Source: Nitrospirota bacterium | Lineage (GTDB): Bacteria > Nitrospirota > UBA9217 | Assembly (NCBI GenBank): GCA_963732675.1 | Contig: CAVTAJ010000013.1 | Span: forward strand, 34,137 to 98,136 | DNA length: 64,000 bases | Direction of reading: 5' to 3' | Shown here: positions 1 through 64,000 of the stretch, one piece after another | Layout: the number at the start of each line of letters is the position of its first letter | Position numbering within the stretch: the first letter of the stretch is position 1 | Notes under the pieces: model-generated | The model's input: only the letters and a program-made list of their open reading frames with translations | Database searches by the model: none | What the model was told of the DNA's origin: nothing | Program-made: the position numbers and the translations under genes

Positions 1-328
1 TGGCAGAAAATAGGCCCGGTATGCTTTTCGAAGTCCCTCGTCCTTGAGGTAGGCTGCGGGAAGGCCTTCACGCTCCCGGGTGAGCAGCGTTGAAAGCCTT
101 GCCACATCAGCTGCAAGGGAGCGCAGCTCATCGTGCGATAGTTCCGGCGATATGTTCATGGATTGATCTGTTGCTCAGAGTGAAAATATATAGTGGAATT
201 GACCGACAAAATACAGAACAAAAAAAGCGGCATGCCGATTATTTGACAGGTCGCCTTGCGGGAAGAACCATGCACGACCTATTTCCGCTCGTAATCATTG
301 TGCAGCCGGCCATAGCCACCTGGTCGGA

Positions 329-808
329 CTACTCAACAATGGTGACTGCCACGCCGCTCCCCTGGGCAACGATCTTGCTCGAAACGCTGCCGATCAGCGG
401 GTGTTTTCCCGAGGTGATGCTGCGCCGGCCCACCACGATCGTCAGATAGCCGCCGTCCTTTGCTTCTTCGAGAATGCTCTCGGCCACGTCCGTTGAATCG
501 GAGAGTGACTTCGTCGTTATTTGCTGGGGCTTCATGCCTTTGCCGGTCAGTATATCAATGGCCTTCTTGAACGCCGGCGCCATCTTGGCCTTCCTGTCGG
601 CGATCCACTTGTCCACGACCTTTTTCCGGTCCTGCTTCTCTCCCTCCGACAGGATGTGGCCTTCATCCCAGAATATGGCCGGCAGGTTCGGCAGCACGTG
701 CACCAGCTCCACCTCAAGGTCCGCGGCCCCGGCGAACTGCTGTGCCACGTACTCGACGGCCTTGGTTGCATTCGGTGAATCGTCGATCGCTATAAGCATC
801 TTCTTCAT
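329..808 (-). CDS. Universal stress protein (UspA family)
   Basis: 159-aa ORF. N-terminus MKKMLIAIDDS and C-terminal GRRSITSGKHPLIGSVSSKIV (G-x2-G-x9-G-S type ATP motif) are typical of the Usp domain. Confidence 0.85.
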   Translation of the reverse strand: MKKMLIAIDDSPNATKAVEYVAQQFAGAADLEVELVHVLPNLPAIFWDEGHILSEGEKQDRKKVVDKWIADRKAKMAPAFKKAIDILTGKGMKPQQITTKSLSDSTDVAESILEEAKDGGYLTIVVGRRSITSGKHPLIGSVSSKIVAQGSGVAVTIVE

Positions 809-1024
809 GGCTTGCCTCCCAAAAGGACATCCGCTTCTATTTCATTTATAGCATACTTTTGGAAAAGATGGATTCTCTTTTTTCATCCTCTCAAGGGAGG
901 ATGAAAGCACCCCCACCTCAATTATCTCTCCTCAGAGGAAGGCGGAGTGAGGGGGTAGTGATGAAAGAGCAAAATAAAAAGGGGATGATATATTCCTCAT
1001 CCCCATTGTTGATCTCTATTGTCC

Positions 1025-2137
1025 TTACTTTGCCTTCGCCTTCACCGGCTCATACGTACAGAACGGCTCGGCGGCAAGATAGTCGCCCGAGATCGCGAAT
1101 GCCCGCGCGCGGCACCCGCCGCAAACCTTGCGGTACTCGCAGATGCCGCACTTGCCATGGTAATGGTCGAGGTCGCGCATCTCCTTGAAGAGCGTCGACT
1201 CGTTCCAGATCTTCGAGAAAGGCTCCTTGGTGATGTCCCCTGCCTCTTCTTCGAGAAACCCGCAGATCTGCACCTTGCCCACGTGGGAAACGAAGGCGAA
1301 GCTCTGGCCGCCCATGCAGCCCTTGGTCATGGCGTCGAACCCGTGGGACTCAGGAGTGACGGTCTTGCCTTTCTCTTTTTCTCCCTGGCGGAATATGCGG
1401 TAGTAGTGCGGAGCGCAGGTGGGCTTGAACTGGATCGGCACCTTGTCGCGCATCTCGTAGAACCACTTGAGCGTGCTCTCGTATTCCGCGGGCGGGATCT
1501 CCTGGTCGATCAGATCCTTGCCGCGGCCCGTAGGTACGAGCAGGAACGGATGGTACGCAACTGCGCCCAGTCCGATCACCATCTCGAGGAGCTTCGGCAG
1601 GTCCTTCACATTATGTTTCGTGATGGTGGTGTTCACCTGGAACTCCATGCCGACCTTCTTGAAGTTCTCGATGGCCTTCATCACGCTCTCGAACGCGCCT
1701 TCCACCCGCCGGAAATTATTGTGCTGCTCCGCGGTCAGGCCGTCGATCGAGAGCGACACGCGCATGATGCCGGAGTCCTTCATCTTCTGAGCCAGCTCCT
1801 CGGTCACCAAAAGGCCGCAGGGCGCCATGACCATGCGCAGACCGAGCTTGGTCCCGTGCTTGGCGATATCGTAGATGTCGGCGCGCATCATGGGTTCGCC
1901 GCCTGTCAGGATGATGATGGGGTCGCTGAAGGACTTGACGTCATCGAGGAACTTGTACGCGTCCTCGGTCGAGAGCTCGCCCGGGTAGGGGCCGTACCTG
2001 GCCGCGGCGCGGCAGTGGACGCAGTTCAGGACGCAGCTGCGGGTCACCTCCCAGGCGATCAGCCGTGGGAGGTATTTTTTTTCGCCGCCGGGATGGCCGT
2101 GGCCATGGGGCGCTTTCATGGTATGGGGATGGGTCAT
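1025..2137 (-). CDS. Radical SAM/SPASM-domain enzyme, NirJ/AhbC/AhbD-like
   Basis: CX3CX2C motif SCVLNCVHC near the N-terminus. Cys-rich C-terminal region CGICEYRKVCGGCRARA (SPASM-like). Unusual His-rich N-terminal tail MTHPHTMKAPHGHGHPG. Confidence 0.8.
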   Translation of the reverse strand: MTHPHTMKAPHGHGHPGGEKKYLPRLIAWEVTRSCVLNCVHCRAAARYGPYPGELSTEDAYKFLDDVKSFSDPIIILTGGEPMMRADIYDIAKHGTKLGLRMVMAPCGLLVTEELAQKMKDSGIMRVSLSIDGLTAEQHNNFRRVEGAFESVMKAIENFKKVGMEFQVNTTITKHNVKDLPKLLEMVIGLGAVAYHPFLLVPTGRGKDLIDQEIPPAEYESTLKWFYEMRDKVPIQFKPTCAPHYYRIFRQGEKEKGKTVTPESHGFDAMTKGCMGGQSFAFVSHVGKVQICGFLEEEAGDITKEPFSKIWNESTLFKEMRDLDHYHGKCGICEYRKVCGGCRARAFAISGDYLAAEPFCTYEPVKAKAK

Positions 2138-2669
2138 GAAGACTCCTTACACAATCTGTTCAAAGTTCAGAAACCATAGATCAGATCAATATCGAATGAC
2201 AAAAATCAAGGGGAAGACAGATATTTTACTTTTTGACATATGAATTTCTTTTGAACTTTGAGCGTTGTCATTTGAAATTTCGCTGCGCTTTTGCAGTCGT
2301 ATATTAACCAATCAGGGGGTAATAGTCAACTCCCAATAGCCCTTCTCAATAGCCCCTCATAGTCCTCTTGATTTCGTTAAAGCTCAGCATGTTTAAATGT
2401 GAGTCTATCAAAGACGTTGGGTTTTTACGCCACGATACCACCTAAGTAGCAATCATGACCATTACTGCCGTTTGTATCCGTCTTTTATCATGTATCATTG
2501 ACATCTTGATTCATTATCCTTTTTTCCAACAACCGGTCAAGGCAGGTGATATACTTTAAGCAGATAGTTCATTTGGAAAGGAGGCATGATGCGAAGTACA
2601 CTGGTAGAAAGCAGACGTGAAGAACGGGAGTTACAACCTGTCTGAGAAGATGGATACAAGAAAGAGGTG

Positions 2670-2962
2670 ATGGTCATGAAAGAGGAATCCACAAATAGGA
2701 AATATTCCATCCTGATGCCGGTCAGTGATGGGCAGTGCAGTAGGGGCAGGTATAATGCTCCTGCTGGCGCCAAAAACGGGAAAGGAAATCAGGAAAGATC
2801 TGAAACGGTTCGCAGCGAACACGCGGGACCAGGTTGCCGAAGTCATTGATGAGGGCAGGGATCTCTACGAAGAAGGCAGGGATGTTGTTGCCGGAGCCGT
2901 AAAGGCCGGCAAGGAAACGTACGACGAAGGAACGGAAAGGGCTCGAGAATGCTCATGCATAA
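2670..2962 (+). CDS. YtxH-domain membrane protein, paralog 1 (reading frame interrupted)
   Basis: GSAVGAGIMLLLAPKTGKEIRKDLKR plus charged helices match YtxH-type proteins. The N-terminus MKEESTNRKYSILMPVSDG lies in another frame, with a break at GGG ~2730. A natural stop TAA 2960-2962 just before the next RBS needs a second 1-nt correction at GGG ~2938. The uncorrected ORF is 2725..3171. Confidence 0.55.
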
Positions 2963-2978
2963 AAAGGAGCGTTCGCTC

Positions 2979-3171
2979 ATGGCGCCGATCCTGGCGAGCG
3001 GCATCATCGGGGCGGGCGTTGCGCTCCTGCTGGTGTCGAAATCGGGAAAGGAGGTCAGGGGAGACCTTAAGCGGATCGCCACGAACACGCGGGACAAGAT
3101 CGTTTCCGCCATTGACAAGGGCAGGGCACCTTACATGGAGGGGAGAAAAGGCCATACCTGAAGCCGTGTAA
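2979..3171 (+). CDS. YtxH-domain membrane protein, paralog 2 (frame switch near the C-terminus)
   Basis: RBS AAAGGAG 2962-2968 precedes ATG 2979. MAPILASGIIGAGVALLLVSKSGKEVRGDLKRIATNTRD parallels paralog 1. At GGGG ~3143 the paralog-like reading continues in another frame (MEG|EKAIPEAV, stop 3169-3171). The ORF-track version is 2949..3161. Confidence 0.55.
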
Positions 3172-3310
3172 GCAGGCAAAAAAGCGTACGTCCATAAGAA
3201 AGTGAAGTTCCGCATGCGGCATAGCGGCAAGTATTATTAAGAGCGTCTTCCGGCATAAGGCGTACGCTTAATGATCCATGAAGCGTGTTGCGGGCGGCTT
3301 ATTCGTTAAC

Positions 3311-3342
3311 AAGGCATTGGCATGAAGGCTGATGCCTTTTTT
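3311..3342 (+). terminator. Rho-independent terminator after the YtxH genes
   Basis: Stem AAGGCAT (3311-3317) / ATGCCTT (3332-3338) followed by a T-run. Confidence 0.55.
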
Positions 3343-3622
3343 GTTGGAATGCAAGGTTTGAGGTATCGAGGGAACCTGTCTGGCCGGACTCCGGAATTGA
3401 CATTCACCCTCCCGGAAGGTCAAAGGATCACCTTTACGCTTTTTAACCCCGCGGCCTGATCCCGGTATTCGTTCCGCGTTCTCGTCCTTGAACTCCAGCA
3501 GTTCTTCGATTTCAGTGAAAATCCTGGCAATCTGCCGGTTTTTCATCATGCTCCCTCTGCCCGCCCTTTTCAAAAGGCAGGACGTTCCCTGGTCGCGATG
3601 TGCTCCTTGCCTGCCGCATACG

Positions 3623-3652
3623 AAAAAAAGCCCCCCGCTTGCGCGAAGGGCT
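3623..3652 (-). terminator. Rho-independent terminator after sodC
   Basis: On the minus strand: AGCCCTTCGC-GCAA-GCGGGGGGCT (10-bp stem including two G-U pairs, GCAA loop) followed by T7. Confidence 0.6.
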
Positions 3653-3677
3653 TCCTCAAATACCGTATTGCTGCCAG

Positions 3678-4205
3678 CTATTTTATGACACCGCAGGCAA
3701 TCCTGCCTCCGCCACCCCCGAGTTTTTCCGGAACGTCGGCGTAGTTGTCTCCCCCCGCATGGATCATGAGTGAACGGCCTTTCACATCCCCGGTCTTCAG
3801 GCGCGGCGCGACCACCGTTTCCATCGCCTTGCCGTCGGCCCCGACTGTCAGAACGGGCAGGTCGCCCAGATGGCCCTTGCCGGCGGGGCCTTCATGCTTG
3901 CCCACGCTTGCGGGGTCGTAGTGGCCTCCGGCTGCAAACCCCGGCGCCGGCTTGCCGTCCTTCAGCCCGGCCGCGCACTCGGGTTTCTCATGGATATGAA
4001 ACCCGTGGTTGCCGGGCGTCAATCCGCTGAGGGCCGGAGCGAGCTTGAGCCCTTGAGGCGTGTCCGTCAGGGTGACGGTCCCGATCGAGGCCCCCACCCC
4101 CTGATCGCTGATCAGGTTCATCTGGACCACGATCTGTTCGGCCGATGCGGAGCCGGCCAGTACCAGCAAAGCGGTAATCATAAATACATACACTGCGGAT
4201 CTCAT
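3678..4205 (-). CDS. sodC: Periplasmic Cu,Zn superoxide dismutase
   Basis: Signal peptide MRSAVYVFMITALLVLAGSASA. Cu/Zn-SOD signatures GFHIHEKPEC, GGHYDP, GHLGDLP and HAGGDNY...GGGGGRIACGVI. Confidence 0.9.
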   Translation of the reverse strand: MRSAVYVFMITALLVLAGSASAEQIVVQMNLISDQGVGASIGTVTLTDTPQGLKLAPALSGLTPGNHGFHIHEKPECAAGLKDGKPAPGFAAGGHYDPASVGKHEGPAGKGHLGDLPVLTVGADGKAMETVVAPRLKTGDVKGRSLMIHAGGDNYADVPEKLGGGGGRIACGVIK

Positions 4206-4375
4206 GGAAAAACCTCCTTTGAAAGAATGTTCGACCGCATCAGGAGCCGGTCGTTTTATGGATCAATTATATCAGAAAACCCCGGGGATGGGATGAAGCG
4301 GTTGGATTATTTCACGCATCCAGATATGACCGATAACCCTCTCGAACTACCGCTGTGCAACGGGAACGGGTGACC

Positions 4376-5235
4376 TTAAGCTTTTCTGCGCTCAAGTTCT
4401 GCAATGATCTGGGCCCCCAGCAAAATAATAACAGCTATCGCTTCTAAACTGAGCAGGGCCACCACTGACGTAGCAAAAGAACCGTAGATTACATTTACCG
4501 CAGAGAGGACTGAGTAATACCAGACCAACACACGGCGGGTGATCTCCCATAAAACCGTCGCGATCGTCCCTCCCAAAAGAGCGTGCCGGAACGTGATGCG
4601 CACCGCGGGCATGACCAGATAGAAGGAAGTCAGCAGCAATACCTCGCCGAGTATCCCGATCAAATACAGCGCATACAAATGACGTGCCCTCTAGGTCGAG
4701 ACCCCATCCAAATATGACTAACTGCCTGCCGTTGTGTGTCTCTATGGCACCCGCAATAAACGACACCAGCAGGATACCCAGGCCGATTAAAAAGATATAT
4801 ACGTAGGGAATAATGAGGGACAGGAGAAAGTGACGGTGTTGAGTTCTGAAACGATGAAAAAATATCACTGACATGGCGCTTTCGAGCACGGTAAAGGTTA
4901 TGGAACCGAAAAAGAGCATGGCCAGAAATACAAAACTCCCGACCGACGTGCCGTGTTCAAGAAACATCTGCACTTGTTCTGTCAATGTAGCTGCATAGCC
5001 CGGTATCATCATTCCTATATATGTCGACAAGGTGTAAAATAACTGGCCCTTCTCGATAAAATGTGACAGCACAATGAGGGCGAGGAGCGACAGGGGCACA
5101 ATTGACAGCAGGGTATAATAGGCGATAGCGCCGGCCAGCAAGAGACCCTGATTGCGTCTGAAATCATGCAATACACTGATCAGGAAACCAACGAGCCGGT
5201 CTGAGGAGCAAATATATATTTTTATGCTTTTTCAT
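4376..5235 (-). CDS. YihY/BrkB-family membrane protein (two frame breaks)
   Basis: Pieces MKKHKNIY.. (ATG 5235), ..DRLVGFLISVLHDFRRNQGLLLAGAIAYYTLLSIVP.. (4392..5171) and the C-terminal ..YGSFATSVVALLSLEAIAVIILLGAQIIAELERR (4376..4678) join into one YihY-like protein. Breaks lie near 5200 and 4690. Confidence 0.7.
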
Positions 5236-5512
5236 TGCAGGGATAAAGGAGCTAAAGATAAAAAGTAATTTGATGTGGGCATGATCAAGGAGAGAGAGCC
5301 GGCCCTCTCTGCTCTTGTCCGCTCTGTGAGAAGAACGCCTATTTACCCCGTCAGAGAAAGCCGCCGATTTCTGTCGGCGGTACGTATCATTCATCAGATT
5401 GTGGTTCAAAGCCACAATCTCATATCGTTCGACAAAGAAGTTCTCTAACGGGATTTACCGCTCTCCAGGACCTTTTTTAAATTATAGCAGAAGATCCGCG
5501 AAGGGGTGCGTG

Positions 5513-6767
5513 TCATTCCTCCGGCTCAGGCGTTCTATCGTTCGTGGCCCGGCTGTTTCCACGGGCATATCCGGTCATTCCCATCATCAATCGCACCAAA
5601 CCATAACTGAGCCAGCTCATGAACCGGAAATAAGCGGGCTGCTGTTTCCAGTTGTCCTTCAAGATCCGCCGGCCGTCAGTCTCCATGGTCTGTTTCAGGC
5701 TTGTGGTCAGGGTCACGCCAAATTCTTCGTCGTCAACGACAACATTCGCTTCGCGTGAAAGCAGCAGGCTGTACGGATCGATATTCGAAGACCCCACCGT
5801 CGCCCAATGCCCGTCGATCACCGCCACTTTGGCGTGCAGGAAGCTCTTGCGGTACTCGTAAATTTCAATTCCCGCCATCGAGGAGATTGCCGTAGAGCGC
5901 CCGCGAGGCATAATGCTGGAGAAAATATTCCACCCTCCCCTGCAGCAGCAAAACCACCCGTACGCCGCGCCCGGCCGCATTGATAAGCGCATGACGAAAA
6001 TCAAGTCCCGGCAAAAAGTAGGCATGGGCGAGAATGATCTCGGATTCCGCCTGCTCGATCGCCCGCATATACGCCGCTTCAATGTCCCGGCGATGTCGGA
6101 AATTGTCCCGCACCAGGAATGCCGCGCTCATGCGCCCCCCGGTGGAGGTTGAACCAGGCAGGGCCCCGCCCCGGATCGTCCCTTTGCGGAAATAATTCCA
6201 CGCCACCATTGACCACAGGCGCCGGGCGGAAAGGCGGATCACGTCCACCAGCGGCCCTTCCACGGCTACTGCGTAGTCGTAGCGAGGGGGCATGTCGCCC
6301 GTCGTTTCCCTGTCATCAATAATGTTGATCCCCCCGACAAAGGCGATCTCCCGGTCCACGACCGCGATTTTCCGGTGCATCCGGCGCAGGCGCTTGCGCC
6401 GAAACGTCCAGGGGGATATCTTGGGCCGGTAGATGAGCGCCTTCACACCGTCCGCCCGCAGGCGGTCCAGCATGCTCCGCGGCAGGTCCTTGGACCCGTA
6501 GCCGTCGATCAGCACATAGGTGTTTACACCGCGCAGGGCAGCCCGCTTCAACGCGTCCGCAATCCGTTGTCCGGTGGCGTCATTTTCGTAAATATACGTT
6601 TCAAGATAAATTTCATGCCTTGCCCGGTCGAACGCCGCTTCGATGGCGGGGAAATAGGCTTCTCCGTTCTGTAATAGGGTAACCTGATTGCCCGGAATAA
6701 AGCGGGACAAGCTCGCGGGTAAGACAGCTTGATGCAAACTATGGCGATGTCGTTTCCCGTGGGACAT
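5513..6767 (-). CDS. Phospholipase D-family cardiolipin synthase (ClsB-like), one frame break
   Basis: Two HKD motifs: MHRKIAVVDREIAFVGGINI and FLHAKVAVIDGHWATVGSSNID. ORFs 5865..6767 and 5513..6082 join at ~5875 (..ALYGNLLD|AGIEIYEY) if one G is removed from GGCGGG. Confidence 0.8.
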
Positions 6768-6827
6768 AACACTTACCTGTCTCTTTGATAGTTATGAGAG
6801 TGCAAGCTTTCGATGGGAGAGTTCAAA

Positions 6828-7730
6828 TCATATTGATGCGATCCCCAGATACTTCATCGGGTTGTCCGCCGCAAACTTGATCGCCCGCTCCTGCGGCACG
6901 CCGAGCGTGATCAGGTTCTTCACCGCATCCGCCAGCGCAATGCCGCTCCCCATAAGAGTGCCGCCAGCGCCCCGGATAGGGCCGCTTCCCCACTTCGGCC
7001 CTTTGACCGAATCCGAGATGAGGATGATCTTGTCAGGCGATTTCATATCTAAAAGCATTTTGAGGCTCTGCGGGTGCAGGTGGGCCATGTCCGCGATGAC
7101 CTCCACATGGATGTCCTCGTCCATGAGCCCGAACCCGGCAAGCCCCGGTTCCCGGTGGTGGAAACCGCGCATGGCATTGAACACGTGGGTGATGCCGGTG
7201 GCGCCGGCGCGTTTGCCCTCCTCGGCCTGTTCAAAGGACGCATCGCTGTGGCCCATGTGAACAAGGAACCCTTTTTCGCGGCAAAGCTCGATCACCCGGA
7301 GCGCGCCCGGAAGCTCCGGGGCAATGGTGATGATCTTGATGAGGTCCTCGAAGTCCTCGACAAGCCGCGAGAGCGTATCCACTGACGGCTCAACAAAGTT
7401 TTTTCCGTCCATAGAGGCCGCTCGCTCGGGATTCAGGAACGGCCCTTCAAGATGGACACCGAGGATCCGGGCGCCTTCGCGCTGTACATCCATGGCGCGC
7501 CGCACCGCGGCCATGTTCTCGCGCATGGCCTCGATGGTGCCGGGATAGATGGTTGGAAGGATTGCCGATGTTCTGTGATTCCCGTGAATTTCTGCCATCC
7601 GGAGGATATCATCCTGCCGCCGCGTCCGCGTGTCGTAATCACCCGCGCCGTGCACATGGATGTCGATCAGATACTGTTTGTTCCCGACTGCGTAGGCCAT
7701 GGGGACCTCACGTGATAGAGCACTATGCAA
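6828..7730 (-). CDS. Amidohydrolase, N-acetylglucosamine-6-phosphate deacetylase (NagA)-like
   Basis: Metal-binding IDIHVHG, HLEGPFLNP, GHSDAS, THVFNAM and a C-terminal NPMKYLGI-type tail as in NagA. It is shorter than a typical NagA, and the start may be M11 (7700). Confidence 0.7.
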   Translation of the reverse strand: MHSALSREVPMAYAVGNKQYLIDIHVHGAGDYDTRTRRQDDILRMAEIHGNHRTSAILPTIYPGTIEAMRENMAAVRRAMDVQREGARILGVHLEGPFLNPERAASMDGKNFVEPSVDTLSRLVEDFEDLIKIITIAPELPGALRVIELCREKGFLVHMGHSDASFEQAEEGKRAGATGITHVFNAMRGFHHREPGLAGFGLMDEDIHVEVIADMAHLHPQSLKMLLDMKSPDKIILISDSVKGPKWGSGPIRGAGGTLMGSGIALADAVKNLITLGVPQERAIKFAADNPMKYLGIASI

Positions 7731-7806
7731 AATGAAAAGGCAAAGGGCAAAATCCTGCTTCTTTATTTTGAACTTTGCACGTTGAAATCCGTAATTAGAA
7801 TTGATT

Positions 7807-8049
7807 CTACGTGATCTTCCCCCGCCGCGAGAAAAATTCGCTCAGGGCAAGCCGCACCACGGCCCCGCGGTCCCAGGGCTGTTTCAGCTCCTTCGTGAGT
7901 TCTGCAGCCACCTCATCCAGCGCCGGGATATGTTCATCCTCAAGCTGGATCGTGACCTCCACCAGTCCGTGCTCGTGCTCCTCGTGCTCATCATGTCCGT
8001 GTCCGCAGTGTTCATCGTGCTTGTGTGCATGATCGTGCTTGTCGTCCAT
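7807..8049 (-). CDS. Histidine-rich small protein with ribbon-helix-helix-like C-terminal half
   Basis: MDDKHDHAHKHDEHCGHGHDEHEEHEHG has 10 His in the first 28 residues. It is followed by VEVTIQLEDEHIPALDEVAAEL...AVVRLALSEFF (beta-strand then two helices). The ORF track extends to 8085, but that extension overlaps an upstream repeat. Confidence 0.5.
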   Translation of the reverse strand: MDDKHDHAHKHDEHCGHGHDEHEEHEHGLVEVTIQLEDEHIPALDEVAAELTKELKQPWDRGAVVRLALSEFFSRRGKIT

Positions 8050-8204
8050 ACGATACCTCAAAAAATGCCAACGTTCAAAGCTCAAATACGGGACAGATAG
8101 AAAACAAAATAAATTTCAGCGAACCGTTGATCATTGTCGTTTCATTTGACATTTGGATTTTGATATTTTAACGTCTCTGTACTTCCTTGTCTCCGCGGCA
8201 AACA

Positions 8205-9203
8205 TCACAATAACACCCTCATCATCACCGGCATCGTAAAGAACAGCGCCACGGTCGAGACCGTGATGCATGCGGCCGCGAGCGGCACATCCAGCTCGAA
8301 CTCGTCGGCGATCACGAGCGAAAGCACCATCACCGGCATCGCGCCCTCAATGGTGGTCGCCTTGAGCACCCCGGCCGTCATCCCGAGCCGCGAACCGATC
8401 CACCACGCCAGGGCCGGGGCAAGCACCAGTTTGATCGCGAGCGCGGGTACGGCTATCAGAAGCCGCTTCACATCATGGAAATCGAGTGCCAGACCCACAG
8501 TGAAGATCATGATCGGGACCACCGCCCTGCCCATGAGCCCAACAGCATCCTGTACCGGCTGCGGTACTGCGACCCCGGCGAATCGGACTGCTATACCCGC
8601 GGCCACCCCCCAGAGCGGCGGGAGCAGGAACACGCGCTTGAGCGATGCTCCGATGGACACGGCCTTGCCGCTCCCATACCGCGCGGCGATGAACACCCCG
8701 ATCGTCAGCAGGATCGGTGTTGACGCGAGCAGATCGTAAAGGACCGCCACATAGCCATACTGCTCGCCGAGCATCTCGGTGATGACCGGAAGCCCCAGAT
8801 ACATCACGTTGCCGAACGCTGCGGAGATGATCATGATCCCGACAGCGGGACGAGGTATATCCTTGAACCACGGCAGCAGCCGATAGGCCGCATATCCGGC
8901 CGCGATGGACGCCAGGACGACGATTGCCCCGGTCAGCGGGATGGATATGAAGCTCCGGTCGCTCGGGGCGCTCACCATCAGGCCAAAGGCCAGCGCGGGA
9001 ATGAAGAAATTGAACACCGCCACGCTCAGCGCATGACGCACCCGGTTGCGGTCAAGCCCGCCGGGGTTGAAGAACCTCCACGCGTACCCCGCCGCGATGA
9101 TCAGACCGAATGAGTACAGGACCTTGTTGATACCAGCTCCTAACCGTTCATAATTACAAGTCTCTGCCGTGTCCGGGAACGTCACCGGAAACCACATGAA
9201 CAT
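8205..9203 (-). CDS. AEC-family (auxin efflux carrier-like) membrane transporter
   Basis: 332-aa polytopic protein with about 10 hydrophobic segments in two halves, and AEC-like composition and size. No sharper motif recognised. Confidence 0.65.
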   Translation of the reverse strand: MFMWFPVTFPDTAETCNYERLGAGINKVLYSFGLIIAAGYAWRFFNPGGLDRNRVRHALSVAVFNFFIPALAFGLMVSAPSDRSFISIPLTGAIVVLASIAAGYAAYRLLPWFKDIPRPAVGIMIISAAFGNVMYLGLPVITEMLGEQYGYVAVLYDLLASTPILLTIGVFIAARYGSGKAVSIGASLKRVFLLPPLWGVAAGIAVRFAGVAVPQPVQDAVGLMGRAVVPIMIFTVGLALDFHDVKRLLIAVPALAIKLVLAPALAWWIGSRLGMTAGVLKATTIEGAMPVMVLSLVIADEFELDVPLAAACITVSTVALFFTMPVMMRVLL

Positions 9204-9364
9204 TTTACCTGCTTTTAAAAAAAGATACCAGCAAATGTTTCTGCGTTGGACGCCATGAAGTATACGGATGTCTTTGACAAATGCGCTCTCCCTGACCTAT
9301 AATAGCGGACGAGAAAGGGGACCCAGGGTCCCGGTTATCCAATTCATTGTGCGGAGGTCAAAGA

Positions 9365-9611
9365 ATGTACCAGACATGGATCGCAGTAATCGCCGTGCTT
9401 ATCATGGCAGGAGGATTGGGGGGCATCTACTATCTCATCATCAAGCAGAACGCGGTGATCGGGGCCAAGACCATACAGTTCGTGGCCGTTATTTTCTCCT
9501 TCCCGCTGATGATCGTCCTTGGCATTGACAAACATCCTCGGCAGGGAGACCATCGGCCCGCTTCTCGGCGTCTTAGTGGGATATGTTTTATCGGGATCCT
9601 GGAAGGAGTAG
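9365..9611 (+). CDS. Small membrane protein (one frame break)
   Basis: RBS GGAGG 9351-9355 and ATG 9365. MYQTWIAVIAVLIMAGGLGGIYYLII..FVAVIFSFPLMIVLG continues sensibly only in another frame (..NILGRETIGPLLGVLVGYVLSGSWKE, stop 9609-9611). Break near 9525. Confidence 0.45.
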
Positions 9612-9653
9612 GGGATCGCTTGGCTATGTGCCGGGCTACTACCTCGGCAGGCA

Positions 9654-11081
9654 TTAGCGGTCTGCTGTTTTTTTGTATATCTGGTTAACTACCCGAGAGG
9701 TCTGAACGATCAGTGCGGAACTTTTTTGACAGGATGAACTGAATAAAATCGGACGAATAAACAAGCTAATCTTGTCGATCACGTTGATCCCATTTAATAA
9801 GTCCTCAGAAATTTCATCCTGCTTCTCCATCTTGTCCTTTGGTATGAACGGGATTGTCAGCATGCCGGGGACCGTCATCACGCACACAAGAACGAAGAAC
9901 ATCCTGTACCCCACCGCCTGCTGCAGCCAGCCGCTCACGAACCCCGGCAGCATCATGCCGAGGGCCATGATGCCCGTCGAGATGGCGTAGTGCGACGTCT
10001 TGAATCTTCCCTGCGCCGAGTACATGAGATAGACCGTGAACACGGTGAACCCCAGACCGTAGCCGAATTGCTCCATCGCCACGAGCGGATAGACAAAGCC
10101 GATGCCGGGCTGGGCATAGGCCATGTAGACGAAGAACAGGTCCGGCAAATGCATGGCGATCACCATGGGCCAGACGCAGCGCCTGAACCCGAAGCGCGAG
10201 ATGAGCCAGCCTCCAAGGATCCCGCCGAAAACCAGACACAGAACGCCCACCGTGCCGTAAACAAGGCCGACCTCTTTGGTAGTGAGCCCCAGCCCGCCGA
10301 CACCCGCCGCGTCGAGAAGAAATGGAGAGACCAGTTTCAGGAGCATGGCCTCGCCCAGACGATAGAACAGGATGAACGCCAGCATCACGCCGACCTTCTC
10401 CTGCCGGAAGTAAGCGCTGAAAACCTCAATAAATGACGCGGTCTCTTCCTTTTCCTTCCCCGGACCACCGCTGTCAGATGCGGGGAACGGGAGCGAAAAT
10501 TTGTGATACACCACCGCCCCTGCGAAGATCAACCCGGATGCGGCCATGACCGTCGACCAGCTCCACGCGATATCGCCACTCGATGTTTCGAGCATGCCCG
10601 CAACGTATACGAGAAATCCGGAGCCGAAGATCATCGCCAGCCGGTAAAAACCGGCCCGGAGCCCTACGAACAGGGCCTGTTCCTTCTCCGAGAGCGCGAG
10701 CATGTAGAACCCGTCCGTGGCAATGTCGTAGGTCGCCGAGATGAATGCGCCCGCGCAGAACGCTGCCAGGGACAGGAAAAAGAACGCTTCAGTCCTGAGC
10801 GAAAAGGCGATGACGAACATGCAGAGACTCATCGCCGCCTGGGTGCCGAGGATCCACTTCCGCTTGGTCGAATACACATCAACAGCCGGCCCCCAGAACA
10901 TCTTGAGGACCCAGGGTAGATAGAGCCAGCTCGTCCAGAAGGCGATGTGCGCATTGTCGATGCCCATGCGCTTGTACAGGATGACCGAGACCGTATTGAT
11001 CAGCACGTAGGGCAGGCCTTCGGCAAAGTAGAGCGTGGGAAGAAACGACCAGGGCGTGCGGGAGGTTCGTTGTTTTTTCAT
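9654..11081 (-). CDS. MFS transporter, AmpG (muropeptide permease)-like
   Basis: 475 aa with about 12-14 TM segments. N-terminal PTLYFAEGLPYVLINTVSVILYKRMG and LPWVLKMFWGPAVD resemble AmpG/PAT-family MFS proteins. Confidence 0.7.
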   Translation of the reverse strand: MKKQRTSRTPWSFLPTLYFAEGLPYVLINTVSVILYKRMGIDNAHIAFWTSWLYLPWVLKMFWGPAVDVYSTKRKWILGTQAAMSLCMFVIAFSLRTEAFFFLSLAAFCAGAFISATYDIATDGFYMLALSEKEQALFVGLRAGFYRLAMIFGSGFLVYVAGMLETSSGDIAWSWSTVMAASGLIFAGAVVYHKFSLPFPASDSGGPGKEKEETASFIEVFSAYFRQEKVGVMLAFILFYRLGEAMLLKLVSPFLLDAAGVGGLGLTTKEVGLVYGTVGVLCLVFGGILGGWLISRFGFRRCVWPMVIAMHLPDLFFVYMAYAQPGIGFVYPLVAMEQFGYGLGFTVFTVYLMYSAQGRFKTSHYAISTGIMALGMMLPGFVSGWLQQAVGYRMFFVLVCVMTVPGMLTIPFIPKDKMEKQDEISEDLLNGINVIDKISLFIRPILFSSSCQKSSALIVQTSRVVNQIYKKTADR

Positions 11082-11656
11082 GCGATAAAGAGTAGCAGAT
11101 TGTCAAGAAAACATCCAGAAAAAACACTACGGCAGGGGATGGTAGTGTTATTGTAATTCTTCATTTGTGCTTTAAGATATCGTGCGGTCCGAGCGTGCCG
11201 CATTGCGCTTCTACATCTTTTTTCTTGCTTAACTACTGCTTTTTTCTCTTCAGTCGCCTCAACCTTCACCAGGTCCAATGTTTTCTTTGCATCGGGGACC
11301 AACGCGCTGTCCGGATACTGTTCCAGAAATTTTTCCAGCCGCGTGATGGCAGCTTCTCTTTCACCCCTCACAGCGCGTTCGACGGCGGCCTTGAACTTCG
11401 TCAGCTCTTCTTCCGTCACCAGTTCGTCGCCTGTCTTGCCCATCCAATAAAGCTTGACGAAAGGATCGTCCTTTGCGCCCCGCTCACTTGCGACTCCCGC
11501 GCTCGGGGGCAGGATCTTCTTTGGTACGATCGTTTCGATCTTCTTCTGGATCACCTTGAGCCAGTCCGCAAGGGTCGATCCCTTCTGTTCCCCGGCCAGG
11601 GCCGATGTGCAGCACAGGGCGATCATCGCAAAAAAAATTAACAGCCTTTTCAACAT
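11078..11656 (-). CDS. Secreted hypothetical protein (helical, Lys/Glu-rich)
   Basis: Signal peptide MLKRLLIFFAMIALCCTSALAG. There is a 4-nt overlap with the downstream MFS start. The C-terminal ~45 aa look non-native, and an alternative frame ends ..KKDVEAQCGTLGPHDILKHK at ~11163, so the 3' end is uncertain. Confidence 0.5.
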   Translation of the reverse strand: MLKRLLIFFAMIALCCTSALAGEQKGSTLADWLKVIQKKIETIVPKKILPPSAGVASERGAKDDPFVKLYWMGKTGDELVTEEELTKFKAAVERAVRGEREAAITRLEKFLEQYPDSALVPDAKKTLDLVKVEATEEKKAVVKQEKRCRSAMRHARTARYLKAQMKNYNNTTIPCRSVFSGCFLDNLLLFIA

Positions 11657-11705
11657 TACTCCTCCCTGAGGGGGAATGGCAGATCCTGCATCGTGTATCG
11701 AGGTA

Positions 11706-14700
11706 TTATTTCACGATCTCCAAACTCACCGCGAGGTCCGCATACTGCCGCAGGACCCTCGGGTCGATCGCGGCTGCGTCCTGAAAAAGCTTCTTGGCTT
11801 CCTCTTTTTTGCCTGTCTGAAGCAGGGTGCGGGCAAGATTCACCATGATGCCCGGCTCTCCCGAAGATGCCTTGAGCGCCGCCTCATAGGCCAGGCGCGC
11901 GTCGTCGAACCTGCTCTGCAGATAGCTGATGTTCCCGATATTATTGAGCGCCAGGGCATTGGTCTTGTCATGGGCCAGCATCTTCTGGAACTGTTCGAGC
12001 GCTTCTGAAGTAAGGCCGTTCTCCGCAAAGAGGATGCCGAGCTGGGCAAGGGCATTCTTGTCGTAGGGATTCTTTTTGAGCATCTCCCGGTAGCCGGCTG
12101 AAAGGTTCATAAGGCGCTGACGGCCAAGCGTTTCCAGCTCGTCCTTATATGCCGCCTCGATCGCGTCGCGTTTGACTTTCACGCGCAGGTCTGTTTTCGG
12201 GAGCACGACCGGCATGAACTCTTCCCAGGCCTTCTGGACACTGATGATGTCCACGCTCTTCCTGGCCGACCAGTCGCGATATTCCTCCGCGCCCTTCTGC
12301 CATGCCCGGGTGAAGGAGGCGCCCACCATGGTCATCTCCACCGGTATCCAGACCATACCCTGGTGCAGCACGAGCAGTTCGTCAGGGAACCCGAGCGTGA
12401 TCCTGTCCTTTTCAAGGACGCCGGTGTTGAACATCACGAACAGGTGGCCCGGAACTTTTACGAACGCGGTCCCGATACCGATGTTCTCCATGCATGCCGC
12501 GAACAGGACCGAGAGGTCGTCGCAATCTCCGCTTTTTCTCGAGAGCGTATCCCGGGGGAACTGCAGGTAGTCAACCGCCGATGCGCTATTGGAAAACTCC
12601 GTGAACGGGCTCGTGGGGTCTACAAGGTACTTGAGCCCCAGAACACCCAGCGCATCATAGATGCCCCTCGCATATACGATAGATTGCGGCACATTCGGGT
12701 GAGCATCAATATACTCTTGGACCACCAGCCTGCTGAAGTCCGCCACCACGGGGGCCTTGTGCGTTACGAAGGCGCCGAGCTTTGCCTTCCGGTCCCACCG
12801 CATCGCGTGCCGCTCAAAGAGGACCAGCGGGAAGCTCCTCTTCACGGTCCTGGGCCCGCCCCCTTCATACACGGAGACCGTAACTTCGCCCCGAAGCGGC
12901 GTGTTGTCGGTGTCATCGAGGACAAGATTGTTGAAGAGCGGCTTCAGCAGGACCTCGATCTGCTGTTTCGCGCCTATCTCGGCGATCACGGTCTCCATGG
13001 GGGAGTACATGTAATCCTTGACCATGAGGCTCAGCTTCACTTTCTGATAGGCTCTATCGGTATTGTTCGCGATCACGACCTTTCCGAGCGTATGGGACCC
13101 ATAATATTGATACACCGACGCGAAGATCTCGTCTGCCTCGATCCTGGTTATCGCGAGCGGCGGCACAACGAGCGGCGCCCTGGGCGTCGAGGCGAAGACC
13201 ACCTGGCTCGCCGGACTTTCATCGCCCTCCTTGCCCACGGCGGTGATCTGGTAATAGTAGATGGTCTCGTCCTGGAGCGGGCCGTCGGTAATAATGGTCT
13301 TGTCCGTCTCGATCAGGAGCTCGAAGCCCGCGGACACTTGTTTGGTGCGGTACACCCGGTAATGGTTAATAAAGGGCTCAAGATTCGGCAGCCACGAGAT
13401 CGTGATCTGTTTCTCCTGAGCCTCGACCCTGACCCGTTTGGGGACGCCGGGTACCAGCTTTGGCGTGACCGCGGAAACGAAATCCGACAATGCGCTTTCG
13501 TTCCCCTCCTGTGCCTGGCTGCTCACACGGTAATGGAAGGACCGGTTGGTCTGCAGGTTCTTGTCCAGATAGAATGGCGTGGTCGACGTGCCGACGAGCG
13601 TGAATTCCGCTGTCGGTGAATCAGCCCGGTAGATCTTATACTGCTCCAGATAGGTCTCCGTATTGCCCTTCCAGCTCACCTGGACCAGGTTTGCGCGCGC
13701 CTGGGCAGACAGCTCTATCGGGACTGCCGGTGTGTGCCTCAGCAGGAAGACCTGCACCCTGTTGTTTCCGCGGTCGCCCACGTACAGCCACCGGCCCTCT
13801 TCCAGTGCCAGCCCGAGGGGCGCCCGAAACTTGCCGGACACGGTGCCTTCGCTCCCGAACTTTCTCAGGAACCTTCCGCTGTTGTCAAATACCTGAATGC
13901 GGGCGTTCCCCGCATCGAGCACGTACACTTCATTGTCCGGAGAGACCACGATGTTTTCAGGTTCCCGGAACTCGGCGTCCTGAGTGCCGGTCTTTCCTGC
14001 TTCCCAGAGAAGTCTCCCATCGCTGTCGTATTTCGCGATCCGGTCATTCCCCCGGTCCACCACATACAGGTTCTCCGCTCCATCCACCGCAATGTCCACG
14101 ATCTCATTGAACTGGCCGGCCAGCTTTCCTTTTTTTCCGAAACTGCCGATGAAGGCACCCCTGGCATTGAAGACCTGCACGCGTTTGTTCCCGGTGTCGG
14201 CGATACAGAGATTTCCTTTCGGGCTCACTGCGATACCGGATGGCGAATGGAACTCGCCCTCACCGCTACCGGACTTTCCGATCACGTGCAGGAGGTTCCC
14301 ATCACGGCTGAACTTCTGAAGCCGGTCGTTGCCCGTGTCAGCGACCCAGAAGTTCCCCTGGCCGTCCACCGCAAGTCCGCGGGGATTCTTCAAGAACGCC
14401 GGTTTGCTGCCCCGCGAACCGATGGTGCGGACGTCGTCAACACCCAGCGTGGAGAGGGAATCACCCAGTATGCCCCATGCGCGGTTGTTGAACGTGATCG
14501 CCACGGCCCCGCCGGGCATTTCCTTGAGGAACTCCATTGTCGGCAGCGGAGACGCCGGCGTGAGCATCGGCGCGTCGTCACGCTCCGCTACAAACACCTG
14601 GACCGTGCTCTTGCCCGCGTCGACCACCCAGATCTTTCCCTCCGGGTCGACGGTCAGCCCTGCGGCCACATAGAACTGTCCGTGGCCGTCACCCGCGGAA

Positions 14701-15575
14701 CCGCTTGAACAGACCAGGTTCCCCTGGCCATCGAACTTTTTGACCTTGAAGTTGCCCGTGTCCGCAACATAGATGTTCCCGCGGACATCCACGGCTACGC
14801 CCTGCGGCTTATCGAACCCTGCAATTCTGATCCCCCGGGAACCGAATGCCACGACCTGCGTGCCGGAAGGATCGAACACGCGCACCATGTTTTTACCTGC
14901 ATCGAGCACGTAGACGCGGTTCTGGACATCCACGGCCACTCCTACCGGTGACTTCATATCGGATTTCGCGATCTTCGCCGCGATCTGAGTCATGAAAATG
15001 CCGTCAACCGTCAGCACCTGAACACGGCTGTTGCCGGTATCAGCGATGTACACCAGTCCTTTCGACACAGCGATCCCGATGGGCGAGTTGAACTCGCGGG
15101 GCCCGTCGCCTTTGGCGCCGAAACTGCGGAGCCATTTCCCTTCCCCGTCGAAGACCTGCACGCGGCTATTGCCGGTGTCCGCAATGTAGACGCGGCCCTG
15201 CTCATCGATCGCGATCCCCGCCGGCGATCTGAACTGGCCGGGCTTGCTCCCTTTGCCGCCCCAGGTCAGGACCGTATTGCCGTTCTGGTCCAGCACCACG
15301 ACCCGGTGGCCGTCGGTATCGGCAGCGTACAGGCGGTCCCCGTAAGCAGCCAGAGCGCGGGGTGCGTTGAATTGACGCTGCTTCGCCTGACCACCCATCT
15401 CACCGATCTCGCGCACGAACTCCATCTGCTGGTATGCAGAAGCCGGCATCGCAGACAGCAGAGAGAGCAGACAGATGAAGACAATATGCCGAACTGCCAC
15501 CACGTGCAAACCTCCTGAAAAACCACTACAGTATAACACGGAGCCCACGAACGGAACAATGAATAATGTTTGCAT
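11706..15575 (-). CDS. Giant secreted NHL-repeat / FN3 / transglutaminase-like / TPR protein
   Basis: About a dozen NHL repeats (recurrent G.F..P.GIAVD..G..YVADTGN.RVQVF). FN3-like segments (VSWKGN..YKIYR, ISWLPN..YRVYR). Transglutaminase-like core SGDCDDLSVLFAACMENIGI..VPGHLFVMF. C-terminal TPR repeats. Confidence 0.85.
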   Translation of the reverse strand: MQTLFIVPFVGSVLYCSGFSGGLHVVAVRHIVFICLLSLLSAMPASAYQQMEFVREIGEMGGQAKQRQFNAPRALAAYGDRLYAADTDGHRVVVLDQNGNTVLTWGGKGSKPGQFRSPAGIAIDEQGRVYIADTGNSRVQVFDGEGKWLRSFGAKGDGPREFNSPIGIAVSKGLVYIADTGNSRVQVLTVDGIFMTQIAAKIAKSDMKSPVGVAVDVQNRVYVLDAGKNMVRVFDPSGTQVVAFGSRGIRIAGFDKPQGVAVDVRGNIYVADTGNFKVKKFDGQGNLVCSSGSAGDGHGQFYVAAGLTVDPEGKIWVVDAGKSTVQVFVAERDDAPMLTPASPLPTMEFLKEMPGGAVAITFNNRAWGILGDSLSTLGVDDVRTIGSRGSKPAFLKNPRGLAVDGQGNFWVADTGNDRLQKFSRDGNLLHVIGKSGSGEGEFHSPSGIAVSPKGNLCIADTGNKRVQVFNARGAFIGSFGKKGKLAGQFNEIVDIAVDGAENLYVVDRGNDRIAKYDSDGRLLWEAGKTGTQDAEFREPENIVVSPDNEVYVLDAGNARIQVFDNSGRFLRKFGSEGTVSGKFRAPLGLALEEGRWLYVGDRGNNRVQVFLLRHTPAVPIELSAQARANLVQVSWKGNTETYLEQYKIYRADSPTAEFTLVGTSTTPFYLDKNLQTNRSFHYRVSSQAQEGNESALSDFVSAVTPKLVPGVPKRVRVEAQEKQITISWLPNLEPFINHYRVYRTKQVSAGFELLIETDKTIITDGPLQDETIYYYQITAVGKEGDESPASQVVFASTPRAPLVVPPLAITRIEADEIFASVYQYYGSHTLGKVVIANNTDRAYQKVKLSLMVKDYMYSPMETVIAEIGAKQQIEVLLKPLFNNLVLDDTDNTPLRGEVTVSVYEGGGPRTVKRSFPLVLFERHAMRWDRKAKLGAFVTHKAPVVADFSRLVVQEYIDAHPNVPQSIVYARGIYDALGVLGLKYLVDPTSPFTEFSNSASAVDYLQFPRDTLSRKSGDCDDLSVLFAACMENIGIGTAFVKVPGHLFVMFNTGVLEKDRITLGFPDELLVLHQGMVWIPVEMTMVGASFTRAWQKGAEEYRDWSARKSVDIISVQKAWEEFMPVVLPKTDLRVKVKRDAIEAAYKDELETLGRQRLMNLSAGYREMLKKNPYDKNALAQLGILFAENGLTSEALEQFQKMLAHDKTNALALNNIGNISYLQSRFDDARLAYEAALKASSGEPGIMVNLARTLLQTGKKEEAKKLFQDAAAIDPRVLRQYADLAVSLEIVK

Positions 15576-15701
15576 CCGTCAATTGCCAACACCAATTCGG
15601 GCGATTTTCCCTGCGAACGATTTTCCTTTGACTTTCTAGCCATATTCAGGTATTTTCGTACAGGTAAGTGAGTTCACGCCATACTCGAGAGGTCCATTAT
15701 C

Positions 15702-17516
15702 ATGAAATCAATAAAATCCATGTTACTGGTCTTGACCGCAGCGCTCATCCTCCATTCCGCAATTGCGCCGAATATGGCCCAGGCGGATGAAATCATCGCG
15801 AACAACTCCTCGACTGCCTCGTGCAGTTCCACCGCCACCCCCCCATGTTATACCACCATCCAGCAAGCTATAGATGCTGCTGTTACGCTTAACCTTGACA
15901 GCGCTACGACCGGAATAATCTACTCAGTACGGGTGGAACCAGGTGAATATCCGGAAAATCTCACCTTGAACGGGATCACGGTGCAGGGACGCGAGACAGC
16001 AAGGACCATCTTATCCGGCGGAGGGAGCGGCACGCTCGCCACGGCAAACATCAGCTCAACCAGCATCATCTCCAACCTTACCTTTGCCAATGCCTCGATC
16101 GGCATTGATGCCTCGAACAATACTGCATCCTTTGAGATCAGGAACAATATCTTCAGGGCGATCACTACAGCCGTCACATTACAGAGTTCTTCGAATACAA
16201 CAATCATCAACAACGTCTTTTACGCGAACGGGACCGCAATAAGCACCAACGAAGACAGGGTGATCAAAAACAATATCTTTCTGTCGAACACCGCGGCAAT
16301 ATCTACGACTGCAACGACAGTTTCAAATATTACCTACAATGATTTTTTCTCAAATGCATCGGACGGTGTAGTGTGGGATACCGTTACCAACATTACCTCA
16401 GATCCCTTGTTCGTCGATGCATTTTCATCAACCCCTGACTTTCACCTGCTATCCGGATCACCATGCATAAACAAAGGCAATGCAACTGATATGGGTGCGT
16501 ACGGAGGATCTGGTACGGACACGATACCGTTTCAGGTGTCCGGGGTGGCCAGCTCTCTGGATACGACAACGAATATCATTTCCGTGAGCTGGAATGCAAA
16601 CAACAGTTATCTTGTGACAGGTTACCGGGTCTACTACGGGTCCAAAACCGGCGTCTATACCGGCACCGGCGCAACAGAAGGCGCTTCCCCGATAAGTATT
16701 CCGTCCGCTGCGACTACTTCCGCAACATTAAGCGGTCTGACTTCGAACGTCACAACCACCCCGGCAAGCCCGACGCTCACCTCGGTGTCCCCGCTCAACG
16801 AAAGCCTCGCCCTGAGCTGGGATGCTGTTGACGGAGCTACGAGTTACCGGATCTACTACGGCACGTCTTCTCCGCCGAGCACGACTGTCGACGTCGGCGA
16901 TACAACAACCTATACTCTGTCCGGTCTTACGAACGGCCAAACATACTACGTTGCGGTGTCCGCCATTGCCCAGCCCGCGTACTATATTGCAGTGACCGCT
17001 ATTGACAGTACCGGCCCCTACGACCCCGGCATAGGTCACGAAAGCGCTTATTCCCTGGAATCGAGCGTAAGCGTCGGTAGCCCCATGGAAAGCGGCCTTT
17101 CGAACATCATAAGTGATTTTCCCGAGGCCCTCGTGGCATATCCGAACCTTACGAGCCAAGGCCCAAGCCTGCATTGTTTTATCGCGACAGCGGCCTTTGG
17201 ATATTATTCAGCGCCGGAGGTGCAGGCATTGCGCGAATTCCGCGACCGTTACCTGCTCACGAACAGCGCAGGCAGCGCATTCGTCAGATGGTATTACGAG
17301 CACGGCCCGGCAGCTGCAGCCTTTATCAACGCACACCCGGCATATAAGCCCGTGGTCAGGGCAGCGCTTATGCCGGCGGTCGGCGCGGCGCTCTTAATGA
17401 CGAGAACGTCGTTCTTCATCAAGACAATCGTTACCCTGTTCATCCTGACGATTGCTCTCATGATGGCGTATCGTTCTTCCAGAAAGAAACTTTCCGGTTC
17501 GGGAGGGTCACTGTGA
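15702..17516 (+). CDS. Secreted right-handed beta-helix / FN3 protein with CFIATAAFG C-terminal anchor module
   Basis: Signal peptide ..IAPNMAQA. Repeated NN(I/V)F..N.. beta-helix rungs. Two FN3-like segments (VSWNAN..YRVYYG, LSWDAV..YRIYYG). The C-terminus is CFIATAAFGYYSAPEVQALREFRDRYLL.. followed by a TM helix and RSSRKK. Confidence 0.8.
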   Translation: MKSIKSMLLVLTAALILHSAIAPNMAQADEIIANNSSTASCSSTATPPCYTTIQQAIDAAVTLNLDSATTGIIYSVRVEPGEYPENLTLNGITVQGRETARTILSGGGSGTLATANISSTSIISNLTFANASIGIDASNNTASFEIRNNIFRAITTAVTLQSSSNTTIINNVFYANGTAISTNEDRVIKNNIFLSNTAAISTTATTVSNITYNDFFSNASDGVVWDTVTNITSDPLFVDAFSSTPDFHLLSGSPCINKGNATDMGAYGGSGTDTIPFQVSGVASSLDTTTNIISVSWNANNSYLVTGYRVYYGSKTGVYTGTGATEGASPISIPSAATTSATLSGLTSNVTTTPASPTLTSVSPLNESLALSWDAVDGATSYRIYYGTSSPPSTTVDVGDTTTYTLSGLTNGQTYYVAVSAIAQPAYYIAVTAIDSTGPYDPGIGHESAYSLESSVSVGSPMESGLSNIISDFPEALVAYPNLTSQGPSLHCFIATAAFGYYSAPEVQALREFRDRYLLTNSAGSAFVRWYYEHGPAAAAFINAHPAYKPVVRAALMPAVGAALLMTRTSFFIKTIVTLFILTIALMMAYRSSRKKLSGSGGSL

Positions 17517-18151
17517 AAAAGATCATACTATTTTTACTCGCGCTTACTGTTCCGGCAGTTGCGTATGCCGAGGAGCCGCTCCTTGCAGGTCCCTCCTGGT
17601 CCCTGGAACTAAAGGGCGGCATGTTCGCACCGGCCCTTGACGACTGGTCCCGGTACTACGGCAAGAAAGACATGCCGGAGTATGCAGGTACGCTGGCGTA
17701 CAAGGTCCTGCGCCAGGTCGAGATTGGGGTCGGCGGGGGAATGGCAAAGGACAAAGGCCAGGCCACCGCGCCGATCCATGGTACCTTATCTGGAGAAGTC
17801 ACCTACAAGCTGTATCCGCTCAATGTCTTTGTTCTGGTGCGCGGTATTATAACTGAAAATCAATGGGTGGTGCCGTACATCGGCGGCGGCTGGACCAGAA
17901 TATATTACCGCCAGACGGTCGAGAGCCAGGGGCAGGCGCGCGGCTCGGCGGACGGCTACCATGTAAGGGGAGGCCTGCAGCTTTCCCTGGACAATCTTGA
18001 CGAGAGCGCGGCTGACAACTTATACAGTGAAGATGGTGTATACCACACCTATTTCTTTGTCGAGGTCGAACGGACGAAGGCGAAGGTCAAATCCTCGTCA
18101 GTGGATCTCGGCGGCACTGCCTATCTGATGGGACTGCTGTTCGAGTTTTAA
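17513..18151 (+). CDS. Outer-membrane beta-barrel protein
   Basis: GTGA start/stop overlap with the upstream gene. Signal peptide ..VPAVAYA. Alternating amphipathic strands and a terminal ..AYLMGLLFEF (C-terminal Phe OMP signature). Confidence 0.7.
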   Translation: MKKIILFLLALTVPAVAYAEEPLLAGPSWSLELKGGMFAPALDDWSRYYGKKDMPEYAGTLAYKVLRQVEIGVGGGMAKDKGQATAPIHGTLSGEVTYKLYPLNVFVLVRGIITENQWVVPYIGGGWTRIYYRQTVESQGQARGSADGYHVRGGLQLSLDNLDESAADNLYSEDGVYHTYFFVEVERTKAKVKSSSVDLGGTAYLMGLLFEF

Positions 18152-18351
18152 AGACAACGCGGAATGCGGATGAGCCTTCCGCACACACACCCCTGGTAGA
18201 GCGCTGGTACGTGAGCATCCTGCATAATATATCGGCCCATTCCTGAAGTGATTCGATTGCAGTGTCGGACTTTTTTATTCTCCATCAATCCTGCCGTTAT
18301 AATCCTTCCCATGTGCAACCCTGCTCACACCTGTCCTTTCCTGAAGCAATC

Positions 18352-18683
18352 ATGCTCGGAGAAACCTGCAATATTGCTGGTAAGAACAGCCGGTGGTCCA
18401 AAGACGACTATTGTGATCTTATTGTCTGGTATGATACGGACCGGAGGGTGAGCGCGTTTCAACTCTGCTGCAACAGGCAAGGGATCGAACATGCATAGAC
18501 GCGGATGAAGGGAACAGGGATGGACCATCACCGGATCGACCGCGGTGAGGCATCACCGCTAAAGAACAGGACACCGGTCCTGGTCCCGGACGGTACCGTG
18601 CCTTATGACAAGCTTGTGCGCAAATTCACTGAACGCGCTAAGAATATGAACGTGAGCTTTATACGCTGGTGCGGCGGAAGTAA
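18352..18683 (+). pseudogene. Conserved-looking hypothetical ORF with in-frame TAG and a frame break
   Basis: MLGETCNIAGKNSRWSKDDYCDLIVWYDTDRRVSAFQLCCNRQGIEHA-TAG(18496-18498)-TRMKGTGMDHHRIDRGEASPLKNRTPVLVPDGTVPYDKLVRKFTERAKN stays in one frame. A plausible end ELYTLVRRK-TAA (18681-18683) needs a shift near 18650. Confidence 0.35.
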
Positions 18684-18807
18684 TCGGAGAGCAGGTGTGC
18701 GGTTGATGCGTGATCATTATCTGATCAGGTATTCATGTCGTCTGTTCACAATGGCTGAAAGGTCCGCAGGCGTTCCTCCGCCCGCTGGAACGCCTGCTTG
18801 CCGCCCC

Positions 18808-18978
18808 TTACCAGCAAAAGACCTTGTCGCTGGTGAACACGTCCGTCACGAGTTTGTCGTATGCAATGCCGCCCTGCGTGAGATCGATGACCTTCGATTG
18901 ATTGCCCGAAGCCTGCGCCTCAATGATCTTCTTTGTGCTTGCGTCCGGCGTTTTTTTCACAATATGCAGAATCTTCAT
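18808..18978 (-). CDS. Small DsrH-like/conserved hypothetical protein (set A, 56 aa; missing from the ORF track)
   Basis: Strong RBS GGAGGA, then ATG 18978. MKILHIVKKTPDASTKKIIEAQASGNQSKVIDLTQGGIAYDKLVTDVFTSDKVFCW is a clear paralog of 21054..21221. Confidence 0.6.
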   Translation of the reverse strand: MKILHIVKKTPDASTKKIIEAQASGNQSKVIDLTQGGIAYDKLVTDVFTSDKVFCW

Positions 18979-18996
18979 GGAGCGGTCCTCCTTCTC

Positions 18997-19275
18997 TTAG
19001 TACGGCACCACAAGGTCATACTCAAGGAGTTTCTTTGCCATCTCCTCAAGGGTGATCGTGGCGTAGCCGTTTTCCGGATTATTGGAGTACATCTTCAATT
19101 CAAGTTCCGTGGCCAGCTCGAGCGGCTGCGCGACCTCAGGATTCTCCTGGTCAAGCTTGCGGTCGAGAACAAAAACATCGATGGTATCGTCCGCAAGCGT
19201 AAGCCCGCCCGCTACGCGAAGCGCTTCGGCCTGCCGGTCCCGTACGATAACTGCTATCTTTTTGGTGTCTCCCAT
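18997..19275 (-). CDS. DsrF/DsrH-like conserved hypothetical protein (set A, 92 aa, no Cys)
   Basis: KKIAVIVRDRQAEALRVAGGLTLADDTIDVFVLD.. and C-terminal KKLLEYDLVVPY. Paralog of 20756..21028. Confidence 0.7.
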   Translation of the reverse strand: MGDTKKIAVIVRDRQAEALRVAGGLTLADDTIDVFVLDRKLDQENPEVAQPLELATELELKMYSNNPENGYATITLEEMAKKLLEYDLVVPY

Positions 19276-19298
19276 GGATCACTCCTTCCTGCGATAAA

Positions 19299-19604
19299 TT
19301 AAAATACCAGCACCCGTGCGCTGTCATGCAGCATGCCGGCGTTGTTATACTGGCTGCCGTACGATATACCCTCGGTCTTGTCATGGACCCCGACCAGCTC
19401 GCAGCTGTGGTCGCAGACCGAGATCTCGACGCCATCAACCTTGAGCACTTCTAGAAATTTCGGGTCACGGGTGAATTTCACTCCCTCGTCGGTCATGAAA
19501 ATCTGGACCGGATGCCCTGCTGCCCGGGCCGCCTTGGTAACGCCGATAATATGCTCCAGGTTCGCGTACTGTGTGACCATGATACCCAGCATTTCATTTG
19601 CCAT
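19299..19604 (-). CDS. DsrE-family sulfur-relay protein (set A)
   Basis: 101 aa. Conserved Cys in VCDHSCELVG and a GSQYNNAGM..VLVF tail. Paralog of 21302..21604. Confidence 0.8.
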   Translation of the reverse strand: MANEMLGIMVTQYANLEHIIGVTKAARAAGHPVQIFMTDEGVKFTRDPKFLEVLKVDGVEISVCDHSCELVGVHDKTEGISYGSQYNNAGMLHDSARVLVF

Positions 19605-19724
19605 AGTTACACTTCCTTTCTCGCACGATGCATTACCTTCGGATCAACTCTGTGCCAAGAACCGCATACATAAAAATTATTTCTTCGGAAGGAAAAGATA
19701 TCCGTGAAGCACCGCTGTTTGAAT

Positions 19725-19763
19725 AAAAAAATGAGCCGGGCAGAATCAGACTGCCCGGCTCAT
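19725..19763 (-). terminator. Rho-independent terminator between the tusA-like and dsrE-like genes
   Basis: 13-bp perfect stem ATGAGCCGGGCAG (19731-19743) / CTGCCCGGCTCAT (19751-19763), followed on the minus strand by T7. Confidence 0.7.
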
Positions 19764-19809
19764 GGTATGGTCGGTTTGCATAAAACCAGAGGAGCAATGC
19801 GAACGCTGC

Positions 19810-20058
19810 TTACGCTTTCTTGATATAGAGCTCCCACATGCCCTTGTCTTCGATCTTCACTGCTTCCATGGTATAATGGTTTTTCTCGCAGTAGCGAGGG
19901 ATGCTGTCCTCAGCCGATGCAGGAGCATCGCAGAGAACCTTGAGCATCTGGCCGCTTCCAAGCTTTTCCAGCGCCTTTTTGGTCAACAACAGCGGATAAG
20001 GGCAAACCCTTCCAAGCGTATCCAACGTTTCCTTCGGTGTTTCATCTTTCAGTGCCAT
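19810..20058 (-). CDS. TusA/SirA-family sulfur carrier protein
   Basis: 82 aa. LDTLGRVCPYPLLLTKKALEKL contains the CPxP active-site motif of TusA-like proteins. Confidence 0.85.
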   Translation of the reverse strand: MALKDETPKETLDTLGRVCPYPLLLTKKALEKLGSGQMLKVLCDAPASAEDSIPRYCEKNHYTMEAVKIEDKGMWELYIKKA

Positions 20059-20755
20059 GGTAATTCCTCCTCATCAATATGAGCATTAAAATTCGGGCTT
20101 TCCTATTTGCCCGTTTGTATCACATGACAATTGACGATCCCTTTTATGCATTTCATTCAGAAGGCAACTGGACAGAGACATCCGTTTTTTTACTCACCCA
20201 AGCCACAACAACAGACCGGATATCCTCCCTTTGAGGCACTTTTGAAATGCTGAGGGTATTACCTTAACAAAAACAATCTCGCCTGTCAATACTCGTTTTT
20301 GAAAAGACATCCTCGTTTATAGGATATCTGTAAAATACAGGACTATTCATACAGCCCGTTACTGGTTTGTCTATTAAAATCTTTCATTGCACCATAACAA
20401 GAGTTTATGGAAGCGCAGCTGCTCTCTGCTTGCATTTTATTTTTTTTTGTATTATGTTACTCGTGCATTCGAGTTATCATCATTTCCCCCCTAAAAAATT
20501 GATATAATAAAGCAGCTAAGAACGTTCTATCTCCTGCAACTAATTGTAACCGGCAACGCAGTCAACATGCTGGCACAATTACATATCTTTCATCGTAAGA
20601 GGCCTTCGCAGCATTAAGCAACATTTCTCAATTTCGAACAGAGGAGGTGGAATCGTTCAAATCCGATCACGCATTCTTGTTCGCAGCCATACGATCTCTT
20701 GCATACTCTTCAGAAAAATAGTGATAACGCAGAATCTGAATTTAAGGAGGGCACC

Positions 20756-21028
20756 ATGGGGAAAAAAATCGCTGTACTCGTCAGAGACCGGCAAGGCGAG
20801 GCCTTGAGGATGTCCGTGGGCATCACGCTCATGGACGACACCATTGACGTCTATGTGCTGGACCGGAAGGTGGAAAGAAACGACGACAATGATCTGAATC
20901 TCGAGACCATCAAGGACATGGACATGAAGCTTTTCACGAACTCGAAGGACAACGCGGGCATGGACTACCTATCCACGGAAGAACTGGCGCAGAAGCTCCT
21001 GGAGTACGATCATATCGTGCCATACTAA
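20756..21028 (+). CDS. DsrF/DsrH-like conserved hypothetical protein (set B, 90 aa)
   Basis: RBS AAGGAGG, then ATG 20756. KKIAVLVRDRQGEALRMSVGITLMDDTIDVYVLD.. and C-terminal QKLLEYDHIVPY. Confidence 0.7.
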   Translation: MGKKIAVLVRDRQGEALRMSVGITLMDDTIDVYVLDRKVERNDDNDLNLETIKDMDMKLFTNSKDNAGMDYLSTEELAQKLLEYDHIVPY

Positions 21029-21053
21029 CAATACCGGAACGAGGAGATGACGA

Positions 21054-21221
21054 ATGAAGATATTGCATATAGTGAAACAGGACCTTGATGCAACTGCAAA
21101 AAAGATCGTTGAAATGCACAAAAAGGGAAATGACGTTACCGTCGTGAATCTCAAGGAGAACAAGAACTACGCGCAGATCGTCGACCTTATTTTCTCCAGC
21201 GATAAAGTACTGTCCTGGTAG
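21054..21221 (+). CDS. Small DsrH-like/conserved hypothetical protein (set B, 55 aa; missing from the ORF track)
   Basis: RBS GAGGAG, then ATG 21054. MKILHIVKQDLDATAKKIVEMHKKGNDVTVVNLKENKNYAQIVDLIFSSDKVLSW, stop 21219-21221. Confidence 0.6.
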   Translation: MKILHIVKQDLDATAKKIVEMHKKGNDVTVVNLKENKNYAQIVDLIFSSDKVLSW

Positions 21222-21301
21222 GCGGGAAGTTGCAGATTGAATGGAGCATTCCGGGAACGGGCATGCTCCGGTCATAGAAAATTCGAGAGGAGGCAGCAAG
21301 C

Positions 21302-21604
21302 ATGAAACTCGGCATATTTGTGAATACCGATAAAAATCTTGATGCGGTACAGGGAATAACCAAAGCGGCACTCGCAAAAGGGCACACGGTTACCCTGTTC
21401 AACATGGATGACGGAACAAAACTCATCCATAGCCCTGTCTACGCTGAATTGTGCAAGACACCGGGCGTCACCGTGGGTTTCTGCGATCACAGCGCAACGC
21501 ACATGGGGGTCGCCTCGGAGGGTCTTTCGAAGGAGATCGTCTGCGGCAGCCAGTATAACAATGCGGTGATGCAGCACGAGGCGGACCGGGTGATAGTTCT
21601 GTAA
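21302..21604 (+). CDS. DsrE-family sulfur-relay protein (set B)
   Basis: 100 aa. FCDHSATHMG and a GSQYNNAVM..VIVL tail. RBS GAGAGGAGG lies upstream. Confidence 0.8.
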   Translation: MKLGIFVNTDKNLDAVQGITKAALAKGHTVTLFNMDDGTKLIHSPVYAELCKTPGVTVGFCDHSATHMGVASEGLSKEIVCGSQYNNAVMQHEADRVIVL

Positions 21605-21679
21605 TCGTCGTCGTAACGTTCTATCTCGGGCAAGGGCGCGAGGGATGAACATATCTATACACGTAAGGAGGAGGGGGAA

Positions 21680-22180
21680 ATGAAAAGAGTACTGGTCATA
21701 CTGTGGGTAGTGGTTCTTGCCGCGGCAATTGTTGTGCCGTTTGCGTCGGCGGCGGATGATATGGCGGCGAAGCTGAACAATGTGCTTTCAAAAGGCGCCG
21801 ACGCGAGGTTCTGGCAGGTGTCAGCCGACGATGTTCTCGCTATGATCAATGCAAAGAAGACCGATTTTGTGGTCGTCGATGCACGGCCCAATCCGGCCGA
21901 GTTCAGCGAGGGGCATATCCCGGGCGCCCTCCAGATCACGACACAGGACATGTTCAAGCCCGAAACGCTGAAGCGGCTCCCGAAGAACAAGAAGGTGATC
22001 CTCGTCTGCGTTACCGGCCAGCTCCAGAATCTTCCGGTTGTCGGTTTGCGCGCACTCGGCTACGATGCATGGTCCATGACATTCGGCTATACCGCATGGA
22101 CCAAAGGCTATCGTGGTGGCGTGAGAATGCAGGAAGCCATCCAGAACGCAGCCGATAAGAACTTCCCCGTGCAAAAATAG
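21680..22180 (+). CDS. Exported single-domain rhodanese (sulfurtransferase)
   Basis: Signal peptide MKRVLVILWVVVLAAAIVVPFASA|ADD. Rhodanese fold cues: VVDARPNPAEFSEGHIPGAL and the active-site loop VILVCVTGQLQ. Confidence 0.8.
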   Translation: MKRVLVILWVVVLAAAIVVPFASAADDMAAKLNNVLSKGADARFWQVSADDVLAMINAKKTDFVVVDARPNPAEFSEGHIPGALQITTQDMFKPETLKRLPKNKKVILVCVTGQLQNLPVVGLRALGYDAWSMTFGYTAWTKGYRGGVRMQEAIQNAADKNFPVQK

Positions 22181-22187
22181 TCCATCG

Positions 22188-22216
22188 CCCGGGAGGCATC
22201 GGCAATGCCTCCCGGG
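22188..22216 (+). terminator. Stem-loop after the rhodanese gene (no strong T-run)
   Basis: 12-bp perfect stem CCCGGGAGGCAT / ATGCCTCCCGGG with a 5-nt loop. Confidence 0.4.
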
Positions 22217-22293
22217 AGTCCTTCCGCGCCCAAAATTCTGCTTCTATTTTTCCTTAAATTCCATTATAATGTCCAATAGAGAGGAACTTCGTC

Positions 22294-22899
22294 ATGGCTT
22301 TCCATAAGATCGAAGACATGACCGTATGTCCGGAGCACATTTCGGAAGTGCGGAGCTTAAAGCATTTTGCCGCGTTTCTTTCGCGTGGTCCTGTGAATGC
22401 CGATCACCCCTCCCTGCTGCATCTCGGATCCATCCATTTGTTCCGGCTCAACAAATATCCGGAAACATACTCGCACCTCATGAAAAAGAAAGACACGGAT
22501 TATGTCGGACCGCTGGTGAATTATTTTATCGGAGAGGCGGGCCGTGTCGTCTATCTGGGTGGTGACGCGGTCAAGAATCTCTATGTCCACGGCAGGAAGC
22601 GGTATAAATCGCTCAATATTTTAGCCGTCATGCCCGGCGATGATCTTGATCGATGCTCCTGTATGATGAACAACATCATTTCCTCGAATGACGGCGCATT
22701 CTCGATAGGATTCCGCTACCGCGTGAAAAAGAACCGTCAGGAGGGATGCTTCAAGGAAGTCTCCCAGGCACGATACATCATTGAGCCGCGGCTGGAAGGC
22801 CCTGAGAAGCTTCTGTATCCATTCCGGGCATCGACCATTGAGCTGGACCTTATTTCCCCGCTCGGGTTCTCCCGCGCCTTCGGCGTTGAGGTAACATAG
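22294..22899 (+). CDS. Hypothetical protein (201 aa), no family recognised
   Basis: Open frame with a TATAAT-like box at 22264-22269 upstream. It lies 30 nt upstream of the glycosyltransferase gene, so a shared operon is likely. Confidence 0.5.
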   Translation: MAFHKIEDMTVCPEHISEVRSLKHFAAFLSRGPVNADHPSLLHLGSIHLFRLNKYPETYSHLMKKKDTDYVGPLVNYFIGEAGRVVYLGGDAVKNLYVHGRKRYKSLNILAVMPGDDLDRCSCMMNNIISSNDGAFSIGFRYRVKKNRQEGCFKEVSQARYIIEPRLEGPEKLLYPFRASTIELDLISPLGFSRAFGVEVT

Positions 22900-22929
22900 C
22901 CCTGGTAGAGGACGGCGCGGGAGATCGCC

Positions 22930-24591
22930 TTGCAGAATAGACTTGCTAATACGCTGCTCGCCGCCGCCTTTCTCATCGCCTTTGTTGCCCTTTTTCTTTT
23001 CCGCTCATTCGATAACAACACCCTTTTCAGCTGGGCATGGGTGTTCGCAGAGGTCGATGCTGCACGTATCTACTTTGCGCTCGCAGCAAGCCTGGTCCTT
23101 GCCTTTCTCCTTTCCCGTCTGTCCGTTCCGGAACGCGCTCATCTGCCGCTTCTGGCTACCCTGTCCTGTGCGGCAGCCCTGCCGTTCTGGACAGAGGCCG
23201 AACTGATCATTGACGCTTCACGGTATTTCACGCAGGCGAAGCACCTCTCGATGTATGGCGTTGCGTATTTCTTGAAGGAATGGGGTCGCTCGATCCCTGC
23301 GTGGACCGACCTGCCGATCGTTCCGTTCCTGTACGGGATGGCCTTTTCAGTGTTCGGGGAGCACAGGATTGCGATACAGCTGTTGACGACGATGCTGTTC
23401 TCGCTTACGGTGGTCCTGACCTACCTTACCGGAAAGACCCTTTGGAACAGCACCATTGGTTTTTCCGCGGCCCTCATGCTCCTCGGCTTCCCCTATCTGC
23501 TCACCCAGGTGCCGCTTATGCTCGTTGACGTGCCGACCATGTGCTTTCTCATACTCGCGGTCTATACGTTCCTGCTCGCCGTACGCTCCGGCGGCGCGGC
23601 CCGTATGGTCTGCTCCGTTGCTGCGATCGTTCTGACCGTGCTTGCCAAATACTCCGCCTGGTTCATGTTGACCGTGCTTATCGTCGTGATGGCCGTATAC
23701 GCGCGCGACCGCCGGTCCCAAGTGCGGGGAGCGGCCATTCTGCTGATCGCGGGGACTGCTTCCGGCTGCCTGCTGCTGTTGAAGTCTGATGTGGTGTCCG
23801 GACAATTAGCGCTGTTGCGCGCGTACCAGGGACCGGGGCTTGAGCGGTGGGGAGAAAGTTTTGTGTCGACCTTTCTGTTCCAGATGCACCCGATCATTAC
23901 GGTTTTCGCGCTGCTGTCCTTCGCTGTCGCGCTATTAAAACGAGACGCCCGCTTCGCGATCATCAGCTGGCTGGTCCTGCTCGTCGTCCTGTTCGGGATC
24001 CGGAGGATCCGGTATACCCTCCCCGTGTTCCCGATGGTCGCACTGATGGCCGGGTACGGCCTGCAGGTCATAACGCAGGACGACCGGAGGCGGTTCATCG
24101 CCTACGGCATCGTTTCGACATCACTCGTGATCGCCATTTTCGCGTACCTTCCGTTCGCAGAGCACATGAGCGCTGTGAACCTGAAACACGCCGGCGCCTA
24201 TCTGAACACGCTCGGCGTTGCGGATGTCGAGGTCATAACGCTTCCGCCGAAGGAACCTTTTATCAACCAGGCGATTTCCGTGCCGCTGCTCGACCTGTTC
24301 ACGAACAAGCGCATCCGCTACCGGTACGAGCCCGGGGCCTTGCCGCCGCGCGAGGAGATCGAACGCTCTTCCCTCCGCTTTACCTGGGAGTACCGGAACC
24401 CCGCTTACTATGAAGACACGCCCCCGGGAGCAGAACGTTCGGTTCTTGTCGTCATCGCCGATGCATCCGATAGTGCCATGCCGAGGTCCCTGGAGCGGAA
24501 TGGTATCCATTACGATCAGGCCAGGTTTTTCTGCATCAATGAAGCGATCTTCAAACATAACGTCGGTATCGGTATCTATCAGCCTTACTAA
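22930..24591 (+). CDS. ArnT/PMT-like (GT39/GT83-type) membrane glycosyltransferase
   Basis: 553 aa with about 12 TM segments in the N-terminal 400 aa and a soluble C-terminal domain. This architecture is typical of dolichyl/undecaprenyl-phosphate-sugar-dependent glycosyltransferases. TTG start. Confidence 0.65.
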   Translation: MQNRLANTLLAAAFLIAFVALFLFRSFDNNTLFSWAWVFAEVDAARIYFALAASLVLAFLLSRLSVPERAHLPLLATLSCAAALPFWTEAELIIDASRYFTQAKHLSMYGVAYFLKEWGRSIPAWTDLPIVPFLYGMAFSVFGEHRIAIQLLTTMLFSLTVVLTYLTGKTLWNSTIGFSAALMLLGFPYLLTQVPLMLVDVPTMCFLILAVYTFLLAVRSGGAARMVCSVAAIVLTVLAKYSAWFMLTVLIVVMAVYARDRRSQVRGAAILLIAGTASGCLLLLKSDVVSGQLALLRAYQGPGLERWGESFVSTFLFQMHPIITVFALLSFAVALLKRDARFAIISWLVLLVVLFGIRRIRYTLPVFPMVALMAGYGLQVITQDDRRRFIAYGIVSTSLVIAIFAYLPFAEHMSAVNLKHAGAYLNTLGVADVEVITLPPKEPFINQAISVPLLDLFTNKRIRYRYEPGALPPREEIERSSLRFTWEYRNPAYYEDTPPGAERSVLVVIADASDSAMPRSLERNGIHYDQARFFCINEAIFKHNVGIGIYQPY

Positions 24592-24634
24592 CACAGTTAG
24601 CACAGTTAACACAGTTAACATAGATTAACACAAT
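24585..24634. repeat. Nonamer tandem repeat (CACAGTTAA-like, 4-5 copies)
   Basis: ACACAGTTAG CACAGTTAA CACAGTTAA CATAGATTAA CACAATCC, beginning at the stop codon of the upstream gene. Confidence 0.8.
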
Positions 24635-25000
24635 CCTGTGATTGTCAGCAGCAACCCTTGTTCGAAATGAGTCTTTACCGCATCACAAGATGCGCCAGTC
24701 CATTCCTTAACACGCAATTCAATATCGTTTTATTGCTGCAATATCAAGCAATTAAGAAACATTGCCACGAAAAATAGACGCCATGAAAAATAGAGCTTGT
24801 TTTTAGTTTGAGAATTATATATAACTATGACTACGTAGAACGTTTTTATAATCCCGGATGTTTCTCCGAACATCTCATGGAAAATTGAATAAGTTTTCGA
24901 GTGATCAAACAGTGAAAGGGGGGGGAACGTCTGATGAGATCAAAGCAACTGCTTACGTGTTTCATCTTTCAAACTATTTTTTATAGGGGGGAATAGTATT

Positions 25001-26419
25001 ATGGAAGAGAGAAAAAATCAGATAAAGGCCTTCGCGGTACTGGGCATGATGATCCTCATCAGCCTCCTGTACTACAAGGCAAATGTATACTACATGTACC
25101 TGGTCGTATACATCTGGTTCGGTCTTGCTTATGGCATGATGCTTCAGTACGGCAGATTCTGTTTCGCGTCGGCGTCCCGGGACCTGTTTGCCGCCGGAGT
25201 CCCGAGAATGGCCGTCGGCATCCTGATCGCGCTCATCTTTTTCAGCGCAATCCAGGCAACACTCGCGGCTACCAACATGAGCACTTTCCATCCGGCTCCG
25301 TTCGGCATCCACACACTGATCTCGGGGATGATTTTCGGGGTCGGGATGGTCCTTGCCGGCGGATGTGCCTCGGGATCTCTGTATAAGATCGGCGAAGGCA
25401 ACGGCACGTCGATCCTGTCCATCCTCGGAATATCCTTCGGTCAGGCGATCTTTGTTGACGTCGGCGGTCCATTCCTGAAACTGGTACCCGATTCCTGGAT
25501 GGCATCCACCGCGGCAAAGCACCTTCCTGCCGACAAGGTCACCTCCTGGTTCGACTACTACCTCACCGGGTACGTCTGGGACAAACCCTCTATTCAGCTT
25601 TCACACACGGCGATATTCTCAAATGCCCTCCCGGGCGCCTCAAAATACTTCATCGCCGATGCGCTCATCAGCGCTATCATTCCCGCCCTTGTGCTGATCA
25701 TCGTCATCTATGCCTTCTACATCCGGAAAGGGTTCATCAAAAAGCGGTCAAAACAAACCGGTAAACCAGCCGGCCTTTCTGACCATTTCGCCGGGATGTG
25801 GAGCATGCTGACAGCGTCCAAGCGGACCTCTATCATGGGTGTCATCATCGGCATCACCGCCGGACTTCACATCTTCGTCATGAAGGGTATGCAGATCAAA
25901 TTCGGCGTCACCAATTTCGGAACACTCCTCACGAAGATGGGGCATGCCGCGGACACCAGCATCCGGGGCACGGTATTCGACCCCGGCTACTGGTATATCA
26001 CGACCCAGGAAGGCCAGTTCGGCGCATGGGTCCTTGACAAGCTCGGGTGGAACATGCGGGACAACGTGTTCTTCGGCATCAACAACGGCATCCCCGTGCT
26101 CTGGCACAACCCCGCCCTCTGGATGTCCTTCGGCATCATTTTCGGCGCCATGATCATGGCGCTGATGAGCAAGGAGTTCAAGTTCAAGCTGCCGAAAGGC
26201 GAACTGATCGTATGGGGCCTGTTGGGCGGCACGCTGATGGGACTGGGCTCCCGTCCCGCGCTCGGCTGCAACATCGGCGCCTTTTTCATCCGCGTAGCGG
26301 GCGGCGATCCCAGCGGCTGGCTGTATGGCATCGGCATGGTGACCGGCGCGTTTGCGGGTGTCAAGTTCTTCAACTGGTGGTCAGAGAGAAAGATGGCGGC
26401 TGAGATGGCGGATTTTTAA
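25001..26419 (+). CDS. YeeE/YedE-family sulfur-compound (thiosulfate-type) transporter, long form
   Basis: Family Cys motifs GRFCFASASRD, LAGGCASGSLYKIGEG and LGCNIGAF. At 472 aa it is longer than the second copy in this window (366 aa from M22), owing to central insertions. Confidence 0.85.
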   Translation: MEERKNQIKAFAVLGMMILISLLYYKANVYYMYLVVYIWFGLAYGMMLQYGRFCFASASRDLFAAGVPRMAVGILIALIFFSAIQATLAATNMSTFHPAPFGIHTLISGMIFGVGMVLAGGCASGSLYKIGEGNGTSILSILGISFGQAIFVDVGGPFLKLVPDSWMASTAAKHLPADKVTSWFDYYLTGYVWDKPSIQLSHTAIFSNALPGASKYFIADALISAIIPALVLIIVIYAFYIRKGFIKKRSKQTGKPAGLSDHFAGMWSMLTASKRTSIMGVIIGITAGLHIFVMKGMQIKFGVTNFGTLLTKMGHAADTSIRGTVFDPGYWYITTQEGQFGAWVLDKLGWNMRDNVFFGINNGIPVLWHNPALWMSFGIIFGAMIMALMSKEFKFKLPKGELIVWGLLGGTLMGLGSRPALGCNIGAFFIRVAGGDPSGWLYGIGMVTGAFAGVKFFNWWSERKMAAEMADF

Positions 26420-26476
26420 TGGAAATCCGGTAACCACACTATATAACCTACAATTACTAAAAGGAGGCTCTTTGTC

Positions 26477-26728
26477 ATGGCAATGAAATTTGAAAAAAAA
26501 GGTGAAGGTGTCTTTGCGCTCGATGTGTGCGGCTATGTGTGCCCCCATCCCCAGATCTATTGCAAGAAGTCGCTGGAGAAGATAGCGGAGGGTGAGGTGC
26601 TCGAGATGACCTTCGACAATCCCTCATCGGCGGAAACGATCCTACAGATGCTCGATCAGGCCGGTCATGAACTGATGGAGAAGAAGAACGAAGGCGGGAA
26701 AATCGTCTTCAAGATCAAAAAGGGCTAA
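26477..26728 (+). CDS. TusA/YeeD-like sulfur carrier protein
   Basis: 83 aa. LDVCGYVCPHPQIYCKKSLEKI has the CPxP motif. It lies immediately downstream of yeeE-like, as in YeeE/YeeD pairs. Confidence 0.85.
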   Translation: MAMKFEKKGEGVFALDVCGYVCPHPQIYCKKSLEKIAEGEVLEMTFDNPSSAETILQMLDQAGHELMEKKNEGGKIVFKIKKG

Positions 26729-26760
26729 GAAGCCCTCCGATCCAATTTCAAGGAGGCTAT

Positions 26761-27147
26761 ATGAAAGCACCACTGACAATCCTTATTGCGATCATGGTGT
26801 GCATTATCGGTTTTCTGGTGATTTACAGCCAACAGCGTGAGACGATTGCAACAGCCGCGCCTGCCCAGGCAGGCTCAGGCGGTTATGGTTCATCGCCTGC
26901 TGCACCGGCATCAGGCGGCTATGGTGCCTCACCGGCTGCTCACGCGGCAGGCGGCTACGGCGCTGCACCGGCGGCTCCCGCGGCAGGCGGCTACGGTGCT
27001 GCACCGGCGGCTCCCGCGGCAGGCGGCTACGGTGCTGCACCGGCGGCTCCCGCTGCGGGTGGATACGGTGCTGCACCGGCTGCTCCCGCGGCAGGCGGCT
27101 ACGGTGCTGCTCCGGCGGCTCCCGCTGCGGGTGGATACGGAAAATAG
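26761..27147 (+). CDS. Membrane-anchored Gly-Tyr/Ala-Pro tandem-repeat protein
   Basis: RBS AAGGAGG. N-terminal TM helix LTILIAIMVCIIGFLVIY, then about 8 copies of (A/S)GGYG(A/S)(A/S)PAAPA. The protein ends with GGYGK. Confidence 0.7.
   Translation: MKAPLTILIAIMVCIIGFLVIYSQQRETIATAAPAQAGSGGYGSSPAAPASGGYGASPAAHAAGGYGAAPAAPAAGGYGAAPAAPAAGGYGAAPAAPAAGGYGAAPAAPAAGGYGAAPAAPAAGGYGK
26866..27141 (+). repeat. 36-bp in-frame tandem repeat (about 7.5 copies)
   Basis: The unit GCGGCAGGCGGCTACGGTGCTGCACCGGCGGCTCCC is repeated with few substitutions and encodes AAGGYGAAPAAP. Confidence 0.9.
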
Positions 27148-27282
27148 TACCCGCGTGACCAAAGCGCCGTACTGTTTACAGCATGAGCGGGCATCCCCTG
27201 CTGAAAAACGGGCATCTGCTTCTTGATTGATGCGATGAATGGTGAGCGCTTTGAATCGGCACCATCGTAAAAGGAGACAAGC

Positions 27283-27747
27283 ATGGAAAAGGTTCTCATT
27301 GCTGTAGACGATACTAAAGGCACAAAAAAAGCTTTTTCCGCATACAGTAATTTTTGCGCCTGTATGCGTCCGAAGGTCATCAATTTGGTTTATGTGGAAA
27401 AATTCGAAGGCAGCAAATCACTCATCGATGAAATGCTTGGTGATGCGGAAATGGACACCCTGCGAGATGTGTTGAAGGGCACTGCATATCAGGGGGCATT
27501 GGACAAGAAAGCGCGGACCATTCTTACGTATTACAAAAAAGCCCTCGAACAGAAGGGTTTAAAAGGGATCAAAACCATCGTCAGAAATGGTCACCCTGCC
27601 GAAGAGATCTTGAAAACGGCAAAGGAAGTGAAGGCGGACCTCATCATCGTCGGTTCGCGGGGGCGAAGGACCACGCGACTGTTCATGGGAAGCGTCAGCA
27701 GGGAAGTCGTGGACAACGCGGATGTGCCTGTGCTGGTCGTGAAGTAG
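27283..27747 (+). CDS. Universal stress protein (UspA family)
   Basis: MEKVLIAVDDTKGTKKA.. and C-terminal IIVGSRGRRTTRLFMGSVSREVVDNADVPVLVV. Confidence 0.85.
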   Translation: MEKVLIAVDDTKGTKKAFSAYSNFCACMRPKVINLVYVEKFEGSKSLIDEMLGDAEMDTLRDVLKGTAYQGALDKKARTILTYYKKALEQKGLKGIKTIVRNGHPAEEILKTAKEVKADLIIVGSRGRRTTRLFMGSVSREVVDNADVPVLVVK

Positions 27748-27948
27748 CTAAAGGTACTTCAAAGAATTAATTCCTTCCCGGCATCAGGGCGGCTGGTTTC
27801 ACTTGATGTCGGGAAGGGATACATCAGGTATTCTCATTTCTGTGCCGGCATATGGAATCATCGGCATAACAGATCGTGTCTCGTGGTCGGTCATGATGAA
27901 GGTTGTATTACCTCCCGTGTTCAATTCACAAATACACTCTCGGGTGAT

Positions 27949-29365
27949 ATGGTGCGCGGCTCTAACAAGGACATCCTCATTTTAGGCGGCGGCCTCTCCG
28001 GCCTTTCGTCGGGCTACCTCCTGTCTAACGCGGGTTTCACCGTCAAAGTATTCGAACGTGATACCACGGTAGGTGGTCTGTCGAAAACGGTCGAAAAGAA
28101 CGGGTTCCGTTTTGATCTCGGGGGCCATCGTTTTTTTACCACAGACGACAAGATCAATGCGTTCGTCCAGGCGTTGATGGGCAGCGAGTTGATCTCCGTT
28201 CAACGCAGCAGTAAGATCTATTTACGCAATAAGTACTTCGACTACCCCCTGAAACCGCTCAATGCCATATTCGGCCTCGGCCTCATGACTACTGCCGGGA
28301 TCCTCGCAGATTATATCCAGGAAACGATCAAGCGCACGATCTGGGAAAAAGAAACCGTATCGCTCGAGGACTGGGTTGTCACCAATTTCGGCCGCACTAT
28401 GTTCAATATCTACTTCAAGGAATATAGTGAAAAGGTCTGGGGAATCGATTGCAGCAGGATCAGCGCAACATGGGTCGCCCAGCGCATCAAAGGACTTGTC
28501 CCTGGCTAAAGCGGTAAAGAACGCCTTCATCAAGTTCGGCGGCAAGGACCTGCCCACCCTGACAGACAGTTTTTATTACCCTACCCTCGGCATCGGGCGT
28601 CTGTCCGACCGGCTCAGGGATGAGATCGTTAGAAACAACAACGTCTTCACCGAATCCCGAGTGGTCAGCGTTAATCACGCCGATTTCAGGGTTGAGAGCA
28701 TCTCTGTTGATCATCAGGGCCAGATGCGGACGTTTCCTGCCGATGAGTGCATATCCAGCATTCCCCTTACCACGCTCGTCAGCATGCTCAGGCCCTCTCC
28801 ACCAGCCCAAATTCTCGAAGCCGCCGCACGCCTTAAATTCCGGGACCTGGTAATCGTGGCGATCATGGTGGACCGGAAGCGAGTCACTGACCAGACCTGG
28901 ATCTATATCCCCGAGCAGAAGATCCCCTTCGGCAGGATCCATGAGCCGAAGAACTGGAGTCCTGCCATGGCCCCGCCGGACAAATCGCTCCTGGTCATGG
29001 AATTTTTCAGTTTCAAGGGTGACCGGGTCTGGACTATGAGCGATGATAAGCTCACCGACCTCACGGTCGACAACCTTGTCCAGCTCGGTTTTATCCGTAA
29101 ACAGGAGGTCCTGGACAGCATGATCGTGAGGGTGCCGAAGGCTTATCCCCTCTTCGAGGTCGGTTACCTGAAACATGCTGATGTGCTCCATGATTACCTG
29201 GGTCGCTTCAGCAACCTTCATAGTGCAGGCAGGAGCGGCATGTTCCGTTATTATAATATGGACGTTGCCATTCGTTCAGGCATGGAGACCGCGGAGAAGA
29301 TCATCCGGGAGTCCTACTCTGTTGACACCATGGATCTTGACGAATTGGTCCTCGCGAACACATAA
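27949..29365 (+). CDS. FAD-dependent oxidoreductase (amine-oxidase / UDP-galactopyranose-mutase-like), one frame break
   Basis: Dinucleotide-binding ILILGGGLSGLSSGYLL..VFERDTTVGGL. ORFs 27883..28509 and 28376..29365 join near 28495 (WVAQRIKGL|SLAKAVKNAF). Confidence 0.7.
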
Positions 29366-29455
29366 TGCATATATAAAGTGTGCACTCGTCATACCCGCCT
29401 GGGTCCCCGAAGAGATCTTTTCCTCAAACACCGCATGTTCGCAGATCATCCCTCC

Positions 29456-29495
29456 TCACCTCCCCTTAACAAGAAGGGGTTGGGGAGGTGATTTT
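29456..29495 (+). terminator. Rho-independent terminator after the oxidoreductase gene
   Basis: Stem TCACCTCCCC (29456-29465) / GGGGAGGTGA (29482-29491), then TTTT. Confidence 0.5.
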
Positions 29496-29656
29496 CGATC
29501 ATGTCGTCTCTATTATGAGATGATTAATAACTGCGGAAGTACGTAAATTATCTTACAAGAGTACAAACTATTCTCTCTTTTCTAAAGGGTACAAACTACT
29601 TATATGCTGAGGAAGCAAACGGGAACTCAATATGAGTCAGGAGGACGGTCTAATCT

Positions 29657-30100
29657 ATGACAACCGATAACAAGAAAAATATCAACAAAAAGAAATTCCT
29701 GGCGGTGATGCGACGTCCGGCCTTCTATATTCTGATCAATTTCTTTTTAGTAAATACTCTCTTTGCATTTCTTCCGTATGGTCTCGGCGACATTCTCTAC
29801 AATCTCGGCAGGATCTCCATTATTTTTTATGCGGGATGGCTTGTACTACGGAAAAAGCTGGGGACTATCCGGCATGCGGCGCTGACCGGCATGTTCATGT
29901 ACTTTATCGATCATGTCCTGTTAAAAGGCGGAATTTTTCTCTTGAATTTTATGTTTAAACCTGAGGGACTGGGATTTGCCGCATTCAGCGGTGTCATTGT
30001 TTCCTTTATCTTGTTCATCCCCCTGGCGATGTCAGTCGGTGCGATGGGAGGCTTATTTGCGCGATCCGGAGAAGAAAGAACTTCGGTCGATTCGCAGTGA
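29657..30100 (+). CDS. Hypothetical integral membrane protein (4 TM)
   Basis: 147-aa ORF with four hydrophobic segments, preceded by the RBS-like sequence AGGAGGA. No family recognised. Confidence 0.5.
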   Translation: MTTDNKKNINKKKFLAVMRRPAFYILINFFLVNTLFAFLPYGLGDILYNLGRISIIFYAGWLVLRKKLGTIRHAALTGMFMYFIDHVLLKGGIFLLNFMFKPEGLGFAAFSGVIVSFILFIPLAMSVGAMGGLFARSGEERTSVDSQ

Positions 30101-30147
30101 ACTAACTATTCACACGTTTTTCTCAAAAGGAAGAACTGTCCCGCATT

Positions 30148-31811
30148 TCATTTCGCTCCCTGCAGGGGAAGGGTAATCACAAAGCGGGAACCCTTATTGA
30201 GCTCGCTCTCTACCGTGAGGCTTCCGTTGAGTTCCTTGATGATACTGTAACTCACTGCGAGGCCCAAACCCGTTCCCTTCTCTTTGGTTGAGTAAAAGGG
30301 GTCGAAGATCCTGCTGAGGTTCTCTTGAGCGATGCCAACTCCCGTATCCTCAAACTCGATGACGATAGTGCCGTCTTGTACCCTGCTGCGTATCGTGAGC
30401 GTCCCCCCGTTCTGCATGGAGTCCGCCGCATTCAAGACGATGTTCACGAAAGCCTGGGAGATCTGGTTTCCGTCTGTGGCGATTGCCGGCATATCAGGCT
30501 GGAGGTCCCGTATAATAGTGATGTCCTGTACCCTCTTATCATACTGGAGGAGAGACAGGGAATCCTCTATAAGGTTGTTTACCTTGCAGGGTTTGACCTC
30601 TATAGGCGTCATCTTCGAAAAACCTGACAACTGTTTCAAGATTTCCGAGATCCTGTTCATATGGAAAAAAATGGTCTCGAGCGTCTCCCTCTTAAACTCA
30701 TCATCCTCCCGGTCCATTAACACATCGATAAAAGAGAAGACGGAGGTCAACGGATTCCCTATTTCGGAGGTGATGCCCGACGTCAATCGTTCAAAGGACG
30801 CGAGCTTTTCAGAACGTATCATCTCGAGTTCCTTCTCGTGTCTCTCGCGTTCTTCTGCTTTCTCCCGTCTCCGATTTATGACGATCAGCCATGCTGAGAC
30901 GCTGACGGTCATCACAAAAATCAGGATAATGATCCATACATATATTTTCATGGACCTTTTGATCGACAGCGTGACCTCGGAATAGGGGGCCGACACCGCC
31001 ACGATCCACCGCGCGTCCCCGACCAAGACGACGGAAAACGCCAGGATCTTGTCCTCGCCGGTCGGAGACAGCGTACCGTCCACACTGTTCGCCGGTGCAG
31101 AAATCCACCCTGCCCGATATGATCTTCTGCTCCACGTCAAAGTTCTTGTGGCATGCAAAACAGGAGGCGTCGGTCTTGTGCAGATTTCTGCCCACCATGG
31201 TGGGCTGCGCGGGATGATACAGGAGGTAGCCCTTATCGTCCATCATCCAGGCGTAGCCGCGCGTGCCGGATTTGATGGAGCTGAGGAAGGTCTTGGCGAT
31301 GTCCTGGATGTCCATGGAGATCACAACCGCGCCGATGATGGAGTCCTGGCGACAAATCGGCGTTATGATGGCTACCAGGCCGTCGTCGTGCAGCATCCTC
31401 GCGTTTCCGGGGCACAGCGGTTTCGCCCACGCGACCACGCTTTTTTCATCAAGCCCCGCCGCATGCACGTTGCCCCGCGTGTAGACAATCCTTCCCCGCG
31501 TGTCCAGAAACTCTATCCGCTTCTTGACACTGGCCGCGTCCGTAAAGAGAACGTCCGTCATCAGTTTATAGTTCAGATAACTTGCTGTCCCGCAGCAGCG
31601 ACGCGAACTGGGCGATGTGGTACAGTTCGTCCTGTATGTTGTTCAAATAGTCCTTGATGTTCTTCGCCTCCGCGTTGGCAAGGAGGAGCTGCTGGTTGTT
31701 GAACTGCTCCGCCATCTCCATCTGGACGGTCCGCTGCAGCGCAATGCTCAAGGTGATGAGCGCCGCGACTATGACGACAAAAATCCCTATGATCATAACA
31801 GTGCGTTTCAT
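30148..31811 (-). CDS. Sensor histidine-kinase-like protein with periplasmic CXXCH domain (two frame breaks)
   Basis: ORF pieces 31566..31811, 30809..31561 and 30148..31158 join as TM - periplasmic domain (CFACH at 31148-31162) - TM - dimerisation region - HATPase_c (NIVLNAADS, EDTGVGI, GTGLGLAVS). Breaks lie near 31585 and 31105. Confidence 0.75.
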
Positions 31812-31834
31812 ATCATCGTCCCACCTTTGCTCGC

Positions 31835-33238
31835 CTATTCATCGAGCCCCATCGCCTTCAGTCGTTTCCAGAGCGTGACCCTGCTGATCCCGAGTTGTTT
31901 GGCGGCAAGCGTCCTGTTGCCCTTGTGCATTGAGAGGGCCGTGCGGATATCGTCCGGGTTCACGCGGCGTTCGCTTGCCTCCGATTTTTTCTCGTAGATC
32001 AGATAGTCCGGAAGGTCCGTGACCTCGATGATATCGCCCTTGCAGGTGGCCGCGCTGTGCTCCAGAGCGTTGATGAGACGCCGCACGTTCCCCGGCCAGG
32101 GAAAGTCAATGAGCATCTCCATCGCAGCGGGGCTGATGCTGCGGATGTCCTTATTATTGATCGATGAGATCTTCCTGATATAGTGGAGCGCGATCAGGGG
32201 GATGTCTTCCTTCCGTTCGCGCAGCGGCGGGACCTTGATGATGATAGAATTGATCCGATACAGGAGGTCTTCCCGGAACTTGTCCGCGTGGATCATGCTG
32301 CCGAGGTCCTTGTTCGTTGCCGACAGGAGCCGGATATTCACGGAGATCGGCTTGTTCTCCCCGACGCGCTCCACCACCTTCTCCTCCAGGACCCTCAGGA
32401 GCTTCACCTGCATGGTCATCGGCATGTCCCCGATCTCGTCGAGAAAAATGACGCCGTCGTGGGCCGCCTCGAAGCGGCCGATCCGGTCGCTCAACGCCCC
32501 GGTAAAGGAGCCTTTCCGATGCCCGAAGAGCTCGCTTTCCAGCAACTGCTCGTTCAGGGCCGCGCAGTTCATCTGGATGAACGGCCCCGCCTTGCGCCTG
32601 CTCAATTTGTGGATCGCCTGGGCTACCAGGTTCTTGCCCGAGCCGCTTTCTCCCAGGATCAGGACCGGGGCCTCGCTCGCAGCGGCATTCCGTATGTGCT
32701 CGAACAATCTCTGCATGGGGATGCTCTTCCCCAGCAACCCCATGAACCAGTAGTCCTGCCTCACCTCTTCCTTCAGGCCCTGCAGTTCCATTTCCTTCTT
32801 GTAAAGAGACGTCATATCCGTCATCGACTCGATCGTACCGAGGATCTCGCCATGGTCGTCCCTGAGAACTACAGCGTTTTTTAACAGACGCATGGACTTT
32901 CCATCAGCCGATTGCATCCGGCATTGCTTGTTGTAAATGAATTCGAATTTTTCGGCGTTCGTATCCGGCTGCCCTCCGGATTCATCTAGGGCCAAACAGG
33001 CATCACAATGGAACAGAGTGCATTCTTTCCCCAGGACCTCTTCCTTCCGATAGCCGGTCATTTCTTCGGCTGCTCGATTAAATAAGAGGATGCGGCCCTT
33101 GTTATCCACCACCATAAGGCCGTCCCTGAGGACTTGCAATACTTCCGGCAACAACTGCAGGTCTTTTATTAATTTATCCAGCATGCTCGTAGAATGATGA
33201 GATTGTTTCCATGACATGGTCAAGAATAACATCTGCAC
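31835..33238 (-). CDS. Sigma54-dependent transcriptional activator, PAS-AAA+-HTH (no receiver domain)
   Basis: PAS-like N-domain (LFNRAAEEMTGYRKEEVLGK). Walker A GESGSGKN, GSFTGA loop (GAFTGA variant) and VIFLDEIGD. Fis-type HTH NRTLAAKQLGISRVTLWKRLK. Confidence 0.9.
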   Translation of the reverse strand: MQMLFLTMSWKQSHHSTSMLDKLIKDLQLLPEVLQVLRDGLMVVDNKGRILLFNRAAEEMTGYRKEEVLGKECTLFHCDACLALDESGGQPDTNAEKFEFIYNKQCRMQSADGKSMRLLKNAVVLRDDHGEILGTIESMTDMTSLYKKEMELQGLKEEVRQDYWFMGLLGKSIPMQRLFEHIRNAAASEAPVLILGESGSGKNLVAQAIHKLSRRKAGPFIQMNCAALNEQLLESELFGHRKGSFTGALSDRIGRFEAAHDGVIFLDEIGDMPMTMQVKLLRVLEEKVVERVGENKPISVNIRLLSATNKDLGSMIHADKFREDLLYRINSIIIKVPPLRERKEDIPLIALHYIRKISSINNKDIRSISPAAMEMLIDFPWPGNVRRLINALEHSAATCKGDIIEVTDLPDYLIYEKKSEASERRVNPDDIRTALSMHKGNRTLAAKQLGISRVTLWKRLKAMGLDE

Positions 33239-33564
33239 GCATAATTATCAAGACAAAAAGCGCTGATATTACGGGGGAATCCCGCTTCAGCGCACAGGGG
33301 ATACCTTCTCTTCCATTTCACCTCATCTACGCTCAACTGTTTTCGACTGCCGAATTTCGGGTTATCCAATGAACGGCAGTTGGACGCAGATGAACTAAAG
33401 CCAAGTGTTGATAAAAAAGTGCTGGTTTTGCATCTGATATTCGTCAAATAGGTGACTTCGTTTTTGAATATCTGCGTCCAAATGATTTCTTAAGGATAAT
33501 ACGTCAGCATGGTAAGAACAGGGGACGCGGTTGATCTGTCGGGAACAAGCTCTTAAAATACTGT

Positions 33565-33604
33565 AAAAAAAAGGACGGCTCCATTACACACCCCGGAGCC
33601 GTCC
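33565..33604 (-). terminator. Rho-independent terminator after the second yeeE-like gene
   Basis: 10-bp perfect stem GGACGGCTCC (33573-33582) / GGAGCCGTCC (33595-33604), followed on the minus strand by T8. Confidence 0.75.
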
Positions 33605-33624
33605 TTCTCTGTTAAAATGCCAGG

Positions 33625-34722
33625 TTAGTCCTGCATCGGCCTGATCAGTTTGAAGTAGACCATCGTCCAGTTGCCGAGGATGATGGAGGTGATCGCCACG
33701 AGGCTCGAAACTGCCATCGCGGACATGCCGGTAATGCCGTGGCCGAGATTGCAGCCGCCGGCGATGACCGCACCGATTCCCATCAGGATGCTGCCGAAGA
33801 ACACCGTCAGGAACTCCGCAGCCGGAGGGATCTTCCACTTGAATTCCTTGAGCGCAAGGGCGCTCAGCCATGCGCCGAAGGGCACGGAAAGAATGAAGAA
33901 CATGCCCCAGGAGCCGCGGAAGATACCCAGAAAGCTGAATTCAGGGAAGCTTGAATGCGTGCTCTTGGTAAGAAGAACATAGAAAAATTCTCTGATCGGA
34001 CCGCTGACTGCCATGCCGCGCGGCGCGCCGCCGAAATAGGAGGATACCCACCACGCGATAACGGTCAACAAACCGATCGCAACGCCGGTGGTGCCCCAGG
34101 CAAAGCCTCTTGTCTTAGACTTGAACTCCGGCTTGCCTGCGAAAACAAAGGTCAACACGCCGACGGCAAAGATCGCGATCGTGATCCATTTCAGCGCTGG
34201 ACCGCCGCCGAAAATGTCCCAGACAGCGGGACTTGTCGTGCCGTTGATCTCGACCGAGAAGCCCTTGAGATAATTGTTGATCGGGCTCAGCAGACCATCG
34301 GCGGTCATCACCGCGCCGAAGAAAAACCCGAGGATCGCGATGAGGGCGGACAACTGTCCCTCGCCGAGACGATATACGATACCACTGGCGCATCCTCCGG
34401 CAAGAACGATCCCGAGGCCGAAGAGAAATCCGCCAAGGACGTTCGCCACCGGCACAAAGCTCTGGCGCATGAGCGCCACCGATTCAAGGGCGCCGCTGTC
34501 GGCATTGATCACCTGAAGGAACCCCAAATCTTCCAACAGATTTGAACCTACGATCGCCACGACCAAGGCGAGAAGATAGGACCTGAAAAGTGTATAGTCC
34601 TTCATGAAAATGATGTCACGAAACGCTGAATTCAGACAAAAACGACCTCTCTGCAAAATTAAACCAAGAGCGAGACCCATCAAGATCGCGGTCCCAAAAG
34701 AAAAAAAACTGCTATGCAGCAT
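33625..34722 (-). CDS. YeeE/YedE-family sulfur-compound transporter (second copy)
   Basis: RGRFCLNSAFRD, LAGGCASGIVYRLGEG and IAGGCNLGHGITG. RBS GGAGGGGGG precedes ATG 34722 (the ORF track starts at 34785). Confidence 0.85.
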   Translation of the reverse strand: MLHSSFFSFGTAILMGLALGLILQRGRFCLNSAFRDIIFMKDYTLFRSYLLALVVAIVGSNLLEDLGFLQVINADSGALESVALMRQSFVPVANVLGGFLFGLGIVLAGGCASGIVYRLGEGQLSALIAILGFFFGAVMTADGLLSPINNYLKGFSVEINGTTSPAVWDIFGGGPALKWITIAIFAVGVLTFVFAGKPEFKSKTRGFAWGTTGVAIGLLTVIAWWVSSYFGGAPRGMAVSGPIREFFYVLLTKSTHSSFPEFSFLGIFRGSWGMFFILSVPFGAWLSALALKEFKWKIPPAAEFLTVFFGSILMGIGAVIAGGCNLGHGITGMSAMAVSSLVAITSIILGNWTMVYFKLIRPMQD

Positions 34723-35045
34723 ACGCTTCCCCCCTCCAGCATGATTGAATGGATTTTCACATCTTCTTTTTACTGATTCACGCATATCTGTTCGCTGCCA
34801 ATGATGATTCTCTGTCTCCTCCTTCCTTTACGCTGATTGTGTTCCTCCTGTTCATGCTCCGACTTCATCGGGACCGTGCAAACATCCGATACATGATGAT
34901 GCTAATCTATCTATTGGCTCAACTATAATACACTACCTGCGAAAAAAAGTGAAGGGTCTCGTAACGATACAGCATCGAGATCCTTCACGGTTGGAGGGCA
35001 TCCACTAATGTATGATCAAACTCGGCAACGAGACCTTCTGTAAAG

Positions 35046-35570
35046 CTAGTTGCTTCCCTTGAGGCTGACCGAAGCCGCTGCTGACCAGGCGTACTTCTCC
35101 GCCTCGGTCGGGTTTTTCGCGACCAGAACGGGCACCGGAGCGTTCTTCTCGATCTCTTTGCTCACGGACCCGGAGATCATCCGCTGCATGATGGTCTTGC
35201 CATTGTAGCCGGTGATGATCAGCTCGGCGCCCTCCTCCTGAGCGACCTTCATGATCTCTTCTGCCGGTACGCCGTTACGGATCACGGTCTTGACGTTTAC
35301 CAGCCCGCCGTTGTCCAGCTCCTTCCGGTAAAAGTTCAGGATCTTCTCCGACTTCCTGTCAAGGGCTTCCTTGTATTCCGTGCCCTTCAGCGATTCCCTG
35401 AGAGTGGACATCTCGGCCTCGCCGAGCATATCGATCATGAGCGACTTGCCCTCGAGCTGCTGGACATGCACCAAGACCACGCTTTCGGGCGGCCGGACCA
35501 TGTTGCAGAACACCGACAATACTGACTTTGAACCCTCTGTCTCATCTACTGCTATCAATACTTTCTTCAT
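35046..35570 (-). CDS. Universal stress protein (UspA family)
   Basis: RBS GGAGG, then ATG 35570. MKKVLIAVDETEGSKSV.. and IITGYNGKTIMQRMISGSVSKEIEKNAPVPVLV. Confidence 0.8.
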   Translation of the reverse strand: MKKVLIAVDETEGSKSVLSVFCNMVRPPESVVLVHVQQLEGKSLMIDMLGEAEMSTLRESLKGTEYKEALDRKSEKILNFYRKELDNGGLVNVKTVIRNGVPAEEIMKVAQEEGAELIITGYNGKTIMQRMISGSVSKEIEKNAPVPVLVAKNPTEAEKYAWSAAASVSLKGSN

Positions 35571-35621
35571 AACGTCCTCCTTGTAATATACGTCCACACG
35601 TTGTGTGAATGATTTTTTCGC

Positions 35622-36209
35622 TTAATGGACCACCAGCAAACCTCTTTGAAGAATCACGCCCAGAAGGAACAGGGCGAGCATAATTGCAGTCGTAACGGAA
35701 ACCGCGGCGTAGGCATCTCTCTTGGTAAACGGCTCCTCGCACATCAGCGGTCGTTTTGCCACGAGCACGGGGACCTTCGTGTTCTTTTCCACATATTGGG
35801 CCACCGTCCCGGTAATGAAGCGATCGACCCCCCGTTTGCCGCTCTGTCCAAGGATGATCAGTTCCGCGCCCTCTTCGGCCGCAACCTTGAGGATCTCCTC
35901 GGACGGAATGCCCTCCCGCCTCACCTTCTTGATGGTAAATGAGCCGTTCTGAGCCAGCTCTTTTTCATAATTGGCAAGGATCAGGTCGGACCGTTTGTCC
36001 AATGCCGTCTTGTGATCGCTGCCTTTGAGCATATCCTTCAGGGTCGACATCTCCGGATCGCCCAGCATATCGATGATCAGCGATCTTCCCTCCAGTCTTT
36101 CAACATGCAGCAAAACGACCTCCGCTGGATGCTGGACACAATTATTAAAGACAGATAGAACATTTTTCGATCCTTTTGTATCATCAACTGCTATCAGTAT
36201 CTTTTTCAT
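35622..36209 (-). CDS. Universal stress protein with C-terminal transmembrane anchor
   Basis: MKKILIAVDDTKGSKNV.. and ILGQSGKRGVDRFITGTVAQYVEKNTKVPVLV, plus the terminal hydrophobic helix AAVSVTTAIMLALFLLGVIL. Confidence 0.8.
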   Translation of the reverse strand: MKKILIAVDDTKGSKNVLSVFNNCVQHPAEVVLLHVERLEGRSLIIDMLGDPEMSTLKDMLKGSDHKTALDKRSDLILANYEKELAQNGSFTIKKVRREGIPSEEILKVAAEEGAELIILGQSGKRGVDRFITGTVAQYVEKNTKVPVLVAKRPLMCEEPFTKRDAYAAVSVTTAIMLALFLLGVILQRGLLVVH

Positions 36210-36549
36210 GATTCCTCCATGATTTGTATTATCGAATTACAAACTACTATATAGCAATAGCCATGCCAAGTTATTGAATACACGCATTACATTATAAATC
36301 AGTACGTTACAGTTTTTTTATTTTTGTATATTGACAGAATAATGTTAAAATATTAGTTAACGTTAAAAGTGTTAACTTAACAATTAACGCTTTGCTAGAT
36401 AATATGATACAATTTGCAACAGCGGATTATTCAATATGAAGAGCAGGCAGGCGATCTCGGCGAGATCGTTTCGCAGGAATATCTCGCCCCCGGAGAAGGC
36501 CCGCTAATCAGCAGGAAATGGGAGCATGGACTGTCCGCATCGGAAGTGT

Positions 36550-36936
36550 CTATATCAGGGAGAGAACCGTCAGGCCGATCACCAGTGCCAACAGTATGAG
36601 CCCTGCGGCTGCTGCGGTTTTCCGCTGTCGCAGGTCAGTGGCTTTTCCGCTGTCCAGAAACGGGGCCAGGAGCAGCGCGCTGAAAGCAAGGCCCGGCAGC
36701 AGCACAGCGCCCACGAACGTCCATTCGCCGGAAAAGTACTTGGTAAGCTGATACAGAAAAAGAAAATACCATTCAGGCCGCGGGCTGTACTGGGCGGAGA
36801 AGTCTATCTCCCTGCCGATCGGCGGCGGAAACAGGACGGCGAGGAGCAGCACCGCCTCGACCGTGAACATCGCCACGAGCATGATCTCGAAAAAATAATA
36901 GGGAAAGAATTTTTTATCGTTATTACTATCTGGCAT
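36550..36936 (-). CDS. Cytochrome b C-terminal half / subunit IV-like protein of a bc-type complex
   Basis: PEWYFLFLYQL motif and three hydrophobic helices. It lies directly downstream of the cytochrome b6-like gene. Confidence 0.8.
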   Translation of the reverse strand: MPDSNNDKKFFPYYFFEIMLVAMFTVEAVLLLAVLFPPPIGREIDFSAQYSPRPEWYFLFLYQLTKYFSGEWTFVGAVLLPGLAFSALLLAPFLDSGKATDLRQRKTAAAAGLILLALVIGLTVLSLI

Positions 36937-36992
36937 GCCAATCCCGCGTGCAGCAAAATCCGCATTGTGGAGCGTTCACCTGACTCCTGACG

Positions 36993-37638
36993 CTACATTC
37001 CCCCTGATATCCCCAGCCTCCGAAGGATATGGAAATGGACCCAGAGAAATAGCACCGTCAAGACCGGGAACCAGAGCATGTGCATACTGTAAAAACGGAG
37101 GAGCGTCTGGCCCGTCACCTCTGTGCCGCCGCGTACCAGGGCGGCGAGATGCGGCCCGAAGAGCGGCATTGAACCGAGCATGTTGGTCCCCACCACCGTT
37201 GCCCAGTACGCCTTCTGGTCCCAGGGAAGCAGGTAGCCCGTGAAACCGAACGCCAGCGTCATCGCCAACAGCAGGGCGCCTGCGACCCAGTTCAGTTCCC
37301 TCGGATTTTTGATAGGAGCCGGTGATGAAGACTCTGAGCATGTGGAGCAGGACCATCACGACCATGAGGTTCGCGGCCCAGTGGTGTATTGAACGGAGAA
37401 GGCCGCCGAGCGGCACGATCTGGTGCAGTCGCTGAATGCTCGGGTACGCCTCCGCCTCGGACGGGATGTAATGAATGGACAACAGCAGACCGGTCAGGAG
37501 CTGCACGATGAACAGGGTGAACGTAACGCCGCCGAAGCAGTAAAAATAGTTGATCCACCCCGGTATCGGCTTGTCCATCACTCTCCGGTGTCTGCTGGTG
37601 ATTCCCATGCGGGCATTGAGATAGTCGAGAATTTTCAT
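36993..37638 (-). CDS. Cytochrome b6-like (N-terminal half of cytochrome b), one frame break
   Basis: [35 protein letters not shown] joins [37 protein letters not shown].. after a 1-nt correction in the CAAAAAT run at ~37295. The ORF pieces are 36976..37638 and 36993..37268. Confidence 0.8.
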
Positions 37639-37642
37639 CGTC

Positions 37643-38095
37643 CTACACCTTGACCCCGACGAACAGCATGCCGTCCTCCATCTTCAGGGGGAACCGCGTA
37701 AGCGGCGCGGGAGGCGGGCCGGCAATGTTCCTGCCGGTCAGATCATACCGTCCCCCATGACAGGGACAGACGAACTCATGCTTTTCCTTGTGATAATTGA
37801 CAAGACATCCGAGGTGAGAGCAGGTGGCGGAGAACACGTCAGGGCCTTCGGGAGACGAGACGATAAAGACCCTGGCTTTCCTTTCTTTGCCCAGGACAGC
37901 AAACGTAAGCTCCATCTTTTTCACACCGACCCGTGGGACCTCCTCCTCGGCAAGGAGCGGGAAATAGGCCAGCTCCTTATCACGGCTCTTAACGGGAGCA
38001 ACTATCGTGGTAGCGGGGACCAGGAACCCAAACCCGAGCAGAACGAGCACCCCGGTGAGCGCCTTTTTGATGAAATCCCGTCGGCTGGTTTCCAT
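37643..38095 (-). CDS. Rieske 2Fe-2S subunit with Tat signal
   Basis: Twin-arginine motif SRRDFIKK. Rieske boxes CSHLGC and CPCHGG. Confidence 0.9.
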   Translation of the reverse strand: METSRRDFIKKALTGVLVLLGFGFLVPATTIVAPVKSRDKELAYFPLLAEEEVPRVGVKKMELTFAVLGKERKARVFIVSSPEGPDVFSATCSHLGCLVNYHKEKHEFVCPCHGGRYDLTGRNIAGPPPAPLTRFPLKMEDGMLFVGVKV

Positions 38096-38230
38096 GGTTT
38101 ATCATATTACGACAGAGTGGGGAAGGGAGTCAATCGCAATTCTCCGATCTCATGAACGAATATGCAATCTTCCCTGCTGAGTTTTCTTTTTCGTGCCTGT
38201 GGACAATGCTGTCATGGGAGGGAAAGCACC

Positions 38231-38860
38231 CTACTGTGGATTATAGCCAGCCGGGCAATAATTGAAACTGCCGATCTGGAAAGTGGATTGCGCAGCTACC
38301 GTAAAGCTTACGCCATTTTCACTATGCCCTTCGAAGGTATAGGTGGCGATGTAATTGTTAAGATCGCCCGGGCTTGATTGATAGACGCCGGACTGCAAAT
38401 CGGCCAAATACTTGTTTTTTCGCACCAGATCAACAAACGTTGCTGATGTCTCCACCGAAACAGTGCTGGCGCCGCTCACCAGGAAACTGAGTGCCATTTC
38501 CCGGCTGTCCGCCTGAATGAGAGGTGCGCCGGGCGAATCCGCAGAGCTATTGTAATTAATGGTGTATCGATCTATAGAGACGGTCATATCCTTGATAATA
38601 TTACCCGGGTTAATAAGACGCGCGCTGATCGACACGGTCGCGCCATGGTCGGCAAAATATTCAGCTTGAGTTGAACTCCCGCTCACACACGTATCCTGGA
38701 CAGCGTCAACTGAAGTTGTGCTGACCGCATTGTAGGTCGGCGTTATCGTTGCGCTCACGGTAACACCCGGGCTGTCTTTACTGCCTCCTCCGCAGCCTCC
38801 CAGAAGAAGTGCATTGAAGAGAATGCCGATAATCATATAGTAAGGAAGTGTCATCTTCAT
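38231..38860 (-). CDS. Lipoprotein of unknown function
   Basis: Lipobox LLLGGC after a signal peptide. Ser/Thr-rich and beta-rich. It sits between pilQ and the Rieske operon on the same strand. Confidence 0.55.
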   Translation of the reverse strand: MKMTLPYYMIIGILFNALLLGGCGGGSKDSPGVTVSATITPTYNAVSTTSVDAVQDTCVSGSSTQAEYFADHGATVSISARLINPGNIIKDMTVSIDRYTINYNSSADSPGAPLIQADSREMALSFLVSGASTVSVETSATFVDLVRKNKYLADLQSGVYQSSPGDLNNYIATYTFEGHSENGVSFTVAAQSTFQIGSFNYCPAGYNPQ

Positions 38861-38896
38861 ACCGAATCCTCTAAACCCCGCATCGCGGCCCTGTGT

Positions 38897-40258
38897 TTAT
38901 TCCTTGACAATCGTCGGCGTGATGAAGATCATGAGCTCATCCTGGTTTTCAAACTTGCTCTTCTTCTTGAAGAGCCAACCAAGGACCGGGATCTTCGACA
39001 GGAGCGGGACCGCAGATTCGGACTCGCCCTCGCTCTTGGTGAGGATGCCGCCGAGCACGACCGTCTCACCGTCATTCACCACCAGCTCTGAGTTTGCATT
39101 CCGTTTCGTGATCGTCGGGATATTGTCGACCTGCCTGGAAAAGTCGGGTTCCGACTTCTCCACCTTGATCGCAAGGGTGATCCGGCCGTCCTGGGCGATC
39201 GTCGGCGTGGTCGACAGCATCAAGCTCGTGGAAATGATCTGGACCTGCGCGGAGGTGCCGGCAGTCGTCGTGGTCAGCACCCGGACCGGGATATCGATAC
39301 CGCTCGATATCTTCGCTTCCTTATTATTCATCGTCATGACCTTCGGGCTCGACAGGATCTTCCCGTTCCCCGTGGTCTGCATGGCGGACAGCTGCAGATC
39401 AAGCGATAGAGCGCCGCCCAGTTTGCCGAAGGAGATCCCGATCGCGCCGCCGGAGCCGCTCCCCACCGCGGCCGGCAGGTTCACGGCATAGGCATTGCCG
39501 CTCAGGCCGATGTCACCGGTCATGGGAAAAAACGTAGTGCTGCCGATTGTGGAGCTTGAAGAGCCGCTCGTCGAACTACTGGAGCCCGAGGCGCCGCCGG
39601 TCACGACGGTAGTCCCCTTGCCGTTGGTACTTGAGTACTGCCCTCCCCACTGCACCCCCAACTCCCGCGCGTAATTGCTCGACACCTCGACGATCTTCGC
39701 CTCGATCAGGACCTGCGGCATTCTCACATCGAGGCTCTTGAGCAAACGCGCCATCTGGTCGATATTGAGCGAAAGATCTCTTACCACGAGCGCATTCATC
39801 CTGCTGTCAACGGAAATCCTCGCCTTCTCGCTTTTCACCCCGGTCACGATGGGAAGAACGTCCTGACTGCTGGCATGTCCGAGGGGAAAGACCCTGGTCT
39901 CCATATCATTGTCCCGCACCTCGGCCAGTGATAGTATGCGGACCATGTTGGCATCCCTCACGTAGGTGAGCCCCTTGGTCTTCAAAATGGACTCGAGGGC
40001 GTTCCAGATATCGACATTCTTAATGCTCAGGGAGACCTTTCCGCTCACCCCATCGCTCACGATCATGTTCAGGTTCGCCGCCTGTCCCACGGCCCTCAGC
40101 ACGTCCTTGATCTCAGCATCCCTGAACTCCATGGAGAACTCTGAATGCGTTTTTTTAATGTCTACCGTCTGGGCATGCGCCGGCGCGGCGATCAGCCACA
40201 GGGCAAGGCCCGCGAGCGTCGCCAGACGAAACAGGGATTGGGATGTACAGGGAACCAT
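38897..40258 (-). CDS. pilQ: Type IV pilus secretin PilQ
   Basis: Signal peptide ..LIAAPAHA. Secretin C-terminal signature VPLLSKIPVLGWLFKKKSKFENQDELMIFITPTIV. RBS GGAGGTG precedes ATG 40258 (the ORF track starts at 40339). Confidence 0.85.
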   Translation of the reverse strand: MVPCTSQSLFRLATLAGLALWLIAAPAHAQTVDIKKTHSEFSMEFRDAEIKDVLRAVGQAANLNMIVSDGVSGKVSLSIKNVDIWNALESILKTKGLTYVRDANMVRILSLAEVRDNDMETRVFPLGHASSQDVLPIVTGVKSEKARISVDSRMNALVVRDLSLNIDQMARLLKSLDVRMPQVLIEAKIVEVSSNYARELGVQWGGQYSSTNGKGTTVVTGGASGSSSSTSGSSSSTIGSTTFFPMTGDIGLSGNAYAVNLPAAVGSGSGGAIGISFGKLGGALSLDLQLSAMQTTGNGKILSSPKVMTMNNKEAKISSGIDIPVRVLTTTTAGTSAQVQIISTSLMLSTTPTIAQDGRITLAIKVEKSEPDFSRQVDNIPTITKRNANSELVVNDGETVVLGGILTKSEGESESAVPLLSKIPVLGWLFKKKSKFENQDELMIFITPTIVKE

Positions 40259-40369
40259 AGTCACCTCCGGTCGAGCCAATGGAATCTCGGGAGTCAGGGG
40301 GTTTGAGACGGCTTCGCCTTCAGACCCTTCAGACTCCATAAACTCAACAGACTCGATAGACTCTCTTCC

Positions 40370-40793
40370 TCACTTGTTCATGGTAAAATCTTCGAGGAAC
40401 ACTTCTTCTTTTTCGCCGGCGGCGCTCATGAGCACCACGCTCCGCCTGCGGATATCCACCAGCTTCCTGTCGCCGACCTTGACGCCTTCCTGATACGTCT
40501 CGCCGCCGATAATGGCCAGCCGAACGTCCTCGCTGAAAATAATTCCGGTCAGCAGACGGCCGGAGGCCAGGCGAAGGCGCCATCTTCTGCGCCGGCGGCT
40601 TACCTGCCAGAGGATTGTTGAAGGGATCTCTGCCCCAGGAGCCGTCTCCGGAAGGCGGGCCCGGGACAATCGCAACAGGCCGCCCGGCGGAGGGATGAAA
40701 GGGGTCGTTCTCCGCTGCGCCTTCCTGCGCCTGGACCGCAGTCGCGAAGATGACCGTCAATGTCATAATGATATAGAGTAGTCCTTTGCACAT
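40370..40793 (-). CDS. PilP-like pilus assembly lipoprotein/periplasmic protein (one frame break)
   Basis: The N-terminal piece MCKGLLYIIMTLTVIFATAVQA.. (frame of 40344..40958) joins the C-terminal beta domain LTGIIFSEDVRLAIIGGETYQEGVKVGDRKLVDIRRRSVVL (40370..40675). Break near 40570. Confidence 0.55.
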
Positions 40794-40869
40794 ATGTCCA
40801 AATTCACAAAACGTTTTAATGCCCCTTGTGCTGTTCCTCACACCGTATTCCGTAATCCGCATTAGGTTC

Positions 40870-41424
40870 TCACTTCGCCATATACGTGACCGCCTCGATC
40901 TGGGCTGCGCACACCGAAGACGCATCGGGGCAGGATTCAATGCGTATCTTGCGGACATTCACGACCGTGGGCAGGCTCTCAAGGCGCTTGAAATATTCTC
41001 CAAGCTCACGGTAGCGGCCTTTGAGGTCGATATTCATCGAAAGTTCTTTGTACTTCTCCTTGGTGGTTTCCCGGGCGGGATGGATCTCCACCAGATTGAC
41101 CCCCATGCGGCGGGCGGCGCCGGACACATCCTCGAGGAACAGGATAGCGCTCTTCTGGTCGGCCAGGTCCCATCCTGCTGATGCCGACATATCAATGGAT
41201 GCGCGACGTTTGAGCTCAACGATCTGCGCCGTCTGGTCAAGAAGATCATTTTCACTATTGCGAATGTTCGTCTGGACGGAAGATACTGACCGCACCAGCA
41301 TATCATAGGGCACTTGATAGAACAGCCATGAGAGCGTACAGAACAGGGTGACCGTGGCAACAATACGCTCCCGCTTCGTGAGCTTCCGCCAATAGTCAAC
41401 AAGTGACCGCTTGTCAGCCATCAC
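40870..41424 (-). CDS. pilO: Type IV pilus assembly protein PilO
   Basis: N-terminal TM, coiled coil, then ..MGVNLVEIHPARETTKEKYKELSMNIDLKGRYRELGEYFKRLESLPTVVNV. 4-nt overlap with pilN. Confidence 0.7.
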   Translation of the reverse strand: MMADKRSLVDYWRKLTKRERIVATVTLFCTLSWLFYQVPYDMLVRSVSSVQTNIRNSENDLLDQTAQIVELKRRASIDMSASAGWDLADQKSAILFLEDVSGAARRMGVNLVEIHPARETTKEKYKELSMNIDLKGRYRELGEYFKRLESLPTVVNVRKIRIESCPDASSVCAAQIEAVTYMAK

Positions 41425-41993
41425 CGAGCCTCCTGCGCTTTTTTCATGCCGCAGATGATCTCAAAGCCAACCATGTCCTGCCCCTGGACCACGGCCTTCT
41501 GGGCATAGGATAGCTGCGGATCTTCGAAATATCCTGATTTTTCCATGGAACGCATAAAATCGGCTATCGAGAGATAGCTTAATGCGCCCCCCTTGATCCT
41601 GATCTGTGCCTTGCCGTCGGCAATGCCTTCCAGGTAATCGAACCAAAGACCTTTGGGGACAATGAGCGAGAGCTGTTTGAATACCCGCGACCACTGCACC
41701 CGCTCCTTCAATATATCCTGGATCAACGCGGCCTTGTCCCGCGTCATTCCCGTTGGTGAAACGATCGCAAGCTCTTTACGCAAGGCGTCCATCTGCTGCC
41801 GGAGTGTCTGCTTCTGAGCGTTCAGGGTGGCAAGCCGGTTTTGCGACATCGCGTACTGCCGCGCCTGCCAGCCGAACAATACCAGCCACACCAGTATGAA
41901 CAGCATGGTCAGAAGAACACCCCACGTCGCAAAGGAAGAGGATTTCTTTTCCTCCTGGGGCAGCAGATTGATATAGTCTTTTACCGGTTTCAT
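41421..41993 (-). CDS. pilN: Type IV pilus assembly protein PilN
   Basis: INLLP motif at the N-terminus, a single TM, a coiled coil, and a position between pilM and pilO. Confidence 0.75.
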   Translation of the reverse strand: MKPVKDYINLLPQEEKKSSSFATWGVLLTMLFILVWLVLFGWQARQYAMSQNRLATLNAQKQTLRQQMDALRKELAIVSPTGMTRDKAALIQDILKERVQWSRVFKQLSLIVPKGLWFDYLEGIADGKAQIRIKGGALSYLSIADFMRSMEKSGYFEDPQLSYAQKAVVQGQDMVGFEIICGMKKAQEAR

Positions 41994-42067
41994 GATGTTT
42001 TTATTTTTTCATCCTGCCGCTGCTTTTAAGAATACCGACCCGGACATGCCGGGACCAAAAGCGAATA

Positions 42068-43093
42068 TTAAACTTTTCTCAGCGCCAGCCCAATGGCCGC
42101 CGAAAACCGCGGCGCAACGGGTCCGAACTCCTCCAGCATGCTCTCCTTACATGACAGGCAGTCAAAAGGCCGGTCGATCTCCACCCCATGTTCCAGAGAT
42201 TGCTCACAGTATGCCGCCGTCCCCTGCATGAGCGAAACGCCGCCGCTCAAGATCATGCTCTCCACGTTTTTCTCCCGGAACGTGGTTTTATAGTATTCAA
42301 CTGACCGGCGGATCTCCATGAGCAGACCGTCGAGCCGCGACTGGACCGCCTCGATCGCCTTGTCCTGGCCGGCCGGGGTAAGAACGTTCAGAGTACGCTT
42401 CTTGTCTTCCGCCTCCTGCAAACCGATGCCCAGCGTATCGGCGATGGCGCGGGTCATGTCCAGCCCGCCGCTCTCGATACAGCGGCTGAAGCGGAGAATT
42501 CCGCCCTTGAAAATATTGATCTCGGTCTTGCCTGCGCCGAGGTCCACGACGAGGGTGTTTGCGTCAACGGGTATCTCGCGGAACCGGAGAACATTGCGGA
42601 GCGACAGCGCGTTGGCGTCCACGGCGGACACTTTGATCTTCGCTTCCTGGAACGGCATCAGATGCTCAAGCACCTTTCCCCGTTCAGCGGCCACCATAAC
42701 GAGGTCGTACTTCTCCACCGCGCCCTCGCGTTTTTCATCGACAATAAGGTATTCGATCTGGGCGGCATCGACAGGATACGAAATATGCCGCTTCGCCTCC
42801 CAGCGGACCGCCTCGCGCAGCTCGCTGAGCGGCATCTTGGGCAGGGTGAGCGAGCGGATCGTCAGGTGCTTGCCGGGCATCAGGGTAACGATGTTGCTGC
42901 TGCCGATCTTCTTGCCGGCCTGGAGATGGTGGAGGTCGGAGCTGATGCTCATGGCCTGGGCCGGGTCGGGCGGAAACTCCACAAGCACTGCCGACAAAAG
43001 CTTCGGACGCTTCCCGCTCTTCGCGATGCGCACGACCTTGATGCTTCCCGCGCCGATGTCGATGCCCGTTATGTCGTTTGAAAAGAGTCCCAT
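42068..43093 (-). CDS. pilM: Type IV pilus assembly ATPase-like protein PilM
   Basis: Actin-like fold cues GIDIGAGSIKVV and VVDLGAGKTEINIF. It is the first gene of the pilMNOPQ order. Confidence 0.85.
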   Translation of the reverse strand: MGLFSNDITGIDIGAGSIKVVRIAKSGKRPKLLSAVLVEFPPDPAQAMSISSDLHHLQAGKKIGSSNIVTLMPGKHLTIRSLTLPKMPLSELREAVRWEAKRHISYPVDAAQIEYLIVDEKREGAVEKYDLVMVAAERGKVLEHLMPFQEAKIKVSAVDANALSLRNVLRFREIPVDANTLVVDLGAGKTEINIFKGGILRFSRCIESGGLDMTRAIADTLGIGLQEAEDKKRTLNVLTPAGQDKAIEAVQSRLDGLLMEIRRSVEYYKTTFREKNVESMILSGGVSLMQGTAAYCEQSLEHGVEIDRPFDCLSCKESMLEEFGPVAPRFSAAIGLALRKV

Positions 43094-43206
43094 AGGTTAC
43101 ATCATGACGGACGATGGATGACCGCTCACTTCGTTCGCTAAGACGACGGACACCTTCTTCTCGTCCTGCGTCCCTCGTCCATCTTCGTTACCCCCCTTGT
43201 CCTGCA

Positions 43207-43443
43207 TCAACTCTTCTCCGTCTTGAGCTCTTCCGAAGCCATCTGGTACGCCATCTTGTGCTTGTACCCGCGCCGCAAATATTTCCAGATCGCCCGAACA
43301 CGCTCGAAGTCCTGCTTGCTGTATTCCCGTGCCTCCAGGTCGCCCATGGGGATGCGTTTCGGGCTAATATACCCCTTCTGCTCCAGGTAGTAGAGCTTGT
43401 GCCTCGGGATCTCGAGCTTGCTGATGATTTCTGATGTCTTCAT
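43207..43443 (-). CDS. Small MerR-like helix-turn-helix protein
   Basis: 78 aa. TSEIISKLEIPRHKLYYLEQKGYISPKR resembles a MerR/excisionase-type HTH. It lies upstream of pilM on the same strand. Confidence 0.6.
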   Translation of the reverse strand: MKTSEIISKLEIPRHKLYYLEQKGYISPKRIPMGDLEAREYSKQDFERVRAIWKYLRRGYKHKMAYQMASEELKTEKS

Positions 43444-44104
43444 GTACCTTCTCCCAGACAGGGACTGAATCTAAAAATAAGCTTGAATTTAAGTTTGGGT
43501 TTGAGTTTGAGTCTATTTTTCTATAGATTACGAAAAAAATAGCTGATATTGCGGCGTTTGTCAAGAATAAAAAAGTGGTTTTTTGCGATTATTTTATAAA
43601 CGAAAAACCCGACCTTAGCATGATGTTTGTGTTGTCCAAGGAAGGACCGCAAAATAGGGGTGGGGTTAAAAAAATGGGGAACCCTGCGGAGTCAGGACGG
43701 TGCCCTATCTGATGTCAAGATGGTAACCGTCTCAAAAAGGATACCACTATTTCGTCAATGCCGAGCTTTGTTGGCCACTCGGGATACGCTTCCGCAGCGC
43801 TGCCCTCTTGAGGTTCGCGAGAGCAAGTCAGGCCCAGGCCTAATGCGATTGATGAAGCAAGAAAAGGCGAAATGCAAAGTGAAAAAATCGAGGGGAACCA
43901 CGCGGCCGAGGTTCATTCCACTGACCGGGATCCCTGTTATTGCTGCATGCGATCATGATAAGGCCGCGCCGTGGTCTTCCATGATTGAAAAAAGAAAAGA
44001 AAGGGCGAAATAGTAATTCCGACTTCTGACCCTATATGCGCCCTGACCCCATAGGCATCCTGCTGCCAGAAGGCCTGCGGCCGCTTACGAGAGATTTTGC
44101 CAGA

Positions 44105-46147
44105 TCACGGAAATATCTCTTTCCAGTCAAGCGACATGAGCGGGTTATTGCGTCGTTCAACTGCGAGACATAGCCGTTCCATGACAGGGGCTGCTACGGT
44201 CGGTCCGCCCCAGACGGTGAATTTCGCCGACCATACGGCGCCGCCTGATGTCAAATGGCTTTCCCAAATATCGTCAGTTGCAGAGGCTGAGCTTTCATAT
44301 ATGCCGGACAACACCGCCCCGGACACGGGGTGCGCCACCATTTGGACCAAACTCGTATCGTCTCCTGTGGTCGCTATGCCTCCCCACGCGGCCCCATTCC
44401 ATTGTCTCCTGCTGAGTCTGGAGCCGTTCCCCCACAAGAGCCACGCCCTGCCGGCATTCGCTGCAAAAGTTTCAAACACGATGTCGTTATTTCTGCTTGT
44501 ATCCTCAGTACCGGTATCATGCTCTGGATGCGAGGCCGCGGTATCCCATGCAGCGCCATCCCAATAACGAGTGTTCAAATCTCTTCCTGAGTCCTGAACG
44601 CTGTACATGATCCCGTTGGAATAGGGATCAGCAGCCAGCCTTATCCAATTAGCCACTCCACCCATGTTTGCGATATCCAAATTCGTAATACCGCTTAACG
44701 TTAAAGTCGCCCCATCCCATATTCGGAAACGCTGTCTCCTATTCGTGGAACTGCCCCAAATGAACATGGCCCTGCCAGTCAGCTGCTCATAGGCCACATG
44801 GATTGCCTTGGTCGTGGAAGTGGAGGCCGCGGTATCCCAGACCCCCGCAACCCCCATATTATTCCAGGCTGCTCCGGTCCATCTCATGCCGTAGACATAG
44901 GAATTACTATCAAGCAAGATCATGGCAATTTCGCTGCTGACGCCCGGCTTCCGCGCAAGTTCAATCCAATTCGGGCTGCCGGTTGTAGGAACATTTATAT
45001 CCCAGGGTCCGGACCATCCCACTCCATCCCATATCCGGTAGTCCGGGTCAGCGGTCCCATCGTTATAAACCACGATCGCCCGGTCGCCGGTGTTTTCGTA
45101 TTCAATGTCAAATCCGCGATAATTATCATCCGTCGTGCCGATGTTCGCCAGCAGCAACGTAGCACCCCACGCGGCGCCGTTCCAGACCTGTACCCGGATG
45201 TCGCCATTCGAGCTCAGTGTTCCGAGCACGGCTTCGTCGCGTGTCTTGGCGAACTTGAGCATGACATATTGGATATTCGCGGGCACAGGCGTGGCCGCCA
45301 TCTCCGCTCCCCAGGCAGTCCCGTCCCACCGCCGGTAATAGGGTGTGCCGTCTCCGTTCGCTTTGGCATAGACCATCATGGCGCCTGAAATGCTGTTGGT
45401 TTGCATACTGGCTGTCACCGCGCGCTGTGCGCTGCCGACGGTACCGGTGGATGTGATGGCATATTGAAAAACATTGCTTCCAAGCAGATGAGCGGCTGCC
45501 GGAGATCCCTTGTAACCTCGTATGCAGCTTGTGAATTGCGCCGTTCCACTGACGCCTGCGCAAAAAATATACTCCGTATCTATGACGATCACTCCGGGGA
45601 TGCTGAACCCGACGTTCGATGTGACGTTGATCGTCGTGTTACCGATCGGAAGGGGGTTGTTAGTGACCGTTGTAACGGGGTAGACCGCATTGCCGACAGC
45701 GTGGGCGCTCGCAGTCGTGCCTCCCGCGCCACGCGTAACGCCGACATTAAATTGGGTGGCATTCTTTCCAGTGTAAGTAATCAGCTCAGAATCAATGATG
45801 ATGCGGCCCGCGTTCGGGAAGGTCGCGGTAGATTGAACATTAATTGTCAGCCCGGCAGCTCCCGGATCAGCCGTCAGATACGTGGGTGTGGAAACCGTGA
45901 AGCTGCCCGTGCCAAGGCTTACCATCGTCCCAGCCGTAGAGTAATTCGGGAACGCCCGATTTTCCAGTATGTATTCCATCCCGCCGTCCGCCACGTACAA
46001 AGCCTGCGCGGACTGTATATCATTAACGGCCGTGAAGCTGCCGGTATTGATCATCGACAGAAACATCACGCCCATGAACCCAAGGACCACGATGATGAAT
46101 ATTGCCGCGATGATGGTGACGCCATTTTGATGTTTTTTGTTCATCAT
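44105..46147 (-). CDS. PilX-like N-terminal anchor fused to a repeat beta-propeller-like domain (candidate pilus tip protein)
   Basis: The N-terminus NGVTIIAAIFIIVVLGFMGVMFLSM..SAQALYVADGG is PilX-N-like. Two ~60-aa G.I.ID.E.I...RG..G..A..H repeats follow. Then come about 8 repeats carrying W(D/N)G.(A/G)W (RRWDGTAWG, VQVWNGAAWG, YRIWDGVGWSG, MRWTGAAWN, TRYWDGAAWD, RRQWNGAAWG..). Confidence 0.7.
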   Translation of the reverse strand: MMNKKHQNGVTIIAAIFIIVVLGFMGVMFLSMINTGSFTAVNDIQSAQALYVADGGMEYILENRAFPNYSTAGTMVSLGTGSFTVSTPTYLTADPGAAGLTINVQSTATFPNAGRIIIDSELITYTGKNATQFNVGVTRGAGGTTASAHAVGNAVYPVTTVTNNPLPIGNTTINVTSNVGFSIPGVIVIDTEYIFCAGVSGTAQFTSCIRGYKGSPAAAHLLGSNVFQYAITSTGTVGSAQRAVTASMQTNSISGAMMVYAKANGDGTPYYRRWDGTAWGAEMAATPVPANIQYVMLKFAKTRDEAVLGTLSSNGDIRVQVWNGAAWGATLLLANIGTTDDNYRGFDIEYENTGDRAIVVYNDGTADPDYRIWDGVGWSGPWDINVPTTGSPNWIELARKPGVSSEIAMILLDSNSYVYGMRWTGAAWNNMGVAGVWDTAASTSTTKAIHVAYEQLTGRAMFIWGSSTNRRQRFRIWDGATLTLSGITNLDIANMGGVANWIRLAADPYSNGIMYSVQDSGRDLNTRYWDGAAWDTAASHPEHDTGTEDTSRNNDIVFETFAANAGRAWLLWGNGSRLSRRQWNGAAWGGIATTGDDTSLVQMVAHPVSGAVLSGIYESSASATDDIWESHLTSGGAVWSAKFTVWGGPTVAAPVMERLCLAVERRNNPLMSLDWKEIFP

Positions 46148-46206
46148 ATTCGTTATACCGATTAACCGATTCGTTACCCATTCACGATTTACCCATTCAC
46201 GGAGTC

Positions 46207-46815
46207 TCAGAAATTCCTCGGATGCACCCTGGTTCGCATCTGCAGGGATTCCGAACCCTGTGTATCGGTCAGGTTGATGTCAACAAACCACAGGTTTGCT
46301 GCCGTTGCCCCGCCGGCTCCGGCCGAATCGAGATACGTGAATGTCAGCGGGTTAATACCGCTCGAAGATAGGGCGTTCCACCCACCCCATGCGAATGGGC
46401 TGCACGTTGCGCTCTCACGCCGGTTCAAGGCCGCTCCTGCAAGCTGAAATTCTACTGCTTTTCCGGTCACATCGCAAAAAATCAAGTCTGTGGCGGCCAT
46501 CGTTGGGATATCGCCGGCTGTCTGGCTCCTGATCAACCTGATCTCCCTGGCCATACGCTCCATGGCAATCCTGGCCTGGTAGTGCGCTTCGCTGAGGTTC
46601 TGCTCTTTTGAGCTTGCCTTCATCCCCTCAAGGATGATCAGGGCCGCAATGCTGGAAATGATCCCGACGATCACGATCGTAATGATGGCCTCAATAAGGG
46701 TAAAGCCTCTCGAGTTCGAAGTGTGGAGTGTGGAGTTCGGCATTGAACTTTCGCAATCCGTGTCCCGCATCTTGCCCCGTTTTTTATTCCTCACTCCGTA
46801 ATCCGCAATTCGCAT
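46207..46815 (-). CDS. Minor pilin (PilW-like), prepilin N-terminal methylation motif
   Basis: ..SNSRG|FTLIEAIITIVIVGIISSIAALII. The start is ambiguous (46815, or internal ATGs giving MRDTDCESS.. or MPNSTLHTSNSRG). Confidence 0.7.
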   Translation of the reverse strand: MRIADYGVRNKKRGKMRDTDCESSMPNSTLHTSNSRGFTLIEAIITIVIVGIISSIAALIILEGMKASSKEQNLSEAHYQARIAMERMAREIRLIRSQTAGDIPTMAATDLIFCDVTGKAVEFQLAGAALNRRESATCSPFAWGGWNALSSSGINPLTFTYLDSAGAGGATAANLWFVDINLTDTQGSESLQMRTRVHPRNF

Positions 46816-46827
46816 CCGAAGCCCCTT

Positions 46828-47271
<444 letters not shown>

Positions 47272-47272
47272 C

Positions 47273-47830
47273 TCAATTCACCGCCCCGGTCTGCACATAA
47301 ACCGACACCCTCATGGACGCATTACCATTTACGTCTGCAGTCATTGTCGCAGCCAGCGGGACCGTGCCGCACGCACCAGCGCCGCACGTATAGGGCCGTC
47401 CGAGGGAATCATATTCAAGACAGGTTATTGATGGGGCAGGAATACTGATTCCTGCATAAATTCCGGCATTCAACGTAACGAGCATATTCCCCCCGCCGGC
47501 TGGATCAGATGCCAACAGGAAGACGCTGCAATTACCGGTACCGCTGTTGTCAATTCCTACGGTGTAACCTTGCGCTGGAGCCGTCACCGGGGCCGGACCT
47601 GTTCCGTTGAAATACACCCTCGTCCGCTTCCCTCGCGTCATGGCCAGGTTTTGCGCATAGCGGATATCGGCGCGCAGTTTGTCGGAAAAAGCCGCGGCGT
47701 TCGTGGTCGTCATGGTGCCCAGCCTCGGGATAACGACCGCTGCCAGGATGCCGATAAGCACCATGACCATGATGAGTTCTATAAGTGTAAAACCTTTTCT
47801 GTCCATGGATTGCTCACAGTATATCAACAT
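47273..47830 (-). CDS. Minor pilin, FimT/GspH-like
   Basis: Leader MDRKG|FTLIELIMVMVLIGILAAVVIPR. Its size and its position as first gene of the minor-pilin operon fit FimT/GspH. Confidence 0.7.
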   Translation of the reverse strand: MLIYCEQSMDRKGFTLIELIMVMVLIGILAAVVIPRLGTMTTTNAAAFSDKLRADIRYAQNLAMTRGKRTRVYFNGTGPAPVTAPAQGYTVGIDNSGTGNCSVFLLASDPAGGGNMLVTLNAGIYAGISIPAPSITCLEYDSLGRPYTCGAGACGTVPLAATMTADVNGNASMRVSVYVQTGAVN

Positions 47831-47860
47831 CAGGATGATAGTTCAAGGCGCCTGAAGCAT

Positions 47861-49840
47861 CTATCCCCGGCTCCTGTCCAGAAGGTCCTGCACGGCTTTC
47901 CGGTCCGGAGAATCTTGCGGCAGGAGTTCCAACGCCTTCCGGAAATACTTTCCCGCCTCCTGACGGCTGCCAGTTCCAAGCAGGACCTGTCCCATGCCTT
48001 TATAGGCCGGCGCGTATCCGGGGGACATTTTCGACATTATTGAAAAATGCTTGAATGCCTCGTTATAGTTCTTCTTTTCAAGGTATGTCGTCGCGATAAT
48101 ATTTCTGATATATATGTTCATCGGATCGGCCAGCAGGGCCTTGTTCATGGTTTCCCTGCCTTTTTCCGGCTCGCCCAACTCAAAATAACTTTGTGCGACC
48201 ATCAGGTAATCTTCCGACTTTTGCGGGATACCCTTTGCTGCCGCTGAGTAATATTCCGCTGCATTCTTTTTATTGCCGAGCTGTTTGTAACATTCGGCTA
48301 TTGATCCTAAAACTGCGGGCGAATAGTTTTTTCCCTCTGAGGCCTTTGTGAACGTTTCAATGGCCTTTCGGTATTCCTTTTTTTGTTTATAAATGGAACC
48401 GAGATTGTAATAGTATATTTCCGCCGAGATCGACCCGTTCAGGGTAAGCATTATCTCCTCAGCCTTTTTCAGGTCATCCTTCATAAAATAGGCAATCGCC
48501 AGGTTCAGGTACGTTGCGACCGCGCGGTTGCCTTGTTTCAGCGAAAGCTCCATGATGCCGATGGCCTTGTCAATATTTCCACGTTCCAGATAGGCCGCGC
48601 TTAAATTGACATAGGCCTTGCTTTTTTCGGGCGCTTTTTTAAGGGCATCGGCCCAGAGCGTGATGGGGTCTCTATACACGTCATTCCGCATAACGGTCAA
48701 GACGCCGAAGAAAAGGACAATGCCGACGATTGCGGCAATGCCGGTTCTTGTATACCGCTGCGAGGCGTCAACGAACAGCTTGCTGAGGGCAAGGCAGAAG
48801 CCGAGCCCCGCAGCGTAGACCCATCGCTCCGCCATGTAATCGCTCATCCGCATTGCCAGGAACGGCGTCAGGTTGATGAAGAACCAGAAGATTGAAAAAG
48901 ACAGCACCCGGCTCTTATTCCTGAAGAGATATGCCGCCAGAAGAAGCCCCGCGACGACCGCCACGGAAAGCCCAACGCGGAGATCCAATGAGATGGACTC
49001 TGTTACCGAATGATCGATCGTCAGCCCGACAGGAATGAATCATCAGCCGGAGATAGTCGACAAATACCGTGATCTCGGTCAGCAGGTGCGTCGGCCAGGG
49101 CCGGTCATACATTTCCGGGTGGGTGATACTTCCGGCATAATACAGAAAACCCGCTGCCATCATTGCCCAAAAAGGCAGGTGAAATTTAATTCTCGAGAGA
49201 AAGTTTTGGTCTTTCCTCGGCAATAAAATAATAATCGAACAGGATGAGGAGCGCCGGCAAGACAATGGCGGACTCCTTCGATGCCAGTCCGAGAACAAAA
49301 AGAACGACGCTGAATCCATAGGGGAGAAAAGAAAATTCTTTTCCCGTGGCTCGAAAAAACAGAAGCATCGTTCCCAGCATTAAGAGCGTGGACAACTCCG
49401 AAGACCGACTCGATATATAGGTTACGCTTTCAGTATTGATCGGATGCACTACAAAGAACAGCGCCGCAAGTAGCGCTATGGTGTGATATCGGTCATCGTC
49501 TTTATTGTCGACATACCGGGCGATCAGCAGATAGAACGTAAAAGCAACAGCAATGTGGATGCTCAGATTGACAAGATGGTATCCGAACGTATCAAGACCA
49601 CCCACCATATAATTGAGGTAAAAGGTAAAAAGAAGAAAAGCCCTGCTGGTTATCACCGCCGCGAAGTGCCCGGTTATCCAGTCGAGATAAAGCGGGAAGA
49701 GACTTGATGATGAGTTGTTCTTTCAGAAAATGAAAATCATCGTAATGAAAAGGTACGCTGAAGGAATTGAGATAGGCGAGCAAGCCTGTCAACGTGAGGA
49801 AGAGCAAAACCGTTCTTTTGCGGATCACGGTGGAATGCAT
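47861..49840 (-). CDS. TMTC/PMT-like multi-TM protein with C-terminal TPR repeats (at least 3 frame breaks)
   Basis: ORF pieces 49592..49840, 49186..49656, 48915..49319 and 47861..48988 concatenate. The motifs AYLNSFSVPFHYDDFHFLKE, FGYHLVNLSIHI and FVVHPINTESVTYISSRSE resemble bacterial TMTC-like O-glycosyltransferase-type proteins. About 8 TPR units form the C-terminal half. Confidence 0.6.
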
Positions 49841-49910
49841 TCAATCCTTTTTTTAAATTGGCTAACGGGTCCTATCACCATTGCCAATCATGGTACGCAT
49901 GGTCAAATTG

Positions 49911-50258
49911 TTACAATGCAACTCCCGTCAGATTGCATACACGAGTTGACCCCTGATAGGAAATCGTAACATTCGCCGGCGTCGTCCCGGTCGCCGTTGC
50001 AGAGCCTCCTAAATCAGTATTAGAAATAACATTGGCAAACGGCTTCAGCGTTCCCCGTGGATACCCGGTATACGAAGACGCTATCAAGACTGCCCCGCTT
50101 GACTTCAATCCACCGCACATGCCATCAAAGCTTGCACTCAGAGCGTCTGTCCGCATATCAATATACTTCGGGATCGCCACTGCCGCCAGGATACCCAGAA
50201 TCACGATGACCATGACCAACTCAATTAATGTAAAGCCTTTCTGTGTTCTTGCCATCAA
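49911..50258 (-). CDS. Type IV pilin (copy 1)
   Basis: MMARTQKG|FTLIELVMVIVILGILAAVAIPKYIDMRT... Its first ~70 codons are nearly identical in DNA to copy 2. Confidence 0.85.
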   Translation of the reverse strand: MMARTQKGFTLIELVMVIVILGILAAVAIPKYIDMRTDALSASFDGMCGGLKSSGAVLIASSYTGYPRGTLKPFANVISNTDLGGSATATGTTPANVTISYQGSTRVCNLTGVAL

Positions 50259-50303
50259 GTATCCCTCCTGCGAAGATAGTTAGGAATGCATTTAACCCCT
50301 GTC

Positions 50304-50339
50304 AAAAAATTGGCTATGGGGATTGCTCCCCATAGCCAA
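50304..50339 (-). terminator. Rho-independent terminator after pilin copy 2
   Basis: 13-bp perfect stem TTGGCTATGGGGA (50310-50322) / TCCCCATAGCCAA (50327-50339), followed on the minus strand by T6. Confidence 0.75.
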
Positions 50340-50362
50340 TCATGGTTTCCATTACGTAACTG

Positions 50363-50701
50363 TTACTGCACGACTGCCGTCAAATCGCATGCACGAGTAG
50401 ACCCCTGATAGGAAATTGTTGCTACCTTTCCTGCTACAGTCGTCGTTGCGCCGCCTAAATCAGTATTCGCAAGAACGTCAGCGATCGGCTTTAGCGATCC
50501 CCGAGGATACCCGGTATATGAAGACGCGATCAAAACCCCGCCGCTTGACTTCAACCCTCCGCACATGCCATCAAAGCTTGCACTCAGCGCGTCTGTCCGC
50601 ATATCAATATACTTCGGGATCGCCACTGCCGCCAGGATACCCAGAATCACGATGACCATGACCAACTCAATTAATGTAAAGCCTTTCTGTGTTCTTACCA
50701 T
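50363..50701 (-). CDS. Type IV pilin (copy 2)
   Basis: MVRTQKG|FTLIELVMVIVILGILAAVAIPKYIDMRT... RBS AAGGAGGGA. The C-terminal ~35 aa diverge from copy 1. Confidence 0.85.
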   Translation of the reverse strand: MVRTQKGFTLIELVMVIVILGILAAVAIPKYIDMRTDALSASFDGMCGGLKSSGGVLIASSYTGYPRGSLKPIADVLANTDLGGATTTVAGKVATISYQGSTRACDLTAVVQ

Positions 50702-50840
50702 TTTTGTTCCCTCCTTAGAATTAGTATTATTAAACTCCCATTGTACTCAGCAAATCGATCACTTGCATTAAACACTGTCAATATAATTAAAGCCCCCGGC
50801 GCGCGCCTTCCGCGCCATTTGCCCTTCATTGCAACTGCGA

Positions 50841-51277
50841 TCAGCAGCCGGTTAATGAGGTACTAACGGAACCTGTAGCGCCGCTATACAGGGCACCGCA
50901 TGTCGCACTTCCGCCATTGGTAGGCTGAAACGTAACTGCATTTGGATCCGTCATGTCGATGTTAAATCCCGCGGTATCGGTAAGAGCTGAGATGATGCCG
51001 GCTTGGTACCACTGGGAATCCCATTGGGAGCGTTCACAAGGACACCGTCCATATCAATGCTTGTGCCGCTCGCATATCCTGACACCATGTACTTTGCCTT
51101 TGAAACAATTATCGCGGCTCTCAGGCCGCCGGCCATCCCGTTTACCGCCGCTTTCCGGGCATCAGTTACGATATTGATATACCGAGGTATGGCCACTGCT
51201 GCTAGAATTCCCAAGATCACGATAACGATTACCAGTTCGATGAGGGTGAAACCTTTTTGTTCTCTTGCCATTTTCAT
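50841..51277 (-). CDS. Type IV pilin (copy 3), one frame break
   Basis: RBS AGGAGGAAGGAG. MKMAREQKG|FTLIELVIVIVILGILAAVAIPRYI... After ..NAPNGIPSG (~51010) a second frame gives a credible pilin C-terminus, YQAGIISALTDTAGFNIDMTDPNAVTFQPTNGGSATCGALYSGATGSVSTSLTGC (Cys..Cys loop, stop 50841-50843). Confidence 0.7.
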
Positions 51278-51359
51278 CTCCTTCCTCCTAATTTTACACA
51301 TAATATCTGTTCCCTAAAGACATTCGATGCAACGCCCAAGCATGGAACCCGTGTGTATG

Positions 51360-51824
51360 CTACCAGTTTTCATACCCTCTTGTCGTCGCCTTGACCTCTC
51401 CGAGAACAGGATCGTACGCGTAGTAACTGCCGAATGGATCCACAAGACGCCCCTGTGCATCCAGCGCCTGTGCTACAAGATATTTCTCGTCTAAAAATAT
51501 CGAACCCGAAGAAGGATCAGGCCCCATTCTCGAAGGAAGCATAACACTTTTTTCAATAAGTTCATTGAGGCTCTTGGGGTTTCGTGCATTCAACGCACGA
51601 AAAAGCCGGATGCTCGAACGAATATTCGCCAACCCCATTTTAAGGGCCGCTTCCTGGGCCTCGCGGGCCACTCGCTGATATTTCGGAATCACAACGCCGA
51701 TCAGAATGCCGATAAGGCAGAGAGTAATGACAGCATCAATGATCGTGAGCCCTTTTGCATTCTTGTACCAGGTCCCCACGCTGCCTCCGAAACGGCTTGC
51801 GGTTAAAATATACGCTTTTTGCAA
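51360..51824 (-). CDS. GspG-like pseudopilin / atypical type IV pilin-like protein
   Basis: KG|LTIIDAVITLCLIGILIGVVIPKY has Leu at +1 and Asp at +5 instead of Phe and Glu. The C-terminal LVDPFGSYYAYDP resembles the GspG DPWG.PY.Y motif. Confidence 0.6.
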   Translation of the reverse strand: MQKAYILTASRFGGSVGTWYKNAKGLTIIDAVITLCLIGILIGVVIPKYQRVAREAQEAALKMGLANIRSSIRLFRALNARNPKSLNELIEKSVMLPSRMGPDPSSGSIFLDEKYLVAQALDAQGRLVDPFGSYYAYDPVLGEVKATTRGYENW

Positions 51825-51905
51825 TGCAGAGTCAACGTATACTTTTGTTCAAAACCATTAAAGATAGCCCAACAGTAACAGGCAAAGAGATGTTCAGCTG
51901 TTTGA

Positions 51906-53123
51906 TCACCTCTTGAACAGACTCATCATATTCCACATGGGGAGGAAGATCCCCAGGGCCAGGAACAGGACCATGCCGCCGACAAAGAGAAGCAGGATCG
52001 GCTCGATCATGGTCGAAAGGTTGCGGAGGGTATACTCCACGTCCATGTCGTAGTAATCGGAGACCTTGTTCAGCATGGTATCGAGTTGCCCCGTTTCCTC
52101 GCCCACCGCCATCATCTGAATGACCAGCGGCGGAAAAAGCCCCGAGGACTCCATCGGCGCGGTCAGCCCCTTGCCGTCCCGGAGACTTCCGCTCATGGAC
52201 TCCACTGCCCGGGCGATCACTACATTGCCGACCGTCTCGCCGGCTATCTCGAGCGTCAGCATCATGGAGATGCCGCTCTTCTGCATGGCGCTGAATACGC
52301 GCGCGAACCGCGAGAGCGCTACTTTTTGAAAAAGGGTGCCGAACACCGGCAGCTTGAGCTTCAGCCGGTCCCATTGCCATCTGCCCGCTGGCGTTCCCAG
52401 ATACCATATCACTCCCCACGCAGCCAGGACGATGCTGATGATAATAAGATACCAGTAGTGCTGGACCACGTAGTTGATGTTGATCAAAATGCGGGTAGGC
52501 AGCGGCAGCTCTGTTTTAAACTGGGCAAAGATCGCCGCGAACTTCGGGATCACGAACGTGACAAGAAATGCAAATGCCGCAGAGATGGCGATCACAACGA
52601 TCAGCGGATATCGGACAGCTGCTTTCACCCGCGCGCGGGTTTCGGCCTCATGCTCGGAAAGAAGCGCCAGCCGGCTCAGGATCTCGTCGAGGATACCGGC
52701 CGTCTCACCGGCCCGGATCATGCTCACGTACAGTTTGTTGAATAACTTGGGCTGCCTGGCAAGGGCATCGGAGAACGAGCTGCCGGCCTCAATGTCACGC
52801 CTGAGCTGAGAAATCGCGGATTTCAACCGGGGATTTTCCGACTGCCGTTCGAGTGTTACGAGGCCCTGGATAAAGGGGATGCCCGCGCTCATGAGCGTGG
52901 AAAGCTGCCTGCTGAAGATGATGAGGTCCTGCGTCGTGACCTTGGAAAACAGTGCACCGAGGTCGGTCCCCGACAGCCGCGCCGGCTCGTGCTCCTCGAT
53001 CAGCACCGGGATGTGTCCCATGCCGGAGAGCTGGTCCGCTACGCCCTCTTTGCGCGCAGCCTCCATCGTACCGGTGTGCAGCGCGCCGTCTTTATCCCTG
53101 GCCCTATAGCGGTAAAGCGGCAT
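51906..53123 (-). CDS. pilC: Type IV pilus platform protein PilC (GspF family)
   Basis: 405 aa with a duplicated GspF-type domain (..LSTLMSAGIPFIQGL.. and ..FSAMQKSGISMMLTLEI..), three TM regions and a C-terminal LGIFLPMWNM. Confidence 0.9.
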   Translation of the reverse strand: MPLYRYRARDKDGALHTGTMEAARKEGVADQLSGMGHIPVLIEEHEPARLSGTDLGALFSKVTTQDLIIFSRQLSTLMSAGIPFIQGLVTLERQSENPRLKSAISQLRRDIEAGSSFSDALARQPKLFNKLYVSMIRAGETAGILDEILSRLALLSEHEAETRARVKAAVRYPLIVVIAISAAFAFLVTFVIPKFAAIFAQFKTELPLPTRILININYVVQHYWYLIIISIVLAAWGVIWYLGTPAGRWQWDRLKLKLPVFGTLFQKVALSRFARVFSAMQKSGISMMLTLEIAGETVGNVVIARAVESMSGSLRDGKGLTAPMESSGLFPPLVIQMMAVGEETGQLDTMLNKVSDYYDMDVEYTLRNLSTMIEPILLLFVGGMVLFLALGIFLPMWNMMSLFKR

Positions 53124-53314
53124 GAATACCCCCGGACAAAAAACAAGTGAGAGCCGGAAATCTAGCGTTCAGGCCATCAGAACGCGGACGAGATAAGGGA
53201 TCAAGAGTTCAGGCTATCAGATTGCAGACTGAAAAAACCGTAGACTGTCCTCTGTCAATTGTTCGTTACATTATCACAAAAAAACGCATTCTGCAATACT
53301 ACAAAATAAAATCA

Positions 53315-53343
53315 TTGACAAGCCCGGCCTACTGGGGTATATT
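53315..53343 (+). promoter_or_regulatory. Sigma70-type promoter for rho with a long leader
   Basis: TTGACA (53315-53320), a 17-nt spacer, then TATATT (53338-53343). This gives a leader of about 430 nt before the rho ATG. Confidence 0.5.
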
Positions 53344-53771
53344 TTCTCCAGTCATCGAATAACCCTGACCAAACACCCCGTGTTATTGCAAAACCCAGCA
53401 TACTAATAACCAGGTAAAAAACACTGCACACCGTTTACACAGAGAGGTCTTTTATCACGTAAGCAACCCGCTGACAGACTACGTTGTTGCTGATCATTCA
53501 CAACAATCAGCCTGACGGAACCAGCCTCCTTATAAAAACCAACATCACGCTCGCTATATACAACACTTATACCTGCAACAGCAGGAGCAGCATAGCCCCG
53601 CCAGAGATCAAAGACGGTGCTTATCAACAATCACGGAACATTTAACAGATGTCTCCGGATCGCTCGCGAGGGCGCGCCGGACGATCTCTGCACGGAGTAG
53701 ACCATCAACCCACCTCTCACCAGGTACATACCGCACGCGCCCCAGCAAACCACGGGCCAAGGAGTAAAACC

Positions 53772-55022
53772 ATGAATTTAGTAGAACTCAAAGGAAAGAA
53801 CATCGCCGAATTGACCGACATGGCGAACGACCTCAAGGTCGAAGGCGTCAGCGGCCTCAGAAAACAGGAGCTGATCTTCGCCATCCTGCAGGCGCAGACG
53901 GAAAAGAACGGCATGATATTCGGGGAAGGCGTTCTCGAGATCCTGCCCGACGGCTTCGGCTTCCTTCGAGCCCCCGATTACAACTATCTCCCCGGCCCCG
54001 ACGATATCTACGTTTCCCCCTCCCAGATAAGAAGGTTCAGCATCCGCACCGGCGACACCGTCTCCGGCCAGATCCGGCCTCCGAAAGAGGGCGAGCGTTA
54101 CTTCGCGCTCCTCAAGGTGGACGCCATCAACTATGAAGACCCCGAAATATCCCGGAGCAAGATCCTGTTCGACAACCTCACGCCTTACTACCCCGAAAAA
54201 AAGATAAAGCTCGAGACCGGCCCAACGGACTATACCACGCGCGCCATAGACCTCGTCACGCCCATCGGCATGGGCCAGCGCGGAATGATCGTGGCCCCTC
54301 CCCGGACCGGCAAGACCATGCTGCTCCAGGCCGTGGCCAAGGCGATCATCAAGAACCATCCGGACATCAAGCTCATCGTTCTGCTCATTGACGAACGGCC
54401 CGAGGAAGTCACGGACTGGCAGCGTCAGGTCAAGGCCGAGATCATCAGCTCCACCTTCGATGAGCCGCCCCAGAGGCACGTGCAGGTCGCGGACATGGTC
54501 ATCGAGCGGGCAAAGCGGCTCGTTGAGCACAAAAAGGACGTCGTGATCCTGCTCGACAGCGTCACCCGCCTCGCGCGGGCGCACAACGCGATCATCCCGG
54601 CATCGGGCAAGGTGCTTTCCGGCGGTCTGGACGCCAACGCGCTCCAGCGTCCGAAGCGGTTCTTCGGCGCGGCCCGGAGCATCGAAGGGGGCGGCGGCAG
54701 CCTCACCATCCTGGCAACGGCGCTCGTGGACACGGGAAGCCGCATGGACGACGTGATCTTCGAGGAGTTCAAGGGCACCGGCAACATGGAGCTCCATCTC
54801 GACCGGAAGCTGGTCGAAAAACGCGTATTCCCGGCCATTGACATCAACGCGTCCGGCACCCGCAAGGAAGAACTGCTCGTGGACAAGGACGACCTGAACC
54901 GCATGTGGGTGCTCAGAAAGGTCCTGAACCCGCTCTCCACCGTGGAAAGCATGGAGTTCCTGCTCGAAAAGCTCAAACAATCAAAAACGAACAGGGACTT
55001 CCTGGACTCGATGAACAAGTAG
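53772..55022 (+). CDS. rho: Transcription termination factor Rho
   Basis: RBS AAGGAG, then ATG 53772. [21 protein letters not shown].., the RNA-binding [14 protein letters not shown], Walker A PPRTGKT, and [10 protein letters not shown]. Confidence 0.95.
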
Positions 55023-55207
55023 CCGGTCAAATATTTCGCTTGTAATTTTAGATGTTTTGTTATATTATTCCGGCCTTACGGTAACCAGTGATGGACCCCG
55101 TCAGAAAGGGGATTCTAACAAGGGTGACCATGGTAAGGCTTGAAATGCAGCGATGTATACATCCAGTGCGTATTATGGCTTCAACAATAATCAGGAGGAG
55201 TAGAACC

Positions 55208-55408
55208 ATGAAACAGGGAATTCACCCGGACTACAAGCTGTCGGAGGTCCACTGCGCCTGCGGCGAAGCATACCAGACACGGTCCACCAAAGAGAGCATC
55301 AGGCTCGACATCTGCTCGGTCTGCCACCCCTTCTTCACCGGCAAACAGAAGCTCATCGATACCGAAGGCCGCATCGATAAGTTCCGCAAAAAATACACGA
55401 AGGCGTAA
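55208..55408 (+). CDS. rpmE: 50S ribosomal protein L31
   Basis: MKQGIHPDY.., the Zn-ribbon Cys pairs CACG..CSVCHPFFTG, and 66 aa from ATG 55208. Confidence 0.9.
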   Translation: MKQGIHPDYKLSEVHCACGEAYQTRSTKESIRLDICSVCHPFFTGKQKLIDTEGRIDKFRKKYTKA

Positions 55409-55525
55409 TTCAGATGAAGAGCGGACAGAGGTCAGCCTATGCGGGCTGAACCGGTCGCTACTCGTGCCGCCCCTATTTTCTGAACGACTGTCCACTGCTT
55501 ACTGCTCATACACGAGGTCCCTGAC

Positions 55526-56434
55526 TTGTCAGATAGAGTGAACATAGGCGGCCAGGCGGTGCTCGAGGGCGTGATGATGCGCTCACCGCGCGCCTTTACC
55601 GTGGCCGTACGCAAAGGCGGAAAACCCGACGCCGAGATCGTGGTCTTCACGCAGGAGCTCAAGCCCCTCGGCGAACGGTTCCCGATCTTGAAAAAGAAGA
55701 TCATCCGGGGTTCGGCAGCGCTGTTTGAAGCCCTGTGGCTCGGCATCCGGGCGCTCAATTTCTCAGCGAATGAATCGCTCGAAGAAGGTAAGGACGGAAA
55801 GAAAGAGGAGATCGGATCCCTCGCCATGGCCGGTACCATGGTCGTGGCACTTGCCTTTTCCCTCGGCATCTTCCTGGCGCTCCCCCTCCTGCTGACCAAC
55901 CTGCTCGGCTCATACTACGATACGGTCAATAAGAACAGCCTCTTGTTCAACCTCACGGACGGCGTGCTCCGGGTAGGGCTGTTTCTGGGATATGTCTCCG
56001 GCATCTCGTTCATGAAGGACATCCGGCGGGTCTTCGAGTACCACGGCGCGGAGCACAAGGCCATCGCCGCCTACGAGTCCGGGGGAGAGCTCACGGTCCA
56101 GAACGCGCGGCAGTACTCCTGCATCCACCCTCGCTGCGGCACAAGCTTCCTGATCGCGGTCATGGTGCTTTCCATTCTGCTGTTCTCGCTCATTCCGGGC
56201 AGCTGGCCCCTCTGGGCAAAAGGTCTTTCGCGGATCGTCCTGCTGCCGTTGATCGCGGGGCTGGGATATGAATTCATCAAGTACAGCGCGAAGCAGTGCG
56301 GGAACCCTCTGATCAAAACCCTGATGCTGCCGGGACTCTGGCTGCAGCGGCTCACGACGAGTGAACCGTCGGACGACCAGATAGAGGTCGCCATCAGGGC
56401 GCTGAACGAGGCCCTCGCGATGGAACCCCGCTGA
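55526..56434 (+). CDS. DUF1385-family membrane protein
   Basis: IGGQAVLEGVMMRSP.., YHGAEHKAI and HPRCGTSF motifs. The conserved position between rpmE and prfA also fits. TTG start. Confidence 0.8.
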   Translation: MSDRVNIGGQAVLEGVMMRSPRAFTVAVRKGGKPDAEIVVFTQELKPLGERFPILKKKIIRGSAALFEALWLGIRALNFSANESLEEGKDGKKEEIGSLAMAGTMVVALAFSLGIFLALPLLLTNLLGSYYDTVNKNSLLFNLTDGVLRVGLFLGYVSGISFMKDIRRVFEYHGAEHKAIAAYESGGELTVQNARQYSCIHPRCGTSFLIAVMVLSILLFSLIPGSWPLWAKGLSRIVLLPLIAGLGYEFIKYSAKQCGNPLIKTLMLPGLWLQRLTTSEPSDDQIEVAIRALNEALAMEPR

Positions 56435-56597
56435 AGCGGGGTTTTTTTGTTTGAGAGTCGAAACCCTGAACCACGAACTCACACGAATTGACCGAATTTC
56501 ACAAGAGTAAGCATGTTTTGCTTGTCTTCGTGGTATTCGTAACTACCTTGCGTGCAATTCGTGTTCTCCGTGACCTCTGTGGTTAGGCTATTCTTTT

Positions 56598-57665
56598 ATG
56601 TTCAAAAAATTAGAAGCAGTCGCGGAAAAATATGACGAGCTGACAAGGCTCTTGTCCGATCCTGTCGTCGCAGCCGACCACCTGCAGTACCAGAAGTACT
56701 CCAAGGAGCGGTCGGACATCGAAGACGTGGTGAACCATTACCGCGCGTACCGGGACCTGCAGAAGCAGCTCCAGGAGGCCGCGGAGATCACCAACGACAA
56801 ACAGGCGGACCCCGAGCTGCGCTCAATGGCCGAGGCCGAGACCAAGGAGCTTGCACCGAAACGCGCGCAGATGGAGCAGGAGCTCCAGCTCATGCTCGTG
56901 CCCAAGGACCCTCGGGACGAACGGAACGTATTCCTCGAGATCCGCGCCGGCGCGGGCGGTGACGAGGCAGGACTCTTCGCGGCCGAGCTCTTCCGCATGT
57001 ATTCACGCTACTCCGAGAAAAAACGCTGGCAGGTCACCCTCCTGGACATGAGCACCACGGGAGTGGGCGGCGCAAAGGAAATCATCGCCCAGATCCAGGG
57101 CAAGGGCGTGTTCAGCAGGCTTAAATACGAGAGCGGTGTGCACCGGGTCCAGCGCGTGCCTGCCACGGAGGCGAGCGGCAGGATCCACACCTCCACGGTC
57201 ACCGTGGCCGTGCTGCCCGAAGTCGATGACGTTGAAGTGAATATCGAACAGAAGGACCTGCGCATCGATACCTACTGTTCATCGGGTCCCGGCGGCCAGA
57301 GTGTGAACACCACCTACTCCGCCGTCAGGATCACCCACATCCCCACCGGCGAGGTGGTCGCGTGCCAGGACGAGCGCTCGCAGCTCAAGAACCGCATAAA
57401 GGCCATGAAGATCCTGAAGTCCCGCCTGCTGGAGAAGGAGAAGGCGAAGCAGGATGCCGAAACAGCCCAGGACCGCAGGTCACAGGTCGGCTCCGGAGAA
57501 CGCAGTGAAAAGATCCGGACCTACAACTTTCCGCAAACCCGCGTGACGGACCACCGCATCGGGTTGTCGCTGTACCGGCTTGATGCGGTAATGGACGGCG
57601 ACCTCGACGAGTTCATCGACGGACTGACCTCTGCGGCGAACGCGGAACGGCTGAAAAATCTGTGA
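56598..57665 (+). CDS. prfA: Peptide chain release factor 1
   Basis: GGQ motif in SSGPGGQSVNTT and the RF1-type PATEASGRIHTS (PxT) region. 355 aa. Confidence 0.95.
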   Translation: MFKKLEAVAEKYDELTRLLSDPVVAADHLQYQKYSKERSDIEDVVNHYRAYRDLQKQLQEAAEITNDKQADPELRSMAEAETKELAPKRAQMEQELQLMLVPKDPRDERNVFLEIRAGAGGDEAGLFAAELFRMYSRYSEKKRWQVTLLDMSTTGVGGAKEIIAQIQGKGVFSRLKYESGVHRVQRVPATEASGRIHTSTVTVAVLPEVDDVEVNIEQKDLRIDTYCSSGPGGQSVNTTYSAVRITHIPTGEVVACQDERSQLKNRIKAMKILKSRLLEKEKAKQDAETAQDRRSQVGSGERSEKIRTYNFPQTRVTDHRIGLSLYRLDAVMDGDLDEFIDGLTSAANAERLKNL

Positions 57666-57705
57666 AGTGCAGTGGGGAATTCGGAGTGCGGAATGCGGAG
57701 TGAAA

Positions 57706-58630
57706 ATGAATGAATACAATATCGTCCGAACTTCCTGTACTCTACACTCCGCACTCGGACTTACCGTGACCCTCGCTGAAGCCATCAACAATGCGGCAAC
57801 CCTGTTATCAACAGCGGGCATAACCAATGCCCGGCTCGACGCCGAAGTGCTTCTTTCTCATATCATTATGAAAGACCGCGTCTGGCTCATCACTCATCGA
57901 GATGATGTGCTCGATGATAACCATCAGCGGGAGTTTGCCGACGTGATCCAGCGCAGGACCAGGCGCGAACCGCTTCAGCATATCATCGGCAACCAGGAAT
58001 TCTGGGGCCTTGAGTTCATAGTCTCACCCGACGTGCTCATCCCCAGACCCGAGACCGAGTTCATCATTGAAGCGGCACTCGCGATCGTGCAGGACCGGAA
58101 CACGCCGGTCAGGATCATTGATCTCTGCACCGGCTCAGGCTGTATCGCCGTGAGCCTGGCAAAAGAACTGACCGCTGCCCGCGTTATCGCGACCGATGCC
58201 TCTGAGAAAGCCCTTGCCGTGGCACGGGAGAACACCCGCAGGCATGGAGTTTCAGAACACATACGGTTTCTCCTGGGCGATCTGTTCGAACCACTGGAAG
58301 AACTGGACATTCGCGGGCAGATCGATATCATTGTATCGAATCCGCCCTATGTGCAGGCAGGCGATCTGTCCACGCTCCAGCCCGAGGTGAGGGATTACGA
58401 GCCTGAGATGGCGCTCATCGCCGGCCCCGAGGGAACGGAGATGGCGAAGAGGATCATCCAGCACGCGCCGGAGTATCTGAAGAAGAACGGCGCGCTCATC
58501 ATGGAAATGGGGCTGGGTCAGGCAGAGGCGCTCACGCGGATGGTCGAAGCAACCGGCGCATATCGGCAACCCGCGAACTCTGAAGGACCTGGCGGGAATT
58601 GAACGAGTGATTGTCGCAAGAAAGGCGTAG
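57706..58630 (+). CDS. prmC: Release-factor glutamine N5-methyltransferase PrmC/HemK (one frame break)
   Basis: SAM motif IIDLCTGSGCIA and NPPY in IIVSNPPYV. The C-terminus continues in another frame from ~58565 (..NPRTLKDLAGIERVIVARKA, stop 58628-58630). An alternative start is GTG 57766. Confidence 0.8.
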
Positions 58631-58715
58631 GACGTCAGGAGCCAGCACCCAGGAGCCAGAAGAGAGCCCACGGATTTTCTCCTGACTCCTGACTGCGCTC
58701 ACTACTGGATTCATC

Positions 58716-59963
58716 ATGAAATCAATCTATATCAATGGCGGAAAAAAACTGAGCGGTGAGGTCTTCATCAGCGGTGCCAAGAACGCCGCGCTCCCGATCC
58801 TTGCGGCAGCGCTTCTGTGCGAGGGGAAACACCGGGTAGCAAATGTCCCTCGCCTGGCGGACGTTACGACCTTCGGCAGGATCCTCCAGAACATGGGGGT
58901 GTCCTTCGAGCGGCAGGACAGTGACGTTCTGATCGATTCCACTGCACTCGCGAACCCTGAGGCGCCCTACGATCTCGTGCGGACCATGCGTGCATCGGTC
59001 CTGGTGCTCGGGCCGCTCGTGGCGCGCATGGGCAAGGCGCGCGTGTCGCTGCCCGGCGGCTGCGCCATCGGGGCCCGGCCGATCAACCTGCACCTCATGG
59101 GCCTTGAAAAGCTCGGCGCGACCGTCGAGATCGAACACGGCTATGTCGTGGCAAGCGCAAAGAGACTTCGCGGCGCCAACATCTATTTCGACACCGTGAC
59201 CGTGACCGGTACCGAGAACATCATGATGGCCGCCGCGCTCGCGGAGGGGGAAACGGTCCTCGAGAACGCCGCGCGGGAGCCCGAGATCGTTGACCTCGCG
59301 AACGCCCTCATCCAGATGGGCGCGACGATCGAGGGAGCGGGCACGGACATCATCCGGATCCAGGGCGTCGAGAAACTCCGTCCCATGGACTACTCCGTCA
59401 TGCCGGACAGGATCGAGACCGGGACCTTCGTGATCGCCGCGGCCATAACCAGGGGAACGGTCACGATCAAGAACTGTGTTCCCGGCCATCTCGATGCCGT
59501 GCTCGCGAAAGTGGCCGAGGCAGGGGCAGTGATAAAGACCGATGACAGCACGATCCAGGTCACTGGTCAGCGCACGATCAAGCCCGTGAACGTCAAGACG
59601 CTGGAGTATCCCGGTTTTCCCACGGACATGCAGGCACAGATCATGAGCCTGATGTCCCTCGCGGAAGGCACGAGCGTTATCAACGAGACCATCTTCGAGA
59701 ACCGTTTCACGCATGTGGCGGAACTCCGGAGAATGGGGGCCGATATCCAGACCGACGGACGCACCGCGATCATCAAAGGCGTGCCGAAGCTTTCCGCGGC
59801 GCCGGTGATGGCAACGGACCTCCGTGCGAGCGCGTCGCTCATCCTTGCCGGTCTCGCGGCCGAAGGAGAGACGGTGATATCGCGCATCTACCATCTTGAC
59901 CGGGGATATGATAATATTGAGCAGAAGCTCTCGGCGTTGGGAGCGGACATTAAGAGGGTATAG
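58716..59963 (+). CDS. murA: UDP-N-acetylglucosamine 1-carboxyvinyltransferase
   Basis: 415 aa. [17 protein letters not shown], the active-site region [15 protein letters not shown], and the C-terminal [19 protein letters not shown]. Confidence 0.95.
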
Positions 59964-60084
59964 AATACATAGCAATACCTGCCACAGAGCTCACGAGGAT
60001 TCAGAGAAATAGCTGATTTGACATTATTTCGCGTGTTTGATTGTCCTCTGTGCATCTGTGGCTGAAATATCATGAAGGATAGTC

Positions 60085-61377
60085 ATGAAGATCATCGACT
60101 CACAGCAAAAAGACATCGTCTCCGAGCTCAAGCGCATCATCAACCGCGGCGAGACCGCGACCGAGGAAGTCGCCATTGTCGTGAAAGAGGTCGTCGAGCG
60201 CGTTCGCAAGCAGGGCGACCCGGCAGTGCTCGAATACACCGAGAAGTTCGACCGGGTGACTCTCACGCTCAAGGACCTCAAGGTCTCTCCTGAGGAGATC
60301 AGGGATGCCTATGCCAGGGTCGAGACGAAGAAGGTGGACGCGCTCAAGCTTGCGGCGCAGAACATCCGCGCTTTTCATGAAAAACAGAAGATCAGCACCT
60401 GGGTCAACCAGGAGGCCGATGGCGTTATCCTCGGCCAGCTTGCTCGGCCGATCCGGAGCGTCGGCGTCTACGTGCCCGGCGGCAAGGCGTGCTACCCGTC
60501 TTCTGTGCTGATGAATGTCATTCCCGCCACGGTGGCCGGCGTTGAACAGATCGTGATGTGCTCGCCCGTGCCGGGCGGCATTTTGAACCCCTACATCCTC
60601 GTTGCCGCTGATATCGCGGGTGTGCGCGAGATCTACAAGATCGGCGGCGCGCAGGCCGTCGCGGCAATGGCCTACGGCACTGCCACGATCCCCAAGGTCG
60701 ACAAGATCGTGGGGCCGGGCAATATCTATGTGGCCACGGCAAAACGGTACGTTTTCGGTCAGGTGGACATCGACATGATCGCTGGTCCGAGCGAGATCCT
60801 GATCATCGCTGACGACTCGGCGAATCCGGCGTTCGTGGCCTCGGACCTGCTGTCGCAGGCGGAACACGATGAGCTTGCATCCTCGATCCTGGTCACTACC
60901 TCACGCGAACTGGCGGAAAAAGTCGGCGCAGAGGTCGAGGTTCAGCTTGCGAACCTGAGCAGGAAAGAGATCGCGCGCAAGGCCATCGAGCGGTTCGGTG
61001 CGATCGTACTCGTGAAAACGCTGCAGGATGCCGCTGATGTCTCGAACTCCATCGCGCCCGAGCATTTGGAGCTTGCGGTCGAGAAGCCCTTCGAGCTGCT
61101 CGCATCGATCAAGAACGCCGGCGCCATATTCCTCGGCCACTACACACCCGAGTCCGTGGGCGATTACATCGCCGGTCCGAACCATGTACTGCCGACGGGC
61201 GGCACGGCCAGGTTCTTCTCGCCCCTGTCCACGGACAGCTTCATGAAAAAATCCAGCCTCATCTTCTACACAAAGGAGGGCCTGGACAAGGTGGCTGAGG
61301 CCGTGATGCAGATCGCGGACGTGGAAGGGCTTGAAGCCCACGGGAACACGATCAGGGTGAGGATGGCGAAGAAATAA
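60085..61377 (+). CDS. hisD: Histidinol dehydrogenase
   Basis: 430 aa. VYVPGGKACYPSSVLMN, IAGPSEILIIAD, SQAEHD and PEHLEL motifs. Confidence 0.95.
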   Translation: MKIIDSQQKDIVSELKRIINRGETATEEVAIVVKEVVERVRKQGDPAVLEYTEKFDRVTLTLKDLKVSPEEIRDAYARVETKKVDALKLAAQNIRAFHEKQKISTWVNQEADGVILGQLARPIRSVGVYVPGGKACYPSSVLMNVIPATVAGVEQIVMCSPVPGGILNPYILVAADIAGVREIYKIGGAQAVAAMAYGTATIPKVDKIVGPGNIYVATAKRYVFGQVDIDMIAGPSEILIIADDSANPAFVASDLLSQAEHDELASSILVTTSRELAEKVGAEVEVQLANLSRKEIARKAIERFGAIVLVKTLQDAADVSNSIAPEHLELAVEKPFELLASIKNAGAIFLGHYTPESVGDYIAGPNHVLPTGGTARFFSPLSTDSFMKKSSLIFYTKEGLDKVAEAVMQIADVEGLEAHGNTIRVRMAKK

Positions 61378-61482
61378 TATATTGAGAAATTGGAAGTCGG
61401 AAATTGTAAATTATAAGAAGTTTCCAATCTTTCAATCTTCCAATTACTTGCTGTCAGGAATAATAGCATTGAAGGAGGTCAC

Positions 61483-62405
61483 ATGCCTGTAAAATCAAAG
61501 AAACAAACAACGAAAGCACGCAGCTCTCGCAAGTCAAAAGCTCAAGCTCGGCCTGCCCAAGGGCAGCCTGCAGGAGTCGACCTTCAAGCTCTTCGGCAAG
61601 GCAGGGTACCGCGTGCAGGTCAGTTCGCGCAGCTACTATCCGACCATCGACGACGTGAACATCGACTGCACCCTCGTCCGCGCCCAGGAGATGGCGCGTT
61701 ATGTCGATATCGGCATCTTCGATGTCGGCCTTACGGGCAAGGACTGGATCCTCGAGCAGAACGCCGATGTGGTCGAGGTTGCCGAGCTCCGCTATGCCAA
61801 GGGCGGCTTGAATCCGGTGCGCTGGGTCGTGGCCGTGCCTGAGGATTCGAAGATCAAAACCATCAAGGACCTGAAAGGCAAGCGCATCGCCACGGAGCTC
61901 GTGGGCTATACAAAGCGTTATCTCAAGTCCAAGGGAGTCACTGCCGAGATCGAGTTCTCCTGGGGCGCCACGGAGGTGAAGCCTCCCCGCCTCGCCGACG
62001 CGATCGTGGAGCTCACCGAGACCGGCAGCTCGCTCCGCGCGAACAATCTCCGCATCATTGAAGTGATGCTTGAGTCCACCACGCGGCTCATCGCGAACAA
62101 GAAGGCCTGGAGCGACCCCTGGAAACGGAAGAAGATCGAGAACATGGCCATGCTGCTCCAGGGTGCGCTCGCTGCCGAGGAAAAGGTCGGCCTCAAGATG
62201 AACGCGCCCAAGGCGAACCTGCAAGGAGATCTGCGGCCTCCTCCCCTCCCTGCATGCGCCGACGATCTCTCAGCAGACCGACCCGGCGTGGGTCAGCCTG
62301 GAAGTGATCCTCGACGAAAAGCAGGCCCGTGACCTGATCCCCCGGCTCAAACGCCGCGGCGCATCGGGGATCGTGGAATATCCGCTGAACAAGGTGATTT
62401 CGTAA
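61483..62405 (+). CDS. hisG: ATP phosphoribosyltransferase, long form (two frame breaks)
   Basis: [23 protein letters not shown].., [12 protein letters not shown], and a C-terminal regulatory domain ..[59 protein letters not shown] (stop 62403-62405). Breaks lie near 61540 (A-run) and 62225. Confidence 0.8.
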
Positions 62406-62612
62406 ATACCAAACCCGTACAAACGGGAACCAATAGAAACCAGGTCAACGTCTTTGACACGGATAACGGCGGTATGGAAATCCCAGGATCATTGACATGA
62501 CATCGGCATGAACCGGTTCACAGCGCTTAATTCAATCAGTGTAAATCAGTGACAAAGAAGTTGACTTTTTTCTACCCACGTTTGGTAGAATATGACTCGT
62601 AAGTCACTAAAT

Positions 62613-62646
62613 AAAAAAAGGCGGCCATCTGGCCGCCTTTTTTTCT
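62613..62646. terminator. Bidirectional rho-independent terminator between hisG and the convergent gene
   Basis: A7-AGGCGGCC-ATCT-GGCCGCCT-T9: a perfect GC-rich stem flanked by A and T runs. Confidence 0.8.
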
Positions 62647-62671
62647 GTGAAAACCGCGCAACAGCTTTTTT

Positions 62672-64000
62672 CTAATCCCTGCCCGACTTTGTGATAACGT
62701 CTTTGAGACCGGCTTTCAGGCCCTCTGCTGATGTGATCGGCGCTGAACACCGCTTCCCGACACAGAGGTAGACGGCTTCCTGGAGCGGGTAGTTGAGCTT
62801 CTTGATCTCCTTCGCGTCCTCTGAAAGTGAAAGCACGCGCACGGCCTTCTCCGGAACAGAGAGACGGTTGATCGTTGACAGATAGTTCCGGGCCCCTTCC
62901 CCATCAGCAAGTATGATGATCTGAACGGGTTCCCCCACGATCCAAAGCAGCACGGTACCGTATGTCCCTGCCTGAGGAGAGAATTTTTCATATTCTCTCG
63001 AGATGCTCGCTGTAACAATATCACGGACGACCTTCAGCTTCTCATATTCTCCGGTAAAGCCAAGCCTGCTCAGAAAACGGACTGCCCGGTAGTTGGCAAG
63101 ATTCTCATTCACGTCCGACAAGACCCCTGCCGTGACCGGCTTTTTGATCGGCGTGTCGGGGTTGGCACGGAGCCGCTTCGTCGACCTTTCATAGCGGCTG
63201 CTCACAAGCCGGCCGATCTCTTGTGCTGTCCGCAGATAACGCCTTTCTCCCGTTGTATTGTACAGATCGAGCATGGCTGATCCAAAGAGCGCATTGTCTG
63301 AAAGAAGCCCCTTGAGAGACGGCGCTCCGTTACGGAAGGCGTGGAAGACCCCTTCGTCCCCGGCTGACACGTTCCGGAGCAGGAACTCCGCGCTCTTGAC
63401 GGCCATGTCAAGATAGATGTGTCTCTCCGGTCGCGTTGTAAGCGGCAACGAGAGCGCTGATCATGAGAGAGGAGGAATCGGCATAGGTCGTCTTATCAAC
63501 AAAAGGCGGCCTCAGGCCTTTCCGGTCCTGCTTTTTGTAGTAACTCTCATCAGCGTCCTGGCTGCCATACAATGCGCCGCTTGCGGGATCATACAGCCTG
63601 GCCTGCACGAACCGTATGCTCTCGCGGACGACAGTGAGATACTCGTTGCTGTTGAACACCAGCGAAGCATCCGCGTAGTTCCTGATCATGCCGGCGTTCA
63701 CCTCGAGCATCTTTTCAAAGTGCGGCTCGGACCAGTCCGGCTTTGTGGCATAGCGGAAAAAGCCCCCCTCGACCTTGTCGTAGAGCCCGCCCTTTGCCAT
63801 CCCATCGAGGGTCTTCGTGACGATCTTTTTTATGCTCGCGTCCTTGTTCCGCGCATACCGGGAAAGCAGGAAGTCGATCGCGTCCGGATTCGGGAACTTC
63901 TGATTGTGTCCGAATCCCCCATGGATGATCGTCAAAGGAATTTTTCAGGACCTCCGTGATCTTGTCGAGCTCGCCCTTGTCCGGCAGACTTCTCAGGCCG
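62672..64000 (-). CDS. YyaL/DUF255-type thioredoxin-domain protein, C-terminal six-hairpin part (partial; at least 2 frame breaks)
   Basis: HGGFGHNQKFPNP, GGLYDKVEGGFFRYATKPDWSEPHFEKML and DADESYYK.. are typical of this family. Pieces 63408..63935 and 62672..63448 join near 63430. A further shift near 63940 links to the upstream ..ELDKITEVLKNS. The gene runs off the window. Confidence 0.75.

What the first reader, a model, noticed from the sequence alone, without database searches (positions are those of the whole stretch)
30148..34722. Kinase-like sensor with a periplasmic CXXCH motif and Ser in place of the H-box His, paired with a receiver-less PAS-sigma54 activator beside yeeE
The sensor's extracytoplasmic domain carries a single c-type haem attachment motif, CFACH (31148-31162). 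Haem-c PAS-like periplasmic sensor domains are known from Geobacter chemoreceptors. In the dimerisation helix the expected ..G(I)AHEI.NPL reads LTSGITSEIGNPL, with the Ser codon TCC at 30766-30768. Changing Ser to His would need two substitutions, so this is not an indel artefact. The ATP-binding boxes look intact. The adjacent activator has PAS, AAA+ (GSFTGA) and HTH domains but no receiver domain, so a canonical His-Asp relay is not encoded locally. The pair sits directly upstream of the second yeeE-like gene on the same strand. This suggests a redox- or sulfur-responsive, non-canonical signalling unit controlling sulfur uptake. I could not find a convincing -24/-12 promoter by eye.
Basis: partly seen in the sequence, partly recalled or inferred. 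Interest (0 to 1): 0.6.

Follow-up and report, generated by a model that had tools for sequence, protein, structure and literature searches.

The report
Histidine-less haem sensor controlling YeeE operon
A membrane sensor in sulfur-cycling Nitrospirota looks like a histidine kinase but has lost the histidine it would need, sits beside a sigma-54 activator that has no receiver domain, and most likely controls a stress-protein/sulfur-transporter operon by direct binding, so it appears to show a two-component system turning into a NifL-NifA-like switch.

Summary
The motifs are real. CFACH lies at 31162-31148 and the Ser codon TCC at 30768-30766, exactly at the phospho-His position. The neighbouring activator is PAS + AAA+ (GSFTGA) + HTH with no receiver.

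- The sensor is split over three frames by two single-base insertions. These are almost certainly assembly errors, because nine independent metagenome and metatranscriptome runs lack them.
- The pair lies downstream of yeeE, not upstream.
- A conserved sigma-54 promoter (36269-36254) with a TTAAC-repeat enhancer heads a Usp-Usp-YeeE operon. RNA contigs cover only that operon.

Comparative evidence from 76 Nitrospirota loci:
- All 39 sensors followed by a REC-sigma54 activator keep His.
- Sensors preceded by the PAS-sigma54 activator form one nested clade. There His was replaced about seven times (S, Q, N, Y, D, R).
- In that clade the ATP boxes, the DHp domain (dN/dS 0.02-0.12) and CxxCH stay conserved.

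Best reading: a periplasmic haem-c double-Cache sensor controls its activator without His-Asp phosphotransfer, in the manner of NifL-NifA. The haem motif sits in a dCache_1 domain, distinct from the published sCache_haem family. I class it as a new variant of a known kind; the biochemistry is untested.

The parts
36341..36390 (-). Enhancer-like array of GTTAA/TTAAC repeats (gcgttaattgttaagttaacacttttaacgttaactaatattttaacatt), about 75-120 nt upstream of the -24 element. It is the presumed binding site of the PAS-sigma54 activator.
   Evidence: Sequence. The same repeat array sits at the same distance in all 17 related loci inspected. TTAAC clusters occur at only two places in the 64-kb window, and only at this position in relatives.
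36254..36269 (-). Sigma-54 (-24/-12) promoter TGGCATGGCTATTGCT. GG is at 36268-36267 and GC at 36256-36255.
   Evidence: One mismatch to TGGCAC-N5-TTGC. A [T/A]GGCA[T/C]-N5-TTGC element lies 2-68 nt (mostly 33-68) before the first Usp ORF start in about 20 related loci. RNA contigs reach 36225-36227 and there are none upstream. rpoN is present in the genome.
35622..36209 (-). Usp gene 1 (195 aa, universal stress protein with a C-terminal hydrophobic tail). First gene of the sigma-54 operon.
   Evidence: Pfam Usp 7.8e-21. Conserved synteny. Highest RNA contig depth.
35046..35597 (-). Usp gene 2 (probable start at ATG 35570).
   Evidence: Pfam Usp 8.6e-21. Synteny.
33625..34722 (-). YeeE/YedE-family sulfur transporter gene 2 (365 aa from MLHSSFF). 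Last gene of the operon.
   Evidence: Pfam Sulf_transp 1.1e-66. Homologues of 365 aa sit at the same position in relatives. RNA contigs end at 33637-33658.
33565..33610 (-). Intrinsic terminator after yeeE2: a 17-bp stem followed by U8.
   Evidence: RNA fold -27.6 kcal/mol, z -6.0. Sequence.
31835..33181 (-). Receiver-less sigma-54 activator (448 aa). PAS lies at ~33145-32804 and carries the Cys cluster GKEC-x4-C-x2-C...NKQC. The AAA+ Sigma54_activat domain lies at ~32734-32237 with a GSFTGA loop. HTH_8 lies at ~31948-31853.
   Evidence: Pfam. Alignment of 30 homologues shows GSFTGA in 22 and GAFTGA in 8, with Walker motifs. It is the only copy of this type in the genome.
30148..31811 (-). Sensor gene: TM1 - dCache_1 with CxxCH - TM2 - DHp (H-box Ser) - HATPase_c. 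It would be 553 aa if the two single-base insertions (near 31579-31582 and 31071-31072) were absent. It starts 23 nt after the activator stop.
   Evidence: ORFs and frames. Pfam. Intact homologues at 91-94% identity. Reads.
31148..31162 (-). CFACH, a c-type haem attachment motif in the membrane-proximal module of the periplasmic double-Cache domain.
   Evidence: Sequence. C219, C222 and H223 are invariant in 82 and in 120 homologues. Position in the model.
30766..30768 (-). TCC = Ser at the phospho-acceptor position of the H-box (GITSEIGNPL).
30610..30789 (-). DHp / HisKA domain.
   Evidence: Pfam HisKA 30.9 bits against a cut-off of 26.9. It is the most constrained part of the gene, with dN/dS 0.02-0.12.
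30160..30474 (-). HATPase_c (GHKL) domain with intact N, G1, F and G2 boxes.
   Evidence: Pfam 1.9e-25. N462, D465, D490, G492, G494 and F504 are invariant.

Best explanation
**Locus layout.** The locus is a self-contained regulatory module of anaerobic, sulfur-cycling Nitrospirota (order Thermodesulfovibrionales and relatives).

**Sensor.** The membrane sensor has a periplasmic double-Cache domain. Its membrane-proximal module carries an invariant CxxCH, most likely a covalently bound c-type haem that reports periplasmic redox state or a haem ligand such as a sulfur species. The cytoplasmic DHp-GHKL core descends from an ordinary NtrB/ZraS-like kinase but no longer uses the phospho-acceptor His, which is Ser here.

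**Proposed mechanism (inferred).** The sensor does not phosphorylate a receiver. Instead it controls the co-transcribed, receiver-less PAS-AAA+-HTH activator by direct, probably nucleotide-dependent, protein-protein contact. This is how NifL's DH and GHKL domains hold NifA.

**Output.** The activator binds the TTAAC-repeat enhancer and drives the sigma-54 promoter of the Usp-Usp-YeeE2 operon. That sets expression of a YeeE-family sulfur transporter and two universal stress proteins.

**Shown here:**
- domain anatomy
- Ser at the His position
- clade-wide, repeated loss of His coupled to the PAS-type partner
- purifying selection on the DHp and ATP-binding domains
- conserved promoter and enhancer
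- transcription of the operon as a separate unit
- the frame breaks being assembly errors

**Inferred:** haem binding, the signal sensed, physical sensor-activator contact, and the sign of regulation.
For: - **His position.** Ser aligns with the phospho-His of ZraS and KinB. Paralogues read GITHEIGNPL where this family reads GITSEIGNPL.
- **Partner association.** In 76 genome loci, all 39 sensors followed by a REC-sigma54 activator have His. Sensors preceded by a PAS-sigma54 activator have S, Q, N, Y, D, R or occasionally H.
- **Phylogeny.** The PAS-partnered sensors are one clade (SH-aLRT 99) nested among REC-partnered ones. Parsimony on that tree needs about 7 independent His replacements, against 0 in the REC-partnered rows.
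- **Selection.** S-type genes are under purifying selection (dN/dS 0.08-0.17), strongest in the DHp domain (0.02-0.12). N462, D465, D490, G492, G494 and F504 are invariant.
- **Co-expression.** Activator and sensor are 16-24 nt apart on one strand in the S-type loci (up to about 94 nt in other PAS-partnered loci).
- **Target.** A sigma-54 promoter and TTAAC enhancer are conserved before the first Usp gene.
- **Transcription.** RNA contigs from four metatranscriptomes cover 33637-36227 only. Word depth is 43-323 over most of the Usp genes, about 3-34 over YeeE2, and 0-5 over the regulator genes. A terminator follows yeeE2.
- **Prerequisites.** rpoN and cytochrome-c assembly genes are present in the genome.
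- **Haem motif.** CxxCH is invariant in 120/120 homologues. H201 and M207 are >=90% conserved and are candidate distal ligands.
- **Precedent.** In NifL-NifA, a kinase homologue without kinase activity binds the AAA+ domain through its DH and GHKL domains, and ADP is required (PMC12998190).
Against: - No direct evidence of sensor-activator contact exists, and no co-fold could be run.
- Five members of the PAS-partnered clade still have His, so phosphorylation could persist in some.
- Ser is kept in 89/92 short-type proteins. This may mean Ser itself matters, for example as an acceptor, rather than being neutral.
- The E and N of the HExxN motif, which serve kinase and phosphatase chemistry, remain invariant. 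A purely structural role does not require that.
- Gene order (activator then sensor) and the membrane location differ from NifLA.
- RNA evidence comes from contigs of near-identical populations in other samples, and contig depth is a poor measure of expression.
- Haem attachment is unproven.
Confidence: 0.6

Rival explanations
1. The kinase core is still a phosphotransferase with a new acceptor. It autophosphorylates on the H-box Ser (or Tyr in the Y subclades), or it phosphorylates the PAS-activator on Ser, Thr or Tyr. Other GHKL kinases such as SpoIIAB/RsbW, plant ethylene receptors and the archaeal RdmS/MsmS type do this (recalled from general knowledge, not tested here).
For: All ATP-binding boxes and the acidic residue next to the acceptor position are invariant. 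Ser is retained in 89 of 92 short-type proteins down to about 60% identity. Two subclades carry Tyr.
Against: Other subclades of the same PAS-partnered clade carry Gln, Asn, Asp, Arg or Ala at this position, and these cannot be phosphorylated. A common mechanism for the clade therefore cannot depend on this residue. NifL also keeps a nucleotide-binding GHKL domain without kinase activity.
Confidence: 0.15
2. The His-less sensor acts on the canonical sister system. It either forms inactive heterodimers with the His-bearing paralogue (RetS-GacS style) or acts as a dedicated phosphatase for that paralogue's REC-sigma54 regulator. Its adjacency to the PAS activator would then be incidental.
For: The genome also encodes the sister pair at C21:93357-97005, namely Cache(CFQCH)-PAS-HK(AGIAHEIGNPL) followed by a REC-sigma54 activator. 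DHp sequences are similar, and the ExxN phosphatase motif is kept.
Against: Every PAS-partnered sensor with a readable neighbourhood sits 2-94 nt downstream of a PAS activator on the same strand (21 of 21). That is hard to explain as incidental. The kinase core is only 45-51% identical to the genome's own canonical paralogue. The partner label changes once on the tree.
Confidence: 0.1
3. The sensor in this organism is a decaying pseudogene (two frameshifts plus loss of the catalytic His) with no present function.
For: In the window as given the gene is broken into three frames and lacks His.
Against: Both extra bases are absent from near-identical contigs of five DNA and four RNA runs. Similar single-base insertions hit neighbouring genes about once per 1.5-2 kb, which is typical of assembly error. 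Intact orthologues with Ser are under strong purifying selection, and there are more than 90 sequence clusters of them.
Confidence: 0.04

Closest known systems
NifL-NifA (Azotobacter vinelandii, Klebsiella): anti-activator plus sigma-54 enhancer-binding protein
   Same: The sensor is homologous to histidine kinases (DH/DHp plus GHKL), keeps nucleotide binding and does not use His-Asp transfer. The partner is a sigma-54 activator with a non-receiver N-terminal sensory domain. The genes are adjacent and co-transcribed. In NifL-NifA, control is by stoichiometric binding of the kinase-like core to the AAA+ domain (PMC12998190).
   Different: This sensor is not an orthologue of NifL. NifL is cytoplasmic with FAD-PAS domains, whereas this sensor is a membrane protein with a periplasmic haem-motif double-Cache domain. 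The activator has PAS rather than GAF. The gene order is reversed. The target is a Usp-YeeE operon, not nif genes. Binding is inferred here, not shown.
ZraS/ZraR and NtrB/NtrC-type two-component systems, including the sister paralogue Cache(CxxCH)-PAS-HK + REC-sigma54 activator in the same genome
   Same: ZraS is the best sequence and structure match for the DHp-CA core (9jfj, E 3.6e-32). The Cache-CxxCH input domain is the same as in the sister paralogues, and both have a sigma-54 output.
   Different: The phospho-acceptor His is replaced. The partner lacks a receiver. The gene order is activator then sensor, instead of kinase then regulator. The cytoplasmic PAS domain is lost in the Ser subclade.
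sCache_haem (DUF3365/Tll0287, GSU0582/GSU0935) haem-c Cache sensor domains (bioRxiv 10.64898/2026.02.01.703092)
   Same: Both are extracytoplasmic Cache-fold sensor domains with a strictly conserved CxxCH, both are fused to signalling modules, and both are common in Nitrospirota and Desulfobacterota.
   Different: The domain here is a full-length double Cache (dCache_1, profile positions 2-240 of 240). There is no PF11845 hit even at E<=1, and no match to 3B42, 3B47 or Tll0287 in a profile search of PDB at E<=10. The motif sits in the membrane-proximal module as a ~5-residue insertion before its helix. This looks like a separate acquisition of the motif.
His-less kinase-like regulators DivL (Tyr for His) and RetS
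   Same: Both have a HisKA/HATPase_c fold with the acceptor His unused. Both act through protein-protein contacts. Both appear among the structural matches (4q20, 6dk7/6dk8).
   Different: Those proteins act on other kinases or on receiver proteins (DivK, GacS). None is paired with a receiver-less sigma-54 activator.

Membership tests
HisKA-type sensor histidine kinase (canonical two-component sensor) | DHp/HisKA domain | tested here: met
   PF00512 scores 30.9 bits against a cut-off of 26.9 on the window's C-terminal piece, and 30.2 bits on the intact P0002.
HisKA-type sensor histidine kinase (canonical two-component sensor) | Phospho-acceptor His in the H-box | tested here: not met
   Ser (TCC 30768-30766) aligns with the His of ZraS, KinB and the sister paralogues.
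HisKA-type sensor histidine kinase (canonical two-component sensor) | HATPase_c with N, G1, F and G2 boxes | tested here: met
   PF02518 E 1.9e-25. Box residues are invariant or >=90% conserved.
HisKA-type sensor histidine kinase (canonical two-component sensor) | Cognate receiver-domain partner | tested here: not met
   The adjacent regulator has no Response_reg domain. The same holds in 21 of 21 loci of this clade. The genome's related REC-sigma54 regulator sits beside its own His kinase.
NifL-NifA-like anti-activator / enhancer-binding-protein pair (mode of action) | Kinase-like DH+GHKL sensor that does not rely on His phosphorylation | tested here: inconclusive
   His is absent and was lost about 7 times in the clade while the domains stay constrained. 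Absence of any kinase activity cannot be tested in silico.
NifL-NifA-like anti-activator / enhancer-binding-protein pair (mode of action) | Sigma-54 activator without a receiver, encoded next to and co-transcribed with the sensor | tested here: met
   The activator is PAS + Sigma54_activat + HTH_8. The gap to the sensor is 23 nt on the same strand, and this is conserved.
NifL-NifA-like anti-activator / enhancer-binding-protein pair (mode of action) | Direct binding of the sensor's DH/GHKL to the activator's AAA+ domain | not testable with these tools
   No multimer prediction or experiment was available.
NifL family (orthology) | Cytoplasmic protein with an N-terminal FAD-binding PAS1 and PAS2 | tested here: not met
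   The sensor has two TM segments and a periplasmic dCache_1 domain. The Ser subclade has no cytoplasmic PAS.
sCache_haem (DUF3365/Tll0287, PF11845) | Conserved CxxCH in an extracytoplasmic Cache fold | tested here: met
   Present in 120/120 homologues and in 68 genome-derived sensors.
sCache_haem (DUF3365/Tll0287, PF11845) | Sequence membership: a match to PF11845 or to GSU0582, GSU0935 or Tll0287 | tested here: not met
   No PF11845 hit at E<=1. The profile search of PDB at E<=10 finds only ordinary dCache structures such as 3lib, 4wy9 and 3li8.
sCache_haem (DUF3365/Tll0287, PF11845) | Covalently bound haem c | not testable with these tools
   This needs haem staining, a pyridine haemochrome assay or mass spectrometry. 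The genome has cytochrome-c assembly genes.
dCache_1 (PF02743) double Cache sensor domain | Full-length match above the gathering score | tested here: met
   P0002 residues 32-275 match profile positions 2-240 of 240 at 50.8 bits against a cut-off of 45. The window's frame-broken piece reaches 40.7 bits. The AF2 model shows two stacked beta modules.
Sigma-54 enhancer-binding protein with its promoter | AAA+ Sigma54_activat domain with a GAFTGA-type loop and an HTH; a -24/-12 target promoter; rpoN in the genome | tested here: met
   PF00158 E 4e-69, GSFTGA loop and HTH_8. Promoter at 36269-36254, conserved in relatives. rpoN at C9:54141-54617.

The most novel reading that the evidence does not exclude
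This clade may record a two-component phosphorelay being converted into a phosphorylation-independent, NifL-NifA-like partner-binding switch. After a Cache-haem kinase was re-paired with a PAS-type sigma-54 activator, the phospho-His became dispensable and was replaced at least six or seven times. The DHp and ATP-binding domains were kept as an interaction and nucleotide-sensing surface. In addition, its input domain may be a second, independently evolved class of haem-c Cache sensor: a dCache_1 with the haem in the membrane-proximal module.
Probability: 0.45. Interest if true: 0.75.

Novelty: new variant of a known kind. Interest (0 to 1): 0.62.

Why it matters
How kinase-like anti-activators such as NifL arose from histidine kinases is an open evolutionary question. 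The 2025 NifL-NifA structure paper (PMC12998190) raises it explicitly.

This family offers living intermediates within one phylum:
- canonical His kinase plus REC activator pairs
- PAS-partnered sensors that still have His
- several lineages that lost His in different ways

That makes the transition directly testable by comparing a handful of orthologues.

It also extends covalent-haem sensing to the double-Cache fold, the most common extracellular sensor fold in bacteria. Finally, it identifies the likely regulator, promoter and enhancer of a YeeE-family sulfur transporter operon in sulfur-cycling Nitrospirota, whose sulfur-uptake regulation is essentially unknown.

Tried and rejected
- **Pseudogene reading.** Rejected. 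The two frame breaks are single-base insertions absent from nine independent runs. The assembly carries similar insertions in neighbouring genes.
- **Alternative acceptor His** (for example FFHMNRI, or the His in MMHSEKLA). The first lies in DHp helix 2 and is equally present in canonical paralogues. The second is Arg in the window. Neither aligns with the acceptor.
- **Membership in the Geobacter/Tll0287 haem-Cache family.** Not supported by sequence.
- **Long His-bearing paralogue inside the window.** The 680-aa ORF at 44105-46147 has no kinase domains. The paralogue is on another contig.
- **Sigma-54 promoters** directly upstream of yeeE2, of the activator, and of yeeE1. None was found, even allowing 5 mismatches with GG/GC fixed.
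- **Second TTAAC array at 24585-24634** as part of the same regulon. It has no sigma-54 site and is not conserved in relatives, so this is left open.
- **The consensus terminator scan** missed the yeeE2 terminator because its loop is 10 nt. Folding confirmed the terminator.
- **The whole-protein fold search** returned only kinase cores and gave nothing on the Cache domain.
- **Literature searches** found no description of this pair.

Full report
**1. What is in the window**

All relevant genes are on the minus strand. Read 5' to 3' they are:
- Usp (36209-35622)
- Usp (35597-35046)
- a YeeE/YedE-family transporter (34722-33625, Sulf_transp 1.1e-66)
- a strong hairpin followed by U8 (33610-33565; -27.6 kcal/mol, z -6)
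- a 448-aa activator (33181-31835)
- 23 nt later, the sensor (31811-30148)

The activator has PAS, Sigma54_activat (4e-69), AAA_lid_14 and HTH_8, and no Response_reg. The sensor pieces hit dCache_1, HisKA and HATPase_c.

CFACH lies at 31162-31148. The Ser codon TCC at 30768-30766 lies inside LTSGITSEIGNPL.

**2. The frame breaks**

Each shift is +1.

Contigs from five independent DNA metagenomes (freshwater sediment, wetland, soil; about 99% identical) each lack one base at ~31579-31582 and one at ~31071-31072. Contigs from metatranscriptomes lack them too.

The same comparison shows further single-base insertions in the window at 35031, 36509, 37311, ~33359-33423 and within the amine-oxidase gene. 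That is roughly one per 1.5-2 kb. The amine oxidase (27883-29365) and the cytochrome b gene (37638-36993) are visibly frame-split.

Homologues at 91-94% identity are intact at 553-555 aa. They read ...RDxKxLxYKL... and ...GRVDFCTGEQCGRYVSPTGEDK... across the two sites. I therefore treat the breaks as assembly errors (about 0.9) and the gene as intact in nature.

**3. Is Ser really at the phospho-acceptor position?**

Yes.
- phmmer alignments to solved kinases place it on the His of ZraS (AAGVAHEIRNPL) and KinB (AASISHEIRNPL).
- A paralogous ~679-aa type reads GITHEIGNPL where this type reads GITSEIGNPL, within an otherwise nearly identical helix.
- Among the 120 best database homologues, the ~550-aa type has S 89, N 2 and A 1. 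The long type has H 23, S 2, Y 2 and Q 1.
- ATP-binding residues N462, D465, D490, G492, G494 and F504 are invariant. G514, G516 and G518 are >=90% conserved in 82 sequences.

**4. The decisive comparison**

A scan of one genome per species returned 76 loci, all from Nitrospirota: Thermodesulfovibrionales, Dissulfurispiraceae, Ca. Sulfobium and others. For each I read the H-box residue, the CxxCH motif and the neighbouring sigma-54 activator.

| Partner arrangement | H-box residue |
|---|---|
| Sensor followed, usually with a small overlap, by a REC-sigma54 activator | His in all 39 full-length rows on the tree |
| Sensor preceded by a PAS-sigma54 activator without REC, usually with Usp and YeeE genes nearby | S, Q, N, Y, D, R, and in a few cases still H |

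On a maximum-likelihood tree of 68 sensors, the PAS-partnered ones form a single clade (SH-aLRT 99) nested within the REC-partnered ones. The partner label changes once.

Inside that clade, parsimony by eye needs about seven separate replacements of His: Y twice, and D, N, R, Q and S once each.

The window's Ser subclade additionally lost the cytoplasmic PAS domain, which explains 548-553 aa versus ~679 aa. One member (L015) still has it.

So the His became dispensable only after the partner switch. Yet the genes are not decaying. dN/dS in the Ser subclade is 0.08-0.17 overall. It is lowest in the DHp domain, at 0.02-0.06 in the two unsaturated pairs.

The same genome also holds the canonical sister pair at C21:93357-97005. 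It consists of Cache (CFQCH)-PAS-kinase (AGIAHEIGNPL) followed by a REC-sigma54 activator.

**5. The target**

A near-consensus -24/-12 element, TGGCATGGCTATTGCT, lies at 36269-36254. That is 43 nt before the first Usp start.

An equivalent element stands 2-68 nt (mostly 33-68) before the first Usp gene in about 20 related loci. This holds whether the Usp-YeeE operon is co-directional with the regulator pair or divergent from it. About 75-160 nt further upstream, every locus has an array of GTTAA/TTAAC repeats. In the window this is 36390-36341. In relatives such clusters occur nowhere else in the fetched loci.

Metatranscriptome contigs from four runs cover 33637-36227 and nothing upstream of 36272. 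Word depth is 43-323 over most of the Usp genes, roughly 3-34 over YeeE2, and 0-5 over the activator and sensor. This fits a sigma-54 operon bounded by the promoter and the terminator, with weakly expressed regulators behind it.

The genome encodes rpoN. The activators keep the GSFTGA or GAFTGA loop and the Walker motifs.

**6. The input domain**

On an intact orthologue, dCache_1 matches end to end (profile positions 2-240 of 240; 50.8 bits against a cut-off of 45). PF11845/DUF3365 is not hit even at E<=1.

A profile of the periplasmic region finds ordinary double-Cache structures in PDB (3lib, 4wy9, 3li8, PctA/B/C). It does not find the Geobacter or Tll0287 haem domains at E<=10.

The AF2 model (mean pLDDT 72) shows a long helix, a distal module (strands 97-169) and a proximal module (strands 187-200 and 256-277). 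CxxCH (219-223) falls in the low-confidence stretch between the proximal module's strand pairs, as expected for a cofactor site modelled without its cofactor.

C219, C222 and H223 are invariant. H201 and M207 are >=90% conserved and are candidate distal ligands. Cytochrome-c assembly genes are present.

A 2026 preprint describes sCache_haem (DUF3365) as the first Cache domain with a covalent cofactor. The present domain appears to be a separate case in the double-Cache fold. Haem binding itself is untested.

**7. Mechanism**

The closest working model is NifL-NifA. NifL is a kinase homologue without kinase activity. Its DH and GHKL domains bind the AAA+ domain of a receiver-less sigma-54 activator, and ADP is required (PMC12998190). 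The NifL-NifA complex 9qq6 is among the fold matches.

I infer the following chain:
- The haem state of the periplasmic domain is relayed through TM2 to the DHp-GHKL core.
- The core then binds or releases the PAS-activator.
- The retained ATP site serves nucleotide-dependent conformational control.

The activator's PAS domain carries a mostly conserved Cys cluster (GKxC-x4-C-x2-C...NKxC). It could add a cytoplasmic redox or sulfane-sulfur input. That is speculation.

Rivals are in the rival list: phosphorylation on Ser or of the activator, action on the sister system, and pseudogene.

**8. Novelty**

Literature searches found no description of this pair or of a haem-motif dCache_1. The mode of action has a clear precedent, so I class this as a new variant of a known kind. 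Its value is as a natural series of intermediates between a phosphorelay and a NifL-like switch, and as the first candidate regulator of a YeeE operon in these bacteria.

Noticed in passing
window 24000-40000 (for example 26420, ~28480, 33359-33423, 35031, 36509, 37311): Compared with near-identical short-read contigs from several metagenomes, the window carries many single-base indels, mostly extra bases, about one per 1.5-2 kb. The amine-oxidase gene (27883-29365) and the cytochrome b gene (37638-36993) are frame-split for this reason. ORF-based findings in this genome should be checked for such artefacts.
   Followed up: partly
window 24585-24634: A second array of ACAGTTAAC repeats sits right after the glycosyltransferase stop and about 370 nt before the long YeeE-TusA operon. 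No -24/-12 element lies downstream of it. The array is absent from the same position in relatives (L001, L002, L005).
   Followed up: partly
window ~33020-32900 (activator PAS domain); alignment of 30 homologues: The activator's PAS domain has a Cys cluster (GKEC-x4-C-x2-C ... NKQC) conserved in most orthologues, with a variant pattern in the divergent paralogue. It is largely lost in two lineages (L032, L047). It may be a metal, Fe-S or thiol/persulfide sensing site.
   Followed up: partly
L001:2197-3546, L002:1786-3132, L012:1-796, L015:6313+, L026:9671+: Many relatives carry a second, paralogous PAS-sigma54 activator transcribed divergently from the Usp-YeeE operon and sharing the TTAAC enhancer region. 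The window has Rieske/cytochrome b genes at that place, and its genome assembly (89% complete) holds no second copy.
   Followed up: partly
own genome C21:93357-97005: This is the canonical sister system: a Cache(CFQCH)-PAS-histidine kinase with an intact H-box, followed by a REC-sigma54 activator. The kinase is also frame-broken in this assembly.
   Followed up: partly
window 35046-36209: The two Usp genes reach the highest contig depth of the locus in four metatranscriptomes (ice and freshwater-sediment samples). This suggests the operon is strongly expressed in situ.
   Followed up: no
L045, L046, L048, L050 (REC-partnered sensors): Some canonical members carry a second CxxCH (CPDCH or CSDCH) in the periplasmic domain in addition to the conserved one. 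They may be di-haem variants.
   Followed up: no

Follow-up and report, generated by a model that had tools for sequence, protein, structure and literature searches.

A minor pilin of a Nitrospirota bacterium that joins a PilX/GspK-type N-terminus to a lectin-like propeller and a PilY1-type tail, a probable single-chain initiator and tip of a type IV pilus

The DNA analyzed here, referred to as the window, is a 64-kb stretch of a Nitrospirota genome that contains an operon of minor-pilin genes with both of its ends, the upstream one marked by a divergent rho and the downstream one by a MerR-like gene and pilMNOPQ. The fourth and last gene of this operon encodes P0001, whose open reading frame starts with an ATG at 46147 on the minus strand and stops at 44105-44107, so the position that an earlier note on this DNA had given it (44105-46147, at the end of a minor-pilin operon) was right. 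Homologues that align in full length span 99-100% of the protein. P0001 follows minor pilins in the H, I and J positions (Table 1), and the same H-I-J-K gene order is found at the relative loci L003, L004, L007 and L008. The pilin in the PilW/GspJ position is 78% identical to the syntenic gene of L004, and the PF12019 match of the pilin in the GspH position reaches 20.4 bits against a cut-off of 21. The genes that flank the operon include a pilin-glycosylation-type TPR membrane protein, and in relatives MshE-type ATPases adjoin the same gene set. All five homologue neighborhoods that were looked up were type IV pilus clusters. Neighboring genes within the window indicate sulfur metabolism.

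Table 1. Positions in the window of the P0001 gene, the parts of its product and the surrounding pilus genes
Feature	Position	Strand	Basis
P0001, 680-aa tip minor pilin (PilX/GspK/MshP-class N-terminus, stalk, propeller head, probable C-beta tail)	44105..46147	-	ORF and translation
Leader (aa 1-9, ending Gly9) and long alpha-helix (aa 9-63), no Glu+5	45959..46147	-	sequence; AF2
Stalk module 1 (aa ~101-156), motif G.I.ID.E.I...RG..G..A.AH..G..V	45680..45847	-	internal duplication
Stalk module 2 (aa ~172-227), copy of module 1, conserved Cys196/Cys208 pair	45467..45634	-	internal duplication
Eight-repeat W(D/N)GxxW beta-propeller head (aa 255-665)	44153..45385	-	repeats, AF2, Foldseek
C-terminal tail PLMSLDWKEIFP (aa 669-680), probable closing beta-strand (C-beta) in cis	44108..44143	-	DSSP strand, co-variation
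PilW/GspJ-position minor pilin, 202 aa, GFTLIE	46207..46815	-	N_methyl 9.7e-8; weak GspJ, PilV, HpsC matches
PilV/GspI-position minor pilin, 147 aa	46828..47271	-	N_methyl; sub-threshold PilV, ComGE, GspI
GspH/FimT/FimU-position minor pilin, 185 aa	47273..47830	-	N_methyl; TIGR01708 gspH 2.4e-10; GspH PF12019 7.6e-4
pilM, pilN, pilO, pilP-like (frame-shifted) and secretin pilQ, downstream	38897..43093	-	PilM_2 4.7e-34; Secretin 8.4e-50; synteny with L004
T2SSF platform gene plus three major-pilin-like genes in tandem, at the start of this gene string	49911..53123	-	T2SSF 1e-56; pilin N-termini; synteny with L004

P0001 begins with a short basic leader, MMNKKHQNG, which is followed after Gly9 by a hydrophobic helix (VTIIAAIFIIVVLGFMGVMFLSM). 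The leader and the hydrophobic segment behind Gly9, VTIIAAIFIIVVLGFMGVMFL, have the characters of the leader and the ~20-residue alpha-1N of the PilK/PilX/GspK/MshP class. Residue +5 of P0001 is Ala, and all three upstream minor pilins carry GFTLIE. Since PilK-class apical pilins "invariably lack Glu at +5" (PMC13533445), P0001 bears the signature expected at the very top of the tip complex. Of the 60 aligned homologues, at least 90% keep Gly9, and G9, A49, A53, G56 and E58 are nearly invariant in the family. A helix spanning residues 8/9-63 is predicted in both AF2 models, that of the whole protein and that of the N-terminal part. PilX_N (PF14341) matches 10 of the 60 family members, the best at 6.7e-7, and PF07963 matches 11 of them, with one or other of the PilX_N and N_methyl matches in 21. 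P0001 itself gave no PF14341 match at E <= 1; its relative P0042 reaches 26.0 bits where the cut-off is 25.5, and the JGI annotation of homologues is MshP or PilX. The PilX-like hydrophobic N-terminus described in the earlier note can be specified as PilX/GspK type, with Gly9 and no Glu+5.

The stalk contains two modules of ~56 residues. Their self-alignment scores 89, compared with a best score of 56 among 1000 shuffles (z = 11.3), which confirms as a true duplication what had first been read as two tandem modules of ~60 residues. The AF2 model of the N-terminal part has a pLDDT of 91.6, and the fold matches of the stalk are phage fibre, baseplate and structural proteins. A Foldseek search of residues 1-255 against the PDB returned no solved pilin; it gave a baseplate chain of phage JBD30 (E = 8.5e-4) and Ig-like noise.

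The head is built from repeats that are centered on W(D/N)GxxW, with the motif Trp at 274, 322, 373, 423, 477, 529, 583 and 639 and a spacing of 48-56 residues. Blade-against-blade alignments score up to z = 8.8; the last of the eight repeats has degenerated. All 24 Trp residues of P0001 fall within residues 255-680, and the double Trp of WDGxxW, recurring in every blade, is the most conserved feature. The AF2 model of the whole protein has a mean pLDDT of 85.7, with values above 90 over most of 255-665, where means of 10-residue blocks run at ~87-98 and each repeat has ~4 strands. As modeled, eight such repeats would make eight blades. When the model was searched with Foldseek, the fucose lectins PLL, PHL, BP39L and CV39L were the best matches (E 1e-11 to 1e-8, TM(target) 0.61-0.71), the top 23 matches were all PLL/PHL/BP39L lectins at probability 1.0, and RSL matched at a TM(target) of 0.53-0.55. 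This similarity is structural, as the identity of the head to the matched lectins is only 10-17%. The eight repeats at residues ~255-650 and the propeller fold that the earlier note had proposed for them both hold up.

Sequence comparison placed the head in none of the families considered. Against Pfam and NCBIfam, P0001 matched DUF2510 only, below threshold (E = 0.037); likewise, among 70 single blades compared with Pfam, DUF2510 was the sole hit, sub-threshold and in 7 of them. PF05567, BNR, FG-GAP and RCC1 gave no Pfam match to P0001 at E <= 1. A comparison of the head with PilY1, FG-GAP and BNR, suggested in the earlier note, was thus negative, and the repeat motif is, as that note said, distinct from the Asp-box. 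Family and single-blade profiles found nothing significant among PDB sequences, where pilin helices came up at E ~1 and T5 pb4 at E = 0.099, and the RSL-like chain 3zi8 matched the blade profile at E = 6.4. No PilY1 chain was among the top 50 Foldseek matches, and P0001 has no Ca-binding loop motif of the Dx[DN]x[DN]G type. Because no Pfam, NCBIfam or PDB sequence match was significant, membership of P0001 in the PLL, AAL/RSL, BNR, FG-GAP, RCC1 or PilY1 family was rejected at the sequence level. Three relatives carry the precomputed tag PF26696.

By analogy with its fold neighbors, the head is probably glycan-binding. The motif WDGxGW forms the fucose site of RSL/AAL lectins. PLL and PHL of Photorhabdus, BP39L and CV39L, which are seven-bladed, and the six-bladed RSL/AAL lectins have four-stranded blades in common with P0001, and also inter-blade Trp sugar pockets of the kind proposed for it; however, they are soluble and have six or seven blades, whereas P0001 has eight repeats and no significant sequence or profile match to them. 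It is conceivable that the head is a tip adhesin for a ligand other than sugar, such as a protein, a mineral or sulfur surface or DNA, and that its lectin likeness is only a shared fold. This would agree with the structural nature of the likeness (TM 0.61-0.71, 10-15% identity, seven blades against eight repeats), the lack of a lectin match in Pfam or PDB sequences and the neighboring genes that point to sulfur metabolism. We consider it unlikely, because the most conserved feature is precisely the double Trp of every blade, paired Trp side chains grip the sugar in PHL/PLL (PMC5584973), and polysaccharide is bound by TM7x PilX2, which is likewise a propeller pilin and has the same fold neighbors.

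P0001 ends in LDWKEIFP, in which W675-K-E-I-F-P680 has the Trp, charged pair and hydrophobic residues of a PilC/PilY1 tail; those tails consist of Trp, Arg and Glu followed by I/V/L/F and dock on the sheet of PilX (PMC13711793). Docking onto PilX/PilK takes place by beta-strand addition (PMC13711793, PMC13533445). The closing strand comes either in trans, from PilC/PilY1, or in cis, from PilK homologues, and in adhesin-less systems a large insertion separates the acceptor sheet from the donor strand (PMC13533445). In the AF2 model of P0001, DSSP assigns a strand to residues 670-678 (pLDDT 64-70). A W-x-E tail is present in 65 of 85 propeller pilins that lack Glu5, none of which has FRIDI, while pilins of the Glu5 type have FR(I/V)DI in 26 of 39 cases and W-x-E in 3. 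W-x-E also closes 44 of 52 relatives that carry other heads on the same stalk. Across hundreds of relatives, judged from their sequences, tail type tracks the N-terminal pilin type and not the head. We infer that the closing beta-strand of P0001 comes in cis from P0001 itself; the head is less a C-terminal fusion than a domain inserted ahead of this strand.

A search with the whole protein gave 2514 representative clusters (50% identity) at E <= 1e-3, and the majority of the best matches cover the propeller region. The propeller family spans Bacteria, CPR and Archaea, and among 142 propeller proteins with lengths of 451-760 aa, 123 have pilin-type N-termini. In Nitrospirota, the stalk and tail carry at least five unrelated heads. 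One reading of this distribution is that the Nitrospirota stalk and W-x-E strand would form a fixed socket for swapped heads, and that the eight-repeat propeller would be an unnamed pan-prokaryotic lectin-type module recruited independently by PilX/K-type pilins (W-x-E), Glu5-type Patescibacteria pilins (FRIDI) and archaeal pilin-like and giant surface proteins; we give it even chances. Propellers from Nitrospirota and Patescibacteria share 50-57% identity, while the N-terminal modules differ. Such identity across phyla is unusually high for an adhesin, and a machine-related role could be possible on this sequence evidence. The propeller might then be an assembly or regulatory domain that stabilizes or times the initiation complex, or senses tension, with adhesion provided by other subunits; the PilY1 propeller has been suggested to accelerate or stabilize tip-complex formation (PMC13533445). 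We regard this as improbable. Because one type of stalk and tail goes with at least five unrelated heads, the conserved assembly interface does not depend on the head. This propeller is also found in archaeal proteins and, with up to ~16-17 matched stretches, in giant surface proteins that are not pilins, which fits a general binding module. The fold neighbors of the head, being lectins, also argue against it.

The design of P0001 can be compared with those of several known systems. CpaL (Caulobacter Tad), ComZ (Thermus) and GspK/XcpX (T2SS) are, like P0001, apical pilins without Glu+5 (Ellison et al., PNAS 2026, PMC13533445), and all of them have a bulky non-pilin domain before the extreme C-terminal strand, an H-I-J-K order and no separate PilC/PilY1 gene in the locus. 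CpaL without its middle region leaves piliation normal while attachment is lost. The inserts are unrelated: CpaL has a middle region that contains an adhesin domain, ComZ a beta-solenoid and GspK an alpha-domain, whereas that of P0001 comprises two phage-fibre-like modules and the eight-repeat WDGxxW propeller; its cis strand, unlike theirs, is one that we infer. PilC/PilY1 and V. cholerae MshQ share with P0001 the W-(R/K)-E-hydrophobic tail (PMC13711793), an adjoining propeller, a proposed tip site and a proposed double role in initiation and adhesion. However, PilY1 is a separate Sec-exported non-pilin with a seven-blade Ca-binding propeller of PF05567/IPR008707, in contrast to the pilin N-terminus and eight lectin-like repeats of P0001, which lacks PF05567 and a Ca-site motif. 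PilX2 of Nanosynbacter lyticus TM7x is a PilX-named minor pilin with a C-terminal beta-propeller whose structural neighbors include fucose lectins (Grossman et al., ISME J 2025, PMC12206443). Experiments showed that host binding requires PilX2, and it binds polysaccharide of the cell wall (PMC12206443; bioRxiv 10.64898/2026.10.06.756255). Its propeller is seven-bladed with RCC1 repeats and its owner is a monoderm CPR episymbiont, whereas P0001 has no RCC1 match, carries eight repeats of the WDGxxW type on a long stalk, and belongs to a diderm machine with a secretin. In the modular pilins PilB (vWA) and PilC (ConA-like lectin) of S. sanguinis and CofB of ETEC, a pilin carries a grafted tip module (Raynaud et al., PNAS 2021, PMC8179133; PMC9934059), and many such modules without database signatures were foreseen (PMC8179133). 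P0001, with a pilin-type module and a module that is not T4P-specific, falls under the definition of a modular pilin, but there the module is appended by a linker after a complete pilin fold, and the head of P0001 seems to lie between the pilin module and the closing strand. The single-chain principle itself is already published, between 2021 and 2026, for modular pilins, CpaL, ComZ and TM7x PilX2; the propeller family of P0001 is unnamed.

Within the 64-kb window no ORF matches PF05567, and the sole ORF of more than 700 aa encodes an NHL/TPR protein; as the earlier note had remarked, there is no separate pilY1 in the operon, nor did the PF05567 search of ORFs find one in the window. The note's larger proposal, that an anchor and a propeller in one chain replace PilX and PilY1, is supported: of the two outcomes that the note named as refuting, neither a C-terminal region without a propeller fold in the model nor a pilY1 in the operon or window was seen, and the PilY1-type tail, which varies with the pilin-type N-terminus, adds to this. 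The propeller, however, is lectin-like rather than PilY1-like and has no PF05567 match. Because a capping pilin carries both a PilY1-type docking tail and a propeller, a single protein probably both initiates the pilus and serves as its sticky tip. In the mechanism that we propose, the leader would be cleaved and the alpha-helix would anchor P0001 in the inner membrane. The completed sheet of P0001 would be recognized by the PilV/PilW-like dimer, and the dimer, P0001 and the GspH-like subunit would form an initiation complex that licenses polymerization of the major pilins. Since this complex would remain at the distal tip, the stalk, made of two beta modules that resemble phage fibres, would face outward together with the Trp-rich propeller, and the head would bind glycan multivalently through inter-blade pockets lined by the WDGxxW Trp. 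By these steps, one chain would perform the two jobs that are split elsewhere between PilX and PilY1, or MshP and MshQ.

GspK-type subunits also cap T2SS pseudopili. That P0001 is not part of an extended pilus at all, and instead either sits in the inner membrane as a bitopic protein whose propeller is periplasmic or caps a short T2SS/Hps-like secretion pseudopilus, is very improbable. Although the gene string within the window has no PilB or PilT ATPase gene and one homologous minor pilin matches HpsB/HpsC weakly, the operon is flanked by three tandem major-pilin genes, by pilMNOPQ and by the gene of the TPR membrane protein, MshE-type ATPases adjoin the same set in relatives, and there are no T2SS-specific GspC/L/M genes. 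Taken as a whole, P0001 is likely a PilK/PilX/GspK/MshP-class capping subunit of a type IV pilus, acting as single-chain initiator and glycan-binding tip.

For environmental bacteria without PilY1, such a protein would answer in a single chain which subunit caps the pilus, how its assembly starts and to what it adheres, an answer consistent with the beta-strand-addition model published in 2026. A very large propeller family that sits preferentially on pilins, and a conserved stalk-plus-tail scaffold that would exchange heads, have so far been uncatalogued, and both could help to annotate better the thousands of proteins now called "hypothetical" or "MshP". If the scaffold does act as a socket for swapped heads, it would be a cassette system that diversifies the specificity of the pilus tip, comparable to the exchange of receptor-binding proteins in phages.

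The putative tip pilin P0001 is the 680-aa product of a real open reading frame, which runs on the minus strand from 46147 to 44105 and, as the earlier note had stated, is the last gene of its operon; it is also the final member of a co-directional gene string. The string is bounded upstream by the divergent rho gene and on the other side by a 660-bp gene-free gap followed by the MerR-like gene and pilMNOPQ, therefore both operon ends lie within the window. The claim that no separate pilY1 is present holds for the operon and the window, and no PF05567 gene was found in any locus examined. A 1289-aa protein with an NHL-repeat propeller, fn3 and TPR, the sole ORF of more than 700 aa in the window, is unrelated to PilY1. 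The window is syntenic with L004 and L007, two loci of relatives, from rho through the cytochrome b genes. The MerR-like gene has 91% identity to an 80-aa MerR_1 gene of L004 and may regulate pilMNOPQ locally.

Features in and around the pilin gene string
Feature	Position	Strand	Remark
T2SSF platform gene	51906-53123		co-directional string
Three pilin genes in tandem	49911-51301		co-directional string
TPR/multi-TM membrane protein gene	about 47864-49777	-	between pilins and minor pilins
GspH/FimU-like minor pilin	47273-47830		co-directional string
PilV-like minor pilin	46828-47271		co-directional string
PilW-like minor pilin	46207-46815		directly before the P0001 gene in string order
P0001 gene	44105-46147	-	last in string
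MerR-like gene	43210-43443	-	beyond the P0001 gene, before pilM
pilM-N-O-(P)-Q	38897-43093		after the MerR-like gene
pilP-like gene	40373-40793	-	between pilO and secretin
Cytochrome b gene	36996-37638	-	downstream of secretin
NHL/fn3/TPR protein gene	11706-15575	-	1289 aa

Three genes neighbouring P0001 carry frame breaks. The TPR/multi-TM gene is broken into three reading frames, its L004 orthologue being one intact 643-aa protein; the pilP-like gene has one break (frames -3 then -1), with an intact 140-aa L004 orthologue; and the cytochrome b gene switches frame near 37306-37310 relative to its 214-aa L004 orthologue. P0001 has no such break and aligns collinearly with its homologues. Three frame breaks in about 13 kb suggest assembly indel errors, not decay.

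The N-terminus of P0001 reads MMNKKHQNG/VTIIAAIFIIVVLGFMGVMFL and lacks Glu at +5, in contrast to the GFTLIE of each of the three genes upstream. The two tandem modules of about 60 aa that had been described behind it were borne out: residues ~101-156 and ~172-227 align with a score of 89 (z = 11.3; best of 1000 shuffles, 56). The N-terminal 255 residues modelled apart (A3) reached a pLDDT of 91.6 and form a helix of 55 residues with beta modules behind it. In Foldseek, this model matched a domain that is widespread among fibre, baseplate and structural proteins of phages, with the JBD30 baseplate chain in the PDB (E = 8.5e-4) and 33 BFVD matches at E <= 1e-3, the clearer ones at 20-28% identity; no solved pilin was found among the matches. 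Therefore, the proposed PilX-like anchor stands as a pilin-type N-terminus without Glu5, but it consists of a helix and a phage-fibre-like stalk and not of a textbook pilin head. In the second stalk module, a Cys196/Cys208 pair (window ~45524-45562), kept in the family consensus ExIxC...FTxCxRGY and absent from module 1, may form a disulfide.

About eight W(D/N)G-centred repeats, proposed to form a propeller, had been noted behind the stalk, and eight were located, with motif Trp at 274, 322, 373, 423, 477, 529, 583 and 639, pairwise z-scores up to 8.8 and a degenerate eighth repeat. Since there are eight repeats, the propeller would have eight blades; two blade types alternate along them, therefore the repeat unit is a four-fold double blade. 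AlphaFold2 with the 60-sequence family alignment (A1) gave a mean pLDDT of 85.7, with 10-residue block means of about 87-98 over residues 255-665 and about four strands per repeat. The 23 best Foldseek matches in the PDB were all seven-bladed fucose lectins (PLL, PLL2-5, PHL and BP39L; E 1e-11 to 1.5e-9, target TM 0.66-0.71), followed by CV39L (E 1e-8, TM 0.61-0.62), also seven-bladed, and the six-bladed RSL (TM 0.53-0.55), whereas P0001 has eight repeats. No PilY1 chain was among the top 50. The fucose site of RSL/AAL lectins is formed from a WDGxGW motif. In PHL, sugar is held by paired Trp side chains between blades (PMC5584973). The likeness of P0001 to these lectins is limited to fold and motif. 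Pfam and NCBIfam searches matched nothing, and whole-family and single-blade profiles gave no significant match to PDB sequences. Three propeller-bearing relatives (P0017, P0019, P0095) carry the precomputed tag PF26696, which lies outside the Pfam copy searched, and a newer release may already include part of this domain.

This propeller occurs very frequently. With the whole protein as query, 2514 representative clusters were retrieved at E <= 1e-3, 374 of them at E <= 1e-30, the best matches falling mostly on the propeller region, and propeller identity to P0001 is 50-57% in relatives including Nitrospirota, Patescibacteria, Caldiserica and Proteobacteria. Among species-representative genomes, bacterial carriers were detected in Nitrospirota, Thermodesulfobacteriota, Gamma-/Betaproteobacteria, many Patescibacteria classes, Caldiserica and Elusimicrobiota, and archaeal ones in Hadarchaeales, Bathyarchaeia, Methanosarcinaceae, Aenigmatarchaeota and Woesearchaeota. 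Among propeller proteins of 451-760 aa (n = 142), a PilX-type N-terminus lacking Glu5 occurs in 85 and a canonical prepilin N-terminus with Glu5 in 38; the propeller is also found in longer proteins, at up to about 16-17 matched stretches each. Pilin-sized members adjoin one to seven prepilin-like ORFs plus T2SSF, PilM or secretin genes in the genome scan, and 5/5 contexts looked up were T4P clusters.

The C-terminus of P0001 ends in ...PLMSLDWKEIFP. Residues 1-250 searched alone retrieved 94 relatives, mostly Nitrospirota, the whole stalk being covered in 69, and behind the stalk these 69 carry at least five unrelated head classes, among them the propeller; the others on the Nitrospirota stalk measure about 225, 190, 427 and 240 aa. 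Ten relatives scanned (classes of about 225, 190 and 427 aa) gave no Pfam match in these heads. Almost all whole-stalk relatives terminate in (L/I)(D/S)W(R/K/Q)E(V/I)xx, and this W-x-E tail is kept in 44/52 relatives bearing other heads on the same stalk as P0001. P0149, P0160, P0165, P0166, P0262 and their relatives combine at least four other heads with the Nitrospirota stalk and W-x-E tail. Propeller pilins without Glu5 have the W-x-E tail in 65/85 cases and the FRIDI tail in 0/85, whereas those with Glu5 have FR(I/V)DI in 26/39 and W-x-E in 3/39. Among propeller pilins, the tail thus tracks the N-terminus, not the head. The Patescibacteria propeller pilins (L010-L046) have a true Glu5 prepilin N-terminus and a conserved tail (D/E)PV(Y/F)FR(I/V)DI(A/S)TP, which may serve the Glu5 pilin type as its counterpart of the closing strand.

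Two studies of 2026 account for this pattern. The C-terminal tail common to PilC/PilY1 proteins consists of Trp, Arg, Glu, then I/V/L/F, and docks on the PilX sheet via beta-strand augmentation (Yount et al. 2026, PMC13711793). Either PilC/PilY1 supplies this last strand in trans or PilK homologues, among them GspK, CpaL and ComGG, supply it in cis, and the PilI-PilJ dimer recognises the completed sheet and licenses assembly; in systems without a tip adhesin, the PilK homologue has a large insertion between acceptor sheet and donor strand (Ellison et al. 2026, PMC13533445). The same study equates MshD/O/P/Q with PilV/W/X/Y1. P0001 fits this scheme exactly in its K position, lack of Glu5, large insertion and PilY1-type tail, which supports the interpretation that a single chain replaces PilX + PilY1; the observation behind it is confirmed.

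Operon position, pilin signatures, a propeller model with lectin neighbours and a tail motif co-varying with the pilin module are established for P0001. In the mechanism we propose, the leader would be cleaved, the tail would add the closing strand in cis, the PilV/PilW-like pair would recognise P0001, and P0001 would sit at the pilus tip, where its Trp-lined head would bind glycan multivalently. A less likely alternative is that the head would serve assembly, not adhesion; its high conservation across phyla is in keeping with this. For P0001 as an adhesive tip pilin, TM7x PilX2 offers an experimental precedent by analogy: this minor pilin, with an RCC1 propeller different from that of P0001, binds cell-wall polysaccharide, and attachment to the host depends on it (PMC12206443; bioRxiv 10.64898/2026.10.06.756255). 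Modular pilins as a general idea, with the prediction of many modules without signatures, were set out by Raynaud et al. (2021, PMC8179133). The kind of tip pilin to which P0001 probably belongs is already known from the literature of 2021-2026; new are the unnamed propeller head and phage-fibre-like stalk of P0001 and the apparent swapping of heads among its relatives.
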